The notes beneath the pieces were generated by a model that was not told the DNA's origin, ran no database searches, and saw nothing but the letters and a program-made list of their open reading frames with translations. The position numbers and the translations under genes are program-made. A stretch of 63,836 nucleotides of DNA, counting the filler, from Acidimicrobiia bacterium (GTDB lineage: Bacteria > Actinomycetota > Acidimicrobiia > Spongiisociales > JAHEDJ01): the NCBI GenBank assembly GCA_029210695.1. It is 3 parts of 3 records of this genome, joined end to end, with 100 filler letters (N's around TTAATTAATTAA, not from the genome) between each part and the next. Parts side by side here need not be neighbours in the genome. Positions count along the whole stretch, not along the records: positions 1 to 22,723 come from JARGFH010000056.1; 2 more parts are not named here. The stretch is one strand, 5' to 3'. Below, in pieces: positions 1 through 63,836 of this stretch. The stretch's first letter is position 1. Each line of letters opens with the position of its first letter.

Positions 1-21
1 CGCCTGCAGTTTCTTTGACAT
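1..21 (-). CDS. 5' start of a gene running off the window (MSKKLQA...)
   Basis: ATG at 21 preceded by GGATGGAGTT (SD-like); only 7 codons visible. Confidence 0.35.
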
Positions 22-143
22 AACTCCATCCTCGCTTCCAAGGTAAAGAGTCTCCAAGAATCCCAGGGCGATACAAATCGAATAGGTCAACCTGAACCCG
101 TAACGGTTGAGCGAAACACCCGACCGACCCTGAGTCTTGTGCC

Positions 144-1022
144 CTACCCAACGGCGCGGCGGTAGACCCGTACCGACAACGGCACGAAGATCAGCAGAAT
201 CCCGATCGACCAGAGCAGCGACATCAGCACCTGACCATGGACAGTCGGGGCGTCGGCGAGCGCTTGCACCGGGTTGATGCCCGGGCCGAACTCGGCCAGC
301 GCTTCCTGACCCAGCATCAGCCCGCGTAGCGCATTCGTGGTGACCGTGATCGGCTGAACTTCTGCGAACGTCCGCAGCCAATCCGGCATCGTCTGCGTCG
401 GTACGAACACGGAACTGGCGAATACCAGCGGGAACACACCCAGGAACGTCGCAGATTGGGCGGCCTCCGGGTTCTTCACCACCAGGCCGATCGACGCCAT
501 GATCCACGACAGCGCAAAAGCAAACGTCATGGCGACGAGCAGGCCGGCGACGAATCCGATGAAGCTGGTCTGATAACGGAACCCCATCACAAACCCCATC
601 ACCACCATCAAGGTGATAACGAACCCGTTCCGGATGAGGTCCGAGAGGGTCCGGCCCGCCAGTACGGCCGAGCGGGCCATGGGCAGCGAGCGGAACCGAT
701 CGATCACGCCCTTGGACAGGTCCTCGGTGAGCCCGAGCGCCGTCTGGCCCGCTCCGAAGGCGGCCACTTGAATGAGCAGCCCGGGGAGCAGCCAGTTGAT
801 GTACTTGCCCTGAGCGATGGCGGGAATCGCCTGTCCGATCGCCCCTCCGAAGACGTAGTTGAACAGCAACAGGAACATGACCGGCTGCACTGTGGCGAAG
901 ATGAGTAGCTGCGGCAGCCGGATGTTGCGCAGCAGATTGCGCCGCGTGATGACGGCAATGTCCTTGGCGGCATGCATCGGGCTGATGCGCGCCCGCTCGG
1001 TCTTTTCAGATGTAATGGCCAT
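144..1022 (-). CDS. ABC-2 type transporter permease (DrrB-like)
   Basis: About 6 TM helices; GVIDRFRSLPMARSAVLAGR and MPDWLRTFAEVQPIT motifs; overlaps the ATPase gene. Confidence 0.9.
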   Translation of the reverse strand: MAITSEKTERARISPMHAAKDIAVITRRNLLRNIRLPQLLIFATVQPVMFLLLFNYVFGGAIGQAIPAIAQGKYINWLLPGLLIQVAAFGAGQTALGLTEDLSKGVIDRFRSLPMARSAVLAGRTLSDLIRNGFVITLMVVMGFVMGFRYQTSFIGFVAGLLVAMTFAFALSWIMASIGLVVKNPEAAQSATFLGVFPLVFASSVFVPTQTMPDWLRTFAEVQPITVTTNALRGLMLGQEALAEFGPGINPVQALADAPTVHGQVLMSLLWSIGILLIFVPLSVRVYRRAVG

Positions 1023-2056
1023 CAGTTGCTCCTCCCCCTCGGTCCGCGTCGCTTTGGTGTCGTGACCTTCTCGGCTTCGGCTTCGGCTTCGGCCGCCCCG
1101 CGCCCGGTGAGGGTGAGGAACACGTCGTCGAGCGTCGGTTTGTGCAACGCGATGTCCTGCACGGCGATACTGCGCTCGTCGAGGCGCCGCACGACGTTCA
1201 GCAGTGTCTGTGAACCGTCCGGGGCAGGGAGGCGGAGGCTGCCCCGGTACTGATCGAATACGGCTGCCTCGGTCGACAATCCGGTCAGCGCCTCGATCGC
1301 CTGATCGCGCACCTCATCGCCGACATGGAGTTCGATCACCGAGCCACCCATCTGATCCTTGAGTTCGTCGCCGGTTCCCTGGGCGATCAGCCTCCCGTTG
1401 TCGATGACCGCAATCCGGTTGGCGAGTTGATCCGCTTCGTCGAGATACTGCGTCGTCAGCAAGACGGTGGTTCCGCCCGCCACCAGATCCCTGATTATGT
1501 CCCACAATCCCAGCCGGCTCTGCGGGTCGATGCCGGTGGTCGGCTCATCGAGGAAGAGCACCTGGGGCCGGCCGACCAGCGAGGCGGCCAGGTCGAGGCG
1601 TCGCCTCATTCCGCCGGAGTACGTGCGGACGGTACGGTCCGCCGCCTCCGCCAGCCCGATGCTGTGCAGCACTTCGTCGGCTCGCTTCGTCGCTTCTTTG
1701 GCCGGCAGGTTGTACAACCGTCCGACCATTTCGACGTTCTCGCGCCCGGTGAGGTACTCGTCAACGGCCGCATACTGGCCGGCCAGTCCGATGTGTGTGC
1801 GAGCGGAGGTCGGGTCGGCCGCAACATCGACGCCGGCCACCTCGGCGTACCCGGAGTCGGCGCGCAGCAACGTCGTGAGCACACGGATCAGGGTGGTCTT
1901 CCCTGCACCGTTGGGCCCGAGCAGGCCGTAGACGATGCCTGCCTCAAACTCGAGGCTCACGCCGTCCAGTGCTCGGATGTTTGCCTTCTTGAACGTCTTG
2001 ACGATGTTTTCGACTCGAACGATCGGTTTGTCCACGCGGGAGGCCCCCTTCTTCAT
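1022..2056 (-). CDS. ABC transporter ATP-binding protein (DrrA-like)
   Basis: Walker A GPNGAGKT, signature YSGGM, Walker B LFLDEPT, C-terminal PTLDDVFLTLTG. Confidence 0.93.
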   Translation of the reverse strand: MKKGASRVDKPIVRVENIVKTFKKANIRALDGVSLEFEAGIVYGLLGPNGAGKTTLIRVLTTLLRADSGYAEVAGVDVAADPTSARTHIGLAGQYAAVDEYLTGRENVEMVGRLYNLPAKEATKRADEVLHSIGLAEAADRTVRTYSGGMRRRLDLAASLVGRPQVLFLDEPTTGIDPQSRLGLWDIIRDLVAGGTTVLLTTQYLDEADQLANRIAVIDNGRLIAQGTGDELKDQMGGSVIELHVGDEVRDQAIEALTGLSTEAAVFDQYRGSLRLPAPDGSQTLLNVVRRLDERSIAVQDIALHKPTLDDVFLTLTGRGAAEAEAEAEKVTTPKRRGPRGRSN

Positions 2057-2098
2057 GCATGCGGTCGCATGAGGCTAGGCGATCGGCGAACCTACTGC

Positions 2099-2145
2099 TT
2101 CTTGCGTCACTTTGGAGCGTGCTGCGCTCTCAACTGACGCAAGAA
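2099..2145. repeat. 47-bp imperfect palindrome, TTCTTGCGT...ACGCAAGAA family
   Basis: 11-bp arms TTCTTGCGTCA/TGACGCAAGAA; same-length copies at 17795, 18423 and 39661. Confidence 0.8.
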
Positions 2146-2177
2146 CGAGGCGGCGCGACCCGGTAGCCTTCCCGTCC

Positions 2178-2984
2178 ATGATCCATCCGCCCCTCCCCGA
2201 CTCCGTTACCGTGTTGGCGGGAACCGACGTCGAGGGCGAGTGGGAACGCTTTGCTCCATTTGAGGCGATGCACCACCTCCACGAGATCTGCAACCCGATG
2301 GACGCCACTTCCCTCGAGGAGATCCTCGACCGCCTGTCCCCTACCGGCGGCGAGCGCATGATCGACGTGGCCTGCGGCCACGGCGCCTTGCTCCTCAGGG
2401 CGGCCGAACGATCGGCGATCGAGGGAGTCGGACTGGACCTCTCACCGTGGGTTCTGACCCGGGCTTCCGCGCGAGCCCACGACCGCCCGCTGCAAGGAAC
2501 GGTCGAGTGGTGGCTTGGTGACGGCACCGCTCTCGCCCGAGACCAACAGTGGGACGTCGCCACCTGTCTCGGGGCCTCGTGGATCTGGCACGGGTTTACG
2601 GGGACGCTGCGGGCGCTGGCCGCCCGCACCCACCCGGGTGGACGGATCGCCATCGGCGACCTCCGCACAAAGACCGGCCTGGCGGCAGAGGCCGTCGAAG
2701 CCGTCATCGGGACCGACACGAAGATGACCACCGAAGCCGACCAGATCGACGCCATTCAGAAAGCCGGCCTCGAGCCGATCCACTGCTACATCAGTCCCGA
2801 AGAGGCCTGGGCCGGCTACCACCGCCTGGTCATCGAGTCCGCCGACACCTACCAGGGGCCGGACCCGGCCGTCAACGCCAGGGCGATGGCCCGTGCCTGG
2901 CAGGAGGAGTTCGAGCGCGACCGGCGGATACTCGAATGGACGGTATGGATCGCAAAGAAGCCGGGCCACCCGGCGTCACCATGA
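2178..2984 (+). CDS. Class I SAM-dependent methyltransferase (YjhP-like)
   Basis: HEICNPM, DVACGHG SAM-binding motif, CLGASWI; start placed at ATG 2178 behind TAGCCT. Confidence 0.85.
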   Translation: MIHPPLPDSVTVLAGTDVEGEWERFAPFEAMHHLHEICNPMDATSLEEILDRLSPTGGERMIDVACGHGALLLRAAERSAIEGVGLDLSPWVLTRASARAHDRPLQGTVEWWLGDGTALARDQQWDVATCLGASWIWHGFTGTLRALAARTHPGGRIAIGDLRTKTGLAAEAVEAVIGTDTKMTTEADQIDAIQKAGLEPIHCYISPEEAWAGYHRLVIESADTYQGPDPAVNARAMARAWQEEFERDRRILEWTVWIAKKPGHPASP

Positions 2985-3029
2985 CCGGGCAGCCCGGATT
3001 CCGCCTTCCCAGCCCGGAATACCGAGAGC

Positions 3030-4427
3030 TCATCCACCCCCTGGAATCTCAGTGACGATCACGCTCCGATTGGCGTCGAGTTCGACCGGATCGACCTTGT
3101 CTTCAGTCAGGAAGATCGAAGCGTTTCCGTGGCAGGCATCGCACGAGGCGTTCTGCGGCGTCGAGCGCTGGATGTTGTGTGGAGTCGCGTACAGCCAGGT
3201 CGGCCGGGCATCGAACTCGGGCAACAGATCATCGCCGTAGTAGGAGAAGCTGTCCTGGTCGACCGGGACATGGCGGACCGTCACCCACGACCATGGGCGG
3301 TCGTCGGTCGGAGTCGGGTTCTTCCCGATGTAGAACAACATCTGCGACTCGTCCGTCTCGAAGTACGGCACGCCTTCCTCGGATTTCTGAACGTGACAGC
3401 TGTAACAGTTCTTGTATGCCACCGAATGGCAGACCTGACAGGAAAGGGCATCCAGATGCCATGCCGTGTGCTGGGCGTTGGCGCCTTCGAGGTCCGGGTG
3501 ACAATCGGTGCAGGCCGGATCTTGCGCTCCGTCGTATCGGAGCTCCTGCTCGGGGCCGACCCCGTGCATGTCATCGCCGGTGTGGCAGGTGAAGCACGCC
3601 ATGCCGCCCGGGTTGTAGTGGACGTCTGCCGGATACATCCCGCCGTCGTCCGTTTCGTTCTTGCCTTTGTACTCGTTCTCGATCCGGCTGCCGTGACAGC
3701 CCGTGCAGGTCAAGTTCATCGGCGGCGTCTCTTTGAACGAGTGACCGGCGAGCAGTCCACCTCCGGCACTGGTCGGCCGGCTCACATGGCATTGCCCGCA
3801 CGAGGCGTGACAGGATGCGCAGTGATTGGTGAAGGCCTCTTCCAGCCCGGGCGAGAGCTCGTCGCCGCCGCTGCGGGCCAGCAGCACGGTGTCGTAGCCG
3901 CCGAGCGTCGCATGCAGGCTGCCGACGTGATCGTCGGTGGTGTCTTCGTGGCAGGTGCCGCAGGTGGTGATCGGGTCGGGATCGACCGTTATTCCGGTGT
4001 GGGCCTCTTCCATGTCGGTTGCGCCCGGCACCCCGCCGTGACAGGTGGTGCACCCGACCTGCCCGTGCGTACTGGCCGGGAATTCCTCATCGCTTACGAA
4101 TACTTGCTCCCATGCCTCCAACTGAGGCACCGAGCCGCCTCAGCCCTCACCCGAGCTGAGCGATTCCGCGTCCACCGGTTCAACGGCGAGCGCCATCAAG
4201 GTTTCCTGGTTGGTGTGGCAATCGAGGCAGGCGGCGTCCGGGTCCATCGCTTCGGTGGTGGTCGGAACGACGGCCTGTGTCGTAGTGGTTGCTACCGAAT
4301 TCGGCGTTGTGTCGAGAGCCGCCACAGTGGTGTCTGGAGCTTCCGCCTCGTCACTGCTGCAACCGGCGAATACTCCTCCGGCCACGATCATCGCCCCGGC
4401 GGCCACCACCAGAGTCCAACGTTTCAT
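3030..4427 (-). CDS. Predicted selenocysteine-containing 11-heme cytochrome c lipoprotein (UGA readthrough at 4140-4142, residue 96)
   Basis: ORF 4140-4427 (AGGAG SD, lipobox FAGC, CLDCH) and ORF 3030-4130 (10 CxxCH, no signal peptide) are in frame across one TGA that is followed by a SECIS-like hairpin. The multiheme call is firm; Sec is inferred. Confidence 0.8.
4106..4139 (-). promoter_or_regulatory. Putative bacterial SECIS element
   Basis: UGA-GGCG-GCUC-GG-UGCCUC-AGUUG-GAGGCA-UGG-GAGC: 6-bp upper stem from +11, loop at +17 with G second, 4-bp lower stem. Confidence 0.7.
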
Positions 4428-4482
4428 ATCAACTCCTGGTGGGAGGCGCCGGGATCTCACCGACGCCTCCCGCTGGTCCGGT

Positions 4483-5589
4483 CTAGGGCAGTTCGTTGAT
4501 CACGGTTTCGGTCGGGTATCCCGGCGCACCCGTGTAGCGGCCGGTGGCGAGGACCGCATCGTCGTCGGTCCAGTCCATCATCCCGAACTTCATGTTGACG
4601 GAGTCGTAGCCGAGCAGCTTGAGGGCGGTTGCCGCCACCTGACCGGTGTGACCGGTGTAGCAGTAGACGATGATCTGCTCATCGGATGGGAGCATGGCCA
4701 GGCTGGCCGGATCGGCGATGGCTTTCCAACCGATGTTGTAGGCACCTTCCACATGACCGAGCGCATAGGCATCCGGCGCCCGGACGCTCAACACGAACGG
4801 ATTGTTCGCATCATCACCGTCTGAGAGGTTCTCAAACAAGGCTTCGGCGGAGGTCGTCGGACCCCAGTCGGCCAGGAAACTCTGGGCCGACGCAATCGCG
4901 ATATCAACCGCGGCCGTCTCGCCGGTGGTCAGCGTCGGCGGTTCATATTCAACCGTCAGTTCGTTGGCTTCAGTCTCGGTCGGGTATCCCGGCGCACCCG
5001 TGTAACGGGCGGTAGCCAGGATCGTGTCGTCATCGGTCCAGCCCATCATCCCGAACTTCAGGTTGGTGGCGTCGTACCCGAAGATCCGCAGCAGGGTCGC
5101 TGCCACCTGGCCGGTATGGCCGGTGTAGCAGTACACGACGATCGGCTGATCGGTCGGCAACTTGGCCAGGTTCGCCGGGTCGGCGATTTCTTTCCAGGGG
5201 ATGTTGTATGCGCCCTCGATGTGACCGAGCGCATAAGCATCCGGCGCCCGGACGCTCAGAATGAACGGGTCGTTCGATTCGTCGCCGTCCGAGAGGTTCT
5301 CGAACAGGGCTTCGGCCGAAATCGTCGGCGACCAGTCGGCAAGTGCGGCGGTGATGTGGGCGGCAAGAACCGCACTCTCATCGATCGCTTCCGTGGTCGT
5401 GGTGGTCGGGGCCACTGTGGTCGTGGTCATCTCGACCATGGTCGTGGCGACCATTGGAATGGTTGTTTCGGCGGCCGCGGCCGCGGTGGTTTCAGTGGTC
5501 TCCGTGGTGTCGTCCGACCCGCAGGCCGAGACAAAGAGACCCATCACGATGAACAAGATCAGCAAGTTCATTCTCTTGCTGGGTGACAT
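4483..5589 (-). CDS. Tandem rhodanese (sulfurtransferase) lipoprotein
   Basis: Lipobox VSAC, Thr-rich linker, two near-identical domains with GH(I/V)EGAYNI and CYTGHTG active-site loops. Confidence 0.9.
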   Translation of the reverse strand: MSPSKRMNLLILFIVMGLFVSACGSDDTTETTETTAAAAAETTIPMVATTMVEMTTTTVAPTTTTTEAIDESAVLAAHITAALADWSPTISAEALFENLSDGDESNDPFILSVRAPDAYALGHIEGAYNIPWKEIADPANLAKLPTDQPIVVYCYTGHTGQVAATLLRIFGYDATNLKFGMMGWTDDDTILATARYTGAPGYPTETEANELTVEYEPPTLTTGETAAVDIAIASAQSFLADWGPTTSAEALFENLSDGDDANNPFVLSVRAPDAYALGHVEGAYNIGWKAIADPASLAMLPSDEQIIVYCYTGHTGQVAATALKLLGYDSVNMKFGMMDWTDDDAVLATGRYTGAPGYPTETVINELP

Positions 5590-5815
5590 GGCACTCCTTT
5601 CAGAGTGATGTCAAGGTTCCTACCCCTTGCTGGCAATGTATCGCGTTCTGTCGCTTCTTGGACACGCCGTTGGCCCCATTCAAAAGTGCCGGCGGACCCG
5701 CCCAAGCGAAGGAAATACGTCGGTATAACACCTGCTTATGTAGGGTTTCTGACCGGTTGGGAAGAGATCGCCGGCCGGAATGGTTGCGCAGAACAGAAAA
5801 TGTGAAGGAGCAGCG

Positions 5816-6322
5816 ATGGATGCACAAAACCTCGGCTTGCTGATCTTGCGGGTGGCCGCCGGCGCGGTGATGATCGCCCACGGCCTCAACCACGGACGCA
5901 AGCTCGACAGCACCGCCGCCTGGTTCGAGTCCATAGGCTTCAGCCGCGCCAGGATGCAGGCGTTCCTCTCGGCGGCCGGCGAACTCGCCATCGGCGCCGG
6001 CCTCATAACAGGGGCTCTCACCACCTTCGCTGCCGCCGGTCTCGTCGCCACCATGGTGGTGGCGGGCGTTTCGAATCACCGCAAGGCGGGGTTCTTCGCC
6101 TTCAACCGTCCGATCGAGGGTTGGGAGTATGTGATGATGCTGGGCGTGGTCGGCTTGTCGCTCGCCACGATGGGGGGAGGCGAATGGTCGATCGACGGTG
6201 CAATCGGCCTCGACGTGTCCGGATGGCCCGGATTCATCATCGGTTTGGCCGGGGTCGGAGCAGGCATCACCCAGCTCGCCCTGTTCTGGAGTGCGCCTGC
6301 GGAAACCGAGATCGACGAATAG
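5816..6322 (+). CDS. DoxX family membrane protein
   Basis: LILRVAAGAVMIAHG, GWEY and GGGEWSIDG motifs; AAGGAG SD before ATG 5816. Confidence 0.88.
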   Translation: MDAQNLGLLILRVAAGAVMIAHGLNHGRKLDSTAAWFESIGFSRARMQAFLSAAGELAIGAGLITGALTTFAAAGLVATMVVAGVSNHRKAGFFAFNRPIEGWEYVMMLGVVGLSLATMGGGEWSIDGAIGLDVSGWPGFIIGLAGVGAGITQLALFWSAPAETEIDE

Positions 6323-6374
6323 CGGTTGGTTCCGCCGCGACCTGTCCCCTCCGAGTCCCGGCTCCGGCGGTGAG

Positions 6375-7232
6375 TCAGTCGTTCAGACGTTCCGCCGCAG
6401 GATGGTCCTCCGTGACGCCGGCCGACTTGGGCGCCGCCGACGTCATCTGGGCAAAGGCAGCCCCGATCGGCAGCAGGTAGGCCCAGTAGGAGATGACCAT
6501 CAGCAGCGACGGACCCGGCGACCATCCGAACATGGTCTTTGCGAACCGGGCGACAGTGCTGACGTCGGGATCGCCGAACGGCACCTGATAGAGAGGTTCG
6601 ATCAGGATCGGCAGCACGGCCGCCTCCTGGAACTCGTGAACGCCCTTCGATACGAGGCCGGCCGCGAAGAGAATGATCAGGAACCCGGTCACCCGGAAAA
6701 AGATCCGGAGGTTGATGCGGCTGCCACCCCGGTACATGAGGTAGCCGATGCCGATGGCGGTAAGCAGGCCGAGCAGGCCACCGACCAGCTGGCTGCCGCT
6801 GGCGGACTCCCCCACTGTCGTTGAGATCAGGAAGAGGGCTGATTCGAGGCCTTCTCTCAGGACCGCGACGAACGCCACCGCCGCCAATGTGGCGACACCG
6901 CCGAGCGCCACCGCCGAAGCAGCTTCCGACTCCAGCTTTCCGCGCAGCTGACGGGCGTTCTTTCCCATCCAGAAGATCATCCAGGTGAGGAGCCCGCCGG
7001 CCGCGAACGCTACGACTCCTTCGGTGAGTTGCTCGGCACGGCCTTCGAGGGAACCTACGGTGTTGTAGATCACGATCCCGATGAGGAGAGAGAGGAAGGC
7101 CGCCGAAATGGTCCCGACCCATACCCACCGGATGTGGCTGCGCGAACCAAGCCGGTTGAGGTAGGCCAGCAGGATGGCGACGACGAGCGCCGCTTCGACA
7201 CCTTCACGCAACATCACCAGGAACGCAGCCAT
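6375..7232 (-). CDS. FTR1/EfeU family iron permease
   Basis: Two RExxE motifs (LREGVEA, LREGLES) and about 7 TM helices. Confidence 0.9.
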   Translation of the reverse strand: MAAFLVMLREGVEAALVVAILLAYLNRLGSRSHIRWVWVGTISAAFLSLLIGIVIYNTVGSLEGRAEQLTEGVVAFAAGGLLTWMIFWMGKNARQLRGKLESEAASAVALGGVATLAAVAFVAVLREGLESALFLISTTVGESASGSQLVGGLLGLLTAIGIGYLMYRGGSRINLRIFFRVTGFLIILFAAGLVSKGVHEFQEAAVLPILIEPLYQVPFGDPDVSTVARFAKTMFGWSPGPSLLMVISYWAYLLPIGAAFAQMTSAAPKSAGVTEDHPAAERLND

Positions 7233-7275
7233 GGCGCTACTTTACACTATCCGCGTAGTGCAAACCCACTCTGAT

Positions 7276-7384
7276 TTCTCCGCAATGCAGTGGTCGAAAA
7301 ACGCACCACTGCATTGCGCAGAAAAGCCCCCCTGGATTCTCCGCAATGCAGTGGTCTGAAAACGCACCATTGCATTGCGGAGAA
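7276..7384. repeat. Doublet of 48-bp palindromes (TTCTCCGCAATGC...GCATTGCG(C/G)AGAA), 61-bp period
   Basis: Copies at 7276-7323 and 7337-7384; a homologous doublet lies at 9796-9903. Confidence 0.85.
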
Positions 7385-7397
7385 AACCTGGACGGAG

Positions 7398-8096
7398 CTA
7401 GGCGGGGACGGTCGAGCGCTGCCGATCGGCGACCAGGCTCTCGCCGGTGGGCCAGCGAAGCGCCATCGCGACCACTACTGCGGAGGCGCCGAGTGACGAC
7501 GCCGCCTCCCACCACACGACCGTGTCGGATGCGCACTCCTCGCGCATGGTCTCTCTCTCCGAGGTGCTCGAACTAGAAGAGCCGACCGGGCGGAGTTGCC
7601 ACCCGGACTCCAGTCCGCGCTCGGCAGGGTCGACCTGTTCGGTCCGCCCGTCGGCATAGGTCACCGTGCAGGCTGGATCCAAGTGGGCGAATAACACCAA
7701 TACCGGCACCACGGCTGCGATGGCGAGCAGCGGGCGTCCGAATCGTGCCCACCTGGGCTCTGGAGCCGGACGGATCCGGCTGCGGGCCACCAAGCCCCAG
7801 ACGATCGCCACGATCAGCCACAGCGGTATGAGCTCCAATGCGGCGAAGCCCATAACCAGGGCCGCCATCCCTGCCGCCGGGAGCAGCGACGGCCGGCGAT
7901 CGAGAGAGATGAAGGCAAACCAGGCCGGCAACGTGAACGCCGCCACGGTGGCGATGGCTTGCAGCAGGCCCGGCCCATCATCGGACAAGACCGCACCCGC
8001 CATCAAACCCACCACCAGGGCTATCACCAGTCCGGCAGTACCGCCGACAATGCGCCGCTTCAGTTTCATCTGTTCGTACAAAGGCATTTCCTTCAT
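7398..8096 (-). CDS. Hypothetical multi-pass membrane protein, coupled to the anti-sigma gene
   Basis: ATG 8096 overlaps the anti-sigma TGA (ATGA); several hydrophobic segments. Confidence 0.7.
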   Translation of the reverse strand: MKEMPLYEQMKLKRRIVGGTAGLVIALVVGLMAGAVLSDDGPGLLQAIATVAAFTLPAWFAFISLDRRPSLLPAAGMAALVMGFAALELIPLWLIVAIVWGLVARSRIRPAPEPRWARFGRPLLAIAAVVPVLVLFAHLDPACTVTYADGRTEQVDPAERGLESGWQLRPVGSSSSSTSERETMREECASDTVVWWEAASSLGASAVVVAMALRWPTGESLVADRQRSTVPA

Positions 8097-9235
8097 CTCC
8101 CGCACACGAAATCGGACCAGTTGTAGAAGTCGACCGCCAGCACCGCCGGGTATTCGACTTCGACGTCGTCGAGGAACCCGATGAGCTCTGCCGTCGGCCC
8201 GGTCACCACGAGGGTCACCACGCCGGGGTCGGCTTGCGCCAGCTGCACGGCCGTTTGTTCGAGTCGTTCGACGTCGCTCGTCTCCGGATCGACCGCCCGT
8301 TCGATCAGCCATGGGTTGGCCGTAAGGGTGCCGACGGCTCGCCGTACCTCGGCGAGGGCATTGGCGATCGAGGCCGGGGCACCGCCGAGGCCGAGTCCCC
8401 CACTGACCGATGTGCCTCCAAAGCGTGAATCATCGACCATCCCGGGCTCTAGACAGGTGGGGTATCCCAGTACCCCGTATCCAAAGCCCGAGAACGGTTG
8501 CTCGTCGAGGTCCAGCCGTTGGGAGGTCGGAAAACCCGCCCAAACGACCCGGACGTCGTAGTCCGTCGAGTCGGCCAGCTCCTGGGCTCGGGCCAGCGAG
8601 ATCGGTTCGTTGAAGTGGGCGGCTACCGTGGCCACCGTGCCCGAGCCCAACTCGGCCAGCCGGTATTCACCTGGTGTCCCCGAGTTGAAGTCGGTCACGT
8701 AGGGCCAGAACCAGCCACCAAGGGGAGCGCCGAACCTGGTGATCCCGATCCGGCTGCCGACCTCGCCCAGCTCTTTCGCCCCGGCCCCGACCTGCAGCAC
8801 GAGGTGAGCTGTGTTCGTCCGCGATGCTGCACCGGAGGTGACATCCCAATCGGTGGCGATGGCGCCCTCGTTGACCATCATCGCCATGTCGAAGGTGGCG
8901 CGAGCAGCGATGGTGGCACGGTCTCCCCGGTTGATCACCAGCGGTTGGATGATCACGGCGGAGACCAGCCACGCCACTATCCACAGCGACACCAGCATGA
9001 GGGCAGTGTTCGTCACCGTCCTCCACATTGCCCGCCGGACGGAGCGCCGTAGGGACCGCTCGTCCACCGCCCCACCGGCGAGCCCGCTGAGATCGACCGG
9101 TGCGACCTCGTCGAGGATGGCCCGGCATTCCGCGCAATCGGCGAGGTGATCGTCGACGGCCCGGCGGGTCGCCCGGTCGAGCGTCTCGTCGACGTATCCT
9201 TCGAGCAGGTCCTGAATCTCATCGTGGGAATTCAT
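8093..9235 (-). CDS. Zinc-finger (zf-HC2) membrane anti-sigma factor
   Basis: HLADCAEC motif, one TM helix, extracytoplasmic C-terminus; follows the ECF sigma gene. Confidence 0.85.
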   Translation of the reverse strand: MNSHDEIQDLLEGYVDETLDRATRRAVDDHLADCAECRAILDEVAPVDLSGLAGGAVDERSLRRSVRRAMWRTVTNTALMLVSLWIVAWLVSAVIIQPLVINRGDRATIAARATFDMAMMVNEGAIATDWDVTSGAASRTNTAHLVLQVGAGAKELGEVGSRIGITRFGAPLGGWFWPYVTDFNSGTPGEYRLAELGSGTVATVAAHFNEPISLARAQELADSTDYDVRVVWAGFPTSQRLDLDEQPFSGFGYGVLGYPTCLEPGMVDDSRFGGTSVSGGLGLGGAPASIANALAEVRRAVGTLTANPWLIERAVDPETSDVERLEQTAVQLAQADPGVVTLVVTGPTAELIGFLDDVEVEYPAVLAVDFYNWSDFVCGR

Positions 9236-9705
9236 CTCTGGTACTCCGTGTAGTAGGCCCGGAACGAGACCCGGGCGCGGTGAATGAGAACCTTCACGGC
9301 CGCCGGCGTGCAGTGCATCGCGTCGGCGACCTCCTCGTAGCTGAGCCCGGCTCGATCACAAAGCAGGAGGGCCGTGCGATGACGTTCCGGCATCCTCGAC
9401 AACGCCTGTTCGATGGCATCGACCTCGGCGAAATCGGCATCCTCGACCACCGCCTCATAGACATCTTCAACGGGTACGGGATGGCGGCGTCTCGTGTCGT
9501 CGATGAACACCGACCTGGCGATGGTGAACAGCCATGACCGGGGATTGCCTCCCCGATAACCACCAAGTGAGCGCGTTGCCTTCACGAAGGTCTCTTGCAT
9601 CAGATCCTCCGCGTAGGTTCTGTCCCGGCACAGCGAGATGAGGAACGCGTAGACCGCGTCCGCATGCGCCCGGTAGAAGCCTTCGATTGTGGTTGGCGTG
9701 TCCAC
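9232..9705 (-). CDS. ECF RNA polymerase sigma factor
   Basis: AEDLMQETF, SWLFTIAR and region 4 LSYEEVA...VKVLIHRAR; GTG 9705 behind GGGAG. Confidence 0.9.
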   Translation of the reverse strand: MDTPTTIEGFYRAHADAVYAFLISLCRDRTYAEDLMQETFVKATRSLGGYRGGNPRSWLFTIARSVFIDDTRRRHPVPVEDVYEAVVEDADFAEVDAIEQALSRMPERHRTALLLCDRAGLSYEEVADAMHCTPAAVKVLIHRARVSFRAYYTEYQR

Positions 9706-9795
9706 ACGTCTCCCGTCCTCCCTAGTCAAGGTGTTCTTGTCCTGGGAAAGACGGATTTCGGATGCCCGCAGTTACGCGCAACCTTCGATCGCTTT

Positions 9796-9903
9796 TTCTC
9801 CGCAATGCTGCACACGATTAACCGACCATTGCATTGCGCAGAAAACTCCCCCCGGTTTCTCCGCAATGCTGTGGACCACCACACGACGCTGTATTGCCGA
9901 GAA
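9796..9903. repeat. Doublet of 47-48-bp palindromes (same family as 7276-7384)
   Basis: TTCTCCGCAATGC arms, 61-bp period. Confidence 0.8.
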
Positions 9904-9910
9904 ACTCGGG

Positions 9911-10405
9911 CTATCCGCGGTCTTCGACGGTCCAGAGGAGCCATCTGGTGCCCCCCTCGATGAGGTGGAGGTCCCAGACGACCTCGTCGACGGTCTCTCC
10001 GTCACGGGCGATGATCACCGTGCCCGATACCACCGGGAACCCATCCCGCATGGCCGCGGTTGGCTCGACGAGTGTGAAGGAGTAAGTCGCCTCGTCCGAA
10101 CCGATCGTCGACGCTTCTCCAAATAGTTGAGCGTATTGCGGACCGGCGGGGTCGAGGAACCCATCCAGCACTGCCAGGTCACCCGTCGATGCAAACCGCG
10201 CCCATGCGTCCAGGGCGTCCTGGGCGGCGGCGATCCACACCTCCTCGTCGAAGACAAGAACCGGAACAGGAGTGCCAATCGTCACCGCGTCGGAGCCGGC
10301 GGGTTCCTCCGACGACCAGTCGAAGACCTGCCAGACCAACACCGCGGCCAGCACCACGATCAGGCCAATGGCCGCCGCCAGGCGCCCGGGGCTGTTCCCA
10401 CCCAT
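9911..10405 (-). CDS. Hypothetical membrane-anchored protein at the end of the tad cluster
   Basis: N-terminal TM helix; follows the TadG-like gene. Confidence 0.6.
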   Translation of the reverse strand: MGGNSPGRLAAAIGLIVVLAAVLVWQVFDWSSEEPAGSDAVTIGTPVPVLVFDEEVWIAAAQDALDAWARFASTGDLAVLDGFLDPAGPQYAQLFGEASTIGSDEATYSFTLVEPTAAMRDGFPVVSGTVIIARDGETVDEVVWDLHLIEGGTRWLLWTVEDRG

Positions 10406-10412
10406 TACGACC

Positions 10413-10829
10413 TCACGGTGACGGCGCCGCCCGCGCCACAGAGACAACTCGTACCAACAACGGATCTTCGCCGACCGTCAACAGACGTAGGAGCGTGAGT
10501 TCGACTTCCCGAGTCAATACGACCTGCACGGAATCGCCGGCGACCGCCACGTCGAGCGGGGCCGACAGCTCTCCGGCCACACCATGCTGAGCGACGACAC
10601 GCTCCGCCAGCGCGACAGCCTCATCATTCAAGAGACGTATCTCCCCGACCTGGCGCCATTGGTCCACATCCACGGCCGAAGCCGCCGCAGCCGCCGCAGA
10701 ATCGGCCACTGCAGCCAGCTCGCGCCGGTCCGACATGACCCTCCACAGATCAACGCTCAGTCCCCCAAGGAACAACACGGCGATTGACAGACCGAGAACC
10801 CAGAACGTGATAGACCCGCGCTCTTTCAC
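10413..10829 (-). CDS. TadG-like minor pilin
   Basis: ERGS prepilin motif, TM helix, VD..R....RRELAAVADSAAAAAAS. Confidence 0.8.
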   Translation of the reverse strand: MKERGSITFWVLGLSIAVLFLGGLSVDLWRVMSDRRELAAVADSAAAAAASAVDVDQWRQVGEIRLLNDEAVALAERVVAQHGVAGELSAPLDVAVAGDSVQVVLTREVELTLLRLLTVGEDPLLVRVVSVARAAPSP

Positions 10830-11290
10830 GGTGCAAAGCTTCTGTAGAGCTCGACCTGCTCCGTCACGCGGGACGATACGGTTCCCTCTCCGAACGTCCC
10901 TATGCCGAGGATGGTCGCCGCCGGCACTCTCACCCGAACCTCGACCGCCATCATCGCTCCACGGGACAGTGGCGGACAGTGCGCCTCGGCTTTCATTTCA
11001 TCGGGAGCCTCTTCATGTGCGCAGAAGAAGACGGAAACGTCCTCGGCATCGATTCCATGATTCGAAGCGACGCGCAAAGCAAGGGCAGCCGCGGCGGTCT
11101 CATCCGGCGAAGTACCCGGTGACAAAACGAGAACGCGAGCCGCTTCTCCCGCCGCCACACGCGCCATCGACTGTCGCTCTACCCACGGGGCGACCGACAT
11201 GACCAGGACCGCCATCGGGATGAGCAGGAAGCCGACGGCGAGCGCAAACTCGATCGGAGCTGCACCGCGATCGTCGCATCGTTCGCTCAC
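10826..11290 (-). CDS. TadE-like pseudopilin
   Basis: DRG/AAPIEFAL cleavage motif and AAGEAAR; GTGA overlap with the upstream gene. Confidence 0.8.
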   Translation of the reverse strand: MSERCDDRGAAPIEFALAVGFLLIPMAVLVMSVAPWVERQSMARVAAGEAARVLVLSPGTSPDETAAAALALRVASNHGIDAEDVSVFFCAHEEAPDEMKAEAHCPPLSRGAMMAVEVRVRVPAATILGIGTFGEGTVSSRVTEQVELYRSFAP

Positions 11291-11658
11291 GGCAGCGTTT
11301 CCTTCACTGCGGTAGCCGTGAGACTGAACTCCCAGTCGGGAACAACCCAACCTTCGAACTGGACCCGGGCATTCGCCACTACGAGGTTGCCATCCAGACC
11401 ACACCCGGTCTCGACTCCGCGACCCATTTCGCCTCCGAGCAGGTCACCCACGAACGAGTCAATGCGGTCCTGGCAGTCATCCGGCGAAGCGCCGAGCGGA
11501 GCTCCGGCGCGAACGCCCTCGTCGAGCGCCGCCCGTACAACGCCGCGGCCATATTGGAACACGATCAGATTGGCAAAAGTGACAAAAAGCAGCAGCGAAA
11601 GACCGGCCGCCAGCACGAATTGTGGCGTCGCCATCCCGCGCTCTGATGCGGCATCCAT
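11287..11658 (-). CDS. TadE-like pseudopilin
   Basis: ERG/MATPQF motif, TM helix, AALDEGVRAGA. Confidence 0.75.
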   Translation of the reverse strand: MDAASERGMATPQFVLAAGLSLLLFVTFANLIVFQYGRGVVRAALDEGVRAGAPLGASPDDCQDRIDSFVGDLLGGEMGRGVETGCGLDGNLVVANARVQFEGWVVPDWEFSLTATAVKETLP

Positions 11659-11667
11659 GCCGGAACC

Positions 11668-11910
11668 TCAGCCGTCGAGGATCTTGGTGCGGATCCAATC
11701 CACGACGTCGACCCCCAGCGCCTGTAGGAGGCCCCAGATCACGACCAGTGCGGCGATGGCCAGCGCGGCGTTTCCGAGCAGTTCAGCAGTGCTCAACCCT
11801 TCCTCACGGCGAAGTTCGCCTACACCGCGCGGCAGGCGCTGCAGCAGCGCAACCATAAATACACGGACCAACTCCCACTCCTTTCCCTTCCTGGAGATCA
11901 TATCCATCAC
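11668..11910 (-). CDS. Flp-like major pilin (start may be ATG 11856)
   Basis: REEG/LSTAE prepilin site followed by a hydrophobic helix; short protein. Confidence 0.7.
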   Translation of the reverse strand: MMDMISRKGKEWELVRVFMVALLQRLPRGVGELRREEGLSTAELLGNAALAIAALVVIWGLLQALGVDVVDWIRTKILDG

Positions 11911-12869
11911 AGATTCCCGAAGACGATGGAAGGCAGAGGTGCGGCGACAAACAACAGCATCACCGGCGCCAGAATTGCGATCGTCGGGATCAACATCGCC
12001 GCACGTCTCTTCGTAGCCTGCCTCCGCATCGCTTCACGCCGACCCTCCCTGACATCTTCACTCAGGGCGAGAAGCGCCTCGCCGAGATCTGCGCCGCGCT
12101 CGTCGGCCGCAGCCAGAAGTGCGTATGTTCTGGCCGCATTGGGCTCGGGCGTCGTCGAAGCCACCCGACTGAACGCGTCTGAGGCGGACATCCCGCTCCG
12201 ATGGAGCCGCAACGCCTCCTCTAATTCCTCGACGACGGCCCCGGAGCCGCGTTGAGAGAGTTGCTGCACCGCCTGGATCACTCCTCCCCCGACCCGGACC
12301 CGCATCGCCAACAACTGATTGATCGTATATATCTCGATCCTCATCCGATCACGCCGTTCCTCGATTGCCCTGTCGACTGCCGCCCGCGACCGGGTGGCAC
12401 CCACGACGAATCCCAGAACGCCGAGAAGGAGTGCAAGTGACGCCCCATCCCCAACGAGCGCGCCCGCGACAACCCCAGCAACCGAAGCGGCAACGGTGGT
12501 CCCGAGCTGACGAACCCGATACTCCTGAAGGCGGTCATCCTCAGGCAGGGACAAGTACAACCCGGCCTGGCGGAGTTTCAGCGCCATCCCCTCATCACCT
12601 GTGGCTTCCACCAGCCTGCCGAACCGTACGGCAAGGGCCTCGACCATCGGGCCGAAGAGTCGGGCTACGACTCCCGCCCCACTGACAGGTCCCGGATCGG
12701 ACACACTGAGCACATCCGGACTCATTCCGAGGCTCGTCCGGCTGATCACGGTGTATGGGCGTACTCGCGGCGCCAGGCGACGGGTCGGCCGGACGAGGAG
12801 GGACGCGAACGCAGCCACCGCGATTCCCGACAGAACGGAGACCAGGAGGTCAACACCGCCCGAACTCAA
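11907..12869 (-). CDS. tadC: TadC-like pilus assembly platform protein (T2SSF domain)
   Basis: ERGADLGEALLALSEDVR motif, C-terminal TM helix, position in the cluster. Confidence 0.8.
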   Translation of the reverse strand: MSSGGVDLLVSVLSGIAVAAFASLLVRPTRRLAPRVRPYTVISRTSLGMSPDVLSVSDPGPVSGAGVVARLFGPMVEALAVRFGRLVEATGDEGMALKLRQAGLYLSLPEDDRLQEYRVRQLGTTVAASVAGVVAGALVGDGASLALLLGVLGFVVGATRSRAAVDRAIEERRDRMRIEIYTINQLLAMRVRVGGGVIQAVQQLSQRGSGAVVEELEEALRLHRSGMSASDAFSRVASTTPEPNAARTYALLAAADERGADLGEALLALSEDVREGRREAMRRQATKRRAAMLIPTIAILAPVMLLFVAAPLPSIVFGNL

Positions 12870-13765
12870 CGCGCACCCCCCTGTTCGACCAGCAACGCTG
12901 CCCCTCCCATGACTCTCGGCTCATCTGGATCCCGGCTCAGACGCCTGACGACTGCAATCCCGAGCAGACTCATGGCAGCTCCGATCACAATGACGACTGC
13001 TCCCCCGGGAGACCTATAGAACTCGCGGAACAGCCCGGCCCGGGCCGTCAGTGCCACGAGCACAAACCAGGGCAAGGCAAAGACAACCCTTGCATTTATC
13101 TTCTGCTCGAGCGCTTCCGTTCTGATCTCTTCGATAGCCCACAAGTCACGCGTCGTAGCCTCGCCTAGATCATGGAGAATGCGCGGCACGAGCGCACCTC
13201 CACGTTCATAAGCGAGGATCAACACCTCGATGACGCGATCTGACGTCGGATCCGCCAGCTCTTCCTTGATCACTTCGAGTGCCGGCACAACCCCCAGCGT
13301 CCGGGTCAGGAGTGGATATGCGGCAAAGGCCTGCCGGAGAGGGATCGGTCCGCTGCGCGCCAGAGCTTCAACTGCCTTCGGAAGTGACATCCCGGAGGAA
13401 ATCGATGCGACGAGATCGCGAATCCCGTCGGGCCAAGCCTGCTGAACCTCCGAGAGTCGTTGGATTCTCCGTCGCGAGAAGTAGGCGCGAGGCAGCAATG
13501 CCACCACGATGGCCGGCATCAATGCGACGAGTGGGACGCCTGAAACGAGGAGAAACACGGCGAACGCGAGGGCGCCGGCGCCAATCGAAGTCATCCAGAA
13601 CTGACGGGGCGTTAGCTGTACCCCCGCCTGAATCAGCCAGGTCTGCTGCTCCGAAACCGTCGGTCGCATTGCCTTCCGCATTTCGAACCGGGGACCATGG
13701 CCCGTCATGAAGCCGACGAGCAAGTACATGAACAAACCGGACAGAAGCGACGCCACCAGGGTCAT
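12866..13765 (-). CDS. tadB: TadB-like pilus assembly platform protein (T2SSF domain)
   Basis: WPDGIRDLVASISSGMSL motif; ATGA overlap with tadA. Confidence 0.82.
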   Translation of the reverse strand: MTLVASLLSGLFMYLLVGFMTGHGPRFEMRKAMRPTVSEQQTWLIQAGVQLTPRQFWMTSIGAGALAFAVFLLVSGVPLVALMPAIVVALLPRAYFSRRRIQRLSEVQQAWPDGIRDLVASISSGMSLPKAVEALARSGPIPLRQAFAAYPLLTRTLGVVPALEVIKEELADPTSDRVIEVLILAYERGGALVPRILHDLGEATTRDLWAIEEIRTEALEQKINARVVFALPWFVLVALTARAGLFREFYRSPGGAVVIVIGAAMSLLGIAVVRRLSRDPDEPRVMGGAALLVEQGGAR

Positions 13766-15042
13766 AGAGGGCTCACTCTGCCCTCGAGAATCGACTTGAG
13801 ATCCAGACCATGAGGAAGTGCACGATCGATGATGGCCGTCGATTGCTCGGGAGGGAACGAACCCGTCCAATCGAGTGGGCGCCCGATGGCCTCTCGAGCG
13901 AAGATGGGATCGGTTGAGAAGTCCTCCCGCATCGCCGGAACGACGGCAATGATCTCCATGATCTGCCGCCGGAGTCTTTCGTTGCCCGGTTCGGGCAACG
14001 AATCCCGATCGAGATGGACGACGAAGTCGATCGATGAAGCAAATACCTTGCGAACGATCGGCTCGCTGACGTTCTCGCCTGCCATCAAGGCGGCATTGAC
14101 GATCGCGTGCAGAGCCTCGCGGGCCGAGTTGGCATGGACGGTGCAGGCGAATCCGCATCCGGCGTTAACCGCCCTCGTCAATTCGAAGGCTTCCGCCCCT
14201 CGAACTTCGCCCACAACGATACGGTCTGGCCGCATCGCCAGCACGACCTTCACCAGCCCTCGAAGGGAGATCTCGCCCTCCCCGTCGAGTGATGGAGGTC
14301 GCGCCTCGTAATAGGAACCATGCACGATGGGAACGTGTAGCTCACGCACCTCCTCGCAACATCGAAGGCAATGTGTCGGAGGTGCAGCCGAAATCATCGC
14401 GCTCAGTAGTGATGTCTTCCCTGCTCCGGGAGGTCCGGAGATCAGAACGGAGAGATTCGTCTGCATGATCGCCCAGAGGAACCCGGCCGCGACCGGCGTC
14501 ATTGCGCCAAGTTCCACGAGAGAGGGAAGCGTCTCTTTGCGAAGCGCATAGCGACGAATCGTGGCCGACAGTCCATCCGAGATCGGTGGGATCACGGCAG
14601 TCATCCGCGCCGAGTCCGACAGGACCCGCGCTTGCACGATCGGACTGGCCGTGTCTAGATGACGATCAGTATCCGCGAGAAGCCGATTCACGACCTGACG
14701 GTTCTCGGCTTCGGTTGTCGGTGCCGCGATCGCTCTCAGATGTCCTGAGCCGTCGATGTAGGTCACCCGGGGCCCCTCGATGAAGATCTCCTCCACATCA
14801 GGGCGGGTGAGGATGTCGGTCAAAGGTCCGTGCGCGGCAATCGACCGGATGACCCGTCCGATCATCTCACCCGGATCGTGCAACGCCCGTTCTTCCCCCA
14901 GGTGCGCTCTCCGCTGGTAGTCGTCAACCACGCCGGCCACGGCCGCCTCAACTGCCGTACGATCGAGTTGCGGGTCCAGTTTCCGACTCTCGATGAGGTC
15001 GACTGCAGTCCTACGGATCGTGTCGTACGCGTTTGCCGTCAT
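13762..15042 (-). CDS. tadA: TadA/CpaF pilus assembly ATPase
   Basis: GPPGAGKTS, MRPDRIVVGEVRGAEA and TVHANS motifs. Confidence 0.92.
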   Translation of the reverse strand: MTANAYDTIRRTAVDLIESRKLDPQLDRTAVEAAVAGVVDDYQRRAHLGEERALHDPGEMIGRVIRSIAAHGPLTDILTRPDVEEIFIEGPRVTYIDGSGHLRAIAAPTTEAENRQVVNRLLADTDRHLDTASPIVQARVLSDSARMTAVIPPISDGLSATIRRYALRKETLPSLVELGAMTPVAAGFLWAIMQTNLSVLISGPPGAGKTSLLSAMISAAPPTHCLRCCEEVRELHVPIVHGSYYEARPPSLDGEGEISLRGLVKVVLAMRPDRIVVGEVRGAEAFELTRAVNAGCGFACTVHANSAREALHAIVNAALMAGENVSEPIVRKVFASSIDFVVHLDRDSLPEPGNERLRRQIMEIIAVVPAMREDFSTDPIFAREAIGRPLDWTGSFPPEQSTAIIDRALPHGLDLKSILEGRVSPL

Positions 15043-16238
15043 ACGTTGACGCTTTCCGCTGCCTGCATCTCGTCGAGTCGTCGCGTGAGTGCCATCACCG
15101 CCTTCGAGTAGGGGCCGATCGGTACTGCTTCCCCCGCCCACCCCGCATCGGACACCCGCCGGTCCTCAGGGACGAACGACAGCGTGGCTGGTTGATAGCT
15201 CCTGGTGAACTCAATAGCGACTTCTCGCTGCTGGAAGCTCGATCTCCCGATGCGGTTGAAGACGCAGTGGACCGTCGCTTGTTCCACCAGCGAAGCAGCA
15301 TCGGCCAGCCACTCGATCAAGCGCGCCACCCCGACTGGCGTTGGCTGCCCGACCACCACCACCTGATCGGCGGCAGAGACAAGAGCACGGGCAAGTCCGT
15401 TTCGATCGGGTCCCCCGTGATACGACAGGTCTTCGATGCGAGCACCAATGTCGACGACTACCCGGTCGCGACCATGTGCCAACTCCCTTACGACCTCGAC
15501 AACGTCACTCGAGCGAAGTTCGATCCAATCCCGAGGGTTGGGAAGCCCGATGAGCACCTCTACCCCGACGTGACGGGGAAAGGCGAGCGATGCATGAAGG
15601 CCGTCTGAGCGATGATTGAGGGCATCGACTGCCGACCTCAGATTCGGATGGAGCGCAATACCCAGCCGCTGGGCAATCGAAGGTGCCAGGTCATCACAGT
15701 CGACCAGAGCAACTGAACCACCCCGGTATCGCCACCCGGCGGCCAAGGCAATGGCAATCTCGGTGCGGCCGACACCTCCCGATGGGCCGCCCACAACAGT
15801 TACTTTCCCGCCCTCCGCTCCGAGATCCGATGGCCCGATCGATCCGGAGATCGGCTCATCCGACCCTGCAACACTCAGACGTTCAGGACCGACGAAGATT
15901 CGACCGACTGCCTTCAGGAACTCTTCGGGCGGGGCTTGAGCTTCGACCACCGCATCGACGCCGAGCGACCGGAGTCGCTCCTCACCCTCACGAAACTCGA
16001 CCCGATCGAAGACGCCCAGCACCAGCTTGCCGTTGGCCTGCGCCTGCTGCACCAACCGGCGAGATAGGTACGACGTGAGGTCGTCGATGACCAACACGTC
16101 AAACTGCTCGGACAGGACGTCCTCCGGCCGCATAACCCGTGTGCGGACGCGGGCGCCGCCGTGGTCGGCAACGAACCTGTGGAGTCGCTCACCCCACTCG
16201 CGAGGTGACACCGCAATACCGAGCTCAGCTTCCCGCAT
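15039..16238 (-). CDS. CpaE/TadZ-like MinD-type protein with a receiver-like N-terminus
   Basis: Deviant Walker A GPSGGVGRT, VALVDCD, VVVDIG; lies between cpaB and tadA. Confidence 0.78.
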   Translation of the reverse strand: MREAELGIAVSPREWGERLHRFVADHGGARVRTRVMRPEDVLSEQFDVLVIDDLTSYLSRRLVQQAQANGKLVLGVFDRVEFREGEERLRSLGVDAVVEAQAPPEEFLKAVGRIFVGPERLSVAGSDEPISGSIGPSDLGAEGGKVTVVGGPSGGVGRTEIAIALAAGWRYRGGSVALVDCDDLAPSIAQRLGIALHPNLRSAVDALNHRSDGLHASLAFPRHVGVEVLIGLPNPRDWIELRSSDVVEVVRELAHGRDRVVVDIGARIEDLSYHGGPDRNGLARALVSAADQVVVVGQPTPVGVARLIEWLADAASLVEQATVHCVFNRIGRSSFQQREVAIEFTRSYQPATLSFVPEDRRVSDAGWAGEAVPIGPYSKAVMALTRRLDEMQAAESVNV

Positions 16239-16941
16239 CGGGTTCTCCAGAAGATACTGACTCGGGTGCAGCCGGTTGCGGGAACACCAACTGCGTTGGC
16301 TCGCTCGCACCGGTCGACCGGATGATCTCAATCGATCCTCCATCGAGCGCGCTGGCGATCCGCAGAGCCGTGAGCGAGTCGACGGCAATAGTGACGTAGA
16401 ACTGGCCGCTCGATCCAAGTCCGGCGCCGGATGACGGAGCAACATCAAGGACGGGTGCGGCCAGGACGATGTATTCAGCCAGGCCGTCGGCAACGCCGAT
16501 AACGTCGACAACGTCGTTTTCGTTGATCATTCCACCGGTGGCATGAACCCGGTCCACCGGGATACTCATAGCCCTTTGTTCGGACGGCGCAGCAGCCTCC
16601 ACGAAATCGGAGACGGAGACGAGTTCTCCCTGCGCGACGGCACGGGCAACAATCCGGTCCTCCAGGTCGAGCAGGTACTCCGCCGGGACGAGGGTGGATA
16701 GGACATTCGGATCCACCTGGACTTCGACCATCCGAAATGCGTCGGCGCTGACCTTCGTGCCGCGCACGAGGTCCGCAACTGCCACCGCGACAAGGGAGGT
16801 CTCATCCCTCGCCCGCAACAGGGCGAAGTTGACGAGCACGGCCAGCAGGCCGGCGGTGACCATGATGAGATGCCCCATCGACAGTCGACCGGTCAACGAC
16901 GGGCGGGTCCGGTGGGCTGGTTTCGACTGCTCAACCGTCAT
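16225..16941 (-). CDS. CpaB/RcpC-like SAF-domain protein
   Basis: TM helix, VAVAVADLVRGT SAF motif, RAMSIPV..GG.I...D.VDVI. Confidence 0.82.
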   Translation of the reverse strand: MTVEQSKPAHRTRPSLTGRLSMGHLIMVTAGLLAVLVNFALLRARDETSLVAVAVADLVRGTKVSADAFRMVEVQVDPNVLSTLVPAEYLLDLEDRIVARAVAQGELVSVSDFVEAAAPSEQRAMSIPVDRVHATGGMINENDVVDVIGVADGLAEYIVLAAPVLDVAPSSGAGLGSSGQFYVTIAVDSLTALRIASALDGGSIEIIRSTGASEPTQLVFPQPAAPESVSSGEPDAGS

Positions 16942-16989
16942 TTCCTCGTTAGCCTTTCACCCGACACACTCAACAACAGTGACGGAAAG

Positions 16990-17523
16990 ATGGATTGGGA
17001 CGATCCAGATTTCGACGAACTCGCTTCGGAGCTTCGCCAGCAGGTCGGGGGAGAATTTCGACTCGAGGCCGAAGCGGTTGAAGACGATGCGACGCGGCAT
17101 GCTCTGCGGCGTAGAACATTGCAGGACGTCGCGTTTGAACTCATGAACCGCGGCGATGAGGTCGGCGCCACCGGCGCCGGCGTCTCGCTCACTGGCACCG
17201 TCACGCACGTTGCCGGTGACCTGGCCATCATCCAAACTCCCCACTCACTCGCCAACGTCAACCTCGCCGGTCTCGTCTCATTGCGGGTTGTTCGCCGCCA
17301 TCAGGAGGGCGGACTAGGTCGTGCTAACGGCTCTCCATCGTACCGATCTCGAATGCTCGAACTTGAAATGTCCGGGGAATTCATCGAGATCTTCTCCTCC
17401 GTTTCAGACCCACTCACCGGAACCATCCGCGTCGTCGGCGCCGACCACATCGTGGTCGTGGACCGCAATCAGACGGAGTGGTTCATCCCGCTCTCGACCA
17501 TCGTCTTCACTCTTCAACACTGA
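16990..17523 (+). CDS. Hypothetical protein divergent from the tad operon (two similar small beta-rich halves)
   Basis: Clean ORF; LTGTVTHVAGD and LTGTIRVVGAD form an internal repeat. Confidence 0.65.
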   Translation: MDWDDPDFDELASELRQQVGGEFRLEAEAVEDDATRHALRRRTLQDVAFELMNRGDEVGATGAGVSLTGTVTHVAGDLAIIQTPHSLANVNLAGLVSLRVVRRHQEGGLGRANGSPSYRSRMLELEMSGEFIEIFSSVSDPLTGTIRVVGADHIVVVDRNQTEWFIPLSTIVFTLQH

Positions 17524-17725
17524 TTTCTTCGGGGGCTTCGACGGCCGGATGGGCCTTGAGGAACTCGAACACCTCGTCCCGGAAAAACTTGAACGCACGA
17601 CCGCCCGGCAGGCGGTAGGCCGGAATACGGCCTTCGCGGGCATACATGCGAACCATTTGCACGTTCATCCCCAGCAGTTCTGCCACCTGGGCGGCATCGA
17701 GAATCGGTGGGTAGTCCTCCGCCAT
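17507..17725 (-). CDS. Excisionase/BldC-like small HTH protein
   Basis: LDAAQVAELLGM..QMVRMYAREGRIPAYRLPGG; AAGGAG SD. Confidence 0.82.
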   Translation of the reverse strand: MAEDYPPILDAAQVAELLGMNVQMVRMYAREGRIPAYRLPGGRAFKFFRDEVFEFLKAHPAVEAPEEISVEE

Positions 17726-17794
17726 CGGCAACTCCTTCAGGTAGTCGACGATAGTTTACAACACGCAGCGCCGCTTTGTCGGCCAAATCGCTCC

Positions 17795-17841
17795 TTCTTG
17801 CGTGGTAAATGTGCGGTCTGCGACCGGAATCCACGCAAGAA
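17795..17841. repeat. 47-bp palindrome (TTCTTGCGT family)
   Basis: TTCTTGCGTGG...CCACGCAAGAA. Confidence 0.8.
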
Positions 17842-17852
17842 CGGGGTGACCG

Positions 17853-18455
17853 CTAGCCGAACCGGACCAGGCCTTCTGCCAGGGCGGCGGGTGTATCGAC
17901 GCTGAACCACGAGCGACCATCTTCACCCCAGGACCGCCATTCAGGTTCGTCGATTATCAGGGCGCCCGCCTTCACGGCTTTCCACAATGGGACGCCATCG
18001 GCCACCGCCCGGGATACCGCGTCGAATACGTCGGGTGTGTAGAGCGCGCAAGTGATTTGGAGCACTTCGTCGTGGGGCACGGTGGTCCGGTCCTGCCGCG
18101 CCAGTCCGGCCAGGGTCTCGACCCGGAGGAACGGCTGATCGACCGCCACCACCAGCACCGGGCGCCCCTCGGAAACCCGCAAGGCGGTCGCCACGCCGGC
18201 AGCAGGGCCGAGCGGGCCGAGGCGATCATCGGGAACACATTCGATGCCGGCCAGGGTTCCCTCCCGGCCGACCACCACTACCTCCCCGCACACCGCTTCG
18301 AGCGCCCGCGCCGCATGTGTAACCAGCGGTTCACCGCGCAGTACGACCAGGGCCTTGTCGACGCCCATGCGGGTCGAGGCCCCTCCGGCGAGAATGACCC
18401 CGAGCGGCCCCGGATTCGCCCCCTCTTGCGTGAGAAAGGAGCGCTCAGCACCCAT
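17853..18455 (-). CDS. mobA: Molybdenum cofactor guanylyltransferase
   Basis: ILAGGASTRMGVDKA, GPAAG, AVDQPF and FSVDTP motifs. Confidence 0.85.
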   Translation of the reverse strand: MGAERSFLTQEGANPGPLGVILAGGASTRMGVDKALVVLRGEPLVTHAARALEAVCGEVVVVGREGTLAGIECVPDDRLGPLGPAAGVATALRVSEGRPVLVVAVDQPFLRVETLAGLARQDRTTVPHDEVLQITCALYTPDVFDAVSRAVADGVPLWKAVKAGALIIDEPEWRSWGEDGRSWFSVDTPAALAEGLVRFG

Positions 18456-18469
18456 AATCGACGCAAGAA
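18423..18469. repeat. 47-bp palindrome (TTCTTGCGT family) overlapping the mobA start
   Basis: CTCTTGCGT...ACGCAAGAA. Confidence 0.7.
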
Positions 18470-18473
18470 GGGG

Positions 18474-20009
18474 TCACGGCTCTCCGATCTCAGGAAGCTT
18501 CTGCTCGAGGATACCCCCGAGGATGCGCCTGGTCTGCGGGGGCACCTTCTCAAACGAGACCTCGAGGCCGGCGCCCTCCGCCTGTTCGGCAACGCTCTTG
18601 AGAACTAGCGCCCCGGTGTAGTCGATCCGGCCCAGGCTGCCGAGATCGAACACGAGAGCACTCGCATCCTGGTGCTCGGCGAGCAACTGGAGCAGGGCCT
18701 CGTTGAGCGGCGGCGCCGACCCGAAGAAGAGCACGCCGCGCGGAGTTAGCCGCAGGGTCTGTCCGTCGAAGCTCGAACCGACGCCGACCTTGATCTCTCT
18801 CCACACGTGGATGAGGATTCCCAGCCCAATGCCGGTGATGACGGCGAACTCGACCCGCGGACTGAGGATGAGCGTCAAGGAGAAGGTCGTCCACAACACG
18901 GCGGTTTGCGGCTTCGAGTGCTTCCACATCGTCCACAGCGGCGACAGCCGGATGAGTTGGGCAACGGCCGAGATCACGATGGCGCCGAGGATGGCCCGGG
19001 GCAGGGGCGACAGAACTCCAGCGACGGGAAGGAACGCCAGCACGACGAGCCCGGAGATCGCTCCGACCCACCGGGTCTTCCCACCGGCCAAGCGGGCTAC
19101 GGACGAACGAGCAAACGACCCCCCAACGGGAAACCCACCGGAGATCCCCGAAGCGAGGTTGGCGACACCCTGGCTGACGAACTCCCGATCCGGGCTCCAG
19201 GTCTGGCGTTCCTGAGCCGCAAAAGTACGTGAAATAGCGGCTGCCTCGGCGAACCCGACCAGGGCAATAACCACCCCACTGACCAACAGCGATGGCAGCG
19301 AGCCCCAGGGCAAGTCGAGCGAGAAGGGCGGCAGTCCGGCCGGCACATCTCCCACGATGAGTCCGTCGTAATCGGTCACCACGCTGTAGACAATCCCCAG
19401 GATCACGGCGACCAGCACCCCTGGAAACACGCGGTGGAGTTTGCGCCCGCCGAGCACCAGTACGGCGGTCACCAGTGACAACCCGACGGCCGCCGGCTCC
19501 CATTCGGATATGTGAATCAGCGCCCACCACGCCTTCTCGAGGATCTGGCCGTCCGGCGCCACCACCCCGACCGCGGTCGGGACCTGCGAAGACAGAATGA
19601 GGATGGCGGCCGCCGACGTGAACCCGATCAGCACCGGCTGGGACATGAAGTACGCCAGGAACCCACCGCGGAAAGCGCCGATGAGCGTCCTCACCACTCC
19701 GACGACAAGGGCCAACAAGGCGGCCAGGGCCACGTACTCGGTGGTACCGGGCTCGGCACCCAAGCCCTGCAATGCTCCAAAGGTCAACAAGGCCGTCAAC
19801 GCCACCGGGCCTGTCTGGAGATACGGTGAGGAAACGAAGAAAGCAGCGACCAGCGAGGGCAGGGCGGCCGCGTACAAGCCAACATAGACGGGGACCCCGG
19901 CGATTTCGGCGTTGGCCAGCGACTGTGGAATGAGCACGAAGGCGACACTCAATCCGGCGATTACATCCGCAGGCCGCGGCCGGCCTGCCCGTGCGATCAA
20001 GGACTGCAC
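18474..20009 (-). CDS. SulP family anion transporter with STAS domain
   Basis: DVIAGLSVAFVLIPQSLA, GGSFARS, C-terminal LFFGSA...IDYTG. Confidence 0.92.
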   Translation of the reverse strand: MQSLIARAGRPRPADVIAGLSVAFVLIPQSLANAEIAGVPVYVGLYAAALPSLVAAFFVSSPYLQTGPVALTALLTFGALQGLGAEPGTTEYVALAALLALVVGVVRTLIGAFRGGFLAYFMSQPVLIGFTSAAAILILSSQVPTAVGVVAPDGQILEKAWWALIHISEWEPAAVGLSLVTAVLVLGGRKLHRVFPGVLVAVILGIVYSVVTDYDGLIVGDVPAGLPPFSLDLPWGSLPSLLVSGVVIALVGFAEAAAISRTFAAQERQTWSPDREFVSQGVANLASGISGGFPVGGSFARSSVARLAGGKTRWVGAISGLVVLAFLPVAGVLSPLPRAILGAIVISAVAQLIRLSPLWTMWKHSKPQTAVLWTTFSLTLILSPRVEFAVITGIGLGILIHVWREIKVGVGSSFDGQTLRLTPRGVLFFGSAPPLNEALLQLLAEHQDASALVFDLGSLGRIDYTGALVLKSVAEQAEGAGLEVSFEKVPPQTRRILGGILEQKLPEIGEP

Positions 20010-20021
20010 GGCGACCGGCCC

Positions 20022-20369
20022 CTACACCAGCACGAAGACGACGGCGGCCGCCGTCATGAGCAACGCCAGGGCGGTGATCACGATCGGCCCGGTGGAGGCG
20101 GTCTGAAACATGCCCTCCTCGAGTTGCACGCGGACGCGCTCGTAGCGAATCGTCGCGTAGATGAGCGAGGCGGCACCCACACCGACCATCGTCAAGCCCG
20201 CGATCTCGGCCTCAACCCCCTGGGCCTCAACCAGCTTTCCAACCAGGACACCAAGACCGATGATGCCGAGGGCGGTACGCACCCAGGCCAGGTAGGTCCG
20301 CTCATTAGCAAGATGATCACGGGCGCGACTGCCGCGGTTGGGGCGAATCGGATTCCGGGACGTGCTCAC
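20022..20369 (-). CDS. DUF202/YidH family membrane protein
   Basis: RDHLANERTYLAWVRT motif, 3 TM helices. Confidence 0.88.
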   Translation of the reverse strand: MSTSRNPIRPNRGSRARDHLANERTYLAWVRTALGIIGLGVLVGKLVEAQGVEAEIAGLTMVGVGAASLIYATIRYERVRVQLEEGMFQTASTGPIVITALALLMTAAAVVFVLV

Positions 20370-20403
20370 GGCTGAGAGGGTACTCCGCAGTCCGGCGGGG
20401 TCC

Positions 20404-21531
20404 TCACTTGGACAGGGCACACTCGTTGCGGCCGACTTCGAGTTCCTTGGCCTTTTCAGCGTCCGGCATCAGCACTCCGAGATTCACCTTGCGGATGTCT
20501 GCGTAGATGGCGGGCGGCTCACCGAGATGCGATACGACGAAGTCGACGAACTCGGCCTCATCGGCGATCGACACCACCGGATCGTTTTTCACCAGATCAC
20601 CCAGCGAGCGCCGAAGAGTGCCGTCTTCCAGCGACTCGGTCCGGCTCGTGTAGTGCGCCGGGCAGACCTCCAGTGCAGGATCGAGAGGCGATAGCTTCAC
20701 GTGAATCGTGTTGAACAGATCTCTCGCCCAGGGCTCGGTCTCGCCGCCGAGGTCGGGGCGACCGACGCCTGTGACGAACACCGCGTCGCCGGTCATCAGA
20801 TAACGGCCGTGCACCTCGAGCGACGTCGAACCGGGCGTGTGACCGGGGGTCGCCACCGAGCGGACGATCATCTCCATCTCGCCGAACGTGAACACCTGCC
20901 CATCTTCGAGGGGGGTGTATTCAAAGACAGCCTCTTCAGCATCGCCCGGCGAAATGCGATATGTCGCGCCCGTCTGTTCGGCCATAGCCACACCGATGGA
21001 GATGTGATCGGCGTGCAGATGAGTGTCGAACAAGTCGGTGATCGTCGCGTCGTACTGGTCGGCGAGCGCCAGGTAGCGCTCGGCATCGGCAGCCGGGTCG
21101 ATGACGGCCATCGTATGGCCGCGGGCGCCCACGGCATACGAAAGACACGCCTTGGCCATCCGATCGAGCTGAACGACAAAGTGGGTCCCGTCGTCGAAGA
21201 GCGTCCTCGGGATCAGCGTGTTGGCCCACAGGTCCATACCGCCTTCGAGGTTCATGACGTTCGCCCTCTCCATCATCTCGACAACCATGCCGGACGAACC
21301 GCCGTGGGCGCAGATGGCGATCACGTCCTGGTCCTCCGGAAGCGTGGCGGCGATGCCTTCGATGTCGCCGAGGGCCGTCCAGTAGGGGATGTTGACGGTA
21401 TCGAGGGCGAGCTTGCCCTCGATCCGCCAGCGCTCGAACTGATCGCCGGCGCGCAAGTCGAGAATGTAGGGGAGCTTCTCGGCGTCTTCGATCCTCCTGG
21501 CGAGGTCATCGGTGGTAATCGAGCCGGGCAT
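20404..21531 (-). CDS. Rhodanese plus MBL-fold hydrolase (YrkH/persulfide dioxygenase-like)
   Basis: N-terminal rhodanese CAHGGSS, then THLHADH, TPGHTPGS, GRPDL and C-terminal EVGRNECA. Confidence 0.87.
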   Translation of the reverse strand: MPGSITTDDLARRIEDAEKLPYILDLRAGDQFERWRIEGKLALDTVNIPYWTALGDIEGIAATLPEDQDVIAICAHGGSSGMVVEMMERANVMNLEGGMDLWANTLIPRTLFDDGTHFVVQLDRMAKACLSYAVGARGHTMAVIDPAADAERYLALADQYDATITDLFDTHLHADHISIGVAMAEQTGATYRISPGDAEEAVFEYTPLEDGQVFTFGEMEMIVRSVATPGHTPGSTSLEVHGRYLMTGDAVFVTGVGRPDLGGETEPWARDLFNTIHVKLSPLDPALEVCPAHYTSRTESLEDGTLRRSLGDLVKNDPVVSIADEAEFVDFVVSHLGEPPAIYADIRKVNLGVLMPDAEKAKELEVGRNECALSK

Positions 21532-21567
21532 CTGGCAATCCCTCCTCACAGGCGCATCCGCGGCCTG

Positions 21568-21587
21568 ACATGCGAAACGGCGCATGT
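21568..21587. promoter_or_regulatory. Putative repressor operator ACATGCG-N6-CGCATGT
   Basis: Perfect 7-bp inverted repeat next to a minus-strand TAAGAT -10; the same core occurs at 22070-22085. Confidence 0.55.
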
Positions 21588-21644
21588 ATCTTATGAATGA
21601 CCTCGGGACCCGGCAAGGGGTTCTTCCCCGGCCACGGGCGGCGA

Positions 21645-21977
21645 CTACGAGTTGGCCGCCTGCGGCTCTTCGGCATCCACCTGCATTTGCTCTGCCATCA
21701 CCTCGCGCAACAGGTCGATGGCCTGGGTGATCTTGTCCGAAGTCAACGAGTAGAACACTCGCTGCGCGTCACGACGGGCCAGCACCAGGCCGCGGTCGCG
21801 CAGCACTGCCAGATGTTGAGACACGTTCGCCTGCGGGAGTTGCAGCTCTTCGCAGAGTTCCATGACCGGACGCTCGCCATCGCGCAGCGCATTGATGATC
21901 AGCAGCCGTTTGGGATCGGCAATCCCTTTGCAGACACCTGCGTGTAGGGCGAGTAGCTCATCGGCGACGGAGTGCAT
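21645..21977 (-). CDS. ArsR/SmtB family transcriptional regulator
   Basis: KGIADPKRLLII and PQANVSQHLAVLRDRGLV winged HTH. Confidence 0.92.
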   Translation of the reverse strand: MHSVADELLALHAGVCKGIADPKRLLIINALRDGERPVMELCEELQLPQANVSQHLAVLRDRGLVLARRDAQRVFYSLTSDKITQAIDLLREVMAEQMQVDAEEPQAANS

Positions 21978-22041
21978 AGAGGCAGAACCTAGCCGATGAC
22001 ATGCTCAAGGTAGAACGTCCGGAGAAAAACCCCAGAATCGG

Positions 22042-22085
22042 TTGACGCACCGATACCGGCCGTACCAGGATGCGTCGAGGCGCAT
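22042..22085 (+). promoter_or_regulatory. Putative promoter (TTGACG-N18-CAGGAT) with overlapping ATGCG-N6-CGCAT operator
   Basis: Upstream of the DsrE-like gene; operator core identical to 21570-21585. Confidence 0.5.
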
Positions 22086-22123
22086 ATAGGCGCCCGGGGA
22101 GACACCAACACGAAGGAGGGACG

Positions 22124-22651
22124 ATGACGGCTACCGATCATCAGATCGAACCCGCCCCAGAGGAGACCGCGCCTGAGAAGGAGAAGATGGTCATCATTGC
22201 CGCCTCGGGCGACCTCGACAAAGCCTGGCCGGTGCTGATCCTGGCCACCACCGGCGCCGCCTACGGGATGGATGTAACGGTGTTCTTCACGTTCTGGGGG
22301 CTCGGCATCCTCAAGAAAGCAGACGCCGGCCTCACCGGAGACGACTGGCGGCAGAAGATGCTGTCGATGTTCCACAACAGTTCTGCATCCGGACTCGGCT
22401 TGTCCAAGTTGCACTTCGCCGGAATGGGTCCTGCCATGATGCGCGGCCTCGCCGAAGACCACAACGTTGCTTCCGTCCAGGAGTTGCTGGATATGGCGAT
22501 CGACCTGGGCGTCAACCTCTGGCCGTGCCAGATGACCATGGACCTCATGGGCCTCAAAGATGAACATCTCATCGATGGTCTGTCCGCCCCCGTCGGGGCA
22601 GGTTCGGCAATCAGCCTGATGAAGCAGGCGACAATCAGTCTGTTCATCTAG
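22124..22651 (+). CDS. DsrE/DsrF/DrsH-like (YrkE-type) sulfur carrier protein
   Basis: SGDLDKA, VFFTFWGL, PCQMTMDLMG and SLFI terminus; AAGGAGG SD. Confidence 0.9.
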   Translation: MTATDHQIEPAPEETAPEKEKMVIIAASGDLDKAWPVLILATTGAAYGMDVTVFFTFWGLGILKKADAGLTGDDWRQKMLSMFHNSSASGLGLSKLHFAGMGPAMMRGLAEDHNVASVQELLDMAIDLGVNLWPCQMTMDLMGLKDEHLIDGLSAPVGAGSAISLMKQATISLFI

Positions 22652-22723
22652 GTGGCTGCCGAAAAAGTGGCTTTCGGTGAGGTTGGTTGGCGGCGGGCCA
22701 GTCGTGGGTGATGCCGGAGACCA
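22652..22723. mobile_element. Probable IS terminus (IS5/IS1182-like) at the contig end
   Basis: CTAG followed by GTGGCTGCCGAAAAAG resembles GGCTG..GAAAAAG-type IS ends recalled from memory; the contig stops 72 bp later. Confidence 0.35.
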
Positions 22724-22823
22724 NNNNNNNNNNNNNNNNNNNNNNNNNNNNNNNNNNNNNNNNNNNNTTAATTAATTAANNNNNNNNNNNNNNNNNNNNN
22801 NNNNNNNNNNNNNNNNNNNNNNN
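22724..22823. other. Artificial contig spacer
   Basis: N44-TTAATTAATTAA-N44 six-frame stop linker. Confidence 0.97.
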
Positions 22824-22898
22824 CAGTGCCACGAACCCTGCCACAGCGGGGATCGTCCGGCAGGAGACCAAGTCACCAAATCCGCGACGGACCACTAG
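22824..22898. mobile_element. Probable IS630-family terminus
   Basis: Ends ...AAATCCGCGACGGACCACTAG (reads KSATDH-stop; CTAG/TA end typical of IS630) at a contig start. Confidence 0.45.
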
Positions 22899-22955
22899 AC
22901 TCCGAGCCGATCCGAGGGCACCCGTCCTCGTTTCACGAGGGAGAGCGGAGACGGC

Positions 22956-23321
22956 GTGAGCTCGTATTTTCAGGACTACATCACCGTGGGCTCATTCGCG
23001 GCGCTCGGCGTGGTTCTCGTCATCGTGATGCTGGGGGTGGCCGCTCTCCTCCGCCCCTCCAACCCCTCACCCGCCAAGCTGAAGACCTACGAATGCGGCG
23101 TCGACCCCGTCGGCGAAGGATGGCACCAGTCCTACGTCCGCTACTACGTCTTCGGCCTGCTGTTTGTCATCTTCGATGTAGAAGCCGTGTTCATCTTCCC
23201 GTGGGCGATAAAGCTCGAGGACCTCGGCATGTTCGGTCTCGTCGAGATGCTGATCTTCATCTGGATCCTTCTGATGGGATTGATCTTCGCCATCCGCAAG
23301 GGAGTCCTTCGGTGGGAATAA
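22956..23321 (+). CDS. nuoA: NADH-quinone oxidoreductase subunit A
   Basis: [28 protein letters not shown]. Confidence 0.95.
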
Positions 23322-23809
23322 TCGAGAAGTTCGGGATGCCGAAGCCGGCAACCTTCCTGCTGAACTGGGGCCGCAAGTACTCACTTTGGCTCTTCCAGTT
23401 TGGACTGGCCTGCTGCTCCGTTGAGATGCTGGCCGCAGCCGGGCCCCGCTACGACATGATGCGCTTTGGGATCATCCCGATGCCGGCTTCGCCCCGCCAG
23501 GCCGACCTCATGGTCGTGGCCGGCACATTGACCGACAAGATGGCCCCTGCGGTCAAGCGCATCTACGACCAGATGCCCGATCCCAAATACGTGATCTCGA
23601 TGGGATCGTGTTCGAACAGTGGCGGCCCCTACTGGGACTCCTACTCCGTGACGAAGGGGGTGGATCAGATCATCCCGGTCGATGTATACGTCCCCGGTTG
23701 TCCTCCCCGCCCCGAAGCGCTCATGGAAGCCATCGTGTTGTTGCAGAAGAAGATCCAGAACGAAAACCTCCAGGACAAATGGACACATCGTGACGAACAG
23801 CCGGCTTGA
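23312..23809 (+). CDS. nuoB: NADH-quinone oxidoreductase subunit B
   Basis: [24 protein letters not shown]. Confidence 0.96.
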
Positions 23810-24377
23810 GTCCATCGAGGATTTCGCCGCCTCGGTAGCCGAGGCGGTCGGAGCAACCTCCCACTCCTCAGAGCTCGGTACGGTCAAGGTCAGGGTCGAG
23901 CGTGAACGCTGGGTCGAGGCTGTGACCGCCGCCCGCGACATCGCCCTCCTGCCCTTGTTCTCCTGGCTGTCGGCCGTTGACTGGATGAACGACGTCGCAG
24001 TTGGTGATCCCCCGGCCGAAGAGGTGGAGGAGCGCTACGAGGTCATGTGCGCCGTATCGAACGTCTCCGACGGACAAATCGTGGTGCTGAGCACCGACCT
24101 GCCCAAGGACGATCCCTCGATCGATTCGGTCGCAGATGTCTATCCGGGCGCCAACTGGCACGAGCGTGAGGCGGCCGAGATGTTCGAGATCGATTTCGTC
24201 GGTCACCCGAACCTGATCAAGCTCTATCTCACCTCCGACTTCGTCGGTCATCCTCTCAAGAAGTCCTACCCGTTGATCAGCCGCGAAGTGAAGCCGTGGC
24301 CGGGGACGGTGGACGTCGAAGACATGCCGGAGTCGGCCGCTGCGGATGCCCCGAGCTTCGAGAACCCGGACGCATGA
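23790..24377 (+). CDS. nuoC: NADH-quinone oxidoreductase subunit C
   Basis: [17 protein letters not shown]...GHPLKK. Confidence 0.93.
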
Positions 24378-25564
24378 TGCTTGATCCCAGCGTTCTCCAC
24401 CATCTCTCCGAGGCGGCTGTGGCGATCGAACTCGAAACGCCGGACATGACGCTCAACATCGGTCCGCAGCACCCGTCGACCCACGGTGTGCTCCGCCTCG
24501 TGGCCAAGGTCGACGGTGAGCAGGTTTTCGACGTTCAGCCCGTCATCGGCTACATGCATCGGGGATACGAGAAGATAAGCGAGGTCCGCACGTATCCGCA
24601 GATCATCACTTTGATCAACAGGATCGAGTGGGTATCCGGATACGCCAACGAAATCCCCTTCCTGGTCGCCGTCGAGCGGATCATGGGGCTCGAAGTGCCG
24701 GAGCGAGCCCAGTACATCCGCCTGATCCTCACCGAGCTGACCAGGTTGTCGAGCCACCTCATGTTCATGGGCTCATATCCGCTCGAACTCGGTGCCTCCA
24801 CCCCGCTCATGTTTGCCCTCCGGGAGCGGGAGCGGGTACTCGATCTCATCGAAGGCGTCACCGGTGGACGGTTCCACCCGAACTTCAACCGGATCGGAGG
24901 CGTCAAGCCGGCCGCCGGTGCGGGGCCCAGTCAGAAGAAGCTCATCCAGGACCTGCCCAAAGGCTTTCTCGAGGACACCCGCGACGCCATGGATCGGGTC
25001 CTGTCGACCTCCGATGAGCTCGAAGACCTCATCGCCGGAAATGAGGTGTTGCTGGCCAGGACCAAGGGCGTCGGGATTCTCCCCCCCGAGGTGGCGATGG
25101 CCTACGGCGTGACCGGCCCGAACCTGCGCGCCTCCGGTGTCGACTTCGATCTCCGCAAGAAGTCCGACTACTTGCCTTACGACCAGCTCGATTTCAAAAC
25201 GGCCGTCACCGAAACGGGGGACTGCTGGGATCGCTGGTGGGTCCGGCTCGTCGAGATTCGCGAATCGGCCAGGATGATCAAGCAGGCGGTCGATCAGATC
25301 CCCTCGGGACCGCTCCAGGCCAAGGTTCCCCGCGTCATCAAGGTGCCGAAGGGCGAGACCTACGTGCGCGCCGAGAACCCGAAGGGGGAGATGGGCTATC
25401 ACGTCATCTCCGAGGGCGGTCAGGTTCCCTACCGGGTGAAGATCCGCTCGGCCTCGTTCAACAACATCTCGATTCTCCCGCACATCCTCGAGAGAATCCT
25501 GATCCCCGACATCGTGGCGATCATGGGAAGCCTGGACTTCGTCCTAGGGGATGTGGACAGATGA
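24374..25564 (+). CDS. nuoD: NADH-quinone oxidoreductase subunit D
   Basis: NIGPQHPSTHGVLRL, GYMHRG, ENPKGE, C-terminal DVDR. Confidence 0.96.
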   Translation: MMLDPSVLHHLSEAAVAIELETPDMTLNIGPQHPSTHGVLRLVAKVDGEQVFDVQPVIGYMHRGYEKISEVRTYPQIITLINRIEWVSGYANEIPFLVAVERIMGLEVPERAQYIRLILTELTRLSSHLMFMGSYPLELGASTPLMFALRERERVLDLIEGVTGGRFHPNFNRIGGVKPAAGAGPSQKKLIQDLPKGFLEDTRDAMDRVLSTSDELEDLIAGNEVLLARTKGVGILPPEVAMAYGVTGPNLRASGVDFDLRKKSDYLPYDQLDFKTAVTETGDCWDRWWVRLVEIRESARMIKQAVDQIPSGPLQAKVPRVIKVPKGETYVRAENPKGEMGYHVISEGGQVPYRVKIRSASFNNISILPHILERILIPDIVAIMGSLDFVLGDVDR

Positions 25565-25565
25565 C

Positions 25566-25624
25566 GCGGCCCTCTCGCTTCGCTCGTGGGCCGCTGGAGT
25601 TTCGGGCTCGGGCCCGAAACTCCA
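25566..25624. repeat. Two hairpins between nuoD and nuoH
   Basis: GCGGCCC...GGGCCGC around CGCTTCGCTCG, and TGGAGTTTCGGGC-TCGG-GCCCGAAACTCCA (13-bp stem). Confidence 0.65.
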
Positions 25625-25651
25625 ACGTGACACCCGTAAGGGGGTCACGCC

Positions 25652-26656
25652 GTGTCTGACCTCCTCTCCAACTTCTGGATCCTCCTGGCGCTCAAGCTGG
25701 CCGCCATCGGCGCCCTGGTTCCCGTGAGCGCGCTCATCATCGGTACGGCCGAGTTGAAGATCTCGGCACACATGCAGTCCCGCATCGGGCCGTATTTCGC
25801 CGGTGGCCGCTTCGGGTGGGCGCAGCTCATCGCAGACGGCATCAAGTTCTTTCAGAAGGAAGACATCATTCCCGAAGATGCCGACCGGCAGGTGTTCCGG
25901 TGGGCCCCGGCCCTGGTGTTGTTGTCGACGGTTGCTCTGTTTGTCGTCATTCCCTTCTCGCCCACCTTGATCGTCCGCGACCTCGACCTGGGAGTTTTCT
26001 ACGTGCTGGCCATTTCGTCGATCAGCACGATCGGCGTGCTGATGGCCGGATGGTCATCCGCCAACAAGTACTCGCTCATGGGCGGGCTGCGGGCCGCCGG
26101 GCAGCTCATCGCCTACGAGTTGCCGCTGGTGCTGGCAGTCGTCGGCGTCGTCATTCAGGCGGGAACGATGTCGATGGTGGGAATCGTCGAAGCACAAGCC
26201 TCGTTCGAGGTGTTCGGTACGATCACGGTGCCCTACGTGGCCGTCCAGTTTGTCGGATTCCTGGTATTCATGACCGCCGCCCTGGCGGAACTGAGCCGCA
26301 TTCCCTTCGACCTCCCGGTGGCCGAGTCGGAACTGGTGATGGGGTTCGTCACCGAGTACACCGGCTTCCGGTTCTTGTTCTTCTTCCTCGGTGAGTACGC
26401 CAGCATGTTCTCGATGTCCGCCATCGCCGCCACCTTGTTCCTCGGCGGGTATCACTTCCCCGGCCTCGACCCGGCCATCTGGGGCCCGGTGGTTCTGGTC
26501 GTGAAGATCTTCTTCCTGGCCTTCTTGATGATCTGGTTCCGCTGGACGTTCCCACGACTGCGCGAGGACCAACTCCAGACTTTCGCCTGGAAGTGGTTGA
26601 TTCCGGTGTCGCTCGCCAACATCGCAGTGACCGGCGTCTTCAAGGTGGTGTTCTGA
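25652..26656 (+). CDS. nuoH: NADH-quinone oxidoreductase subunit H
   Basis: MQSRIGP, ADGIKFFQKE, RIPFDLPVAESELV. Confidence 0.95.
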   Translation: MSDLLSNFWILLALKLAAIGALVPVSALIIGTAELKISAHMQSRIGPYFAGGRFGWAQLIADGIKFFQKEDIIPEDADRQVFRWAPALVLLSTVALFVVIPFSPTLIVRDLDLGVFYVLAISSISTIGVLMAGWSSANKYSLMGGLRAAGQLIAYELPLVLAVVGVVIQAGTMSMVGIVEAQASFEVFGTITVPYVAVQFVGFLVFMTAALAELSRIPFDLPVAESELVMGFVTEYTGFRFLFFFLGEYASMFSMSAIAATLFLGGYHFPGLDPAIWGPVVLVVKIFFLAFLMIWFRWTFPRLREDQLQTFAWKWLIPVSLANIAVTGVFKVVF

Positions 26657-27129
26657 TGCGCCTCCGCCTTCCCAACTTCTTCGGCTCGGGATTGCTGACC
26701 GGATTGTGGGTGACGCTCAAGACCCTGTTCTCCAAGCCCGTCACGGTGAACTACCCGGTCGTGAAAGAAACGCCCGTGCCGCGTGCCCGCGGCGTGATCG
26801 CCCTCGATCAGGACGCATGCACGGTCTGCATGCTGTGCGCCCGGCAGTGCCCGGACTGGTGCATCTACATCGAAGGGCACAAGGAAGAGCAGCCCCCCTC
26901 CCAGCCGGGCGGACGGGTCAAGAAACGCGCAACGCTCGACCGGTTCGACATCGACTACGCCCTCTGCATGTACTGCGGCATCTGCGTCGAGGTCTGTCCA
27001 TTCGACGCCCTGTTCTGGACTCCGGAGTACGAGTACTCGGAGCACAAGATGGGCGCAATGATGCACGACAAGGACCGTCTCCAGGATTGGCTGAAGACGG
27101 TGCCGGAAGCCCCGGGACTGGAATCATGA
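26656..27129 (+). CDS. nuoI: NADH-quinone oxidoreductase subunit I
   Basis: Two CxxCxxCxxxCP ferredoxin motifs. Confidence 0.95.
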   Translation: MRLRLPNFFGSGLLTGLWVTLKTLFSKPVTVNYPVVKETPVPRARGVIALDQDACTVCMLCARQCPDWCIYIEGHKEEQPPSQPGGRVKKRATLDRFDIDYALCMYCGICVEVCPFDALFWTPEYEYSEHKMGAMMHDKDRLQDWLKTVPEAPGLES

Positions 27130-27132
27130 GCA

Positions 27133-27200
27133 GGCAATTGGCAATTGGCAATTGGCTCCGCGCTCCGCTGAAACCAGGGGGCCAATTGCCAATTGCCCAA
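27133..27200. repeat. Inverted heptamer arrays (GGCAATT)3 ... (GCCAATT)n
   Basis: ggcaattggcaattggcaattggc ... gccaattgccaattgcc between nuoI and nuoJ. Confidence 0.75.
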
Positions 27201-27219
27201 TTCCAAATGGGACGAACAC

Positions 27220-27759
27220 ATGAGTGACTGGTTATTGCATCCTGAGAATTGGGTCTTCCTGGTCGTCGGCGTGGCGGTTGCCTTCTCGGCGTTGCGGGTC
27301 GTGACGTCGCGCAACGTGGTGCACGCCGCTCTCTACCTGGTCGCCACCCTGGCGGGCACGGCGGTGCTGTTTCTGCTGCTTTCTGCCGAGTTCGTCGCCT
27401 GGGTACTGGTGCTGGTGTATATCGGAGCGGTGATCGTTCTCTTCTTGTTCGGCATCATGATCACCAGGGCGCCGATCGGGTACGACGCCACCCTCGACAA
27501 CGACCGCCGCGGCATCGCCGCAGTCGTGTCGGGTGCGCTCTTCCTGCTGATGTCGTGGGTATCGATCGACTTCTTCGGCTCGACTGCCCTCGAGGACATC
27601 GGCGTTCCGACCTCCACCGAACTGCTCGGGGAGTCGATCCTCGGCCGGTTCGTGCTGCCGTTCGAGATCGTCTCGTTCGTGCTGCTGGCCGCCCTGATCG
27701 GCGGTATCACGGTGGCCCGCAAGGACGCCACCCCGCTCGAGGCGGAGGAACGGGTATGA
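27220..27759 (+). CDS. nuoJ: NADH-quinone oxidoreductase subunit J
   Basis: NVVHAALYL, VYIGAV, LPFEIVSFVLLAALIG. Confidence 0.94.
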   Translation: MSDWLLHPENWVFLVVGVAVAFSALRVVTSRNVVHAALYLVATLAGTAVLFLLLSAEFVAWVLVLVYIGAVIVLFLFGIMITRAPIGYDATLDNDRRGIAAVVSGALFLLMSWVSIDFFGSTALEDIGVPTSTELLGESILGRFVLPFEIVSFVLLAALIGGITVARKDATPLEAEERV

Positions 27760-27787
27760 ATCGGTTCGCTGCGCTCACCGAGTGGCG

Positions 27788-27825
27788 AGAGACTCGCGAC
27801 TCGCGACTTGCGACTCGCGACACGA
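27788..27825 (+). repeat. Heptamer tandem repeat (GACTCGC)n
   Basis: gactcgcgactcgcgacttgcgactcgcgac between nuoJ and nuoK. Confidence 0.75.
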
Positions 27826-27841
27826 GCCCGGAGGGCTCGCA

Positions 27842-28147
27842 ATGACCCTCGTTCCTATTCTCATTCTGGCCGCCCTGCTGTTCTCGCTGGGGGTCTACGG
27901 CCTGCTGGCCCGCCGCAATGCCGTCCTCGTGTTGCTGGCGATTGAACTGATGCTCAACGCCGTGAACATCAACCTGATCGCCTTCGAGGCGATGATTCGC
28001 GACAGCCTGGCGACCGGCCAGGTGTTTGCCATCTTCATCATCACCGTGGCTGCCGCCGAGGTCGGCATCGGCCTGGCGATCGTGCTGCTGATCTTCCGCA
28101 ACCGGGCAACTGCCAATGTCGACGAGTTCAACCTGATGAAGTGGTGA
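27842..28147 (+). CDS. nuoK: NADH-quinone oxidoreductase subunit K
   Basis: RRNA, IELMLNAVN, AAAEVGIGLAI. Confidence 0.95.
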   Translation: MTLVPILILAALLFSLGVYGLLARRNAVLVLLAIELMLNAVNINLIAFEAMIRDSLATGQVFAIFIITVAAAEVGIGLAIVLLIFRNRATANVDEFNLMKW

Positions 28148-28148
28148 C

Positions 28149-30182
28149 ATGACGAACTTCCTGCTTGCCGCCGCAGAAGAAGAAGTCCACGAGATCGTCG
28201 CCGGGACGGGCGGCTTCTTCGGCGAGTACGCCTGGATCATGCTGGTGCTGCCGTGGATCGCGGTGCTCGGCATCATCTTCTTCGGCAAGCGGATGAAGTA
28301 CCTCGGGGCGGAGATCGCCATCGCCATGCTGGCGTTCAACACGGTCTGGTCGACGATCCTCTTCGTCCTCAATATCACCAAAGGGGTCGTCTACGAGGGC
28401 GCCGTGGTGATCGCCGAGATCGGCAGTGACCTGGTCTTGGAACTCGGCTGGGTGGTCGACGGGTTGTCGATCATGATGTACTTCGTCGTCTCGTTCGTCG
28501 GTCTCGTGATCTTCATCTACGCGGTCGGCTACATGGAGGGAGACGTCCGGGTCACCTGGTTCTTCGCCGCCTTCACGATCTTCGCCGGTTCGATGCTCGT
28601 GCTCGTCGGTGCACCGAACCTTGTGCAACTGATCATCGGCTGGGAGGGCGTCGGTCTGGCCTCCTACCTGCTCATCGGCCATTACTGGGAGAAGAAGGAG
28701 AACTCATCTGCCGGCATGAAGGCCTTCTATGCCAACAAGGTGGCCGACGTCGGGTTGATCATCGGCGCCATCATGGTCGGCGCCACACTCGGCACGTTCC
28801 GATTCAGCGAACTCTCCCGGGCGGCCGTCGAGCACGCCGACGATCTTGCCCTCGTGGCAGGCATGATTGGCGCCCTGCTGTTCTTCGGGGCGATGGGAAA
28901 GAGCGCGCAGTTCCCCTTCCACATCTGGCTGCCGGACGCCATGGCCGGCCCGACTCCCGTGTCGGCCCTCATGCACGCCGCCACCATGGTGACGGCCGGT
29001 ATATATCTCATGGCACGGACGTTCCCGCTCTATCAGAACCTCGCCGAAGACATCCGGCCGTGGATGGTGGCGATCGGGGCCATCACGCTGTTCGCAATGG
29101 GATTACTGGCACTCGTCGCAGACGACATCAAGAAGGTGCTCGCCTATTCGACCGTGTCCCAACTCGGCTACATGATGACCGCCGTCGCCGCAGGTGGATA
29201 CACCGCCGGTGTGTTCCACCTCTTCACTCACGCGTTCTTCAAAGCACTGCTCTTCCTCGGCGCCGGATCGGTCATCCACGCCGTCCACTCGAACAACATG
29301 TCCGACATGGGCGGACTGCGCAAAGTGATGCCGCGCACTTACTGGACGTTCCTGATCGGATCGCTGGCCCTGGCCGGCATCCTCCCGTTCGCCGGTTTCT
29401 GGTCGAAGGACGAGATCCTCGTCACCCTCGGCCATGAGGGGTACACCGCCGTCATGTGGATCGCCATCGCCGGAGCGTTCGTGACCGCCTTCTACATGAC
29501 CAGGGCCGTCACGCTCACGTTCTGGGGCACCTACAAGGGTCACGGACATCCCCACGAGTCGAAGCCGATCATGACCGTCCCGTTGATCACCCTCGCCGTC
29601 CCGGCCGCCATCATCGGCTTCCTCAACATCCCCGGAGTGGAGTTCGGTAGCACCGGCAACTTCACCACCTGGCTCGGTATGCGTGAGGTCGTGATGGGCG
29701 ATCACCACCCCACGGCCCCGGACTGGGGGATGGCTGCCATCGGCCTGGGTGCCGCGGCGCTCGGAATCCTCGCCGGCCTCGCTCTGTACGCAAAGGACAG
29801 GGCAACCCAACAGGAACGGGACAAGTTCGAGATTCCCGTGCTCTATCCCTTGCTGCGTCGCAAGTACTACATGGACGACGCCGCGCTCGGTTTGGTCTGG
29901 TTGATCAAGGCGCCGTTCGCCAACGCGATCAACTGGATCAATGACTACATCATCGACGGTATGGTCAACACGGTGGGGTTCGTGACCTCCGGTCTCGCCC
30001 ACCTCGTCTACGGTGGGCTCGATCAGCGCGGCATAGACCTGGGATTCAATGCTCTGGCGTATGGTTCCGGGGGTAGCGGTGAACGGCTGCGCCGCCTGCA
30101 AACGGGCCAGCTTCAGCAGTACGCGTCGGTGTTTGTCGGTGCAGCAGTGATGTTCGTAATCGGTTTCGTGCTATTCAGGTAA
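28149..30182 (+). CDS. nuoL: NADH-quinone oxidoreductase subunit L
   Basis: GKSAQFPFHIWLPDAMAGPTPVSALMHAATMV, HAFFKALLFL. Confidence 0.96.
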   Translation: MTNFLLAAAEEEVHEIVAGTGGFFGEYAWIMLVLPWIAVLGIIFFGKRMKYLGAEIAIAMLAFNTVWSTILFVLNITKGVVYEGAVVIAEIGSDLVLELGWVVDGLSIMMYFVVSFVGLVIFIYAVGYMEGDVRVTWFFAAFTIFAGSMLVLVGAPNLVQLIIGWEGVGLASYLLIGHYWEKKENSSAGMKAFYANKVADVGLIIGAIMVGATLGTFRFSELSRAAVEHADDLALVAGMIGALLFFGAMGKSAQFPFHIWLPDAMAGPTPVSALMHAATMVTAGIYLMARTFPLYQNLAEDIRPWMVAIGAITLFAMGLLALVADDIKKVLAYSTVSQLGYMMTAVAAGGYTAGVFHLFTHAFFKALLFLGAGSVIHAVHSNNMSDMGGLRKVMPRTYWTFLIGSLALAGILPFAGFWSKDEILVTLGHEGYTAVMWIAIAGAFVTAFYMTRAVTLTFWGTYKGHGHPHESKPIMTVPLITLAVPAAIIGFLNIPGVEFGSTGNFTTWLGMREVVMGDHHPTAPDWGMAAIGLGAAALGILAGLALYAKDRATQQERDKFEIPVLYPLLRRKYYMDDAALGLVWLIKAPFANAINWINDYIIDGMVNTVGFVTSGLAHLVYGGLDQRGIDLGFNALAYGSGGSGERLRRLQTGQLQQYASVFVGAAVMFVIGFVLFR

Positions 30183-30197
30183 GAGGAGGAAGAGTCA

Positions 30198-31775
30198 ATG
30201 GAGTGGTTTGACACCTGGGGCTTGAGCCTCATCGTGTTCCTCCCGCTGGTGGGGGCCCTGCTCTTGATGCTCCTCCCGCGGGAGCAAGAAGAGAGCCATA
30301 AGTGGATATCGCTGATCACGACGGCCATCGTGCTGGTTCTAAGCGTCGTGGCAGCCGCCAATTTCGACTACGGCGCCGCCAAGTCGTTCCAGTATGAGGT
30401 GAATGAGTCGTGGATCTCGGCGATCGGCGCTTACTACCACGTTGGGATCGACGGCATCAGCCTCCCGTTGCTCGTGCTGTCGGGGTTCGTGACGCTGTTG
30501 TCGGTCATCTACTCCTGGAATCACTGGGAGGAGCCGCGCAATCCGAGGGCCTTCCTGGCCCTGATGCTCGTTCTCCTGACCGGAATGAACGGGACGTTCG
30601 TGGCGCTCGATCTGGTGCTGTTCTTCATCTTCTTCGAACTCGTGCTGTTGCCGATGTACTTCATGATCGGCATCTGGGGTGACAAGTCCGAACGGGAACT
30701 CCCGGTGTTCGGCAAGACGGTGTCGGTGCGCCTCTATGCGGCGATCAAGTTCTTCCTGTTCACCCTGTTTGGCTCTGCGTTCATGCTGCTGGGTTTCCTG
30801 GCGCTCTACTTCAACTCGGCGGACTCGGTTGCCCGTCGGACGTTCGACATTCCGGCCCTCATCGCTCGAGCGCCTGAGCTGACGATGCTGCCGGTGGCCG
30901 GGTGGATCTTCGCCGGCCTATTCCTCGGCTTCGCGGTCAAGGTTCCGATGTTCCCGTTCCACACCTGGCTGCCCGACGCCCACACGGCGGCGCCGACCGT
31001 GGGTTCTGTGTTGCTGGCGGCCATCCTGCTGAAGCTCGGCGCGTACGGCTTCATCCGGATCGCAATCCCGATCTTGCCAGAGCAGGCCAAGCAGTGGGCG
31101 CCGATCATCGCGATTCTGGCGGTTATCGGGATCATCTACGGTGCGCTGGCGTGTCTTGCCCAAACCGACATGAAGCGCCTCATCGCCTTCTCCTCGGTCG
31201 GGCACATGGGCTTCGTGATGCTCGGCATCGCTACCCTCACCGACGTCGGCATCAACGCCGCCATCATCGGCATGGTTGCCCACGGCGTGATCACCGGTCT
31301 GTTGTTCTTCCTGGCCGGATCGATGAGCCATCGTTATCACACCCGCGACATGGGCCGTCTCGGCGGCAACCAGTCGCTGATGCCGATGCTGGGTGGCATC
31401 CTTGCGTTCACGGCGATGGCCTCCCTCGGTCTGCCGGGACTGGCCGGATTCTGGGGCGAATTCATGTCGCTGCTCGGCGCTTATAACCCGCTGGAAGGTC
31501 TGTCGATCGGGCTGTTCCGCACTGCCATGGTGATCGGAGCGGTCGGAACGGTACTGACCGCCGGCTATCTGCTCTGGATGCTCCAGAAGGTGAACCTCGG
31601 CGAACCGAACGCTGAGTGGGACGGGCACGAATTCCACGATGTTGACAAATTCGAGATGGCGGCCTGGGTGCCGCTCATCGTCACAATCATCGCCATCGGC
31701 GTGTATCCGAAGATCGTGTTCGGGGCGACCACCGACGCGGTGCAGGCACTCGTCCAGACTGCCTTTGGAGGCTGA
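30198..31775 (+). CDS. nuoM: NADH-quinone oxidoreductase subunit M
   Basis: VKVPMFPFHTWLPDAH, LLKLG, SSVGHMG. Confidence 0.96.
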   Translation: MEWFDTWGLSLIVFLPLVGALLLMLLPREQEESHKWISLITTAIVLVLSVVAAANFDYGAAKSFQYEVNESWISAIGAYYHVGIDGISLPLLVLSGFVTLLSVIYSWNHWEEPRNPRAFLALMLVLLTGMNGTFVALDLVLFFIFFELVLLPMYFMIGIWGDKSERELPVFGKTVSVRLYAAIKFFLFTLFGSAFMLLGFLALYFNSADSVARRTFDIPALIARAPELTMLPVAGWIFAGLFLGFAVKVPMFPFHTWLPDAHTAAPTVGSVLLAAILLKLGAYGFIRIAIPILPEQAKQWAPIIAILAVIGIIYGALACLAQTDMKRLIAFSSVGHMGFVMLGIATLTDVGINAAIIGMVAHGVITGLLFFLAGSMSHRYHTRDMGRLGGNQSLMPMLGGILAFTAMASLGLPGLAGFWGEFMSLLGAYNPLEGLSIGLFRTAMVIGAVGTVLTAGYLLWMLQKVNLGEPNAEWDGHEFHDVDKFEMAAWVPLIVTIIAIGVYPKIVFGATTDAVQALVQTAFGG

Positions 31776-31778
31776 CCG

Positions 31779-33266
31779 GTGGGCTACGACATCGACTACC
31801 TGGCGCTGGCGCCTGAGATCACCCTGGCGATAACGGCGATGGTGGTGCTCAGCCTCGACCTCGTCCTGACCAGGAAGAACAAGTACTGGACGGCGATCGC
31901 CGCGGTGCTCGGTGTCGGCTTTGCCGCGTTCCCGCTGATCACGCTGGCCGTGTCCGACGTGGGGGCTCGCTCGATGTTCGACGGCAGCTATGTGGTCGAC
32001 GACTTCGCCCTGGTGCTCAAGGGCTTGTTCGTGGCCGCCGGTTACCTGGTGTTGTTGATGTCGGTGCAATACATCGAATCCGACCGCTACTACCAGGGCG
32101 AGTATTACTTCCTCCTGCTGATGTCGATCCTCGGGTCGGTCGTGATGGCCTCGGCCCGCGATCTCATCATCCTGTTCATCGGGCTCGAACTGGTCTCCGG
32201 ACCGCTCTTCCTGCTGGCCGGTTGGCGCAAGGGGGATGCCCGGTCCAATGAGGCGTCGCTCAAGTACTTCCTGCTCGGCGTGCTGTCGGCGGCGATCATG
32301 CTCTACGGCATGTCGCTGCTCTACGGCGCCACCGGTGAGGTGACCTTCGACGGGATCCGGGAGGCGTCGGCCGGGTTGGTGGGCGAACCGCTGTTCATCG
32401 TGGCGGTGCTGTTCGTGGTGATCGGCTTCGCGTTCAAGGTCTCGGCCGTGCCGTTTCACTTCTGGGCGCCGGACACCTATGAGGGTGCTCCTACGCCCAT
32501 CACCGCCTATCTCTCGGTGTCCTCGAAGGCGGCCGGATTCGTCGGTCTGCTGATCATCACGTACCGGGCGCTGCCCGAAGCTTCGGCGGTGTGGGGTCCG
32601 GCGCTCTGGATCATGGCCGTCCTCTCGATGACGGTCGCCAACCTCACTGCGCTGCGGCAGCAGAACATCGTCCGGCTGCTCGCATATTCTTCGATTGCCC
32701 AGGCCGGGTTCATGCTCGTTCCCTTCGCGGTGGCCGGCGTATCGAACGACCCGGACGCGTTGGAGGCTGCGTTCGCGGCAACGATCACCTATCTGATCAT
32801 CTACGCCTTCATGAATCTCGGTGCGTTTGCCGTCGTCATCGCCGGGGCGCGCCGCACCCGCACAGGTGACATCGATGGTTGGGCCGGGTTCGGACGGTAC
32901 TCACCCGGATTGGGGTTCCTGGCGGCCGTGTTCTTCTTCTCACTGGCCGGGATCCCGCCCCTGGCCGGTTGGTACGCCAAGTTCGTCATGTTCAGTTCGG
33001 CCCTCGGTGGAGGGAGCGTGTGGACCGGTCTCCTGGCGGCGATCGCCGCTGTGAACGCAGTTATCGCCTTCTACTACTACGCACGGGTCGTCAAGACCAT
33101 CTGGATGGACGAGGCACCCGAAATGATTGAGATCGACGATCAGCCGGTCATCGGGTCGCTGCGCCTGGCGCTGGCCCTCTCGGCCGCGGTGGTCTTCGTA
33201 GCCGGGTTCTTCCCGGACATCATCAACTTCTTCAGTCAGACCACCAAACTGCTGGCGGCGGGTTAG
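31779..33266 (+). CDS. nuoN: NADH-quinone oxidoreductase subunit N
   Basis: EASLKYF, FKVSAVPFHFWAPDTYEGAP, SLAGIPPLAG. Confidence 0.96.
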   Translation: MGYDIDYLALAPEITLAITAMVVLSLDLVLTRKNKYWTAIAAVLGVGFAAFPLITLAVSDVGARSMFDGSYVVDDFALVLKGLFVAAGYLVLLMSVQYIESDRYYQGEYYFLLLMSILGSVVMASARDLIILFIGLELVSGPLFLLAGWRKGDARSNEASLKYFLLGVLSAAIMLYGMSLLYGATGEVTFDGIREASAGLVGEPLFIVAVLFVVIGFAFKVSAVPFHFWAPDTYEGAPTPITAYLSVSSKAAGFVGLLIITYRALPEASAVWGPALWIMAVLSMTVANLTALRQQNIVRLLAYSSIAQAGFMLVPFAVAGVSNDPDALEAAFAATITYLIIYAFMNLGAFAVVIAGARRTRTGDIDGWAGFGRYSPGLGFLAAVFFFSLAGIPPLAGWYAKFVMFSSALGGGSVWTGLLAAIAAVNAVIAFYYYARVVKTIWMDEAPEMIEIDDQPVIGSLRLALALSAAVVFVAGFFPDIINFFSQTTKLLAAG

Positions 33267-33330
33267 GGTTCCCTTTGGCGCCGGCTCATGAGGCCTAGGC
33301 TGGTCTCAGCTTCTCACTCGAGGTCCTGAC

Positions 33331-33705
33331 ATGGCTGGAGCTTTGACCATTCTCCTTGCTGAAGACAACCTGGTTATTCAGCGAATGATGTCCGTCACGC
33401 TGGCCAGGCAGGGCTATACCGTTGAGACCGCGAATAACGGACACGAGGCGGTGGCTGCGGTGCAGTTTGGATCATTCGACCTCATCCTGATGGATCTCCG
33501 GATGCCGGTCATGGATGGATTCGAGGCGACGCAAGAGATTCGCCGCCTGGGCATCACCCAACCTCCGATACTGGCGCTGAGCGGCGACGATGATGCGGCA
33601 ACGGTCCAGTCCTGCCTCGACGCCGGCATGAACGGCCACGTGACGAAACCAATCGTCATGAGAGACCTGGTAGCAGCCATCGACCGCGCCACCGGCCCCG
33701 CCTAA
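33331..33705 (+). CDS. Stand-alone response regulator receiver domain
   Basis: ILLAEDN, LMDLRMPVMDG, TKP. Confidence 0.92.
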   Translation: MAGALTILLAEDNLVIQRMMSVTLARQGYTVETANNGHEAVAAVQFGSFDLILMDLRMPVMDGFEATQEIRRLGITQPPILALSGDDDAATVQSCLDAGMNGHVTKPIVMRDLVAAIDRATGPA

Positions 33706-33707
33706 CT

Positions 33708-34158
33708 CGGTCCCCCCGGAGGGGAGAAGGTCCCTGCGCCGGAGCGCAGCGAAGGCGTAGGTAGGGGGGCTCTCGGTCCCCCCTTTGGGGGGAAAGTACC
33801 GCTCGCCGACAGGCGAGGGGTAGGGGGCTCCACCTCGAGTCGAGGGTCGCGGGTTGGTCCCCTGCAGGGGGGAAGGTCCCTGCGCCGGAGCGTAGCGGAG
33901 GTGGAGGTAGGGGGGCTCTCGGTCCCCCCTTTGGGGGGAAAGTACCGCTCGCCGACAGGCGAGGGGTAGGGGGCTCCACCTCGNNNNNNNNNNNNNNNNN
34001 NNNNNNNNNNNNNNNNNNNNNNNNNNNNNNNNNNNNNNNNNNNNNNNNNNNNNNNNNNNNNNNNNNNNNNNNNNNNNNNNAGTCGAGGGTCGCGGGTTGG
34101 TCCCCTGCAGGGGGGAAGGTCCCTGCGCCGGAGCGTAGCGGAGGTGGAGGTAGGGGGG
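33708..34158 (+). repeat. REP/BIME-like array of alternating ~60-bp hairpin units (146-bp period), broken by a scaffold gap
   Basis: Units GGTCCCC-loop-GGGGG-AA(G/A)GT...hairpin...GGTAGGGGG; the sequence after the gap resumes in repeat register. Confidence 0.88.
33984..34080. other. Scaffold gap inside the tandem repeat
   Basis: Run of 97 N. Confidence 0.95.
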
Positions 34159-34209
34159 TTCCTCAACAAGGGTCTTCCAAGCGCACGTGTTCTCGCTCAT
34201 GATCAGCAC

Positions 34210-34572
34210 ATGCATCGGGAGCAAGCCACCCGACTCGCCAAGGAACGAGCGCGAGAACTGCGGGATGACCTCACGGTGTCTGAGAAGACGCTGTGGGCAG
34301 CGCTCCGCAGGCGGCAACTCGGGCATCGATTCCGCCGCCAGGAACCGATCGGACCGTTCATCGTGGATTTCGTGTGTCTGCTGCGGCGTCTCGTTGTGGA
34401 GGTGGATGGCCCGCACCATGACTGGGACGAACGCGATGGGCCCCGTGACGAGTATTTGCGCGTACGAGGATTCCGGGTGCTCCGATTCACGAACCGAGAA
34501 GTAACCACGGAACTCGACGACGTGCTCGGCGCGATTCGCAACTACCTCGAAGACCTCGACCTGACCGAGTAG
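34210..34572 (+). CDS. DUF559 (Vsr-like/YcjD) endonuclease-domain protein
   Basis: ARELR...T.SE..LW..LR, FRRQEPIGPFIVDFVC, VEVDG..H, RD..L...GFRVLRFTN. Confidence 0.9.
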   Translation: MHREQATRLAKERARELRDDLTVSEKTLWAALRRRQLGHRFRRQEPIGPFIVDFVCLLRRLVVEVDGPHHDWDERDGPRDEYLRVRGFRVLRFTNREVTTELDDVLGAIRNYLEDLDLTE

Positions 34573-34577
34573 CAGTG

Positions 34578-34833
34578 TCGGTCCCCCCGGAGGGGGGAAG
34601 GTCCCTGCGCCGGCGCGGAGCGGAGGCGTAGGTAGGGGGGCTCTGGGGGAAGACCGGTTTCGGGTAGCCCCCCTCCCCCCGGATCCTGCGGATCCGGCGT
34701 ACTCCCCCCTATGGGGGAGCGAATGCACGGGTCGGTCCCTTCGGTGGGGAGTAGGAAGCGGAGGTAGGGGGGCTGGTCGGTCCCCCCTTTGGGGGGAAAG
34801 TACCGCTCGCCGACAGGCGAGGGGTAGGGGGGC
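34578..34833. repeat. REP-like cluster on the right flank of the DUF559 gene
   Basis: Same units as 33708-34158, including one inverted copy near 34667-34720. Confidence 0.85.
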
Positions 34834-34916
34834 TCTTGGCGCGGAGCTATTGACCTTCCTTATGTTCCGCGGCACGGCGCCGACTGGTTCACACGAACCG
34901 ACTCGATGAGGTCCAA

Positions 34917-35333
34917 ATGGAAGCCGATCCGAATGATGCGTCCGTTGACGGCAACGGCGCGGGAGCGCGTCCGGTGGACACCCTTCAGTACGCAACGTTC
35001 GAGGCAATGGGGGCGGCGCTCGAGGTTGACGACCTCGAATTGATGGCGTCACTCGTTCAGATGTTCCTCGTGGATCTGGCCGACGGAAGGCGAGTCATCG
35101 TCTCGGCAACCCGCATCAACGATGCCGACGCAGTGCAAGCGGCCGCCCACAAGCTGAAGTCGTCGGCCCGGATGCTCGGCGCGCCCGCACTCGGCGACCT
35201 GGCAGAAGAGATCGAAGCGATTGCCAGGAATGGGTTCACGCCGGACGTGGATCTCCTGGCGCGGTTCGGAGCCGAATGTGGCCGGGCTACGGAGGGCATG
35301 ACCCTGATGAAGCCCTTCGAGGTGGCGAGCTAA
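34917..35333 (+). CDS. Hpt (histidine phosphotransfer) domain protein
   Basis: AHKLKSSARMLGA motif. Confidence 0.88.
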   Translation: MEADPNDASVDGNGAGARPVDTLQYATFEAMGAALEVDDLELMASLVQMFLVDLADGRRVIVSATRINDADAVQAAAHKLKSSARMLGAPALGDLAEEIEAIARNGFTPDVDLLARFGAECGRATEGMTLMKPFEVAS

Positions 35334-35492
35334 CCGTCCTGGCCGGACCGCACTGCAGCTCCTTCGCCTAGTCTGGCGGTGATGACTAGTGACACCTCTT
35401 CCAGCCGCCATTCTCGCACCGGCCCGCGCACCGGGTCGCAGAGTTCCCGCCTTCTGACCGCCCGCCCGGTGGATTCGTCGATAATGCCCTCT

Positions 35493-37358
35493 ATGGGACT
35501 CGAGCTGTCCGACGTAGATCTCTATTTGTTCAACGAGGGCTCACATACGCGCTTGTTCGACAAACTCGGATGTCACCTCACCCCGGACGGAGCTATGTTC
35601 CGCGTCTGGGCACCGAACGCCGAGTACGTGTCTGTGGTCGGTGACTTCAACGGATGGGATCCGGCGGCGAGTCCAATGGTGGCGCGCGCCTCGTCCGGGA
35701 TCTGGGAGGCCATGGTTCCTGGTGTCGAATCCGGCGCTTCCTACAAGTTCCACCTCGGGGTCGGCAAGGGAGCAACTCTCGAGAAGGCCGACCCGTTCGC
35801 CTTCTGGGCGGAGGAGCCACCGAAGTCGGCCTCGCGCGCGACCTTGCTGGAGTACGAGTGGGGCGACGCAGCGTGGATGGAGCAGCGGACCGCCGCCCAC
35901 GATCGACCGATGTCCATCTACGAAGTGCACCTGGGCTCGTGGATGCGGCACGATGACGGGCAGCCGCTGACGTACAGAGAACTCGCCCCCCAGTTGGTTG
36001 ATCACATCACCAGCCTCAATTTCACGCACGTCGAGTTCTTGCCGGTGATGGAACACCCGTATGCGGGTTCGTGGGGATACCAGACACTCGGGTTCTTCTC
36101 GCCGACGGCGCGGTTCGGCAATCCCGTTGACTTCATGTATCTGGTCGACCAGCTGCACCAGGCCGGCATCGGGGTCATCCTCGATTGGGTGCCTTCCCAT
36201 TTCGCAGTGGACGGTCACGGCCTGGCCGGGTTCGACGGGACACATCTCTACGAGCACGCGGATCCGCGCCAGGGGTTTCACCCCGACTGGGGAACGTTCA
36301 TCTTCAACTACAGCCGGGATGAGGTGCGGAGTTTCCTGCTCTCGAGCGCGTTTTTCTGGCTCGACCTCTTCCACGCCGACGGGCTGCGGGTCGACGCCGT
36401 TGCTTCGATGCTGTACCTGGACTATTCCCGCGAGGACGGCGAGTGGCTCCCCAACGAATACGGCGGCAACGAGAACATCGACGCGATCTGGTTCCTGCGC
36501 AGGCTCAATGAGGAGGTCTACGGGAACTTCCCGGGCGTGCAGATGATCGCTGAGGAGTCGACGGCCTGGCCGATGGTGTCCGGCCCCACATATATCGGTG
36601 GTCTCGGATTCGGTTTCAAATGGGATATGGGATGGATGCACGACACGCTGTCGTATCTCTCCAACGAACCGGTCCATCGCTCGCATCATCACAACGAGAT
36701 CACGTTCCGGTCGATCTACGCCTTCACAGAGAACTACGTGTTGCCGCTCAGTCACGACGAAGTCGTGCACGAGAAGGGTTCTTTGCTCTCCAAGATGCCG
36801 GGTGACACCTGGCAACAGTTCGCCAACTTGCGACTGTTGTTTTCCTATCAGTTCGCCATTCCCGGCAAGAAACTGGTGTTCATGGGTGCCGAGATCGCCC
36901 AGCGGTCCGAATGGGACCACGACGGGAGCCTCCCGTGGCATCTGCTCGAGCACGAATCGCACCGTGGCGTCATGCAGTTGGTGTCCGACCTCGGTGCTCT
37001 CCACCGGGACGTGCCTGCGCTCTACGAACTGGACACCGACGAACGCGGCTACGCCTGGCTCGAAGGTGGCGACTGGGAACGCAGCATCCTGGCGTTCGCC
37101 CGTAAGGACATCGACGGGCATCCGGTCGTGTGCATCTTCAACTTCACACCCGTCCCGCGGACCGGCTATCGGGTCGGTGTCCCGGTCGGTGGGGAATGGG
37201 TGGAGATACTCAACTCCGACGACAGCCGGTATTGGGGGAGTGGACACCATCTCAACCAACCGGTCCCGGCCGAGGACATCGACTGGCATGGCTGTGACCG
37301 ATCGATCCTGGTCAACTTGCCACCCCTGGCGGCCATCTTCTTGAAGCCGTCCGGCTAG
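35493..37358 (+). CDS. glgB: 1,4-alpha-glucan branching enzyme
   Basis: FRVWAPNA, YEVHLGSW, DGLRVDAVASM, IAEEST, LSHDEVVH. Confidence 0.96.
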   Translation: MGLELSDVDLYLFNEGSHTRLFDKLGCHLTPDGAMFRVWAPNAEYVSVVGDFNGWDPAASPMVARASSGIWEAMVPGVESGASYKFHLGVGKGATLEKADPFAFWAEEPPKSASRATLLEYEWGDAAWMEQRTAAHDRPMSIYEVHLGSWMRHDDGQPLTYRELAPQLVDHITSLNFTHVEFLPVMEHPYAGSWGYQTLGFFSPTARFGNPVDFMYLVDQLHQAGIGVILDWVPSHFAVDGHGLAGFDGTHLYEHADPRQGFHPDWGTFIFNYSRDEVRSFLLSSAFFWLDLFHADGLRVDAVASMLYLDYSREDGEWLPNEYGGNENIDAIWFLRRLNEEVYGNFPGVQMIAEESTAWPMVSGPTYIGGLGFGFKWDMGWMHDTLSYLSNEPVHRSHHHNEITFRSIYAFTENYVLPLSHDEVVHEKGSLLSKMPGDTWQQFANLRLLFSYQFAIPGKKLVFMGAEIAQRSEWDHDGSLPWHLLEHESHRGVMQLVSDLGALHRDVPALYELDTDERGYAWLEGGDWERSILAFARKDIDGHPVVCIFNFTPVPRTGYRVGVPVGGEWVEILNSDDSRYWGSGHHLNQPVPAEDIDWHGCDRSILVNLPPLAAIFLKPSG

Positions 37359-37583
37359 ATCTACTCCTCCGAGCGCCGATAAGGCCTCCTCCGCAGTGTC
37401 ACCCACTTTCAGCGACATGTTCCGGGCGGCTGTGTTATTTTCCCTCCTACGTTCCTCCAGATGAGGAGCCATGGCTGCGGTACGGGGAGGCACCGTTGAC
37501 TTCGCGCATGATGAACGACGGTCTTCAGTGCATCCCTTTTGCCGCGCCGGATTTCGAACGAGCGCACGATATGGGAGGCAGTT

Positions 37584-39599
37584 GTGCAGACAACGAGACG
37601 TGACTTTCTGAAGATGGGTGCAGCCGCCGGGGCGGGCCTGTACATATCGACGAAGTCCGGGTGGATGAGGGTTGCGGGAGCGACCCCGGCAGCCCCCGGA
37701 TTGAGCGACCCGGCTTTCCAGCCAAAGTTTGTGAACCCGGTCCCGGATGCGATGGCGCCGAGCTTCAAGTATGCGCCGAAGAAGGGTCGAATCAAGGTAG
37801 CGGTTGGGCCCACGACCCAGTACACGGGGCTCGTCGATGATCTTGGCAACCCACTGCCGACACCCTTGTTCGGGTACGGAACGCCGGAGGGCGGGTACAC
37901 CTGGCCGGGCCGGACCTTCGAGCTCCAGAGCGGTGAGCCGGTTGAGGTCAAGTGGGAGAACAAGCTCCAGAACCCGGATGGCTCGTTCATCGAGCACCTG
38001 TTGCCGGTGGACACCTCGCTGCACTGGGCCTACTCCTTGCACGGCTATGAGGAATACGACATCGACAACTCGGGGATTCCGATTGTCTCGCACCTGCATG
38101 GCGGGCACACCGATTTCCAGTTCGACGGCAACCCTGAGTTCTTCTTCAGTCCGGGATACGGAGTGAGGGGACCGCAGTGGCGCGACAAAACCTACACGTA
38201 CAAGAACGATCAGCCTGCCGGGACTCTCTGGTATCACGACCATGCACTGGGCATCACCCGTCTGAATGTCTATGCGGGCCTAGCCGGGTTCTACATCCTG
38301 CGTGATGAGTTCGACACCGGGCTGCCGGACAACCCGCTCGGTTTACCCGCGTGGCCGTACGAGAAGGCTTACGCCATCCAGGATCGTATGTTCAACGCCG
38401 ACGGGTCCCTCTTCTATCCGGCGTTCCCGGGTGACCCGTTCTACGACGACTTCATCACCGGCGAGGGAGCGATTCTTCCGCCCGATCTGTTCCCCGGTGG
38501 CGGACCCACCGCCCTGGCCGAGTTCTTCGGCGACCATATGGTGGTCAACGGTGTTATCTGGCCGAAGGAAGATGTCGAGCCGCGCCACTACCGGATGCGG
38601 CTGTTGAACGGAACCGACAGCCGGTTCATGGTGTTCCAGTTCCGAGCGGTGGCACCGGGCGCCACCGATCTATCGAGCGCCAGTGCGCCGATCCCCTTCT
38701 GGGTCATTGGCAGCGATCAGGGGTTGGCCTCTTCGGCGACTCAGGTAGATACGCTGGTCAGCGAGCCCGGCAGTCGCTACGACGTCGTCTTCGACTTCTC
38801 AGGACTCGATGTGGGAAGCCGCATAGTCCTCACGAACATCGGTGGTGATGCACCGTTCGGAGGTGATTATGGAGAAGACCTCGATCTCGGGGACTTCTTC
38901 CCCGATCGGCAGACCGACCGGATCATGGCCTTCGATGTCAACCAGCCGTTGGACCCGAACGTGCCGGACAACTTCGAGCCGACGTTGGTCGGCGGTTATA
39001 GCGGGGTGACCGCGCCGTCCGTGCGAACACGCAAGGTTGCACTCTTTGAAGGTATGGACGAGTTCGGGCGGCTGCAGCCGCTGCTTGGCACGGCAGAACC
39101 CGCTACTGATCATCTGGGGAATCCGATCAACTGGCCGGACACTCCGCCCTATGTGAATGCGGGCTTGGTCGGACAGATGGAGGGCGCCATTGCCTGGCAC
39201 AGCCAGACGACGGAGAACCCGGCTCTCGGTTCCACCGAGATCTGGGAGATCTACAACGCCACCGGCGATGCACATCCGGTGCATCTGCATCTTGTGCATT
39301 TCGAGGTGCTCGATCGCCGAGAGTTCACAGCCGATGTGGTCGTGCAGCCCATCGTTCAACACAACGGACTGCTCGGCAACGGGTTCCGGTTGGAGAACAT
39401 CGAGGTCGGCGCTCTTGTGGATCCAGGAGAGGAGTACGTCGAAAACGCACCGAAGGATATGGTCACGGCACTGCCGGACCAGGTCACGCGGATCAAGGCA
39501 ACGTTCGACAAGCCCGGTCGCTACGTCTGGCACTGCCACATCTTGTCCCACGAGGACCACGAGATGATGCGAGTGCTCCACGTGGGCCCAGGCGCCTAG
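37584..39599 (+). CDS. Tat-exported multicopper oxidase (CotA/bilirubin oxidase-like)
   Basis: TRRDFLK Tat motif; HLHG, WYHDH, HPVHLH and HCHILSHEDHEMM copper motifs; GGAGG before GTG 37584. Confidence 0.92.
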   Translation: MQTTRRDFLKMGAAAGAGLYISTKSGWMRVAGATPAAPGLSDPAFQPKFVNPVPDAMAPSFKYAPKKGRIKVAVGPTTQYTGLVDDLGNPLPTPLFGYGTPEGGYTWPGRTFELQSGEPVEVKWENKLQNPDGSFIEHLLPVDTSLHWAYSLHGYEEYDIDNSGIPIVSHLHGGHTDFQFDGNPEFFFSPGYGVRGPQWRDKTYTYKNDQPAGTLWYHDHALGITRLNVYAGLAGFYILRDEFDTGLPDNPLGLPAWPYEKAYAIQDRMFNADGSLFYPAFPGDPFYDDFITGEGAILPPDLFPGGGPTALAEFFGDHMVVNGVIWPKEDVEPRHYRMRLLNGTDSRFMVFQFRAVAPGATDLSSASAPIPFWVIGSDQGLASSATQVDTLVSEPGSRYDVVFDFSGLDVGSRIVLTNIGGDAPFGGDYGEDLDLGDFFPDRQTDRIMAFDVNQPLDPNVPDNFEPTLVGGYSGVTAPSVRTRKVALFEGMDEFGRLQPLLGTAEPATDHLGNPINWPDTPPYVNAGLVGQMEGAIAWHSQTTENPALGSTEIWEIYNATGDAHPVHLHLVHFEVLDRREFTADVVVQPIVQHNGLLGNGFRLENIEVGALVDPGEEYVENAPKDMVTALPDQVTRIKATFDKPGRYVWHCHILSHEDHEMMRVLHVGPGA

Positions 39600-39620
39600 C
39601 AACCACTCCGACCGTTGACA

Positions 39621-39646
39621 GGGGGCCGCCCATCTGGGCGGCCCCC
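39621..39646 (+). terminator. GC-rich hairpin, probable terminator
   Basis: GGGGGCCGCCC-ATCT-GGGCGGCCCCC, 21 bp after the oxidase stop; no U-tract. Confidence 0.6.
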
Positions 39647-39660
39647 CAACGTCAACCCCG

Positions 39661-39707
39661 CTCTTGCGTCAGTTCGGTGCGCCATGCGCACTTCTTTGGC
39701 GCAAGTT
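39661..39707. repeat. 47-bp palindrome (TTCTTGCGT family, degenerate)
   Basis: CTTGCGTCA...TGGCGCAAG with the same spacing as 2099-2145. Confidence 0.65.
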
Positions 39708-39747
39708 CGCGTTTGCCGGGCGGCGGTTGGGCGTCCATCCTTGGAGG

Positions 39748-41091
39748 ATGGCGCCGCCACTCAATGAGATCCTGCTGACCCGCATCGCGGAGCACGGCCC
39801 GATCCCGTTTGAGGAGTTCCAGTCGGCCTCTCTGTACGACCCCGAACATGGGTTCTTCTCGACGGGGGAGTTGCGCTCCACGAAGGCAGGCGACTTCCTG
39901 ACCAGCCCTGAAGTCAGCCCGCTGTTCGGCGAGACGCTGGCAGCTTTCGTCGAGAAAGAGTGGCATCGAGTCCTCTCAACTGCGGCCGATGGCGATTCGG
40001 TCCCCCCAGCGAGCGAAGCGAGCGTCCGGGGGGAAGGTGCCGCCGCCGGAGGCGGGGGTAGGGGGGCGCTCTTCCACCTCGTCGAGGTGGGAGCCGGATC
40101 AGGGTCCCTCCTCAAACCACTTCTCGACACACTCACGGCTCCGATCGACGTCTGGACAGTCGAAGCATCCCCGATGGCGCGAGAGGCGCTGGCTGCGGTG
40201 GTGCCCCCCTACCCCCGCCCCTCCGGGGCGGCGGTACTTTCCCCCCAGGGGGGGGACCGAGTGCCCCCCGACCCCCGCCCCTCCGGGGCGGCGGTACTTT
40301 CCCCCCAGGGGGGGGACCGACAGCCCCCCTACCCCCGCCCCTCCGGGGCGGCGGTACTTTCCCCCCAGGGGGGGGACCGACAGCCCCCCTATCCCCGGTC
40401 CCGTGTTCTTTCCTCCCTCGACGAACTTCCCGACCACCTCACGGGGGTCATCATCGCTAACGAGTTGCTCGACAACCTCCCGGTTGCCGTCGCGGTCCGC
40501 ACGGAAGACGGCTGGCGCGAACGCTGGGTCGGTGCCGACGGAGACCAGCTCGTCCTCGTCGACGCGCCCGCCCGCCCGGAGGTGGTCGACTGGTGCGACC
40601 GCTTCGCCGGGCCGTGTCCGGTCGATGGCTTCGTAGAGGTGCAGATCGCCGCCGCGCAGTGGCTGGCGATGGCGCTCGGCAAACTCGACCACGGTGCGCT
40701 CCTCCTGATCGACTACGGCGACACCGCCGAGAACCTCGAACCCCGCCGCACCGAGGGGACGCTCCGCACCTACCGCGCTCATCACGTCGGACCGCATCCG
40801 CTCGACGCACCCGGCGAGACCGACATCACCTCCGATGTGAACTTCACGGCGCTGCAGGCGCTTGCCGCCGACCGCGGGGCAGACGTCGAGTATCACCGCC
40901 AGGACGAGTTCCTCTCCTCACTCGGCTTGCGCGAGCGGCTCTCGCAACTTCGCCGCCGGGAACTCGACCTCGCCCGCCACGGCGACCCACTCGAGCGGCT
41001 CAAGATCCGGTCGCGCAAGAACGAGGCTGAAACGCTGCTGAACCCCCGCGGCCTGGGCGACTTCCGGGTGCTGGTGGCCAGGGTCGGATGA
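39748..41091 (+). CDS. NDUFAF7/MidA-family SAM-dependent methyltransferase with in-frame repeat insertions
   Basis: GDFLTSPEVSPLFG, VEVGAGSG, IANELLDNLP, IDYG, PGETDITSDVNF, LGDFRVL. Confidence 0.88.
   Translation: MAPPLNEILLTRIAEHGPIPFEEFQSASLYDPEHGFFSTGELRSTKAGDFLTSPEVSPLFGETLAAFVEKEWHRVLSTAADGDSVPPASEASVRGEGAAAGGGGRGALFHLVEVGAGSGSLLKPLLDTLTAPIDVWTVEASPMAREALAAVVPPYPRPSGAAVLSPQGGDRVPPDPRPSGAAVLSPQGGDRQPPYPRPSGAAVLSPQGGDRQPPYPRSRVLSSLDELPDHLTGVIIANELLDNLPVAVAVRTEDGWRERWVGADGDQLVLVDAPARPEVVDWCDRFAGPCPVDGFVEVQIAAAQWLAMALGKLDHGALLLIDYGDTAENLEPRRTEGTLRTYRAHHVGPHPLDAPGETDITSDVNFTALQALAADRGADVEYHRQDEFLSSLGLRERLSQLRRRELDLARHGDPLERLKIRSRKNEAETLLNPRGLGDFRVLVARVG
39997..40066 (+). repeat. REP-like unit inserted in frame in the methyltransferase
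   Basis: TCGGTCCCCCC...GGGGGGAAGGT...GGTAGGGGGG, matching the DUF559-flanking units. Confidence 0.75.
40204..40396 (-). repeat. Three tandem 60-bp REP-like units (plus a partial one) inserted in frame
   Basis: Exact 60-bp period encoding PP(Y/D)PRPSGAAVLSPQGGDR(V/Q); near reverse complement of 41185-41239. Confidence 0.92.
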
Positions 41092-41118
41092 GTGGCCGGT
41101 CGGGTCTGGGTCTCTCCA

Positions 41119-41240
41119 GCCCCCCTCCCTTCGGATCCCGTGGATCCGAAGTACTCCCCCCAAGGGGGGAGCGAATGTAATCGTCGGTCCCCCCTTGGGG
41201 GGAAAGTACCGCCGCCCCGGAGGGGCGGGGGTAGGGGGGC
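41119..41240. repeat. REP-like inverted pair downstream of the methyltransferase
   Basis: Homologous to 34667-34720 and 33775-33828. Confidence 0.8.
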
Positions 41241-41288
41241 TCGGCAGGGGAGCGGGTCTTTCGCACCCGGCGACGCCGGAAGGAATCC

Positions 41289-41315
41289 TCAAGGTCTCGA
41301 ATCCTCCGCCGATGT
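41289..41315 (+). promoter_or_regulatory. Putative sigma28 (FliA/WhiG)-type promoter
   Basis: TCAA-N15-GCCGATGT upstream of parA. Confidence 0.45.
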
Positions 41316-41372
41316 ACTTCCTATGACCGGCCATAGGGACATCCACATGACTGTCCACAAGATGAACGTGCT

Positions 41373-42239
41373 ATGCATAACGTGATCGCATTCGCCAACG
41401 GCAAAGGCGGTGTCGGCAAGACTTCGTTGACTGCCAACTTCGCAGGCCTGGCCGCCGCGTCCGGGTGGCGGGTGCTGGCTGTGGACCTGGATCCGCAGGG
41501 CAACCTGGGAGCCGACCTGGGCTACGACCGAACGGACCAGGGTGACGACGGCCGCGAACTGATCGAAGCGATCATCCACCAACGCCGACCCAGGCCGATT
41601 CAGGCAGTGCGCACGAATCTCGATGTGGTGGCCGGCGGCGCCGCCTTGGATCAGTTCGTCGAACGGGTCGCCCGGGATGCCACGAGCAACCGGCTGCAAG
41701 CCGTCAGGCGGCCGCTGTCCGCTCTGGCGAACGATTACGACCTCGTCGTGCTGGACTGCCCTCCGACGGGTGGCATTGTCCTCCAGACAATGCTCGCCGC
41801 CGCTGCGTTTGTGGTCGTCCCCACCCGCCGCGATCTCGCCTCGATGCAAGGCTTGACCAGGGTCGCTCGGGAGTTCGCTGCGGTACGCTCCACCGTGAAT
41901 CCCGACCTGCGTCTGCTGGGGGTGGTCCTGTTCGAATTCGCCGCCCAGGACACCCGGCTGCTGGCCGAAACGCGGGGCATGCTGGAGGAACGCCTGTCAT
42001 CGATTGCCCCCGTCTTCGAAGGCTTCGTTCGCCAGGCTCGGCGAGCCTCTTCAGAGATGCGGCGCCTCGGTATGCTCGCCCATGAGTACGACGAAGCCAC
42101 CCGCGCTCCGGGCGCCCGGCGCCTGGCGGGGTCGGTGGTCGGCCTGGCCGCTGACTACCGGCAGATCACCGAAGCGATACTCGAGGAGTACGGTCGCCGA
42201 ACAGTTCCGGTGGCTGCCGATCCCTGGAGCGCCGCATGA
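41373..42239 (+). CDS. ParA/Soj family ATPase
   Basis: NGKGGVGKT, VDLDPQGN, LDCPP. Confidence 0.92.
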   Translation: MHNVIAFANGKGGVGKTSLTANFAGLAAASGWRVLAVDLDPQGNLGADLGYDRTDQGDDGRELIEAIIHQRRPRPIQAVRTNLDVVAGGAALDQFVERVARDATSNRLQAVRRPLSALANDYDLVVLDCPPTGGIVLQTMLAAAAFVVVPTRRDLASMQGLTRVAREFAAVRSTVNPDLRLLGVVLFEFAAQDTRLLAETRGMLEERLSSIAPVFEGFVRQARRASSEMRRLGMLAHEYDEATRAPGARRLAGSVVGLAADYRQITEAILEEYGRRTVPVAADPWSAA

Positions 42240-42676
42240 CCGAGAAACTCGATTTCAGTGGATTCAGCGCGGCCCCGGGGCGGGAACCGGCTCCTAGGCT
42301 GCCGCGAGCCGAGCAGAAACGAACCGTCCGGAAGCCGGCGGCCCCAAAGGTGGCCCGGCGCAAGCGTCGGGTCAACGTTTCGCTGGATCCCGGCATCAGC
42401 AGATGGGCGGTCGCAGCGGCCGAACACCGGGGACTAACCCTGTCGGACCTGCTCCGGGTCGCCTATCGCGAGCATTCCCAGCGTGTCGACGCCTCCTGGT
42501 TCGCCGGGGATCCGGTGCCCTTCGCCCACCGGTCGCCGACGAGCAACGGTCGGATGATTCACATGTTCTACCTCACCGACGCGGAAGTTCGCATCCTCGA
42601 TGAGTTGGCGGCTGCGCACGGGTCCTCCCGTTCGGCGGTCGCAGCGGCCCTCTTGAAGCTACTAAAGAGTAACTAG
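42236..42676 (+). CDS. Small basic protein with two ribbon-helix-helix-like segments (possible ParA partner)
   Basis: ATGA-coupled to parA; RRVNVSL...LTLSDLLR and HMFYLT...SRSAVAAALL. Confidence 0.55.
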   Translation: MTEKLDFSGFSAAPGREPAPRLPRAEQKRTVRKPAAPKVARRKRRVNVSLDPGISRWAVAAAEHRGLTLSDLLRVAYREHSQRVDASWFAGDPVPFAHRSPTSNGRMIHMFYLTDAEVRILDELAAAHGSSRSAVAAALLKLLKSN

Positions 42677-42746
42677 TCTGTCTGAGCAGTAGAGAAATGG
42701 CTGATTCTTCCTTAGCTTTCTGGATGTTTCTGCCGACAAGTACTGG

Positions 42747-44192
42747 GTGAACCGGTCGGCAACTTCCCTAACTCGTCGCACTCGTCGCAGCCGCGGTGAC
42801 ACGTCTGTGAGGTCCCGCCGGGACCGCCCGCTTCTCATCACGATCGGCACCGGTCTCATCCTTTTGCTGGTGGCCGGCATCGTCTTCAGTGCCGCCTGGG
42901 GTAGTCAGCGGATCACCAGGGCGGCCGCCGCCTTGCACAGTGCCGACGAGACCCTTCGATCGGCCACGGTGGTACGTGCGCAACTTGCTCTCGCCGTGCA
43001 CATGGCCGCGGTCGATCGGGAGTTCGGCACGAACTCGCTCGAAGCGCGGGCGGTGTCGTTGTCGGAAGCCGAGCAGGCACTGGGGGACATGGCCGCCGGT
43101 CTGGCCGGTTTGGAGAGGGAAGGTGAGAGTTTCGATCTCCCTGGGATTTTGGGGCCGGTGGTCACAGGATTTGAGGAGGCGAGCCTTCTGATCATCGAAG
43201 CGCTGGCAGACCGGGATTCCGTTTCGGCCCAACTGCTGGCCGAGTCATCGCTGGATCGTTCGTTCGAGGAACTGATGGTGGTGCTGGTCGGCGTGCGCGA
43301 TGGACTGGGCGTGAGCGTTGCAGCCTCCGACGACTTCCTGGTCACGGTTGGGAACTTCTCCAGGTTCCTGGTTGCCTTCCTCATTCCGGGCGCAATCATC
43401 CTGGTCTACCAACGGTTGTCGAGCCGCGCCCGCCGCCAGGCCGAACTCGAAGCCCGCCTCGATGCCGAACGGAGGCTCTCTCAGGCGCGTGAGGAGTTCA
43501 TCGCCAACGCGTCTCACGAACTTCGCACGCCCCTCACCGGTATTCATGGACTCGCCATGCTGTTGGACGACGACCCGGTCGTGCAGTCCTCCGAGGTGGC
43601 CGCCGAGTTCGTTGGAATGATCGTGTCGGAGTCGGCCGATCTGGGTCGGATGGTGGAAGATCTTCTCACGACGGCTCGTCTCGATGCTGGTGCCCTCACC
43701 TACGCCTTCTCGGATGTCGATGTACCGGACGAGGTGAGCGAGGTCCTCCAGCCGATGCGGCGAGCGAACTTCGAGGCGACCACTCATTGCGCGCCGGGGG
43801 TCATCCGGGCCGATCACCTTCGTTTCCGCCAGATCCTCCGCAACCTGCTCTCCAATGCGCGCAAGTACGGCGGGAACAAAGTCTGGATCGAGGGTCGGGT
43901 CATCGGCCGGAGCTACGAATTGGTCGTGGCCGACAACGGTGCCGGTTTGACCAGGGAACTCGAGGAACGAGTCTTCCAGCGGTTCATTCATCAGGACGAG
44001 CGGACCGCCGTCAAGGACAGTGTCGGACTCGGGCTCTCGATTGTGCGCCAGCTCGCCGAGGGCATGTCTGGCTCCGTCTCCTATGAGCGCACCGACGGGG
44101 TCACTCGCTTTGTTGTGACGATGCCACTAGCCGAGTCGGTAGCGGCGGCAGGACCGTTTGACGATCTCATCTCAGAGACCATTCCAACATGA
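42747..44192 (+). CDS. Membrane sensor histidine kinase (start uncertain)
   Basis: Two TM helices, ASHELRTPL, QILRNLLSNA, DNGAG, GLGLSI. Confidence 0.92.
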   Translation: MNRSATSLTRRTRRSRGDTSVRSRRDRPLLITIGTGLILLLVAGIVFSAAWGSQRITRAAAALHSADETLRSATVVRAQLALAVHMAAVDREFGTNSLEARAVSLSEAEQALGDMAAGLAGLEREGESFDLPGILGPVVTGFEEASLLIIEALADRDSVSAQLLAESSLDRSFEELMVVLVGVRDGLGVSVAASDDFLVTVGNFSRFLVAFLIPGAIILVYQRLSSRARRQAELEARLDAERRLSQAREEFIANASHELRTPLTGIHGLAMLLDDDPVVQSSEVAAEFVGMIVSESADLGRMVEDLLTTARLDAGALTYAFSDVDVPDEVSEVLQPMRRANFEATTHCAPGVIRADHLRFRQILRNLLSNARKYGGNKVWIEGRVIGRSYELVVADNGAGLTRELEERVFQRFIHQDERTAVKDSVGLGLSIVRQLAEGMSGSVSYERTDGVTRFVVTMPLAESVAAAGPFDDLISETIPT

Positions 44193-44917
44193 ACCCAATC
44201 ACTCCTCATGCCACACGAGGCGATCGCCGGGCGGCAGTCGTCCGGTCATTGGTGGAACGATCCCGGCGGCTCGGTCTGGGGCTGATGGCATTCCTCCTCG
44301 TGGTCGTCGGGCTTCCCCTCATCGATGCCAACGCCGACACTCCCGGACTCGAAATCTCACTGACCGCAGACCCCCAGGGAGCCGTCAAAACGGGTGACCT
44401 CATCACCTATCAGTACTCCATCTACAACGGCACCGGCCAGACACTCGTCGACCTCGACCTGGCGACCGACCTTCCCGACGTACTCACTCCCACAGCCACC
44501 CAGAGCCCGGTCATTGCCAGGGCGCTCACTCTCATCGCGTCAGACAACTTCGAGTCCGGCACGTTTGATGGCACTGCCGGCTCCCACGACTGGACCTCAC
44601 CTTGGACCGAATCCCCGGAAGCGGACGGTCCCACCCAAGGCTCTATCAAAGCCACGACCACCGCGGCCGGTGATCCGGTCGCCGAACTGCGCGGAAACGG
44701 TTCACAACTCTCCCGCACAGTCGACCTCACCGGATTCCCGGTCGCCTACCTGACCTACCGGATCAAACAACTCGACCTCCCTGAGAAGGCCACCATCACA
44801 GTCGCAGTAACGAACCCTGAAACCGGAGTGCAGGTAGCCATCGACCAAATCGAAGGAGCCGGCAGCGGATTCACCGACCCAGGGTTCGAAACCACCACCG
44901 TTGACCACGCTCATTGA
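44189..44917 (+). CDS. Secreted or surface protein with a DUF11-like repeat, probably truncated by an IS
   Basis: TM/signal segment, GDLITYQYSIYNGTG motif; the stop codon lies inside an IS-like end. Confidence 0.55.
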   Translation: MNPITPHATRGDRRAAVVRSLVERSRRLGLGLMAFLLVVVGLPLIDANADTPGLEISLTADPQGAVKTGDLITYQYSIYNGTGQTLVDLDLATDLPDVLTPTATQSPVIARALTLIASDNFESGTFDGTAGSHDWTSPWTESPEADGPTQGSIKATTTAAGDPVAELRGNGSQLSRTVDLTGFPVAYLTYRIKQLDLPEKATITVAVTNPETGVQVAIDQIEGAGSGFTDPGFETTTVDHAH

Positions 44918-44977
44918 AACTCCCCAGACCTGCTCACTGAAATTCCCCACCTCCTGAGAGGGAATACCCACTGTTGG
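44899..44977 (+). mobile_element. Probable IS21-family end
   Basis: Direct repeats GCTCA(T/C)TGAAA(C/T)TCCCCA x2, typical of IS21 termini; the contig ends here. Confidence 0.55.
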
Positions 44978-45077
44978 NNNNNNNNNNNNNNNNNNNNNNN
45001 NNNNNNNNNNNNNNNNNNNNNTTAATTAATTAANNNNNNNNNNNNNNNNNNNNNNNNNNNNNNNNNNNNNNNNNNNN
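44978..45077. other. Artificial contig spacer
   Basis: N44-TTAATTAATTAA-N44. Confidence 0.97.
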
Positions 45078-45146
45078 CGCCTGGGCCCACCGCCAGACAA
45101 CACGAGACAAAGCCGCCGCTTGACAAGATACAACCCTGGGGTGTCT
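45078..45146 (+). mobile_element. Probable 3' end of an IS110-family element
   Basis: Reads AWAHRQTTRDKAAA-stop, with TTGACA overlapping the stop and ...GGGGTGTCT after it, as recalled for actinobacterial IS110 tails. Confidence 0.4.
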
Positions 45147-45237
45147 AGCCCCTTTCCTGTGAGTTCATACCGAGCGGCTCTGACGCCTCAGGTAACGGCG
45201 GCCCGGTCGGCGCCGCGGGGCTCATACACTGCAGTTC

Positions 45238-46878
45238 ATGTCGCAGGCAGTCGCTCCTCTTCGAATCGCCCGTTTCCGGGCTTTGTGGATCGCCTCGATC
45301 TTCTCCAATGTCGGGTCGTTCCTCCAGGCGGTGGCCGGGTCATGGTTGATGCTCGAGCTGACCGGGTCTGCGACCTGGGTGGGGTTGATGGTCGCCTCCA
45401 CCACCCTTCCCCTGCTTTTCCTCGCCCTTGCGGCCGGAGCAGTAGCCGACCTGGCCAACCGCGGCAGGGTGCTGCTCGTCAGCCAGACCTTGATGGGTCT
45501 GGCGGCGGCCGGCATGGCCCTCCTCAGCGCCCTCGATCTCGTGACGCCCGGGCGTCTCCTCACTCTCTCGCTCCTCCTGGGGGTCGGCGTGGCGTTCAAC
45601 CTCCCTGCCTGGCAGGCGATGGTCCCCGACCTCGTCCCGCGCGGAATGGTGGCCAGCGCGGTGGCTCTCAACTCGGTGGCGTTCAACGTCGCCCGGGCAG
45701 TCGGACCGGCCCTTGGCGGCCTGATTGTGGCAACGGCCGGACCAGAACTGGCGTTTAGCCTCAACGCCCTCAGCTACCTGGGCGTGATCATCGTGCTTGC
45801 CGCACTAACGGGGCGATTCACGATCGCCGACCAGGACGGCTCATCTGTGGCCAACGCCATCGCTAATGGGGTGCGGTTCGCCCGCTTCACCCCACCGTTT
45901 CGAAGGCTGCTACTGCTCGCCGCTCTCTTCGCGATGACGTCTTCGGTGGTCCAGTCCGTTCTTCCGAGCCGTACCGAGGAACTCGGAGGGTCCGCCGGCA
46001 CGTACGGCCTGCTCCTCGGCGCGATGGGGCTGGGGGCGCTCATCGGCGCCTTCACTCGCCAGGCGGTGGTGGAGACACTCGAAGCCCGCTCGGTGCCCAT
46101 CACCATCACACTGTTCGGCCTGGCAGGCATCGGAACCGGGCTGGCACAAACCCCTGCTTGGGCCGTCGTCCCGCTTCTCGTGGCCGGAGCAACGTGGGTG
46201 TGGACCCTCACCACGACCAATGCCACTGCCCAGCTGATGTCTCCGGAATGGGTGCGCGGGCGAGCGATGAGTCTCTACTCATTGGCCTTCGTCGGAGTGT
46301 TACCGCTCGGTTCGATCGTGGCCGGAGTTCTTGCAGATCTTGTAGGGGCGGGCAACTCGATGATCGTGCTGAGCGTCGGATCCGTTGCGCTCGGAATCGC
46401 CGCCCCTCGCTTCGAGATCCCTGCTCTGGCGGATGTGGAAATGCCCGAGTTCTCAGGAGAACGGACCGCTGATGGCCACGTCGCCACTGAGGGAGGCCCG
46501 GTCATGATCGTCAACACGTGGCTCATCGACGGCCGGCGCCTCGACGAGTTCCTCACGGTGATGAGCGAAGTCCGTCTCGTTCGCCTCCGGACGGGCGCCT
46601 ACCGATGGCGGCTCTACCGCAACGCCTCCGACCCCCATCGCCTCTCAGAAGTCTTCCTCACGGTTTCGTGGGAAGAGCACCTTGCCCAGCACCGGCGCAT
46701 CGACGACGTCTCTGCCGGCCTGATCCGCCATGCGAGATCGTTCGCGGAGGACGACGGGCCTATCACCCGCCACCTGGTCGCCGTCGACGTCGAGCATCCT
46801 GAGGACTGGGAACCCCTCCTGGCCGCTCACGATGAATACCACCGCAACGACGGATCGATACCCCTCTCGACCGACTGA
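45238..46878 (+). CDS. MFS transporter (MFS_3/DUF894 type with C-terminal soluble domain)
   Basis: FRALWIASIFSNVG, AGAVAD, NVARAVGP, SWEEHLAQHRR. Confidence 0.9.
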   Translation: MSQAVAPLRIARFRALWIASIFSNVGSFLQAVAGSWLMLELTGSATWVGLMVASTTLPLLFLALAAGAVADLANRGRVLLVSQTLMGLAAAGMALLSALDLVTPGRLLTLSLLLGVGVAFNLPAWQAMVPDLVPRGMVASAVALNSVAFNVARAVGPALGGLIVATAGPELAFSLNALSYLGVIIVLAALTGRFTIADQDGSSVANAIANGVRFARFTPPFRRLLLLAALFAMTSSVVQSVLPSRTEELGGSAGTYGLLLGAMGLGALIGAFTRQAVVETLEARSVPITITLFGLAGIGTGLAQTPAWAVVPLLVAGATWVWTLTTTNATAQLMSPEWVRGRAMSLYSLAFVGVLPLGSIVAGVLADLVGAGNSMIVLSVGSVALGIAAPRFEIPALADVEMPEFSGERTADGHVATEGGPVMIVNTWLIDGRRLDEFLTVMSEVRLVRLRTGAYRWRLYRNASDPHRLSEVFLTVSWEEHLAQHRRIDDVSAGLIRHARSFAEDDGPITRHLVAVDVEHPEDWEPLLAAHDEYHRNDGSIPLSTD

Positions 46879-46938
46879 ACCGCCGCGTCATCCGCATTCC
46901 TGCCGGGTACGTATAGACGTAGAGCCCCGGAGGAACCC

Positions 46939-47628
46939 ATGAAGTCGACCGTATCCATTCTTGCGCTGGCATTGCTTCTTGGCGCCTGTGCCAATTCCAG
47001 TGAACCGATTGTGGTGCAAGCTGTTGGGCCCGATGACGCCCTGGTGGCCGAAGCCGACCTCGCTACGCCGACCACGTTCGTCACGGCACCCGGTAGCAAG
47101 GTTTGGTTCGTAATCGACGAGATGTTCCGCGGCTCGCCGAAGACGGTGGTTGGGGTCAATACGAAAGTGGCGGCGGAGGTCATCGCCGACCTCGATGATC
47201 CATCCACGGTGGTGATGGGGCCCGTGATCATCAAGGCCGCCTACTTCGACACTGAGCCTGGGGAAGAGCCCAATCCCCTCGGAGATGAGATCGGCTGGCG
47301 CGACACCGCCATCAATCGCTTCATCCTCGACAGCAGCAAGTACCCCACCATCACCTTCACGCCGGCCGAGCTAATCGATCTCCGTGACGTCGCCGAGGGA
47401 TCCGAAAAGCCGATCGTTGGAGATCTCACCGTGCGGGGAATCACACTCCCCGTCACGTTCACGGCAACATTCAACGTTGTCTCACCGGAGGGGGTCAGAG
47501 TGACCGGTTGGGCCGACGTGCTCCGCCAGGATTTCGAACTGACAATCCCCAAGGTCGCTCATGTGGCCGACGTTGCCGACGACCTGAGACTCGAGTTTGA
47601 CCTCATCTTTGAGCCGAGTGACGGTTAG
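46939..47628 (+). CDS. YceI-like lipoprotein
   Basis: Lipobox LGAC; RD...LD..KYPTITF and GDLTVRGIT motifs. Confidence 0.82.
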   Translation: MKSTVSILALALLLGACANSSEPIVVQAVGPDDALVAEADLATPTTFVTAPGSKVWFVIDEMFRGSPKTVVGVNTKVAAEVIADLDDPSTVVMGPVIIKAAYFDTEPGEEPNPLGDEIGWRDTAINRFILDSSKYPTITFTPAELIDLRDVAEGSEKPIVGDLTVRGITLPVTFTATFNVVSPEGVRVTGWADVLRQDFELTIPKVAHVADVADDLRLEFDLIFEPSDG

Positions 47629-47735
47629 AGCTGCCGGGGCCGACCGGTCTCCACCGAGCCTGTCACATCCCGCCGCCGCGCCCCGCATCTACCAGCGAGC
47701 GGGTTCCAGCCCGGGCCGTTAAGTACGATGCGGGT

Positions 47736-48434
47736 ATGGATGTTGATGCCTTCAGGCAGTTCCTGAAGGAGGGCGGCAGATCGGCCACTGCTGCCCTCCG
47801 CGCCATCGACTTCACGACCCAGTTCGAGACCTACCTGAGCGATCACGGCCTCGATCTCGATGATGCCGGCCCGGCCGACCTCGAAAGTTTCGTCGCCGAC
47901 GTCGAAGCAGAGCCCGGCGTATCAGCCAAGCTCCACCTCTGGGGGTTGCGCTACTACTACGAGTTCATCGACGACCCCGTCATGGTGCATGTTGCCGGAG
48001 CGATGCGCCGCCAGCGAGTAGAACAGACCCCTTTCAGGCTCCGCCAGTTCCGCGGCGTGAACCAGACCACCACCGACCGGCTCGCAACCATCGGGATTCG
48101 CAGCATCGAAGATCTCCTCTCAGCCGCCGGTACCCGATCGCAACGCACCGCGCTGGCGGGAACGGCAGCCATCTCGCTCGATGACCTCGAGGAGCTAGTG
48201 CGTCTCTCCGACCTGGCCCGCATCCGCGGCCTCAAGGGCATTCGGGCCCGGCTCTACCTGGACGCCGGGATTCGATCTGTCACCGAACTTGCCGGATGGG
48301 ACCCGGTAGAACTCGTCGCCATGCTCCAGCAGCACATTGGGGGAAGTGGGTTCGACGGTATCGCGCCCCTGCCGGGCGAAGCTCAACACGCGGTACAGGC
48401 GGCGCGGGCCCTTGAACCCGTCGTGGAGTGGTAG
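47736..48434 (+). CDS. DUF4332 domain protein (helix-hairpin-helix)
   Basis: LSDLARIRGL..RARLYLDAGIRSVTELA. Confidence 0.8.
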   Translation: MDVDAFRQFLKEGGRSATAALRAIDFTTQFETYLSDHGLDLDDAGPADLESFVADVEAEPGVSAKLHLWGLRYYYEFIDDPVMVHVAGAMRRQRVEQTPFRLRQFRGVNQTTTDRLATIGIRSIEDLLSAAGTRSQRTALAGTAAISLDDLEELVRLSDLARIRGLKGIRARLYLDAGIRSVTELAGWDPVELVAMLQQHIGGSGFDGIAPLPGEAQHAVQAARALEPVVEW

Positions 48435-48442
48435 AACCGGTT

Positions 48443-48489
48443 TTCTCAGCAATGCTATGGCGCGTAGCAATACAGAGCATTGCGGAGAA
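48443..48489. repeat. 47-bp palindrome (TTCTC.GCAATGC family) between convergent genes
   Basis: TTCTCAGCAATGC...GCATTGCGGAGAA. Confidence 0.75.
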
Positions 48490-48500
48490 ACCTGCTGGGA

Positions 48501-50123
48501 TCAGGTCTGACGCGGCACGGTCAGCTCGAACGAACTCCACTCTCCGTCGAACCTGTAGACCAGATCTCCGTCCATCAGCCTCGCCAACTGGCGAGACACG
48601 GTGAGACCCAATCCGATCGACGCCGGCTGCGAGTGCTGACGGTGAGCGCTCTGGTAAGGCTGGAAGACGCGGGCTGCGTCCTCTTCGCTGAGTCCGGAGC
48701 CGTTGTCGCGCACCGCCAGGTGAACCATGTCCCCGTCCGTCCAGGCGTCGACTTTCACCCGAGTGCCCCCATACCGCAACGCGTTGGTCAGGAGGTTGCG
48801 GACCACCTGCCGGCAGCGTCCCGGATCGGCGTACGCAATGACCGGCGAACTGACAGAAACGGCCACAGTGCTCTTGGGTTCGAGAACCGACAGAACGTCG
48901 TCCACTGCACGACGTACATCACACGCCTCCGGAAGAATGGTCACCGCACCGATGTCGGCTCTGGCTGCCACGAGCAGATCCTCGACGATCGCCGCGACCT
49001 CGCGCGCTTGAACCGCAATCACGTCACGCAAATCAATCTGTTCTTCAGCGGAGAAGCTGTGCGCATGATCTCGTAGTTCCTCCGCCAGACCGAGCACTGC
49101 AGTCAGCGGCGTCCGTAACTCGTGTGAAACCGATGCGACGAATTCGTCTTTCGACCGCACCAGCTCGGCCAGCCGGGCATTGGATTCTTCGAGCGCAGCC
49201 TGGGCGGCGGCCTGTTCGGTCACGTCGCGGAAGTTGGCGACGATGCCACCGACGCTCGGCTCATCCAGCATGTTCTGCGCGCTGATGTCGAGAATGCGGA
49301 TGGACCCGTCCGCATGCCGCACGCGAACGCGGGTCCGGGCGGTCCCACCTGGTGTCTCCGCAATTCGTGCCAACTCGCCCAGAACGAGTGGCACATCCTC
49401 ATCGAGCACAATGTCGTGCATCGGGCGCCCGATTCGTTGCCCGGGAGAAAAGCCAAGAATGCGCTCAATCGAGGCGCCGACGTAGATCAGTTCCCCGCCG
49501 CCGCCGATAATTGCGACTCCGTCGAAGGCGTTCTCGATCATCGTTCTGAAACGGTGCTCCTCTGCTTGCAGCGTTTCCTCCATCTCTGCGCGTTCCATCG
49601 CTAGGCGGCCCGTCTCCTTCATCATGCGGTAGGTCACCCAGGCCAGAGCCGCAACGAAGAACAGGGTCACAACCAGCTCAATCATGAGTTGGGCGCCTTC
49701 GGTGAGCGGTGCGAACCACTCGAGGCGGCCGGCGATCAGACCGAGAGCGGTCCAGAGGAGTCCGTAGATCACGAGCGCGGTGGCCTGGCGGCGGGTTGCC
49801 AGGATCACGACAACGACAACGTAGAAGGAGAAGACGGATACAGCCACGACCGGCAGGGCGAGAAGGAGGGCAGAGAGACCGAGGGCGGCGCCATCGATCA
49901 CCATCAGCGTCGGCACGTTTGTGCGACGGCCCGTGGATCGGACGTAGGTCTCGTGCCCGAGAGGAATCAGCGCAGCCAGCAGGATCCATGCACCACGCTG
50001 CCAGCCCGTGAGACTACCGACGACCACGATCACGGCCGCTCCGACCGCGGCCAGCCAAAGGCGGGTCGATTGGTAGACACGCAGGAGCTCAGGCTGGAAT
50101 GGGTTTGACAACTCGGTCCTCAT
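48501..50123 (-). CDS. Multi-TM PAS-domain sensor histidine kinase
   Basis: About 6 TM helices, PAS/PAC (RHADGS...FRDVTE), SHELRTPL, NALRYG, GLGL. Confidence 0.92.
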   Translation of the reverse strand: MRTELSNPFQPELLRVYQSTRLWLAAVGAAVIVVVGSLTGWQRGAWILLAALIPLGHETYVRSTGRRTNVPTLMVIDGAALGLSALLLALPVVAVSVFSFYVVVVVILATRRQATALVIYGLLWTALGLIAGRLEWFAPLTEGAQLMIELVVTLFFVAALAWVTYRMMKETGRLAMERAEMEETLQAEEHRFRTMIENAFDGVAIIGGGGELIYVGASIERILGFSPGQRIGRPMHDIVLDEDVPLVLGELARIAETPGGTARTRVRVRHADGSIRILDISAQNMLDEPSVGGIVANFRDVTEQAAAQAALEESNARLAELVRSKDEFVASVSHELRTPLTAVLGLAEELRDHAHSFSAEEQIDLRDVIAVQAREVAAIVEDLLVAARADIGAVTILPEACDVRRAVDDVLSVLEPKSTVAVSVSSPVIAYADPGRCRQVVRNLLTNALRYGGTRVKVDAWTDGDMVHLAVRDNGSGLSEEDAARVFQPYQSAHRQHSQPASIGLGLTVSRQLARLMDGDLVYRFDGEWSSFELTVPRQT

Positions 50124-50144
50124 GACACCTCGGGCGCCCAGGTG

Positions 50145-50172
50145 TTATCGGCACAAAACGCGTGAGACCTAA
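50145..50172 (-). promoter_or_regulatory. Putative sigma28-type promoter
   Basis: TTAG-N16-GCCGATAA (consensus -10) just upstream of the kinase ATG. Confidence 0.5.
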
Positions 50173-50182
50173 CCAGGCATTC

Positions 50183-50845
50183 TCACGGTCTCAGTGCCGA
50201 AACAACCGGGCCGTACATACCCGACTTGATGGCGTGCAGGGTATCGGGATCCTTACCGGCCAGCATGCGCGCCATCTCGACGGCCGTCGACAATAACGCC
50301 TCCTCACCGACGGCCCGGTCGACGATGCCCGAATCCTGGGCCGCCGCACCGCCATACCGGTGTGCGGTCGTCATGACCTGATGCGCCACCTGCGGAGCCA
50401 ATCGCGCCTGGATGAGGGCAGACATGCCAGGGGTGAATGGGATCTTGATGTCGACCTCCGGCATCGACCAAAACCCTCGATCTTCGCGCATGACCCGGAA
50501 GTCGTGGGCCAGAGACCACATGGCACCGGCGGCAAAGCAATGCCCATTGATAGCGGCCACCGTCGGCCTCCGGAAGGTGAGGGTTCGAGCGAAGAGGCGC
50601 TGCGTCTCGATCGCCAGATCGGCGAAGGTCCAGTCTGTCTGCCCGGTCATGATCCAGTCGAGGTCGAGACCGTTCGAGTAGAACTTCCCCGCCCCGGTTG
50701 TAACGAGGGCCGCCGGACCGGCCACCGCCTCGACCTCGTCCAGCACTTCGTTGAGACGCGCCAGCGATGCTGCATTGAAGCGGTTGTCACCCTCGTCCAG
50801 GGTGAGGATGAACACGGAGTCCTGGCGTGTGAGTTCGAACGGCAC
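50183..50845 (-). CDS. Enoyl-CoA hydratase/isomerase family protein
   Basis: GKFYSNGLDL, PTVAAINGHCFAAG, MPEVD. Confidence 0.9.
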   Translation of the reverse strand: MPFELTRQDSVFILTLDEGDNRFNAASLARLNEVLDEVEAVAGPAALVTTGAGKFYSNGLDLDWIMTGQTDWTFADLAIETQRLFARTLTFRRPTVAAINGHCFAAGAMWSLAHDFRVMREDRGFWSMPEVDIKIPFTPGMSALIQARLAPQVAHQVMTTAHRYGGAAAQDSGIVDRAVGEEALLSTAVEMARMLAGKDPDTLHAIKSGMYGPVVSALRP

Positions 50846-50934
50846 GGTCTCTCCCGGTCGGTGTCCGGCACACGATAGGCCCACCAGATACCCCGTTCAG
50901 GCGCAGCTGCGTCCCAACTGCTCCGATCCGGCGG

Positions 50935-51264
50935 CTATTCCTGGAGCTGAATCGTCGTCGCAGGTTCGCTCTTGTACGAGTCGTCGTAGGTCAGGTTGAA
51001 CTCTGCCCCTTTCAGCGCCATGTTGTAGGCCAGAATGCTGCCGTTGAACGAGCTGTTGTTCGCCGCCGACATGTCAACCGCCCCGTTCGGAGCGTACTGG
51101 ACGCCGCTCCAATCGTGATCCGCACCCGACCACTTGATGGCGATCTCGTTGCATTTGTCGGTTCCCCCCACCAGATAGTCGCTGAAGAGGCCGACCACGA
51201 TCGCGAATTCGACGATGGTGGCGCCATCATCGGAACGATTCTTGTTGCCTCCCGATCTCCGCAT
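50935..51264 (-). pseudogene. Chimeric remnant: TadE-like N-terminus fused to a pilin/adhesin C-terminus
   Basis: DDG/ATIVEFAIVVGLF with a truncated TM helix joined directly to a GVQYAPNG...FNGSILA...LTYD tail. Confidence 0.5.
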
Positions 51265-51519
51265 CCGGCTCCGCCCAGAGAGAATGCCCTCAAACGATAC
51301 ACCCTGGGTGATCTAGTTGTCACGCGAATCTCTCACCAAGGGTGGTGGTGTTTCGCCATCTTGAATCGAGCGGAACCTCGATTTCGCCCGCAAGGCCTGG
51401 GTAATGGCGATGTCAGCCATCCGAGAAACTTCACATCCAGTGGTCGATCTCTGCTCAAATCGCCCGCGCCACAAACCATCGGCAACCCTCGCACTCCGGC
51501 AGGTATCCTGATCCGGCTC

Positions 51520-52446
51520 ATGTCCCAACCACTCGTCACCGCCCGCGGGCTCACCAAACGATTCGACGACTTCACGGCCGTCGATGCCGTCGACTTCGAC
51601 ATCCATCCGGGGGAGGTCTTCGGGTTCCTCGGTCCCAATGGTGCCGGGAAGTCCTCGACGATGCGCATGGTCGGCGCCACCTCGCCGATCAGCGATGGCA
51701 CGCTCAGAGTGTTCGGACTCGACCCCGACGCCGATGGTCGGGAGATTCGGGGCCGACTTGGTGTGGTCCCTCAGGAGAACATGCTCGACGAAGAACTGCG
51801 GGTCCGCGACAACCTCTACATCTACGGCCGCTACTTCGACCTCTCCCGCAAAGTGATCAATGAACGGATCGAGGAACTGCTCGCCTTCGCCCATCTCGAG
51901 GACAAGCGGGACGCCAAGGTCGAACACCTCTCGGGGGGCATGAAACGGCGGCTCACCATCGCCAGAGCACTGATAAACGAGCCCGAACTGGTCCTACTCG
52001 ATGAGCCAACCACCGGCCTGGATCCGCAAGCCCGGCACATCCTCTGGGATCGCCTCTACCGCCTCAAGCAGGAAGGCGCCACCCTGATCATCACCACCCA
52101 TTACATGGACGAAGCAGAACAGCTCTGCGATCGCCTGGTGGTAATGGATCAGGGGCGAATCGTCGCCGAAGGCTCGCCGAGATCGCTCATCGACGAGTAC
52201 TCGAAACGCGAGGTCCTCGAGCTCCGGTTCCCGGTTGGAACGCAGGACGCCGCCCTCGCCTCGCTCGAAGGACTCGCCCAACGGCAAGAAACACTGGCCG
52301 ACCGCGTGCTCCTCTACGTTGACGATGCCGACGCAGCGCTGGCCGGGGTGGGCGCTCGCGGCCTGACGCCGGAGAGCGCGGTCGTGAGGCGGTCAACGCT
52401 CGAAGACGTGTTCCTGCGCCTGACCGGACGGACCCTGGTCGAATGA
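51520..52446 (+). CDS. ABC transporter ATP-binding protein (NodI-like)
   Basis: GPNGAGKS, LSGGMKRR, LDEPTTGLDPQARH. Confidence 0.93.
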   Translation: MSQPLVTARGLTKRFDDFTAVDAVDFDIHPGEVFGFLGPNGAGKSSTMRMVGATSPISDGTLRVFGLDPDADGREIRGRLGVVPQENMLDEELRVRDNLYIYGRYFDLSRKVINERIEELLAFAHLEDKRDAKVEHLSGGMKRRLTIARALINEPELVLLDEPTTGLDPQARHILWDRLYRLKQEGATLIITTHYMDEAEQLCDRLVVMDQGRIVAEGSPRSLIDEYSKREVLELRFPVGTQDAALASLEGLAQRQETLADRVLLYVDDADAALAGVGARGLTPESAVVRRSTLEDVFLRLTGRTLVE

Positions 52447-53216
52447 CGGCCCGGCCGCTCCGGTTCTTCGAAGGCGAGGCCCTCAACTACAGGCGAGTCT
52501 GGCGGGCCTCGATCTTTTCCAATTTCCTCAACCCCGTCCTCTACCTGGCCGCCATGGGCATAGGGCTCGGCTCGCTGGTGGATCGCAACTCCTCTGCCGG
52601 GTTCGGTGGCATCGACTACCTGGTATGGCTGGCCCCCGGCTTGCTGGCCGCCGCCGGCATGCAGAGCGGGGCAGGCGAGGGGAGCTTCCCGGTAATGGCA
52701 GGGCTCAAGTGGTTCAAGACGTATCCGGCAATCATGAACACTCCGTTGTCGGTGTCCGACCTCCTCACCGGCCTTCTGTACTGGATCGGAGTCCGGCTCT
52801 TCATGATCTGCGGCATCTTTGCAGGCGTACTGGTTCTCTTCGACGCCGCCGATCCCGCCCACGCAGCACTGGCAGTGCTTCCGGCAGTCCTCACCGGCCT
52901 CGCCTTCGCCGCACCGATGGCCGCCTTCGCCGCCTGGATCGAGGACGACACCGGTCTGACCATGGTGTTCCGGTTCGGAATCGTCCCCCTGTTTCTCTTC
53001 TCCGGCACGTTCTTCCCGATCGAGCAACTGCCGGGCCTGCTCCAGGGACTCGCCTACGCAACGCCCCTCTTTCACGGTGTCGAGTTGACCCGCGCAGCCG
53101 CGCTGGGCATCGACGCCGCGCTACCTGCCTGGCAGCACGCCGCCTATCTGGTGGGTCTGCTGGCGGTCGGAACCCGGCTCGCCCACCGCAACCTGACGAA
53201 GAGACTTCGCACATGA
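52443..53216 (+). CDS. ABC-2 permease
   Basis: PVLYLAAMGIGLG, LFSGTFFPI. Confidence 0.9.
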   Translation: MTARPLRFFEGEALNYRRVWRASIFSNFLNPVLYLAAMGIGLGSLVDRNSSAGFGGIDYLVWLAPGLLAAAGMQSGAGEGSFPVMAGLKWFKTYPAIMNTPLSVSDLLTGLLYWIGVRLFMICGIFAGVLVLFDAADPAHAALAVLPAVLTGLAFAAPMAAFAAWIEDDTGLTMVFRFGIVPLFLFSGTFFPIEQLPGLLQGLAYATPLFHGVELTRAAALGIDAALPAWQHAAYLVGLLAVGTRLAHRNLTKRLRT

Positions 53217-54019
53217 CCACCTTGCTGGCCAGAGTGGCGCCGCCGGCGGTTCGACCCAGCTACCGGGTGCGGCATCTCCTCGAGCACAACTTCCTGGTCT
53301 ACCGGTCGATCTGGTGGGTCATCCTCGCCGGCTTCTTCGAACCGGTCTTCTATCTGTTCTCGATCGGTATCGGCCTCGGCAAACTGATCGGTGATGTGCC
53401 CGGCCCGACCGGAGAACTGGTCCCGTACGCGGCCTTCGTTGCCCCGGCCATGCTCGCCGCCTCGGCGATGAACGGGGCCGTGTACGAGTCGACCTTCAAC
53501 ATCTTCTTCAAGATTCGTTACGGCAACACATACAAGGCCATCCTGGCCACGCCACTGGGCCCCGGCGACATCGCCACCGGCGAAATCATGTGGTCGCTGT
53601 TCCGAGGAGTCATGTACTCGACCGGCTTCCTCATCGTGATGGCCTTTCTGGGATTGATCGAATCGCCGTGGGGAGTGCTGGCATTGCCGGCCACGGTGCT
53701 CATCGGCTTTGCGTTCGGAGCCGTCGGCATGGCCGCCACCACCTTCATGCGGAGCTGGCAGGACTTCGACCTCGTCAACATGGTGACGTTGCCGCTGTTC
53801 CTCTTCTCTGCCACGTTCTACCCACTCGACGTCTACCCGGAGTTCTTTCAGCGCTTCACCCAGTTCTCGCCGCTCTACCACGGGACCGAGCTGATTCGCA
53901 GCCTGACGCTCGGGGCGCTCGACCGTGGCATCTGGATCAACGTTGCGGTGTTGCTGGTGATGGGTCTGGCCGGTTCTGCGGTGATCGGGCGCCGGCTCGA
54001 GCGACTGCTGCTTTCGTAG
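53213..54019 (+). CDS. ABC-2 permease
   Basis: FFEPVFYL, LFSATFYPL; ATGA-coupled. Confidence 0.9.
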   Translation: MTTLLARVAPPAVRPSYRVRHLLEHNFLVYRSIWWVILAGFFEPVFYLFSIGIGLGKLIGDVPGPTGELVPYAAFVAPAMLAASAMNGAVYESTFNIFFKIRYGNTYKAILATPLGPGDIATGEIMWSLFRGVMYSTGFLIVMAFLGLIESPWGVLALPATVLIGFAFGAVGMAATTFMRSWQDFDLVNMVTLPLFLFSATFYPLDVYPEFFQRFTQFSPLYHGTELIRSLTLGALDRGIWINVAVLLVMGLAGSAVIGRRLERLLLS

Positions 54020-54101
54020 TCGCGAGTTGTTAGTCGCGAGTTGTTAGTCGCGAGTCGCGAGTTGTTAGTCGCGAGTCGCGGGTTGCGAGTCGCGGGTTGC
54101 G
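54016..54101 (-). repeat. Heptamer tandem repeat (GCGAGTC/GTTAGTC variants) between convergent genes
   Basis: About 12 units; reverse complement of the GACTCGC repeat at 27788. Confidence 0.8.
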
Positions 54102-54108
54102 GCAGAGA

Positions 54109-56376
54109 TCATTCGTCTGTGGGCTCCCATTCCCAAAAACGGGTTCCCGTCTCACCGATCTCGAAGACGGCCATGCGGTCACTCCCCGGGAGTGGCACGA
54201 TATCCCAGAAGCGCGCCGCGCCGATCGGCGGAAGCTCGGACCAGGTGACGCCATCGAGGGAGAACCAGTGCCGGACCGGCCACTCCTCCTCGCCGCTCCA
54301 CCATCTCGCCGACATGAATAGACCGTTGGCGAGCGGTCGAACATCGATACCAAAGTCCACTCCGACCGTCGGGAGGTCAAGTGGATCCCACTGCCGGCCA
54401 TCGGTCGTCGCATACAGCTTCTGTTCGCCGCAGCACCCGACCAGGAGGTAGTAGACATCTCCGGATGCGAAGAACTGGCTCCAGCCATCGCCGAGGTCCA
54501 ATCCAGGCACTGCCGTCCAACCGTCGTCCGCCCCGATCCGCCAAAGGGATGGCACCGCCGAGTCGGCGACCATCACCACGAAAAAGTCGCCTTTGAATCC
54601 ACCGAGCGCTGAGATGAACCCCTCCACGGGCGGCAACTCGATCTCGTGCCAATCGACGCCGTCTTTGGATGCGGCAAAATCGAACCCGTAGCCCAGAAAG
54701 CCATCCTCGTTGACCCGAGCCAGGCGCTCACCGTTGGAAGCGATGCGCCCGGATCTCCATGCATCTTCCGCCTGCCAGGTCCGCGTCCAGATCCGTCCGT
54801 CGTCGGACCGCAGAATGGTCCAAGTCCACTCTTCACCAACCGACATGCCGCTCGCGAAGTACGGGGCCCGATCTCCTGTGATTTCGTGAATCACCTCGAC
54901 CTCATCGAGGCCGGCCTGCTCGAACGTCAACTCGTCCCAATCGACTCCGTTTGCGGAATGCCAGACCGACTGCTCGGACACGGCCACAAATCCTTCTGTG
55001 ACCTGATGGATCGGCCACAACCGCTGCTCGGCGACCAAACCACGGTCGACCCAGCGACCGACGTAGGGAAGCTCGACCGATGTTGCGACAGATACCGGGC
55101 CATCGGGATCCCACATCCACACGGCCGGTCCTGCCCCATTCTGACCAACGACCACGACTCGCTCGCCAAGCACGGTCATTCCATTCACCTGTTGGGTTGC
55201 TCCGGGATCGCCGTCGAGGAGCACGCCGTCCCACTCCAGGCCACCGTGGCTCCACCACAGACCAGCACGTGAATCGTCTCCGGATGTCTTGGTGCCGGCA
55301 GCAATCAAGCCCGGCCCGGCCTCGAGAACAGAGACGAACCGCACCCCGACGAGTTCGTCGATAAGGTCCCGGTTCCATTCGATGGTATCGAGTGAGGACC
55401 AGACCACCGGAGGACGACGAATCCGCCCTGCTTCGTCCATTTGACTCCGGTCGTGCCGGTCCCCACCGACGGCCAACCATCGGTCACCAACCTCGAGCAG
55501 CTCCCACGGATACTCGAACGGTCCGGGCGCGTCCAGCGGTGAGGTGTTGGCACGCTCCCAGTTGAGGCCGTCGTTGGATTCCCAGAGGCCGGGTCGGAGC
55601 GTCAGATCCCCGACGGCGAGGAACCCGCCACCGGTTTCAGCGATTTCGAGGATTTCGGAGATCAACCCCTCCCGGAGGGTCAACTCCCACGAGGCACCGT
55701 CATCTGCGGAATGCCATATCGCCGCACCGCCGTTGGCGGCACCGCCGGCGATCAACAACCCGTCGGAAGATCGCATCACCGTGGTGATCGAACCTTCGTC
55801 CACCTCACCGAACAGCTCAGCCTGTTGGCTCACCGCGATCATCGACGCCGGCACCCAGGTGACACCATCGGTTGATTGCCAGGCTGCCGGCAGCCTCCAA
55901 CCCGCCGACTGCATCCGCGCCCCCACGGCGACCAATCCGAAGTCCGTTGCCTCGATATCCTCGATCCAAGCCCCGGCGAAGACACCGTCCGGATCGTCGA
56001 CGGGCTCCCACCGCCCCCCGTTCGGCGAACTCCACAGGTGTGAGCCCTCCGGGGACTGCTCTACAGCCAGCAATCCACCGTCAAACACCGTCACATCGAC
56101 GAAGGTGCCCCAGATGCCGACCTGCGCGAAGGACCAGCCGGCCGTCAGATCGGCGGCAAAACCGATCGTTGTGGTCGTCGACACAATCTCAAATCCTGCC
56201 AGCGGCTCCACCGAACGCTCGAGTCTGGTTCCGCCGGTGAAGAGCAACCCGGCAACAACAAAGAGAGGCACGACGATGCCCAGGACCGCCCATCGGGGTC
56301 GGCGAGGCAGTTCCCCTTCGACCCCCAGGTCGCCGGCACCAACCCGTTCCGGACCGGAAGCTACGCTCTCGCTCAC
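54109..56376 (-). CDS. Membrane-anchored protein with many BNR/Asp-box repeats (beta-propellers)
   Basis: N-terminal TM helix; recurring W.S.DG..W motifs. Confidence 0.75.
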   Translation of the reverse strand: MSESVASGPERVGAGDLGVEGELPRRPRWAVLGIVVPLFVVAGLLFTGGTRLERSVEPLAGFEIVSTTTTIGFAADLTAGWSFAQVGIWGTFVDVTVFDGGLLAVEQSPEGSHLWSSPNGGRWEPVDDPDGVFAGAWIEDIEATDFGLVAVGARMQSAGWRLPAAWQSTDGVTWVPASMIAVSQQAELFGEVDEGSITTVMRSSDGLLIAGGAANGGAAIWHSADDGASWELTLREGLISEILEIAETGGGFLAVGDLTLRPGLWESNDGLNWERANTSPLDAPGPFEYPWELLEVGDRWLAVGGDRHDRSQMDEAGRIRRPPVVWSSLDTIEWNRDLIDELVGVRFVSVLEAGPGLIAAGTKTSGDDSRAGLWWSHGGLEWDGVLLDGDPGATQQVNGMTVLGERVVVVGQNGAGPAVWMWDPDGPVSVATSVELPYVGRWVDRGLVAEQRLWPIHQVTEGFVAVSEQSVWHSANGVDWDELTFEQAGLDEVEVIHEITGDRAPYFASGMSVGEEWTWTILRSDDGRIWTRTWQAEDAWRSGRIASNGERLARVNEDGFLGYGFDFAASKDGVDWHEIELPPVEGFISALGGFKGDFFVVMVADSAVPSLWRIGADDGWTAVPGLDLGDGWSQFFASGDVYYLLVGCCGEQKLYATTDGRQWDPLDLPTVGVDFGIDVRPLANGLFMSARWWSGEEEWPVRHWFSLDGVTWSELPPIGAARFWDIVPLPGSDRMAVFEIGETGTRFWEWEPTDE

Positions 56377-56524
56377 GACTCCCCGTGGTTATCTGTTCCC
56401 AGCGTACTCGCAGGACACCGGCGACCACCGAAGGCCAGCGTGCATCTGTACAGTGCCGTGAATCGGGGTCATAGCGGGTCGGGCACCGGGGGAACGGGAG
56501 TCCGGCGAAGCGAGGAGGTCATAG

Positions 56525-56797
56525 ATGGGAAAGCCATGTGAGCACCTGCTGGACGTTCCGGCAGATCCGATGCCGCCGGGAGGCTGCGAGGACTGCCTGG
56601 CCACGGGAGGGACCTGGGTGCATCTCCGATTCTGTGTCGCCTGCGGGCGAACCCTGTGTTGCGACGACTCACCGAACAAGCATGCCCGAAAGCACGCTGC
56701 CGAGCACGGGCACCCGGTAATCCGGTCGAAGGAACCCGGCGAGAACTGGGCCTGGTGCTTCGAGCACGAGACCGGGATCACGCTTCCGGCCGCCTGA
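56525..56797 (+). CDS. UBP-type zinc finger protein
   Basis: CEDC, HLRFCVACG, CCDDSPNKHARKH, WAWCF. Confidence 0.9.
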   Translation: MGKPCEHLLDVPADPMPPGGCEDCLATGGTWVHLRFCVACGRTLCCDDSPNKHARKHAAEHGHPVIRSKEPGENWAWCFEHETGITLPAA

Positions 56798-56811
56798 ACC
56801 TCCGCCCTGTG

Positions 56812-59800
56812 TTACTGCGGATCGTTGGTGGCGATGGCGACGATGTGCCCGCCGGTCGTGGTAACGATCACCGTGTTCTTGAGCACCACCGGTGAGCCCT
56901 GTATCGAGACGATGTCCTCGACGGCCAGGCTCACATCGAACTGCCAGACCTCGGCACCGGTGGCGAGGTCCAGTGCATGGACTATGCCCTGCTGGGTACC
57001 GAAGTACACGATGCCGTCGGCTATCACCGGCGGTGTCGTGATGTCGGAGCCGGCCGCGAATGGCGCCCACGGTCCGAGTTGCTGGGCCGACGCCAGGTTT
57101 TCGGCGGTGAACAGGGTCGGATCGTACGGGAACAGCTTGTCGTTCTCCGCCGAGAAGATGACCCCATCGCTGACCGCGATCGGGTTGCTGACGCCGGCGT
57201 CGATCGTGACCTGGTTGGGAGTTCCGTCGCATGTCTCGGCCGGGGCATATACCAACGCCGCCACGGCTTGCAGGTAGACCGTCCCATCCGAGACAACCGG
57301 ATTTCCGATCGGAGGCTGACTGCCGTCGCGAGTGCACAGCCACTTTCCGGTGGCGACCTCGATCAGATGGAGATCCCCCGTTTCGTCGACGACGTGGAGG
57401 ATGCCGTTCGAGTAGGCCCCCTCGACTCTGATGGGAGCGAACGGGTCCTCGTCCTCCGCCGGAACCATCCACTCGATCCCATCTGAGTTGAACGCGATCA
57501 CCCGGCCACCCTCGGTCGACAACACGGCAAGGTCGCCGGCAATCACGGGACCTGCTGAGACTCCGTCCTCCAACGGTTGCAACCAGGAACTGGCGCCTTC
57601 CACCGATTGTCCCTGGACCGTCCCGTTTTCAGACACATAGATCGCCATCTTTACCGTTGCGTCACCGCGGGCCGGCCGCAGATCGCCCACCGCCACCGGC
57701 ACGAGCACTCTTCCACCCGCCTCGAGCGAGTCGACGGCGACTCCGGTATTGAGGTCGACCAGGAAGACCTGATCGTTCGTTGAGCTACCCAGATAGAGAA
57801 ATCGCCCGGATGCGACCGGATCGGCGCGGAAGAAACCACCCGGCTTCTGCACCCAGTAGGTACCTGCCGGCTCGGTGACACCACCTTCCACGATGCCGGC
57901 GAGCCCGCCCCCACCCCTGAATTGGTAGGAGCCGAACAGACCGAGCTCGGGTGTCTCAACATCCCGCAATTCGAGCGGCAGCGTGGTCGTCGTCGTCGGT
58001 GCCGGGGTCGTGGTAGGGGTGGCGGTCAAAGGCGGTTCAGTCGCATCAGGCTCTGAAAGTAACGCCACGGTGGCGATGACCAGCGCGGCGACTGCGGCCG
58101 CCGCCGCCGCCCAGGTCGTCCATGAAGTCCGGCGGCGGCGGGGTTTCCGTCGCACCAGGCCCCTGGCGCGGCGCTGGGCAGGACTCAACACCATGTCGCC
58201 GGCCAGGCCGGCACTGGTCAGCACATCCGTCAAAAGATCGTCGAGCGCCTCGGGGTCGGCTACCTCTTCGGCCTCAGTGTCGAGCGCATGGGCAAAGGCC
58301 GGGACTGCTTGCAGGTCGGCTTGCCAGTCATCCGGCATGTTCGCCGCCGCGCCGCGCATGAGCGCTCCGACCGGGGCAGCCACTGCCGTATCACTCCAGG
58401 CTCCTGCCGCCTCGATGGCAAGACACGCCTGGGCGGGGGCGCCAACCTGACGGGCTAGTGCAGCAGCCTGGAGACCGAGCTCCGGATCCTTCTCCCGCCT
58501 GGACCGAATCGTGAGGAGCTCCGCAGCAGACAGATACTGCCGCGCTTGGAGAAACTCATCGGTCAGATCCTCCGCTTCCCGCTGCGGCCACGCACCCTCG
58601 AGCATCTCCAGTTCGGTGACGCGGATGAGGTTCCGAACTCGCCAACCGTCGATTCCGGCCGGCGTGAGCTCACGGGCCTCATCAAGGAACTGTCGAGCCG
58701 CCCCTACATCCCCGTCCAGAAGCGCAGCCTTGGCGCGATAGTGCAGCGTCCGGTTGCGCCAGGATTGCAAATGCTCGATAGCTATTTGCCCTGCGTTCTC
58801 GGTTGCCGCGAGGGCGTCCCCGGCACGCTGAAAGGCGAGTGCGCCCTCCGCCTCGCCGAGCGCCACGAGGAACTGGATCGCGAACGCTCCGTGTTCGGAG
58901 GCAATCGCGTTTGCTTGCGCGGCCCGCTCCATCGACTCGTTGATGCGGCCGACCATGGCCAGCGCCCGACTGTGGTAGGCCATCTGATTGGCCTCAGTCA
59001 CGGGGTGCTCGAGATCGCCCGCCTGATCGGCCAGGTCGTCGAAGGTGATCTCGGCCTCGTGGAGCACTCCTCGATCGAATGCCACCCACCCTGAGTTCAT
59101 CAATCCACGGAACCGTTGGGTTCGATCTCCGTGCACCTCGAGGATGGCGATACCGTGGGCCAGAGCGGCATCGGCCTCATCCGCGAATCCAAGCCGGGCG
59201 AGTTCTCGGGCCTGGAGGGTCAGCAGCGAGCCCGCCTTGTCGAACCGGCCGAGGTTGGTTGCCAACCCGGCCCCCAGCGCCGTGAGGGCCTCAGCGCGCT
59301 GCGATTGCTGGAGGTCTGAGGCGACCGCCCCTGCGAAGCCCAGGGCATCGATCAGCTCGGGGCCCTCGAGCCGGCGCACGGCATCCCGGGCATGCTGGTC
59401 GGCATCTGCACTCACACCCCGATTGCGGGCATGGCGGGCGAGCATGAGGTGGAGACGCCCGGCATCGGACCGATCGATTGGTGCAAGTTCGGAGTCCAGT
59501 TCAAAGGCCAGTGTGGCGGCGTCGTCATCGTCATCTGCGAGAGCGGCTGCGACCAGCGCCACGACTGCTTCACGGTCACGCCCTGCTCGGGCCAGCAGCC
59601 GCCCGACCTCGCCGGACGCCCGACCTTCGGCCAGGTGGTCGGCGAGCCGCCCGGCCAGGTAGGCCGCGTAGGGCGGATCGACCTCGGGAGCGGCGCCGAC
59701 GGCTACGTAGCCGGCGCCTTCAGCCGCCAGCAGGCCGGCGTCGACAGCCTGGTGTGCCAGTCCCAGGACATCCTGAGGGCTGAGACCAAGTGCTGCGGCT

Positions 59801-59874
59801 GCCTCGTCAACGCGGAGCGGACGTTCGAGCAGCCCGGCGAGAATGGCCAGATGGGTGAAGTCCCCCGCCGTCAT
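56812..59874 (-). CDS. Large protein: TPR-like helical N-terminus, TM helix, PQQ-like beta-propeller
   Basis: Ala/Leu-rich helical repeats, RRKPRRRR plus TM helix, PT linker, VHALDLATGAEVWQF repeats. Confidence 0.75.
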   Translation of the reverse strand: MTAGDFTHLAILAGLLERPLRVDEAAAALGLSPQDVLGLAHQAVDAGLLAAEGAGYVAVGAAPEVDPPYAAYLAGRLADHLAEGRASGEVGRLLARAGRDREAVVALVAAALADDDDDAATLAFELDSELAPIDRSDAGRLHLMLARHARNRGVSADADQHARDAVRRLEGPELIDALGFAGAVASDLQQSQRAEALTALGAGLATNLGRFDKAGSLLTLQARELARLGFADEADAALAHGIAILEVHGDRTQRFRGLMNSGWVAFDRGVLHEAEITFDDLADQAGDLEHPVTEANQMAYHSRALAMVGRINESMERAAQANAIASEHGAFAIQFLVALGEAEGALAFQRAGDALAATENAGQIAIEHLQSWRNRTLHYRAKAALLDGDVGAARQFLDEARELTPAGIDGWRVRNLIRVTELEMLEGAWPQREAEDLTDEFLQARQYLSAAELLTIRSRREKDPELGLQAAALARQVGAPAQACLAIEAAGAWSDTAVAAPVGALMRGAAANMPDDWQADLQAVPAFAHALDTEAEEVADPEALDDLLTDVLTSAGLAGDMVLSPAQRRARGLVRRKPRRRRTSWTTWAAAAAAVAALVIATVALLSEPDATEPPLTATPTTTPAPTTTTTLPLELRDVETPELGLFGSYQFRGGGGLAGIVEGGVTEPAGTYWVQKPGGFFRADPVASGRFLYLGSSTNDQVFLVDLNTGVAVDSLEAGGRVLVPVAVGDLRPARGDATVKMAIYVSENGTVQGQSVEGASSWLQPLEDGVSAGPVIAGDLAVLSTEGGRVIAFNSDGIEWMVPAEDEDPFAPIRVEGAYSNGILHVVDETGDLHLIEVATGKWLCTRDGSQPPIGNPVVSDGTVYLQAVAALVYAPAETCDGTPNQVTIDAGVSNPIAVSDGVIFSAENDKLFPYDPTLFTAENLASAQQLGPWAPFAAGSDITTPPVIADGIVYFGTQQGIVHALDLATGAEVWQFDVSLAVEDIVSIQGSPVVLKNTVIVTTTGGHIVAIATNDPQ

Positions 59875-59948
59875 GGCCGGTGCCCCGGTCCGGCATCGGG
59901 TCGCGCCACAGCGGCAGCCAGCCTTGGTGGTGTCGTGACTCTTCGCAT
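59871..59948 (-). CDS. Possible 25-aa leader ORF coupled to the downstream gene
   Basis: GGAGG SD; its TGA overlaps ATG 59874 (ATGA). Confidence 0.35.
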   Translation of the reverse strand: MRRVTTPPRLAAAVARPDAGPGHRP

Positions 59949-60127
59949 GTGTCCCCTCCATTTGCCCGGTTCCGCTGTCGAAACACCAGGATGCTGCGAA
60001 GAACATACCCGAGAACGTCGCATTGTGTCGGCAAGGGCGCGGTCGAAACCCCTTCGCCTACCCGAGCTCGTGGATTTGAACTCCTGGTTTCCGCCGCACC
60101 GCCAATTGACAGTTAGCCTCATCGGGC

Positions 60128-60958
60128 GTGGCAATTCTCTTCTCCCTCATGGCGGCAACCTTCAGTGGCGCCGGCGACTTCCTCGGCGGTATGGCGAGCC
60201 GGTACGGGCGAGTCATGGCGGTCGTGGCTGCTTCGCATGTGGCGGGCTTCATCACCGCAGTCGTGTTATCACCGCTGATCCCCGGTGACCCTCTGCCGGC
60301 CGATTTCGGTTGGGGAGCCCTGGCCGGAGTCGGAGGGGCCCTGGCGGTCCTCGCCCTGTACACAGGATTCACCAGGAGCCAGGTCGCCGTGGTATCGCCG
60401 GTGGCCGCCGTAGGAGCAGCAGCCACCGGGGTGGTGTTCGCCTTCATCACCGGCGAGCGCCCGACCGGGTTGCAGTTGGTGGGTGTCGGAATCGGAATTG
60501 CCGCGATCTACCTGATCAGCCGCGCCCCGGTCGATCGCGACGAAACAACCCTGCCCGGGATCGGCTTCGGTGCCCTGGCCGGGCTCGGGTTCGGCAGCAT
60601 GCTCATCTTCCTCAGCCTCGTGTCGGATTCATCTGGCATATGGCCGCTCATCCCCGCCCGCGCCGCCGGCTTCGTATTGCTCTACCTGATTGCCTCACGA
60701 ACCCATGCGGACACCATCCCGCTCCGGGCGTCGTTGGTACCGGCGGCGGGTGCCGGCGCACTCACCATCATCGGAAACGGGTCTTTCATCCTGGCCGTTC
60801 AGCGCGGTTCCCTGGCCATCGTTGCAGTAGTGGCCTCCATGTTTCCGGCGACGACGGTGGTGCTGGCCAGGGTCTTCTTCAAGGAACGGATCTCGACAAC
60901 CCGCCTGGTCGGCCTCGCCGGAGCTCTCGTCGCGGTTGGTCTGATCGCCGTCGGGTGA
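60128..60958 (+). CDS. EamA/DMT family transporter
   Basis: About 10 TM helices, GAGDFLGG, LARVFFKERIS. Confidence 0.88.
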   Translation: MAILFSLMAATFSGAGDFLGGMASRYGRVMAVVAASHVAGFITAVVLSPLIPGDPLPADFGWGALAGVGGALAVLALYTGFTRSQVAVVSPVAAVGAAATGVVFAFITGERPTGLQLVGVGIGIAAIYLISRAPVDRDETTLPGIGFGALAGLGFGSMLIFLSLVSDSSGIWPLIPARAAGFVLLYLIASRTHADTIPLRASLVPAAGAGALTIIGNGSFILAVQRGSLAIVAVVASMFPATTVVLARVFFKERISTTRLVGLAGALVAVGLIAVG

Positions 60959-61004
60959 GTGCGACGACCCTGGTACGGTCCCGCACCTGCGACGAGGAGG
61001 AAGC

Positions 61005-61412
61005 GTGTCGACCTTGAGTGTATCGATCGAAGGACTGCGCGGTCACGCAGCAGTGGGGCGGCAGGAAGATGGCCCGGTCATCCCCCTCGACAGGCCAACG
61101 TCAACCGGCGGCACCGGACTTGGTTTCAACGGCGGACACCTGATGCTGCTGGGCTGGGGAGCCTGCTTCAAGAGCACGCTCGTTTCGGCTGCCGAGGCGC
61201 GCAACATCCCTGTCGATCGCCTGTCGCTATCCATCAGTGGCGATCTCGTGGACGGGCCGTTTCGATTTGCGGCGATCCGGATGCTCGTCGAGCTAGAAGG
61301 GCCTAGCTCCCTCGACGAGAAACGCAAGCTCGTGACGATCGCCAGGAAGGGATGCGCAGTGTCGAACACGCTCGCCGCCGCGACGGACATGGAGGTGTCC
61401 CTGGCGGAGTAG
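61005..61412 (+). CDS. OsmC family protein
   Basis: GGTGLGFNGG..L...GAC and CAVSNTL cysteine pair. Confidence 0.85.
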   Translation: MSTLSVSIEGLRGHAAVGRQEDGPVIPLDRPTSTGGTGLGFNGGHLMLLGWGACFKSTLVSAAEARNIPVDRLSLSISGDLVDGPFRFAAIRMLVELEGPSSLDEKRKLVTIARKGCAVSNTLAAATDMEVSLAE

Positions 61413-61470
61413 CCGGTTGCCTCTAGCTGCGCCACATCCCCGGTGACACAATGGAGGCAGGAGAACCGGC

Positions 61471-61959
61471 ATGAAGAAACTTGCCCGCTGGGTCGGTGGA
61501 GTGGTTACGGCGTTCCTCTTCGCGGAGTTTGGCTTACTCTTTGCCTTCCGTACCGGCTGGGCACCGCTCGTCTACCTCATCCGCCGGTTCAACCGCACGA
61601 TATTCAACCCGATCATGCTCCGCTTTGCCGGCCAACCCGGGTTCTATGCGAGCAAACTGCACCACGTCGGCCGATCGACGGGCAAAGCCTTCACCACGCC
61701 GATCGTGGCGATTCCGGTCGAAGACGGTTTTCTCATCCCGCTTCCCTACGGCGTGTCGGTCGACTGGCTGCGCAACCTGCTCGTCGCTGGAGGTGCGAGT
61801 TTGGCGAGGGACGGCATCGACTTCGAGCTAGATCAACCCAAGGTGCTCGACTACAGCGAGGTGACGGGCCTGCTGCCCGAACGGATGCGCAATCGAATGC
61901 GGATGTATGAGGTGGGTCATTACCTATCGGTCCATGCTGTGACGCAGCCGACGGTCTAG
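61471..61959 (+). CDS. Deazaflavin-dependent nitroreductase-like protein
   Basis: HVGRSTGKAFTTP, LPYG..DWLRNL. Confidence 0.78.
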   Translation: MKKLARWVGGVVTAFLFAEFGLLFAFRTGWAPLVYLIRRFNRTIFNPIMLRFAGQPGFYASKLHHVGRSTGKAFTTPIVAIPVEDGFLIPLPYGVSVDWLRNLLVAGGASLARDGIDFELDQPKVLDYSEVTGLLPERMRNRMRMYEVGHYLSVHAVTQPTV

Positions 61960-62471
61960 CCGGATAGGCCACCCACGAAGGTCCCCGCCTCGAGGTCCTT
62001 AATGACACCCGGGAATCGGAGGACCCGGTTGTGCATCGCCACGTACACACCGGGGTCGATGAGTCGCACCGCCAGCAAAGCCTCAATGAGGTTCTGTAGC
62101 GCGTCGGTGTCCCGCAACTCGTATGGCCGCATGGCGCCGGTGAACACTATGGGACCGCCCGGGGTCCCCAGCGCGTTGGTCGCCTCACCGCTGACCGCCA
62201 ACCGATCCGTACCGTGTACGACGACCACACCATCCGCGGACAAGGCGTGCTCGTAGGCGGTGGCAGCAATGAGATCATGATCCGCCCCGGTCATGTCCAA
62301 ACTGTCTTTGTTCATCAGGTGAACTCGCTCGATCCGCAGATCGGGGATCCGTACCTGCGCCAGCATGTGATCGAGGACGCTCACGGCGTTCGACAGCGTT
62401 CCTGACTGAGTTTCGTAGGTCTTCTCGATCGTCCCGCCGGTTGAGATGAGAGATAATTCGAACGTTGTCAC
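61956..62471 (-). CDS. Asparaginase N-terminal domain protein
   Basis: STGGTIEK, KDSLDM, HGTD, FTGAMRP. Confidence 0.88.
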   Translation of the reverse strand: MTTFELSLISTGGTIEKTYETQSGTLSNAVSVLDHMLAQVRIPDLRIERVHLMNKDSLDMTGADHDLIAATAYEHALSADGVVVVHGTDRLAVSGEATNALGTPGGPIVFTGAMRPYELRDTDALQNLIEALLAVRLIDPGVYVAMHNRVLRFPGVIKDLEAGTFVGGLSG

Positions 62472-62600
62472 GGCAGGGAGCCTAGGACGGATTCGCTCGC
62501 GTAGGCGAGGGCCCACTCACCCGCTCAATACGTGCCTGATAGGTCTGTAGGTGTGTTGCGGGTTCTGTTCCCGTAGCGTTGTAGGGGTCTTGGCGGGTCT

Positions 62601-63761
62601 GGCTCTCTATGTGCCTGCCACCTTTGGGTTGGCTTTCGAACGAGACGCTGAGCTCGCCGGGATTCCTGCTGGCGGTGTGGCTCGAAACAGGCGTAGCACG
62701 CATAGCGGTATCAGGAGTGCCCACTGCTGGTTCCACCGACCCCAATATGAGGAGGTGTGTGATGTCGGTGATTATCGGAATCGACCCCCACAAAGGGTCT
62801 CATACGGCCGCTGCCGTCGACGCGTACGAGGCGACTATTGCTGAGCTTCGGGTGCAGGCGACCCGCCGACAGGCCGGGGAGTTGTTGGCGTGGGCGGGGC
62901 GGTTTCCTGCTCGGCGTTGGGCGATCGAGTCCGCCAACGGCCACGGCTATCTGCTGGCCCAGCAGCTGGTGGCGGCTGGGGAACATGTGGTGGACGTGCC
63001 GTCCACTCAGTCGGCTCGGGTGCGGGTGTTGGGCTCGACCCGCTCGCAGAAGAACGACTCCAACGACGCCCGGTCGGTGGCCATCGTGGCACTCCGCCAA
63101 CCGGGACTGCGGGTGGTGACCACCGAGGATCATGTGGCGGTGTTACGAATGCTGGCCAAGCGTCACAAGCAGCTTTCCAGTCTCAAGACCCAAGCAGCGT
63201 GTCGGCTTCACGCCGTGTTGGCCACCCTGATCCCCGGCGGGTTGGGCAAAGAAATGGTGCCCCGCCAGGCTTCTGAGCTGCTGCGACGGGTCCGTCCAGG
63301 GTCAGTGATCGAAACCGAACGCAAACGCATCGCCCATGACCTGCTCGCCACCGTGCGGCGCCTCGAACGCGAAGTCACCGCCTCGAAGGCTCGGCTAGCT
63401 GTGGCGGTGGAAGCATCGGGCACCACCCTGACCGACATCTACGGAGTCGGACCAGTCGTGGCCGGGTTGATCATCGGCTACACCGGTGATGTGTCCCGGT
63501 TCCCGACCCGCCATCACTATGCCGCCTACAACGGCACCTCCCCAATCGAAGCATCCTCGGGTCAGAAGAAACGGCATCGGCTCAACCCGCGGGGTAACCG
63601 GATGCTCAACCACGCCCTCCACCTCATCGCCATCACCCAACTGCGCTACACCAACACCGAAGGGCGTATCTTCTATGAACGGAAACTGGGTGAAGGCAAA
63701 ACCAAGAAAGAAGCCATCCGGGCGTTGAAACGGCGCCTCTCCGACGTCGTCTACCGCCATC
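62601..63761 (+). mobile_element. IS110-family element (left non-coding end plus transposase), interrupted at its 3' end; left boundary approximate
   Basis: About 160-bp non-coding region ahead of a DEDD transposase. Confidence 0.75.
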
Positions 63762-63829
63762 TGAACCGCCCTGGGTTTGATGGAGACTCGGTTGTTTGGT
63801 TTCCAAGTCATCCGGTAGTGGTCAGTTGA
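62762..63829 (+). CDS. IS110 family transposase/recombinase (last ~22 codons come from the inserted IS)
   Basis: IGIDPHK, WAIE, KNDSNDA, GVGPV, PIEASSG, GNRMLNHALH, ALKRRLSDVVY; GAGGAGG SD. Confidence 0.93.
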   Translation: MSVIIGIDPHKGSHTAAAVDAYEATIAELRVQATRRQAGELLAWAGRFPARRWAIESANGHGYLLAQQLVAAGEHVVDVPSTQSARVRVLGSTRSQKNDSNDARSVAIVALRQPGLRVVTTEDHVAVLRMLAKRHKQLSSLKTQAACRLHAVLATLIPGGLGKEMVPRQASELLRRVRPGSVIETERKRIAHDLLATVRRLEREVTASKARLAVAVEASGTTLTDIYGVGPVVAGLIIGYTGDVSRFPTRHHYAAYNGTSPIEASSGQKKRHRLNPRGNRMLNHALHLIAITQLRYTNTEGRIFYERKLGEGKTKKEAIRALKRRLSDVVYRHLNRPGFDGDSVVWFPSHPVVVS

Positions 63830-63836
63830 GCGTAGT
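63762..63836 (-). mobile_element. Right end of an IS3-family (IS6110/IS51-like) element
   Basis: TGAACCGCCCTGGGTTTGATGGAGACTC resembles the IS6110-type terminal IR; the minus strand reads YAQLTTTG-stop like an OrfB tail. Confidence 0.75.

Follow-up and report, generated by a model that had tools for sequence, protein, structure and literature searches.

The locus described here raises a simple question. Two adjacent reading frames lie on the same strand, the first ending in a TGA codon and the second continuing in frame beyond it: are they two genes, or one gene in which the UGA is decoded as selenocysteine (Sec)? The original prediction favoured a single fused selenoprotein with 11 hemes. 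The whole stretch of DNA analysed, 63.8 kb in length, is referred to as the window, and the features of the locus are as follows.

3030..4427, minus strand: complete gene, very probably for a selenoprotein; 465 codons plus a TGA stop at 3032-3030, translated with TGA as U
4433..4437, minus strand: Shine-Dalgarno-like AGGAG, 5 nt 5' of the ATG, read directly from the sequence
4359..4427, minus strand: putative signal peptide with lipobox-like VFAGC (Cys23), the protein's sole export signal, from the translation
4215..4229, minus strand: heme-binding motif 1, CLDCH, residues 67-71, 5' of the UGA, from the translation
4140..4142, minus strand: in-frame UGA (TGA codon 96), very probably read as selenocysteine U96 in SSGEG-U-GG
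4113..4129, minus strand: SECIS-like hairpin, from a computed fold
3033..4139, minus strand: C-terminal 369 residues with heme motifs 2-11, in databases a separate 'protein' with no signal sequence
4483..5589, minus strand: gene for a lipoprotein with two rhodanese domains, the 5' neighbour (Pfam Rhodanese, E=8.4e-29, two stretches)
5780..6322, plus strand: DoxX-family membrane protein, divergent (Pfam DoxX, E=5.6e-16)

Reading frame and conservation across the UGA

A single minus-strand frame runs from the ATG at 4427-4425 to the stop at 3032-3030, and its sole interruption is the TGA at 4142-4140. The N-terminus is MKRWTLVVAAGAMIVAGGVFAGC, in which MKRW, then a hydrophobic stretch, then VFAGC can be seen by eye; residue 23 is the Cys of a lipobox-like FAGC. 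Between residue 3 and Arg185 the protein contains neither Lys nor Arg. Across the TGA the frame reads ...SLSSGEG-TGA-GGSVPQLEAWE..., and the recoded protein of 465 residues contains 11 CxxCH motifs, one before the TGA and ten after it. The sequence thus reproduces exactly the first frame of the original prediction (from ATG 4427, with a Shine-Dalgarno sequence, a lipobox-like motif and one CxxCH, ending SSGEG-TGA) and also its continuation through GGSVPQLEAWE into a ten-CxxCH frame, which places U96 between hemes 1 and 2. On the basis of these motifs, and of scores above the Pfam gathering threshold, the recoded protein is a multiheme c-type cytochrome: Cytochrome_C7 (PF14522) scores 57.4 bits against a cut-off of 24.8, and PF14537 scores 29.3 bits against 25.

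Listing the open reading frames of the locus gives two pieces, 4140..4460 (106 aa) and 3030..4130 (366 aa, GTG start). The same division runs through the databases, where none of the best 120 homologs spans the Sec column, so that gene callers do split this gene, as had been expected. The database copies are ten-heme fragments with no signal sequence, some of them named 'thiosulfate/3-mercaptopyruvate sulfurtransferase'. A protein search matched about 2,000 fragments, and by name alone some come also from Eisenbacteria, Phycisphaerae, KSB1 and Myxococcota.

A contig search for relatives found at least 589 loci in species-representative genomes. Among the closest is a copy on contig JAHEDK010000014.1, with 94% identity. 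Eighty loci were studied in detail, and 78 of these cover the UGA column. The codon is TGA in 77 of the 78 and TGG in the other one (L048); both parts are in the same frame at all 78, and the protein sequence is conserved on either side of the TGA. The original prediction had looked for just such conservation in homologs, and had named parts out of frame in relatives as evidence that would count against it. The relatives that carry TGA are from Acidimicrobiia, Anaerolineae, Caldilineaceae and Thermoflexus MAGs. The motif around the codon is G-x-G-U-GG, mostly EGEG-U-GG, and all 40 aligned segments agree at positions G38, G40, U41, G42, G43, P46 and W51, as do all 40 aligned N-terminal segments in the C-x-x-C-H of heme motif 1. 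The main protein alignment had 46 rows (23 recoded sequences and 23 database fragments). The family signature is heme 1, an acidic linker of about 22 residues, the loop G-x-G-[U/C]-GG-x-[VL]-P-[PQ]-[LV]-E-A-W, and ten more hemes.

An error of assembly or sequencing, or decay into a pseudogene, has nothing behind it as an explanation of the TGA but the stop codon itself and can be dismissed, because the same codon is shared by 77 independent assemblies from varied studies and taxa, with no further disruptions and with strong amino-acid conservation on both sides. Genome-wide reassignment of TGA was likewise dropped: TGA is the most frequent ordinary stop in the window, terminating 26 of its 46 genes (the selenoprotein gene included), and the code is therefore not reassigned.

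A profile of 86 residues around the Sec was searched against 1.84 billion representatives and gave 275 matches, the 150 best of which were listed and sorted by reading the table. Of these 150, 47 are N-terminal fragments whose last residue is exactly the one before the Sec, 46 are C-terminal fragments starting 4-7 residues past it, 54 are continuous proteins and 3 are ambiguous. Homologs with Cys at the Sec column (profile position 41) were anticipated, and Cys is what is found in 27 of the 54 continuous representatives listed, for example P0130 (GEG-C-GG). The remaining 27 have neither Sec nor Cys, and include 5 with Trp and 3 with Arg. Residues capable of ligating heme (Cys, His, Met, Lys, Tyr) occupy the column in 33 of the 54. 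Since L048 has TGG and half of the continuous relatives listed lack both Sec and Cys, the residue is dispensable in some lineages.

It is well established that c-type hemes are attached outside the cytoplasm during cytochrome c maturation, and this bears on whether the locus holds two real genes. If it did, the TGA at 4140-4142 would be the true stop of a 95-residue monoheme lipoprotein, and the ten-heme protein would be made by reinitiation at GTG 4130 or TTG 4121. The original prediction had warned that sequence at the TGA could act as a weak Shine-Dalgarno for GTG 4130. A GAGG is indeed present 7 nt before this codon and could serve as the ribosome-binding site; of 79 sequences, 55 have a GTG or TTG at Sec+4 and 72 have one at Sec+7; and the database gene calls all begin at those starts. 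However, the product of such reinitiation would have no export signal. Among 73 relatives with a complete upstream reading frame, a hydrophobic export segment is present in the N-terminal part of all 73, and within the first 60 residues past the Sec in none. The GAGG is merely the Glu-Gly codons of the conserved EGEG motif. The frame past the stop is strictly conserved (77 of 78 loci), continuous Cys homologs exist, and a SECIS-like hairpin, with compensatory changes and forced rare codons, follows the UGA. We therefore consider two separate genes highly improbable.

The hairpin downstream of the UGA

The hairpin does not figure in the original prediction and was seen in the follow-up. It consists of a 5' arm UGCCUC (4129-4124), a loop AGUUG (4123-4119) and a 3' arm GAGGCA (4118-4113). 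In the window it starts 10 nt 3' of the UGA, and 16 nt separate the UGA from the apical loop. In 79 sequences 94.2% of the cells are paired, compared with 44-58% when the partner is slid. Compensatory changes occur at 3 of the 7 pairs (GC to CG in 14 sequences, UA to GC in 1 and CG to AU in 3), and the covariation score of the 79 sequences was matched by none of 500 shuffles. Some of this signal will reflect protein conservation and shared ancestry, since the arms overlie conserved residues, 3 of the 7 pairs never vary, and the sequences are relatives of one another. In the window alone the hairpin region is only modestly more stable than its shuffles (z = -1.74, with 9 of 200 shuffles equally stable).

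The Pro at Sec+5 is encoded by CCT in 78 of 79 sequences, a codon used for 8.9% of Pro elsewhere in the same genes; the Leu at Sec+7 by TTG in 55 of 58, against 13.7% elsewhere in the same genes; and the Ala at Sec+9 by GCA in 56 of 62, against 11%. The codon choice in the arms is dictated by the stem, and rare codons have been fixed.

A 2026 review (PMC13188914) gives constraints for bacterial SECIS elements: an apical loop of 3-9 nt, an upper stem of 4-16 bp, a G within the first two loop positions, and 16-37 nt from the UGA to the loop. The family has a stem of 6-7 bp, a loop AGUUG, or (C)GUU(G) in relatives, and a spacing of 16-17 nt, all of which agree with these constraints. A scan of the window against Rfam found no family at gathering score.

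A single polypeptide could also be made if the UGA were read by a near-cognate tRNA (Trp, Cys or Arg), as a programmed readthrough with no involvement of selenium. The TGG in L048 and the Trp and Arg of eight distant relatives are as this would predict. It is also consistent with the genes found: none of selA, selB, selD or tRNA-Sec is present in the 63.8-kb window, and ARAGORN, run on the window and the 80 loci, reported no tRNA-Sec, only a tRNA-Arg (L040) and a tRNA-Val (L074). The genes of the Sec machinery need not adjoin a selenoprotein gene. Readthrough of this kind does not, however, account for a 3' hairpin with the consensus spacing, stem length and G-U loop of a bacterial SECIS, or for Cys being the commonest residue at the column in the continuous relatives listed, which makes a classical Sec/Cys pair. 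An inefficient stop would make no sense in 77 of 78 lineages unless it encoded what no sense codon can, and we regard near-cognate readthrough as very improbable.

The conserved TGA, the Cys homologs and the SECIS-like hairpin together support the fused protein that was originally predicted. From these comparisons we conclude with high confidence that codon 96, the UGA, is read as selenocysteine, and consider it very likely that the gene yields a single exported selenoprotein with 11 hemes, from a Sec/Cys family that is new. To judge by the sequence searches, this family is large and so far unannotated.

Gene neighbourhood and possible function

The 5' neighbour is a lipoprotein in which both rhodanese domains have a CYTGHTG active-site loop. 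Of the 58 loci that extend at least 2 kb upstream, 55 have a linked rhodanese homolog in the same orientation, and P0133 is a fusion of rhodanese and cytochrome. L048, the locus with TGG, hints that the rhodanese may be lost together with Sec/Cys. The upstream lipoprotein is probably a sulfur-carrier partner. NrfC/DsrO-like genes are found in 29 loci; 16 loci have NrfD-like genes and 10 have cytochrome b561-multiheme genes. The NrfC/NrfD-like genes lie beside many of the Chloroflexota loci, where the adjacent FeS protein has its best score with the DsrO model (180.7 bits, against a cut-off of 200) and a NrfD-like protein adjoins it. In the window there are no NrfCD-like genes next to the cytochrome-rhodanese pair. 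The divergent DoxX protein may be a partner on the quinone side, in this lineage alone; only 2 of the 80 loci have a DoxX homolog, which makes for a weak link. Other sulfur-handling genes in the window encode rhodanese-MBL, DsrE_2 and SulP proteins.

On the basis of this neighbourhood, and by analogy, we hypothesise that the protein, together with the rhodanese, oxidises or reduces sulfane sulfur or polysulfide in a quinol-linked reaction at the outward-facing side of the membrane, a proposal whose chances we judge to be evenly balanced. The exported lipoprotein would be loaded with 11 c-type hemes, Sec96 having been inserted by means of the bacterial SECIS hairpin. The active-site Cys of the rhodanese would bind sulfane sulfur, as polysulfide, thiosulfate or persulfide, and hand it over to Sec96. 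Reduction would then break the Se-S bond, or oxidation would form it, and the electrons would travel along the 11-heme chain, which in many Chloroflexota would be tied to the quinone pool through the adjacent NrfC/DsrO-like and NrfD-like subunits. Sec96 itself might act as a free nucleophile next to a heme, or might occupy the sixth ligand position of one.

The Sec reading may be correct and the protein nevertheless have another job, either as an extracellular electron conduit (to metal oxides or electrodes), where Sec would ligate a heme for structural reasons or to tune its redox behaviour and would not be a sulfur-transfer nucleophile, or as a detoxifying reductase of selenite or tellurite. 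The eleven hemes of the protein and its putative lipid anchor, at the cell surface of an organism of monoderm type, would suit such roles, as would the extra multiheme domains and C-terminal membrane helix of some relatives (P0037, P0045, P0050, P0083 and P0100). It can also be said that MccSep, a selenoenzyme discussed below, reduces selenite too (PMC13510729), and that the weak NCBIfam matches are to the ExtM/N/O models of a 'selenite/tellurite reduction operon'. These matches are far under their cut-offs, however, at about 30 bits against 200-800, and such roles fit poorly with a rhodanese linked or fused as described above and with the rhodanese-MBL, DsrE_2 and SulP genes of the window. 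The rhodanese linkage and fusion thus favour sulfane-sulfur or selenium carrier chemistry over mineral reduction, and we take either of the other jobs to be unlikely.

Within the sulfane-sulfur proposal, a bolder version may be entertained tentatively, although we find it doubtful: that one of the hemes takes its sixth (distal) ligand from the G-x-G-[U/C]-G-G loop, giving a natural His/selenolate-ligated c-type heme, and that this heme is the catalytic centre of a widespread and previously unrecognised quinol-linked respiratory enzyme for sulfane sulfur. If true, the heme would be a selenium analogue of the His/Cys hemes found in TsdA, SoxAX, DsrJ and MccSep, and the enzyme would comprise a rhodanese carrier, the 11-heme selenoprotein and a NrfCD-like module, occurring in Chloroflexota, Acidimicrobiia and other uncultured phyla.

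Three observations offer hints on ligation. For 11 hemes there are only 9 non-motif His residues that 18 or more of 21 diverse relatives share; the Sec column holds a residue capable of ligating heme in 33 of the 54 continuous relatives; and there is no second conserved Cys to match Cys239 of MccSep. AlphaFold2, run with the 46-row alignment, gave a model with a mean pLDDT of 63.3 and a pTM of 0.56, and with the Sec loop below 50; Foldseek of this model against the PDB returned nothing at E<=0.001. No structural conclusion is drawn, because the pLDDT is low and a model free of heme cannot place the Sec relative to a heme.

Comparison with known systems

Multiheme cytochrome selenoproteins were something of a curiosity before August 2026, when MccSep proved to be the polysulfide reductase that had long been sought in sulfur-respiring Desulfobacterota (PMC13510729). 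The family described here would be a second one, unrelated to the first and comparable in size, with at least 589 loci and about 2,000 fragments in the databases, in lineages that differ from those of MccSep and are mostly uncultured: Anaerolineae, Caldilineaceae, Thermoflexus and Acidimicrobiia. Because its database copies are mis-annotated, metabolic reconstructions from MAGs overlook an exported and probably respiratory enzyme of sulfur or selenium, and the selenium dependence of these MAGs is likely to be undercounted. The family should be a good test case for cooperation between Sec and heme.

MccSep (ExtKL, GSU2937-2936) of Geobacter sulfurreducens is a multiheme cytochrome c selenoenzyme, the only multiheme selenoprotein to have been characterised. 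It has five conserved CxxCH motifs, beyond which the Sec/Cys site lies in a C-terminal Ig-like domain, and its gene cluster also encodes a rhodanese-like lipoprotein, ExtH (PMC13510729). The two proteins are alike in several respects. Each is an exported c-type cytochrome with multiple hemes and a single Sec, encoded by an in-frame UGA that splits the annotated gene; each has a SECIS-like hairpin just 3' of that codon, relatives of both Sec and Cys type, and a rhodanese lipoprotein gene in the cluster or adjacent. Given these shared features, and by analogy, the 11-heme protein probably works like MccSep, with Sec attacking a chalcogen substrate and the hemes giving electrons. They also differ. 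MccSep has 5 hemes and the new protein 11; the Sec of MccSep is residue 325, in a D-G-U-P loop of the Ig-like domain, whereas U96 lies in G-x-G-U-G-G between hemes 1 and 2; and MccSep is found in Desulfobacterota and Nitrospirota, the new family in Acidimicrobiia and Chloroflexota. MccSep requires the heme-ligating Cys239, whereas no invariant Cys outside the CxxCH motifs and the Sec column was found in the 46 aligned sequences or in 21 diverse full-length relatives; the selenium chemistry must therefore differ from that of MccSep. The MccSep/ExtKL model, NF040886, is not among the NCBIfam matches at E<=0.1. Membership of that family is thus excluded by heme count, by the position and motif of the Sec, by the missing heme-ligating Cys and by the absence of a match to the model. 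The original prediction had likened the protein to Geobacter ExtKL, and since the protein lies outside that family the likeness holds as an analogy only.

The 2026 review lists two other cytochrome-type selenoproteins, the octaheme of the tetrathionate-reductase family TIGR04315 and the CXXCH protein of the GSU2204 family (PMC13188914). These are like the new protein in being c-type cytochrome selenoproteins of anaerobic respiration. Membership of TIGR04315 was rejected (20.8 bits against a cut-off of 375), as was membership of the GSU2203 decaheme family (23.1 bits against 325), and in NCBIfam the fused protein has no match with the GSU2204 model. The other NCBIfam matches (ExtN, ExtO, ExtM, octaheme_Shew, NrfB and UshA-like) are also below threshold and give no family assignment. 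The best sequence or profile match in the PDB, 28pb_A ('Cytochrome c', E=2.1e-5), was set aside, its alignments following the CxxCH spacing only and being silent on the Sec loop; the next, to hydroxylamine oxidoreductases and octaheme nitrite reductase at E of about 1e-3, reflect generic heme motifs.

A native selenocysteine-ligated cytochrome P450, whose gene is truncated in databases at the Sec UGA, is described in a preprint (PMC11703216). It has a b-type heme with Sec as proximal ligand, whereas the new protein has c-type hemes and its Sec ligation is hypothetical. TsdA and SoxAX are His/Cys-ligated heme enzymes of sulfur metabolism (PMC13510729). Together with DsrJ they are compared here by analogy, as diheme or multiheme proteins in which a chalcogen side chain at a heme does S-S chemistry.

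DsrJ of DsrMKJOP has a His/Cys-ligated heme and works with DsrO (FeS) and DsrP (NrfD-like). At the Chloroflexota loci the corresponding neighbours are the FeS protein that scores with DsrO and the NrfD-like protein. In Wolinella succinogenes a rhodanese-like protein of the periplasm, Sud, carries polysulfide to a quinol-linked polysulfide reductase, Psr, whose subunits include PsrB (FeS) and PsrC (NrfD-type). The Sud/Psr system is like the proposed one in the logic of its parts, having an extracytoplasmic rhodanese carrier, a catalytic subunit, and FeS and NrfD-type quinol modules; the catalytic subunit is a molybdopterin enzyme in Sud/Psr, whereas here it would be an 11-heme selenoprotein.

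The interrupted cytochrome gene and its relatives

On the minus strand, an ATG at 4427 preceded by AGGAG opens a protein that begins MKRWTLVVAAGAMIVAGGVFAGC..., with a signal peptide and a lipobox-like FAGC. There follow a Thr/Ala-rich linker, the heme-binding motif CLDCH (residues 67-71) and ...AVEPVDAESLSSGEG, directly after which stands an in-frame TGA (4142-4140, minus strand). The frame resumes as GGSVPQLEAWEQVF... and, after ten further CxxCH, closes with TGA at 3032-3030. Translation through the first TGA gives a 465-residue product that has 11 heme-binding motifs and U96 and that the Pfam multiheme model Cytochrome_C7 matches at 57.4 bits. The original prediction described this split reading frame correctly in every detail when the window was re-read.

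It also expected gene callers to split the gene. The ORF listing of the window has two pieces, 4140..4460 and 3030..4130, and the databases follow the same pattern. When the fused sequence was searched against protein databases, 2,061 of the 8,000 candidates scored had E<=0.001. The best 120 all begin downstream of the UGA (codon 96, the Sec column), and query coverage is at most 79% in each. Their start points, extracted by script, lie four codons after it (Sec+4) in 70, at Sec+7 in 41 and farther downstream in 9. This is the footprint of a stop codon in all 120 best database proteins, and the family is widespread and systematically mis-annotated. The JGI name 'thiosulfate/3-mercaptopyruvate sulfurtransferase' is attached to many 10-heme fragments in which Pfam recognises no rhodanese domain; it probably came from fused or adjacent rhodanese genes.

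A genome scan (one genome per species) matched at least 600 stretches, at least 589 of them encoding a relative, and the best 80 loci were kept. Their MAG labels are Acidimicrobiia, Actinomycetota, Anaerolineae, Caldilineaceae, Thermoflexus and Chloroflexota. Several loci (L017, L020, L038, L077, L080) and database proteins (P0037, P0045, P0050, P0083, P0100; 677-770 aa) have a C-terminal extension, comprising a Pro/Glu/Thr-rich linker, several extra CxxCH and a final membrane helix, with about 16 or more hemes.

Alternatives to Sec are plain readthrough of the UGA and two separate genes, the second of which would give a cytoplasmic 10-heme product. GTG or TTG is offered at Sec+4 in 55 of 79 sequences and at Sec+7 in 72 of 79, and the GAGG of the Glu-Gly codons is a conceivable ribosome-binding site; gene callers use such starts. 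The downstream product, however, is without any export signal. In the 73 loci with a complete upstream ORF, a hydrophobic window (15 residues, mean Kyte-Doolittle hydropathy >=1.8) lies upstream of Sec in 73 and within the first 60 residues past it in none, in agreement with the earlier claim that the 10-heme part needs the upstream signal peptide. Covalent heme attachment at CxxCH is an extracytoplasmic process, a cytoplasmic 10-heme protein is therefore implausible, and the two-gene reading very unlikely. TGA ends 26 of 46 Pfam-supported genes in the window, more than either other stop codon, and the cytochrome gene itself is among them, which rules out a reassigned code.

Two of the best 80 loci (L054 and L070) end at a contig edge before the Sec column. 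In the 78 usable ones the codon is TGA in 77 and TGG in one (L048), and these 77 independent assemblies exclude a sequencing artefact or pseudogene. The original prediction had looked for TGA with conservation on both sides, and the flanks are indeed near-invariant: C-x-x-C-H, about 22 mostly acidic residues, then (L)SEGEG-U-GG-x-[VL]-P-[PQ]-[LV]-E-[AG]-W-E-K-V. Invariant in a 40-row segment alignment are C12, C15, H16, G38, G40, the Sec column, G42, G43, P46, W51, V54 and H66, plus the following heme motif (C71, C74, H75).

Evidence for selenocysteine insertion

A hairpin resembling those that direct Sec insertion in bacteria (bSECIS) can form 10 nt past the UGA in every sequence of a 79-sequence alignment. 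In the window it is:

4129-4113, minus strand, SECIS-like hairpin, UGCCUC-AGUUG-GAGGCA

The form in most Chloroflexota is UGCCUCC-GUU-GGAGGCA. In the ungapped alignment of the 79 sequences, 94.2% of cells of the 7-pair helix are paired; shifting the 3' partner by 1-3 columns lowers this to 44-58%. Compensatory double changes occur at three pairs (C-G replaces G-C in 14 sequences, G-C replaces U-A in L009 and A-U replaces C-G in 3), and the covariation score was reached by none of 500 column shuffles. Because the hairpin overlies conserved amino acids, synonymous codon choice was examined relative to the rest of the same genes. CCT encodes Pro at Sec+5 in 78/79 sequences (8.9% elsewhere), TTG Leu at Sec+7 in 55/58 (13.7%), GAG Glu at Sec+8 in 78/78 (61%) and GCA Ala at Sec+9 in 56/62 (11%). 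In two of the compensatory events the pair is kept at the cost of an amino-acid change, EAW becoming EGW in one and AAW in the other. The bSECIS consensus, as given in PMC13188914, has a 3-9 nt loop with a 4-16 bp stem, a G within the first two loop positions (N-G-[G/U]-N-N) and a UGA-to-loop distance of 16-37 nt; the candidate hairpin agrees with all three, its distance being 16-17 nt. Taken alone, the window's 91-nt stretch is only modestly more stable than shuffled sequence (z = -1.74), and an Rfam search of the window gave no match. The argument for a putative SECIS is thus carried by the comparative signal and not by the single-sequence fold or Rfam.

An 86-residue profile around the Sec column, run against 1.84 billion cluster representatives, gave 275 matches at E<=0.001. 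The 150 matches listed comprise 47 short ORFs, in which both the match and the protein end at profile position 40, just before Sec; 46 C-side pieces with first residues at positions 45-48; 54 proteins continuous across the column; and 3 ambiguous cases (P0177, P0180, P0199). P0199 (183 aa) has at least four tandem copies of a unit of about 30 residues with ...RRYGCGGRLPPLRMW..., like the family's Sec/Cys loop. Cys was expected at the Sec column in homologs, and the hmmsearch alignment places it there in 27 of the 54 continuous proteins among the matches listed; the others have Trp (5), Arg, Ala and Leu (3 each), His, Ser, Pro, Val and Tyr (2 each) and Gln, Met and Lys (1 each). In P0130 (476 aa) the stretch is PGEG-C-GG-TVPEMEAWEKAF, and a sizeable subgroup has GGG-C-GG-E-x-PH-x-EPYDRVY. 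Judged from the alignment, the Cys-bearing relatives stand in the classical Sec/Cys relationship. The closest relatives found by searching from P0130 are mostly 355-375-residue pieces (coverage 75-81%), some under the NCBI names Candidatus Eisenbacteria, Phycisphaerae, KSB1, Myxococcota and Actinobacteria; the pieces and names are consistent with Sec forms in further phyla.

Genes of the Sec machinery are not expected to adjoin a selenoprotein gene. No selA, selB, selD or tRNA-Sec was found within the 63,836-nt window, and no tRNA-Sec in the best 80 of the at least 589 loci. Taken together, the comparisons strongly support a UGA that is read as Sec, and the gene very probably encodes one 11-heme selenoprotein.

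Genomic context and possible role of Sec96

The nearest neighbours are:

4483-5589, minus strand, directly upstream: lipoprotein (signal peptide, VSACG) whose two rhodanese domains both have CYTGHTG as the active-site loop
5780-6322, plus strand, divergent from the rhodanese-cytochrome pair: DoxX-family membrane protein

A rhodanese homolog occurs in 66 of the best 80 of at least 589 loci. In 58 of these 80 the sequence extends 2 kb or more upstream of the Sec codon. Of these 58, 48 have a same-strand rhodanese gene within 3 kb on the upstream side, 7 have one downstream, and 3 (L029, L032, L048) have no linked one. L048 is also the sole TGG (Trp) locus (6097-6099) and retains NrfC- and NrfD-like neighbours; it may reflect coupled loss of Sec and the rhodanese carrier. 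P0133 (455 aa), a distant relative, has a rhodanese domain fused at its N-terminus and Trp at the Sec column (GEG-W-AG). Trp falls exactly at the column in 5 of the 54 continuous relatives among the matches listed, and one residue off in others. In the Acidimicrobiia locus L060 (2463-5780, plus strand) a 1,106-residue ORF ends in the rhodanese domains, and its long N-terminal region has no strong Pfam match.

Clustering of all ORFs of the best 80 loci identified a 4Fe-4S protein gene in 29 (best to DsrO, at 180.7 bits with a cut-off of 200, TtrB and NrfC), an NrfD-type membrane protein gene in 16 and cytochrome b561 joined to multiheme motifs in 10. The loci with any of these three neighbours are almost all labelled Chloroflexota, and in the window no NrfC-, NrfD- or b561-type gene adjoins the rhodanese-cytochrome pair. 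DoxD/DoxA is a thiosulfate:quinone oxidoreductase and mycobacterial DoxX is a partner of the rhodanese SseA. The DoxX protein, with homologs in only 2 of the best 80 loci, could be the quinone link of the window's lineage.

A sulfur-handling cluster (18474-22651) lies about 16 kb from the cytochrome gene, and its rhodanese fusion looks like a persulfide dioxygenase:

18474-20009, minus strand, SulP sulfate permease with STAS domain
20022-20420, minus strand, DUF202
20404-21585, minus strand, rhodanese and metallo-beta-lactamase fusion
21645-21977, minus strand, ArsR-type regulator
22070-22651, plus strand, DsrE_2 protein

Elsewhere in the window are:

11907-16941, minus strand, Flp/Tad-type pilus genes (T2SSF 11907-12869, RcpC/CpaB 16225-16941)
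22956-33266, plus strand, nuo (NADH:quinone oxidoreductase) operon (Pfam: subunits A, C, D, H, I, J, K, L, M, N)
37539-39599, plus strand, multicopper oxidase, 686 residues
62609-63829, plus strand, at the extreme end, IS110-family transposase (DEDD_Tnp_IS110 and Transposase_20)

On the basis of context and analogy, we give about an even chance to a function as a sulfane-sulfur respiratory enzyme. From the combination of rhodanese carrier, Sec cytochrome and NrfCD-type modules, we propose that the extracytoplasmic carrier would present a persulfide or polysulfide, whose sulfur Sec96 would attack. The Se-S adduct would be resolved with electrons of the heme chain, or the reverse in the oxidative direction, and NrfCD-type modules would serve the quinol side. 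Sud/Psr of Wolinella and DsrJOP offer parallels in their parts list. Selenite reduction or extracellular electron transfer is a possible alternative to sulfane-sulfur chemistry.

An AlphaFold2 model without hemes has a mean pLDDT of 63, below 50 over the Sec loop, and Foldseek with this model returned nothing at E<=0.001. A comparison of 21 diverse full-length relatives shows all 11 heme motifs conserved but just nine non-motif His kept in at least 18 (H121, H143, H172, H229, H270, H288, H320, H324, H417), with H386 in 14 and H202 in 5. At least one heme is therefore without a conserved distal His. Among the 54 continuous proteins in the matches listed, 33 have a potential heme ligand at the Sec column (Cys 27, His 2, Tyr 2, Met 1, Lys 1). 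Together, the two hints make it conceivable that Sec96 fills the sixth coordination position of a c-type heme. A preprint already reports a P450 with native Sec ligation (PMC11703216), and if Sec96 does ligate heme the novelty would thus be limited to c-type hemes and sulfur enzymology.

Relation to known cytochrome selenoproteins

The fused protein matches no curated NCBIfam family at cut-off. ExtN, ExtO and ExtM score about 26-30 bits (cut-offs 200-800), the GSU2203 decaheme model 23 (325) and the octaheme tetrathionate reductase family 20.8 (375), and the ExtKL model NF040886 is absent from the matches. Sequence and profile searches of the PDB gave generic heme-motif matches only. Searches of the main texts of open-access papers on cytochrome selenoproteins gave no description of the family. 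In its passages on cytochromes or multiheme proteins, the table of a 2026 review names just ExtKL, the GSU2204 family and the TIGR04315 octaheme family as selenoproteins of cytochrome type (PMC13188914).

The closest comparison is with MccSep (ExtKL), the selenoenzyme of Geobacter sulfurreducens, characterised in August 2026 and found mainly in Desulfobacterota and Nitrospirota (PMC13510729). The Geobacter ext cluster likewise pairs a rhodanese lipoprotein, ExtH, with a Sec cytochrome, MccSep (PMC13510729, PMC5877670). MccSep, however, has 5 hemes, whereas the present protein has 11. Sec325 of MccSep belongs to a D-G-U-P loop within the Ig-like domain at its C-terminus, whereas Sec96 lies between the first two hemes. 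MccSep also uses Cys239 as a ligand of its active-site heme (PMC13510729), whereas the present family has no conserved Cys outside CxxCH. Judged by these comparisons the family is unrelated to MccSep in sequence and architecture, and adds a new family to a kind already known, the multiheme cytochrome c selenoproteins.

Follow-up and report, generated by a model that had tools for sequence, protein, structure and literature searches.

Gene organization at the locus

A multiheme c-type cytochrome gene with an in-frame TGA lies on the minus strand of the window, the whole 63,836-nt stretch (filler included) analysed from an Acidimicrobiia bacterium (GCA_029210695.1; positions 1 to 22,723 come from JARGFH010000056.1). 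The features of the locus are as follows.

3030..4427, minus strand: multiheme c-type cytochrome lipoprotein gene, predicted 465 aa with selenocysteine (Sec, U) at residue 96; single copy in the genome
4433..4437, minus strand: AGGAG, Shine-Dalgarno-like, 5 nt 5' of ATG 4427, read from the sequence
4359..4427, minus strand: signal peptide with a lipobox-like end, FAG-C23, followed as far as about residue 60 by a tether rich in Thr, Ala and Pro
4215..4229, minus strand: CxxCH motif 1 (C67-H71), the sole motif N-terminal of the TGA
4140..4142, minus strand: in-frame TGA, codon 96, putative Sec codon by sequence comparison, within G93-E-G-U-G-G98
4112..4130, minus strand: candidate SECIS apical stem-loop, 7 pairs and a 5-nt loop, with the loop G at +18 (4122)
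3873..3875, minus strand: R185, nearly invariant, at the position aligned with the OTR "GK" Lys (ligand of OTR heme II)
3807..3821, minus strand: CxxCH motif 4 (C203-H207), counterpart of OTR heme II by profile alignment; putative catalytic heme
3393..3416, minus strand: Y338-K-N-C-Y-S-C-H345, containing CxxCH motif 10; beta-strand in models
4483..5589, minus strand: tandem-rhodanese lipoprotein gene, 368 aa, two CYTGHTG loops, 55 nt upstream of the cytochrome gene and co-directional with it
2960..2974, minus strand: terminator-like hairpin with a T-rich tail, 3' of the cytochrome gene, by consensus match alone

From ATG 4427 to TGA 3030 the gene is a single frame interrupted solely by TGA 4142-4140, and translation of 3030-4427 (minus strand) gives 95 residues, TGA, 369 residues and TGA. 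The preliminary description placed a Shine-Dalgarno sequence, a lipobox and one CxxCH motif ahead of the internal TGA, and all three are present (AGGAG, FAG-C23 and the motif at residue 67). Ten further CxxCH motifs, at residues 126, 156, 203, 210, 241, 278, 306, 330, 341 and 429, lie C-terminal of it. The stretch from residue 3 to residue 185 is free of Lys and Arg, so that trypsin would not cut next to the Sec site. Terminator-like hairpins number 6 in the region, with 1.8 expected.

Conservation of the in-frame TGA

Relatives were gathered by scanning GTDB genomes with query peptides and retaining the best 80 of 143 related stretches, a sample that leans to near kin. Two of the 80 loci end before the site; the 78 that cover it, together with the window, form 79 aligned rows, five of which were set by the motif G-x-G-*-[GA] instead of the tblastn alignment. 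Among these best 80 of 143, the relatives fall in Actinomycetota, Chloroflexota, Desulfobacterota/Deltaproteobacteria, Spirochaetota and Planctomycetota, and the nearest homologues are Actinomycetes or Acidimicrobiia.

The codon-96 column holds TGA in 77 of the 78 relatives drawn from that sample, with conservation on both sides as had been predicted; these include locus L001, whose protein is 94% identical to that of the window. The exception, L040, has TGG. In all 78 site-spanning relatives the two parts share one frame, and neither TAA nor TAG, which would have spoken against the earlier proposal, occurs at the column; in L025 the frame is broken, but 118 codons beyond the site. The stops that close these 79 frames are mixed (TAG 31, TGA 23, TAA 23, run off 2). 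Because the terminal stops vary and the internal codon is never TAA or TAG, the codon-96 TGA does not behave as an ordinary stop. A quick tree places L040 as very close sister to L038, which has TGA, and the hairpin described below is intact in L040, so its TGG has the look of a recent substitution or of an error. An assembly error or chance TGA in the window is ruled out by the TGA in 77 of 78 relatives, L001 included.

CxxCH motif 1 is retained in 78 of the 79 rows, the remaining row ending at its contig edge. A hydrophobic segment lies N-terminal of this motif in 76 of 78 rows, and 58 of 78 carry a lipobox-like pattern. The C-terminal piece has neither a hydrophobic N-terminus nor a twin-Arg motif in any of the 79 rows, as the preliminary description had maintained for the ten-motif part of the window gene. 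Hemes of the c type are attached after export, so a downstream protein made separately, lacking an export signal, would carry no heme. Cytochrome c assembly proteins are encoded by the host genome.

Of 201 class genomes, 2 contain the family, as do 5 of 31 near relatives, with the internal TGA in every case, and its distribution is patchy; a quick tree gives no more than a hint of transfer from Anaerolineae. Contigs from four sequencing runs match the locus as relatives, some of them spanning codon 96. No RNA run matched, and the best DNA runs share 0.12 of words.

Candidate SECIS element and selenocysteine machinery

The hairpin begins 13 nt 3' of the TGA. Folded as a single sequence it gives z-scores of -2.64 on 48 nt and -1.19 on 66 nt, and a loose SECIS pattern matches 698 of 14,998 genomic TGA sites, which makes that pattern too loose for a selenoprotein count. 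By itself the hairpin is weak evidence for Sec. Across the 79 rows, six named base pairs form in 95.4% of cases and show 65 double changes; none of 500 shuffles equalled this, a control that ignores kinship and so yields no probability, and controls slid along the alignment are 37-62% paired. RNAalifold, unprompted, recovered five of the six pairs, each with compensatory changes. Codon choice in the stem agrees: Pro at U+5 is CCT in 57 of 58 cases (14% elsewhere in these genes), Pro at U+6 is CCG in 56 of 56 (41% elsewhere), Leu at U+7 is TTR in 65 of 66 (19% elsewhere) and Glu at U+8 is GAG in 62 of 62 (59% elsewhere). As judged from these alignments, the synonymous codons of the stem are locked. 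All 79 rows have the loop G at +18 (counted at +21 in two rows with a one-codon insertion), and a thioredoxin-like UxxC gene of the same genome has identical spacing, geometry and loop. Taken comparatively, the sequence evidence for a SECIS is strong. GTG 4130, the start chosen by gene callers, sits inside this hairpin.

The machinery called for by the preliminary description (selA, selB, selC and selD) is complete in the host genome, which is itself 97.85% complete: selA, selB and selD score above their cut-offs, selD having an internal TGA of its own, and ARAGORN finds one tRNA-Sec, the sole UCA-anticodon tRNA found in the genome. Of 50 carrier genomes examined for selA (78 loci were intended), 48 have it. 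So do 138 of 201 class genomes (a tally that includes the unpublished genome G237), and since selA is common in the class anyway, its co-occurrence with the family discriminates little. Within the class, the carriers (2 of 201) are too few for a comparison of selA co-occurrence.

We considered whether the TGA is instead a true stop, separating a monoheme lipoprotein from a decaheme protein started independently at GTG 4130, with the hairpin regulating re-initiation. An ATG, GTG or TTG does lie within 12 codons past the TGA in 78 of 79 rows, and the GAGG of TGA-GG is a candidate Shine-Dalgarno sequence; TGA is the commonest stop in the genome (638 of 1,042 long ORFs), and the homologues among at least 120 listed matches are all annotated as split, in line with the earlier expectation that gene callers would divide the gene. 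However, a stop would drift to TAA or TAG as the terminal stops have done, and codon 96 never does; the downstream piece, which lacks an export signal in every one of the 79 rows, would acquire no c-type hemes; and the frame and G-G spacing are retained, with Cys at the column in unbroken homologues. The earlier caveat that TGAGG might serve as a weak Shine-Dalgarno sequence for GTG 4130 holds as far as nearby starts go (78 of 79 rows), so that some initiation past the TGA may occur, but it is undercut at U+4, where 25 of 79 rows have a codon that is no start in place of GTG. We regard a true stop as very improbable.

Homologues without the TGA

From 150 listed representatives at 50% identity, 50 aligned over the column; seven that were off-register or started past the site were excluded, and the remaining 43 were joined by L040. 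Among these 44 unbroken homologues, taken from the matches listed, Cys occupies the site in 15; a scan of metagenomes with a Cys-type query returned four loci, the one spanning the site (L110) also being of the Cys form. The prediction of Cys homologues at this column is thereby borne out. The other 29 have Trp, His (P0128), Met (P0131, P0220), Tyr (P0181, P0184), other residues, or no loop. Non-Cys residues in homologues had been named in advance as counting against a Sec reading; they do occur, so not every member of the family has the residue. These 29 homologues are scattered in a quick tree, often on long branches. As 29 of 44 carry neither Sec nor Cys, the scaffold can evidently persist without either at residue 96.

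The presence of Trp at the column in L040, P0137 and a small number of others favours a reading of the TGA as a Trp codon, a sequencing error or a pseudogene lesion. The Trp cases are one base away from TGA and scattered in the tree, though, while the identical TGA recurs in 77 independent assemblies, TGA is a stop genome-wide and the only UCA-anticodon tRNA found is the tRNA-Sec. An explanation of this kind is scarcely credible, and a pseudogene, an assembly error and a TGA=Trp code were rejected on the 77 assemblies, the genome-wide stop use and the tRNA set.

Among the at least 120 database homologues listed, query coverage is at most 79% and the motif is found in none; they are annotated as signal-less decaheme "hypothetical" proteins or named after a neighbouring gene. 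We conclude, from sequence comparison, that the two ORFs are nearly certainly one gene whose codon-96 TGA is decoded as Sec. The preliminary proposal of a 465-aa protein with UGA 96 read as Sec is upheld by the conserved TGA, the SECIS, the machinery and the Cys homologues.

Predicted structure and heme sites

Residues 61-465 were modelled with AlphaFold2 (U entered as C, 100 rows), giving a pLDDT of 94.3 and a pTM of 0.90. Foldseek found no match of the model in the PDB at E<=0.001. A VIA search placed OTR (1sp3) at the top, with Z 9.0, rmsd 5.1, 281 aligned residues and 18% identity, the next hit having Z 4.5; a best Z of 7-8 is typical for the tool, so that Z 9 is just above it and the match in fold is a modest one. 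By hhalign, comparison with six OTR loci gave 98.3% probability (E 1.2e-14, 290 columns), and the eight CxxCH motifs of OTR align to motifs 3, 4, 5, 6, 7, 8, 9 and 11, along with several distal His residues. Sequence searches of the PDB gave weak multiheme matches alone, and nothing in NCBIfam scored above cut-off for the read-through protein, either piece or 10 natural homologues. The models and alignment suggest that the body is a distant relative of OTR, with an OTR-like fold to which is added an N-terminal two-heme module bearing the Sec loop.

The preliminary description counted eleven hemes. Eleven CxxCH motifs are indeed present and conserved, but motif 10 (C341-H345) may not bind heme: in two independent AlphaFold2 models (the window protein and the Cys homologue P0153) this motif lies in a beta-strand and the others are helical, and in the profile alignment it has no matching heme in OTR. 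The hemes may therefore number 10 rather than 11, eleven being the count of motifs; judging by the models, either these apo predictions misplace a heme site or motif 10 has another role. Residues K339, Y342 and S343 are conserved in Sec-type members and mostly missing elsewhere, a contrast in which kinship is ignored. Sec-type members have ten invariant non-motif His residues and H202 (97%); family-wide, the conserved non-motif His number 9. Apart from column 96, the family alignment contains no conserved non-motif Cys comparable to C239 of MccSep. The Sec loop (residues 91-100) has a pLDDT of 89 in the window model and 66-80 in the Cys-type model.

Comparison with known systems

OTR (Shewanella oneidensis, 1sp3; TIGR04315) is the best structural match, its eight-heme core occurring here in the OTR order. 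Heme II is the catalytic heme of OTR. Its ligand is Lys56, according to PMC3769277. The window protein differs in having three extra CxxCH motifs and Arg185 in place of the heme-II Lys. OTR has an NN[FY]C/U motif, with NNFU in place of NN[FY]C in three OTR loci, and PMC12013277 lists WP_331457571.1 as a Sec-OTR with NNFU; the window protein lacks the motif, and its Sec stands in an N-terminal extension that OTR does not have. It is also a lipoprotein with a rhodanese partner, and a true OTR is encoded separately in the same genome. Membership in OTR proper was rejected on the TIGR04315 score (20.8 bits, and 23.9 for the downstream piece, against a cut-off of 375) and on the missing Lys ligand and NN[FY]C/U.

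MccSep/ExtKL (GSU2937-2936, Geobacter sulfurreducens, NF040886) is likewise an exported multiheme c-type selenoprotein with a UGA-split annotation, a SECIS and Cys-type homologues, and its operon family includes the rhodanese-like ExtH. As described in PMC13510729, MccSep has five hemes, U325 near the C-terminus in the DG-U-P of an Ig-like domain and a heme-ligating C239. In contrast, the window protein has 11 motifs, Sec 96 in GEG-U-GG and no conserved free Cys. NF040886 (cut-off 250 bits) does not match it at E<=0.01, the best score in the genome being 21.2 bits elsewhere, and membership was rejected on this score, the heme count and the Sec position.

ExtN/ExtO (NF040967, NF040968), of a selenite/tellurite operon, match residues 105-447 weakly (E 2.6e-7; 29.8 bits against a cut-off of 200), a match that may reflect heme motifs only. 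No copy of ExtN was found across 25 genomes, in a search whose controls were silent as well. The GSU2204 family (NF041027), listed in Table 1 of PMC13188914 as a CXXCH predicted selenoprotein of the outer-membrane beta-barrel type, gives no match to the window protein at E<=0.01. The heme selenoproteins of that review are ExtKL, GSU2204 and Sec-OTR, and none of these entries fits the window family by NCBIfam score. The preliminary description had called multiheme selenoproteins rare and named ExtKL; that precedent stands, but it is not the sole one, Sec-OTR being listed as well.

A search of the PMC12013277 (deep-Sep) supplements found no GEGUGG, ATPHNIQ or YKNCYSCH, some long sequences being stored there in shortened form. 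In the open-licence literature (PMC, bioRxiv) no report joining an undecaheme protein with selenocysteine was found, and motif searches gave unrelated results only. The family is not in the selenoprotein catalogues checked among open-licence sources, and the window protein is almost certainly a multiheme selenoenzyme outside ExtKL, Sec-OTR and GSU2204.

Genomic neighbourhood and proposed function

Of the best 80 of 143 related loci, 64 have a rhodanese match upstream or downstream, as do 41 of the 44 with sufficient flank, and in L048, P0137 and P0181 rhodanese and cytochrome are fused. The usual quinol-linked parts are 4Fe-4S proteins, cytochrome b and NrfD; among 81 loci, 26 have a 4Fe-4S dicluster gene, nine cytochrome b and seven NrfD. 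No 4Fe-4S/NrfD module adjoins the window copy, and NrfD was not found in the host genome, which has a NapC/NirT-like match in a multiheme cluster on a separate contig.

The rhodanese-linked family probably reduces sulfur compounds. For the window protein we lean, by a modest degree, towards a Sec/heme reductase, anchored to the membrane, that would act on sulfane sulfur carried by the rhodanese, an assignment made by analogy. SelB would read the hairpin 4130-4112 and bring Sec-tRNA to UGA 4142, yielding the 465-aa lipoprotein. After export and anchoring through C23, the cytochrome would receive its 10 or 11 c-type hemes on the outside of the membrane. The rhodanese lipoprotein may take polysulfide or another sulfane sulfur as a Cys persulfide, whose S-S bond the U96 selenolate on its Gly-rich loop would attack. 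Electrons from the quinone pool could travel through the chain of hemes as far as heme 4, where the Se-S adduct would be reduced and sulfide freed. The mode of action would resemble that of MccSep on a different scaffold; PMC13510729 describes polysulfide reduction by MccSep with Sec and heme.

Two other readings were weighed. One is that U96 directly coordinates a heme iron as its distal axial ligand (a His/Sec heme), most likely at heme 4, with the sulfur chemistry taking place on the ligand or the ligand tuning a low-potential heme. Arg185 replaces the Lys ligand of OTR and the OTR pocket Cys/Sec is missing, which is compatible with such a role, and the family-wide conserved non-motif His number only 9; but the ten invariant His and H202 of Sec-type members suffice for 10-11 hemes, so that a vacancy is not forced. 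The Sec loop is confidently placed in the window model (pLDDT 89), but its confidence drops to 66-80 in the Cys-type model. In some homologues the column is occupied by His, Met or Tyr, all known heme ligands, as is Cys in MccSep, TsdA and SoxA, yet many have Trp, an aliphatic residue or no loop. We know of no natural Sec-ligated heme, and among the open-licence papers listed, none deals with a protein in which selenocysteine is the axial ligand of a c-type heme, judging by titles and the openings of abstracts. We consider this coordination unlikely.

The other is that the selenoprotein acts on a different substrate or in the oxidative direction, the options being tetrathionate/thiosulfate interconversion, selenite or tellurite, nitrite or hydroxylamine (as in OTR), or sulfide/polysulfide oxidation. 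Rhodaneses act in both directions. The OTR ancestry and the weak full-length likeness to ExtN/ExtO (29.8 bits against the cut-off of 200) are in keeping with this, OTR and NrfA are promiscuous, and MccSep reduces selenite too (PMC13510729). However, the genome holds a separate true OTR and the OTR Lys ligand is missing here, and a near-constant rhodanese with Sec or Cys suits S-S/Se-S chemistry better than it does N-oxide chemistry. We view such a function as doubtful, and retain the reduction of rhodanese-carried sulfane sulfur as the working interpretation.

Significance

The window protein would add a family to the multiheme selenoproteins, one in which an OTR-like scaffold acquired its Sec independently; this suggests that Sec and heme chains came together on more than one occasion. 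Members come from at least five phyla, mostly of uncultured bacteria, and misannotation of the family causes it to be missed by surveys of sulfur respiration and selenoproteomes. If sulfane sulfur is reduced, Acidimicrobiia and Anaerolineae would gain sulfur respiration without a molybdenum polysulfide reductase. It has only a small chance of proving to be a widespread, uncatalogued sulfur-respiration family in which Sec is a natural heme axial ligand on a rhodanese-fed, OTR-like scaffold; if the His/Sec heme were true, it would mean molybdenum-free sulfur respiration in sediment Acidimicrobiia, Chloroflexota and others. The naturally occurring Sec, Cys and residue-free forms of the protein would permit a direct test of what selenium contributes.

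Genomic surroundings of the cytochrome gene

The window comprises contigs C133, C134 and C140, with N runs at 22724-22823, 33984-34080 and 44978-45077, so the neighborhood past 22723 is not contiguous with the selenocysteine (Sec) multiheme cytochrome gene. Between the rhodanese stop codon and the cytochrome Shine-Dalgarno sequence is a 55-nt gap, filled by an 8-bp GC-rich inverted repeat seen in the sequence (window 4471-4441, minus strand), which may stabilize or attenuate the transcript. Upstream of the rhodanese gene are:

Window 5780-7232 and 10400-16500: DoxX-family and FTR1 iron permease genes and, beyond them, what reads by eye, from its translations, as a Tad/Flp pilus cluster

Sec-related and multiheme genes elsewhere in the genome

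The genome of the window (G000) encodes a true octaheme tetrathionate reductase (OTR), scoring above the TIGR04315 cut-off:

C66:17257-20193: OTR gene (loci L094, L106), Cys-type NNYC

The tRNA-Sec gene lies about 1.2 kb from this OTR gene on C66, with a LysR regulator between the two, and genes for Cys/Met-metabolism PLP enzymes are close by. Two genomes carrying the Sec cytochrome have OTR genes with TGA in NNF-U (loci L095, L096 and L099), a Sec-OTR type that is already listed.

Other in-frame TGAs in G000 are likely selenoprotein sites:

C101:5424 (+): candidate
C30:1102 (+): candidate
C30:408 (-): candidate
C103:35098 (+): candidate
C144:9781 (+): candidate
C151:14955 (-): candidate
C94: candidate, selD

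They belong to SelD, to formate dehydrogenase alpha (UHAP) and to thioredoxin/peroxiredoxin-like proteins with UxxC sites. At the top three positions in the list, the hairpin has the geometry seen in the cytochrome gene.

Two clusters of multiheme ORFs, each ORF with 5-11 CxxCH motifs, are candidate electron donors:

C170:81252-96467: multiheme cluster
C94:44027-60984: multiheme cluster

A NapC/NirT-like match was found in one cluster, and cytochrome c assembly genes near the other.

Variation and history of the cytochrome family

Some members (genomic locus L012; database homologues P0037, P0045, P0050, P0083 and P0100) have a C-terminal extension with 6-8 more CxxCH motifs and a membrane anchor, bringing the total after the TGA to 16-18. 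At locus L025 (6097-6460) the frame is broken 118 codons past the TGA, and the selA search of carrier genomes returned no match in that genome. Locus L040 (6097) has TGG in place of the TGA, with the hairpin intact. In a quick tree of 70 rows, the Actinomycetota rows nest within Anaerolineae-type rows (SH-aLRT 97-99), a placement that hints at transfer.
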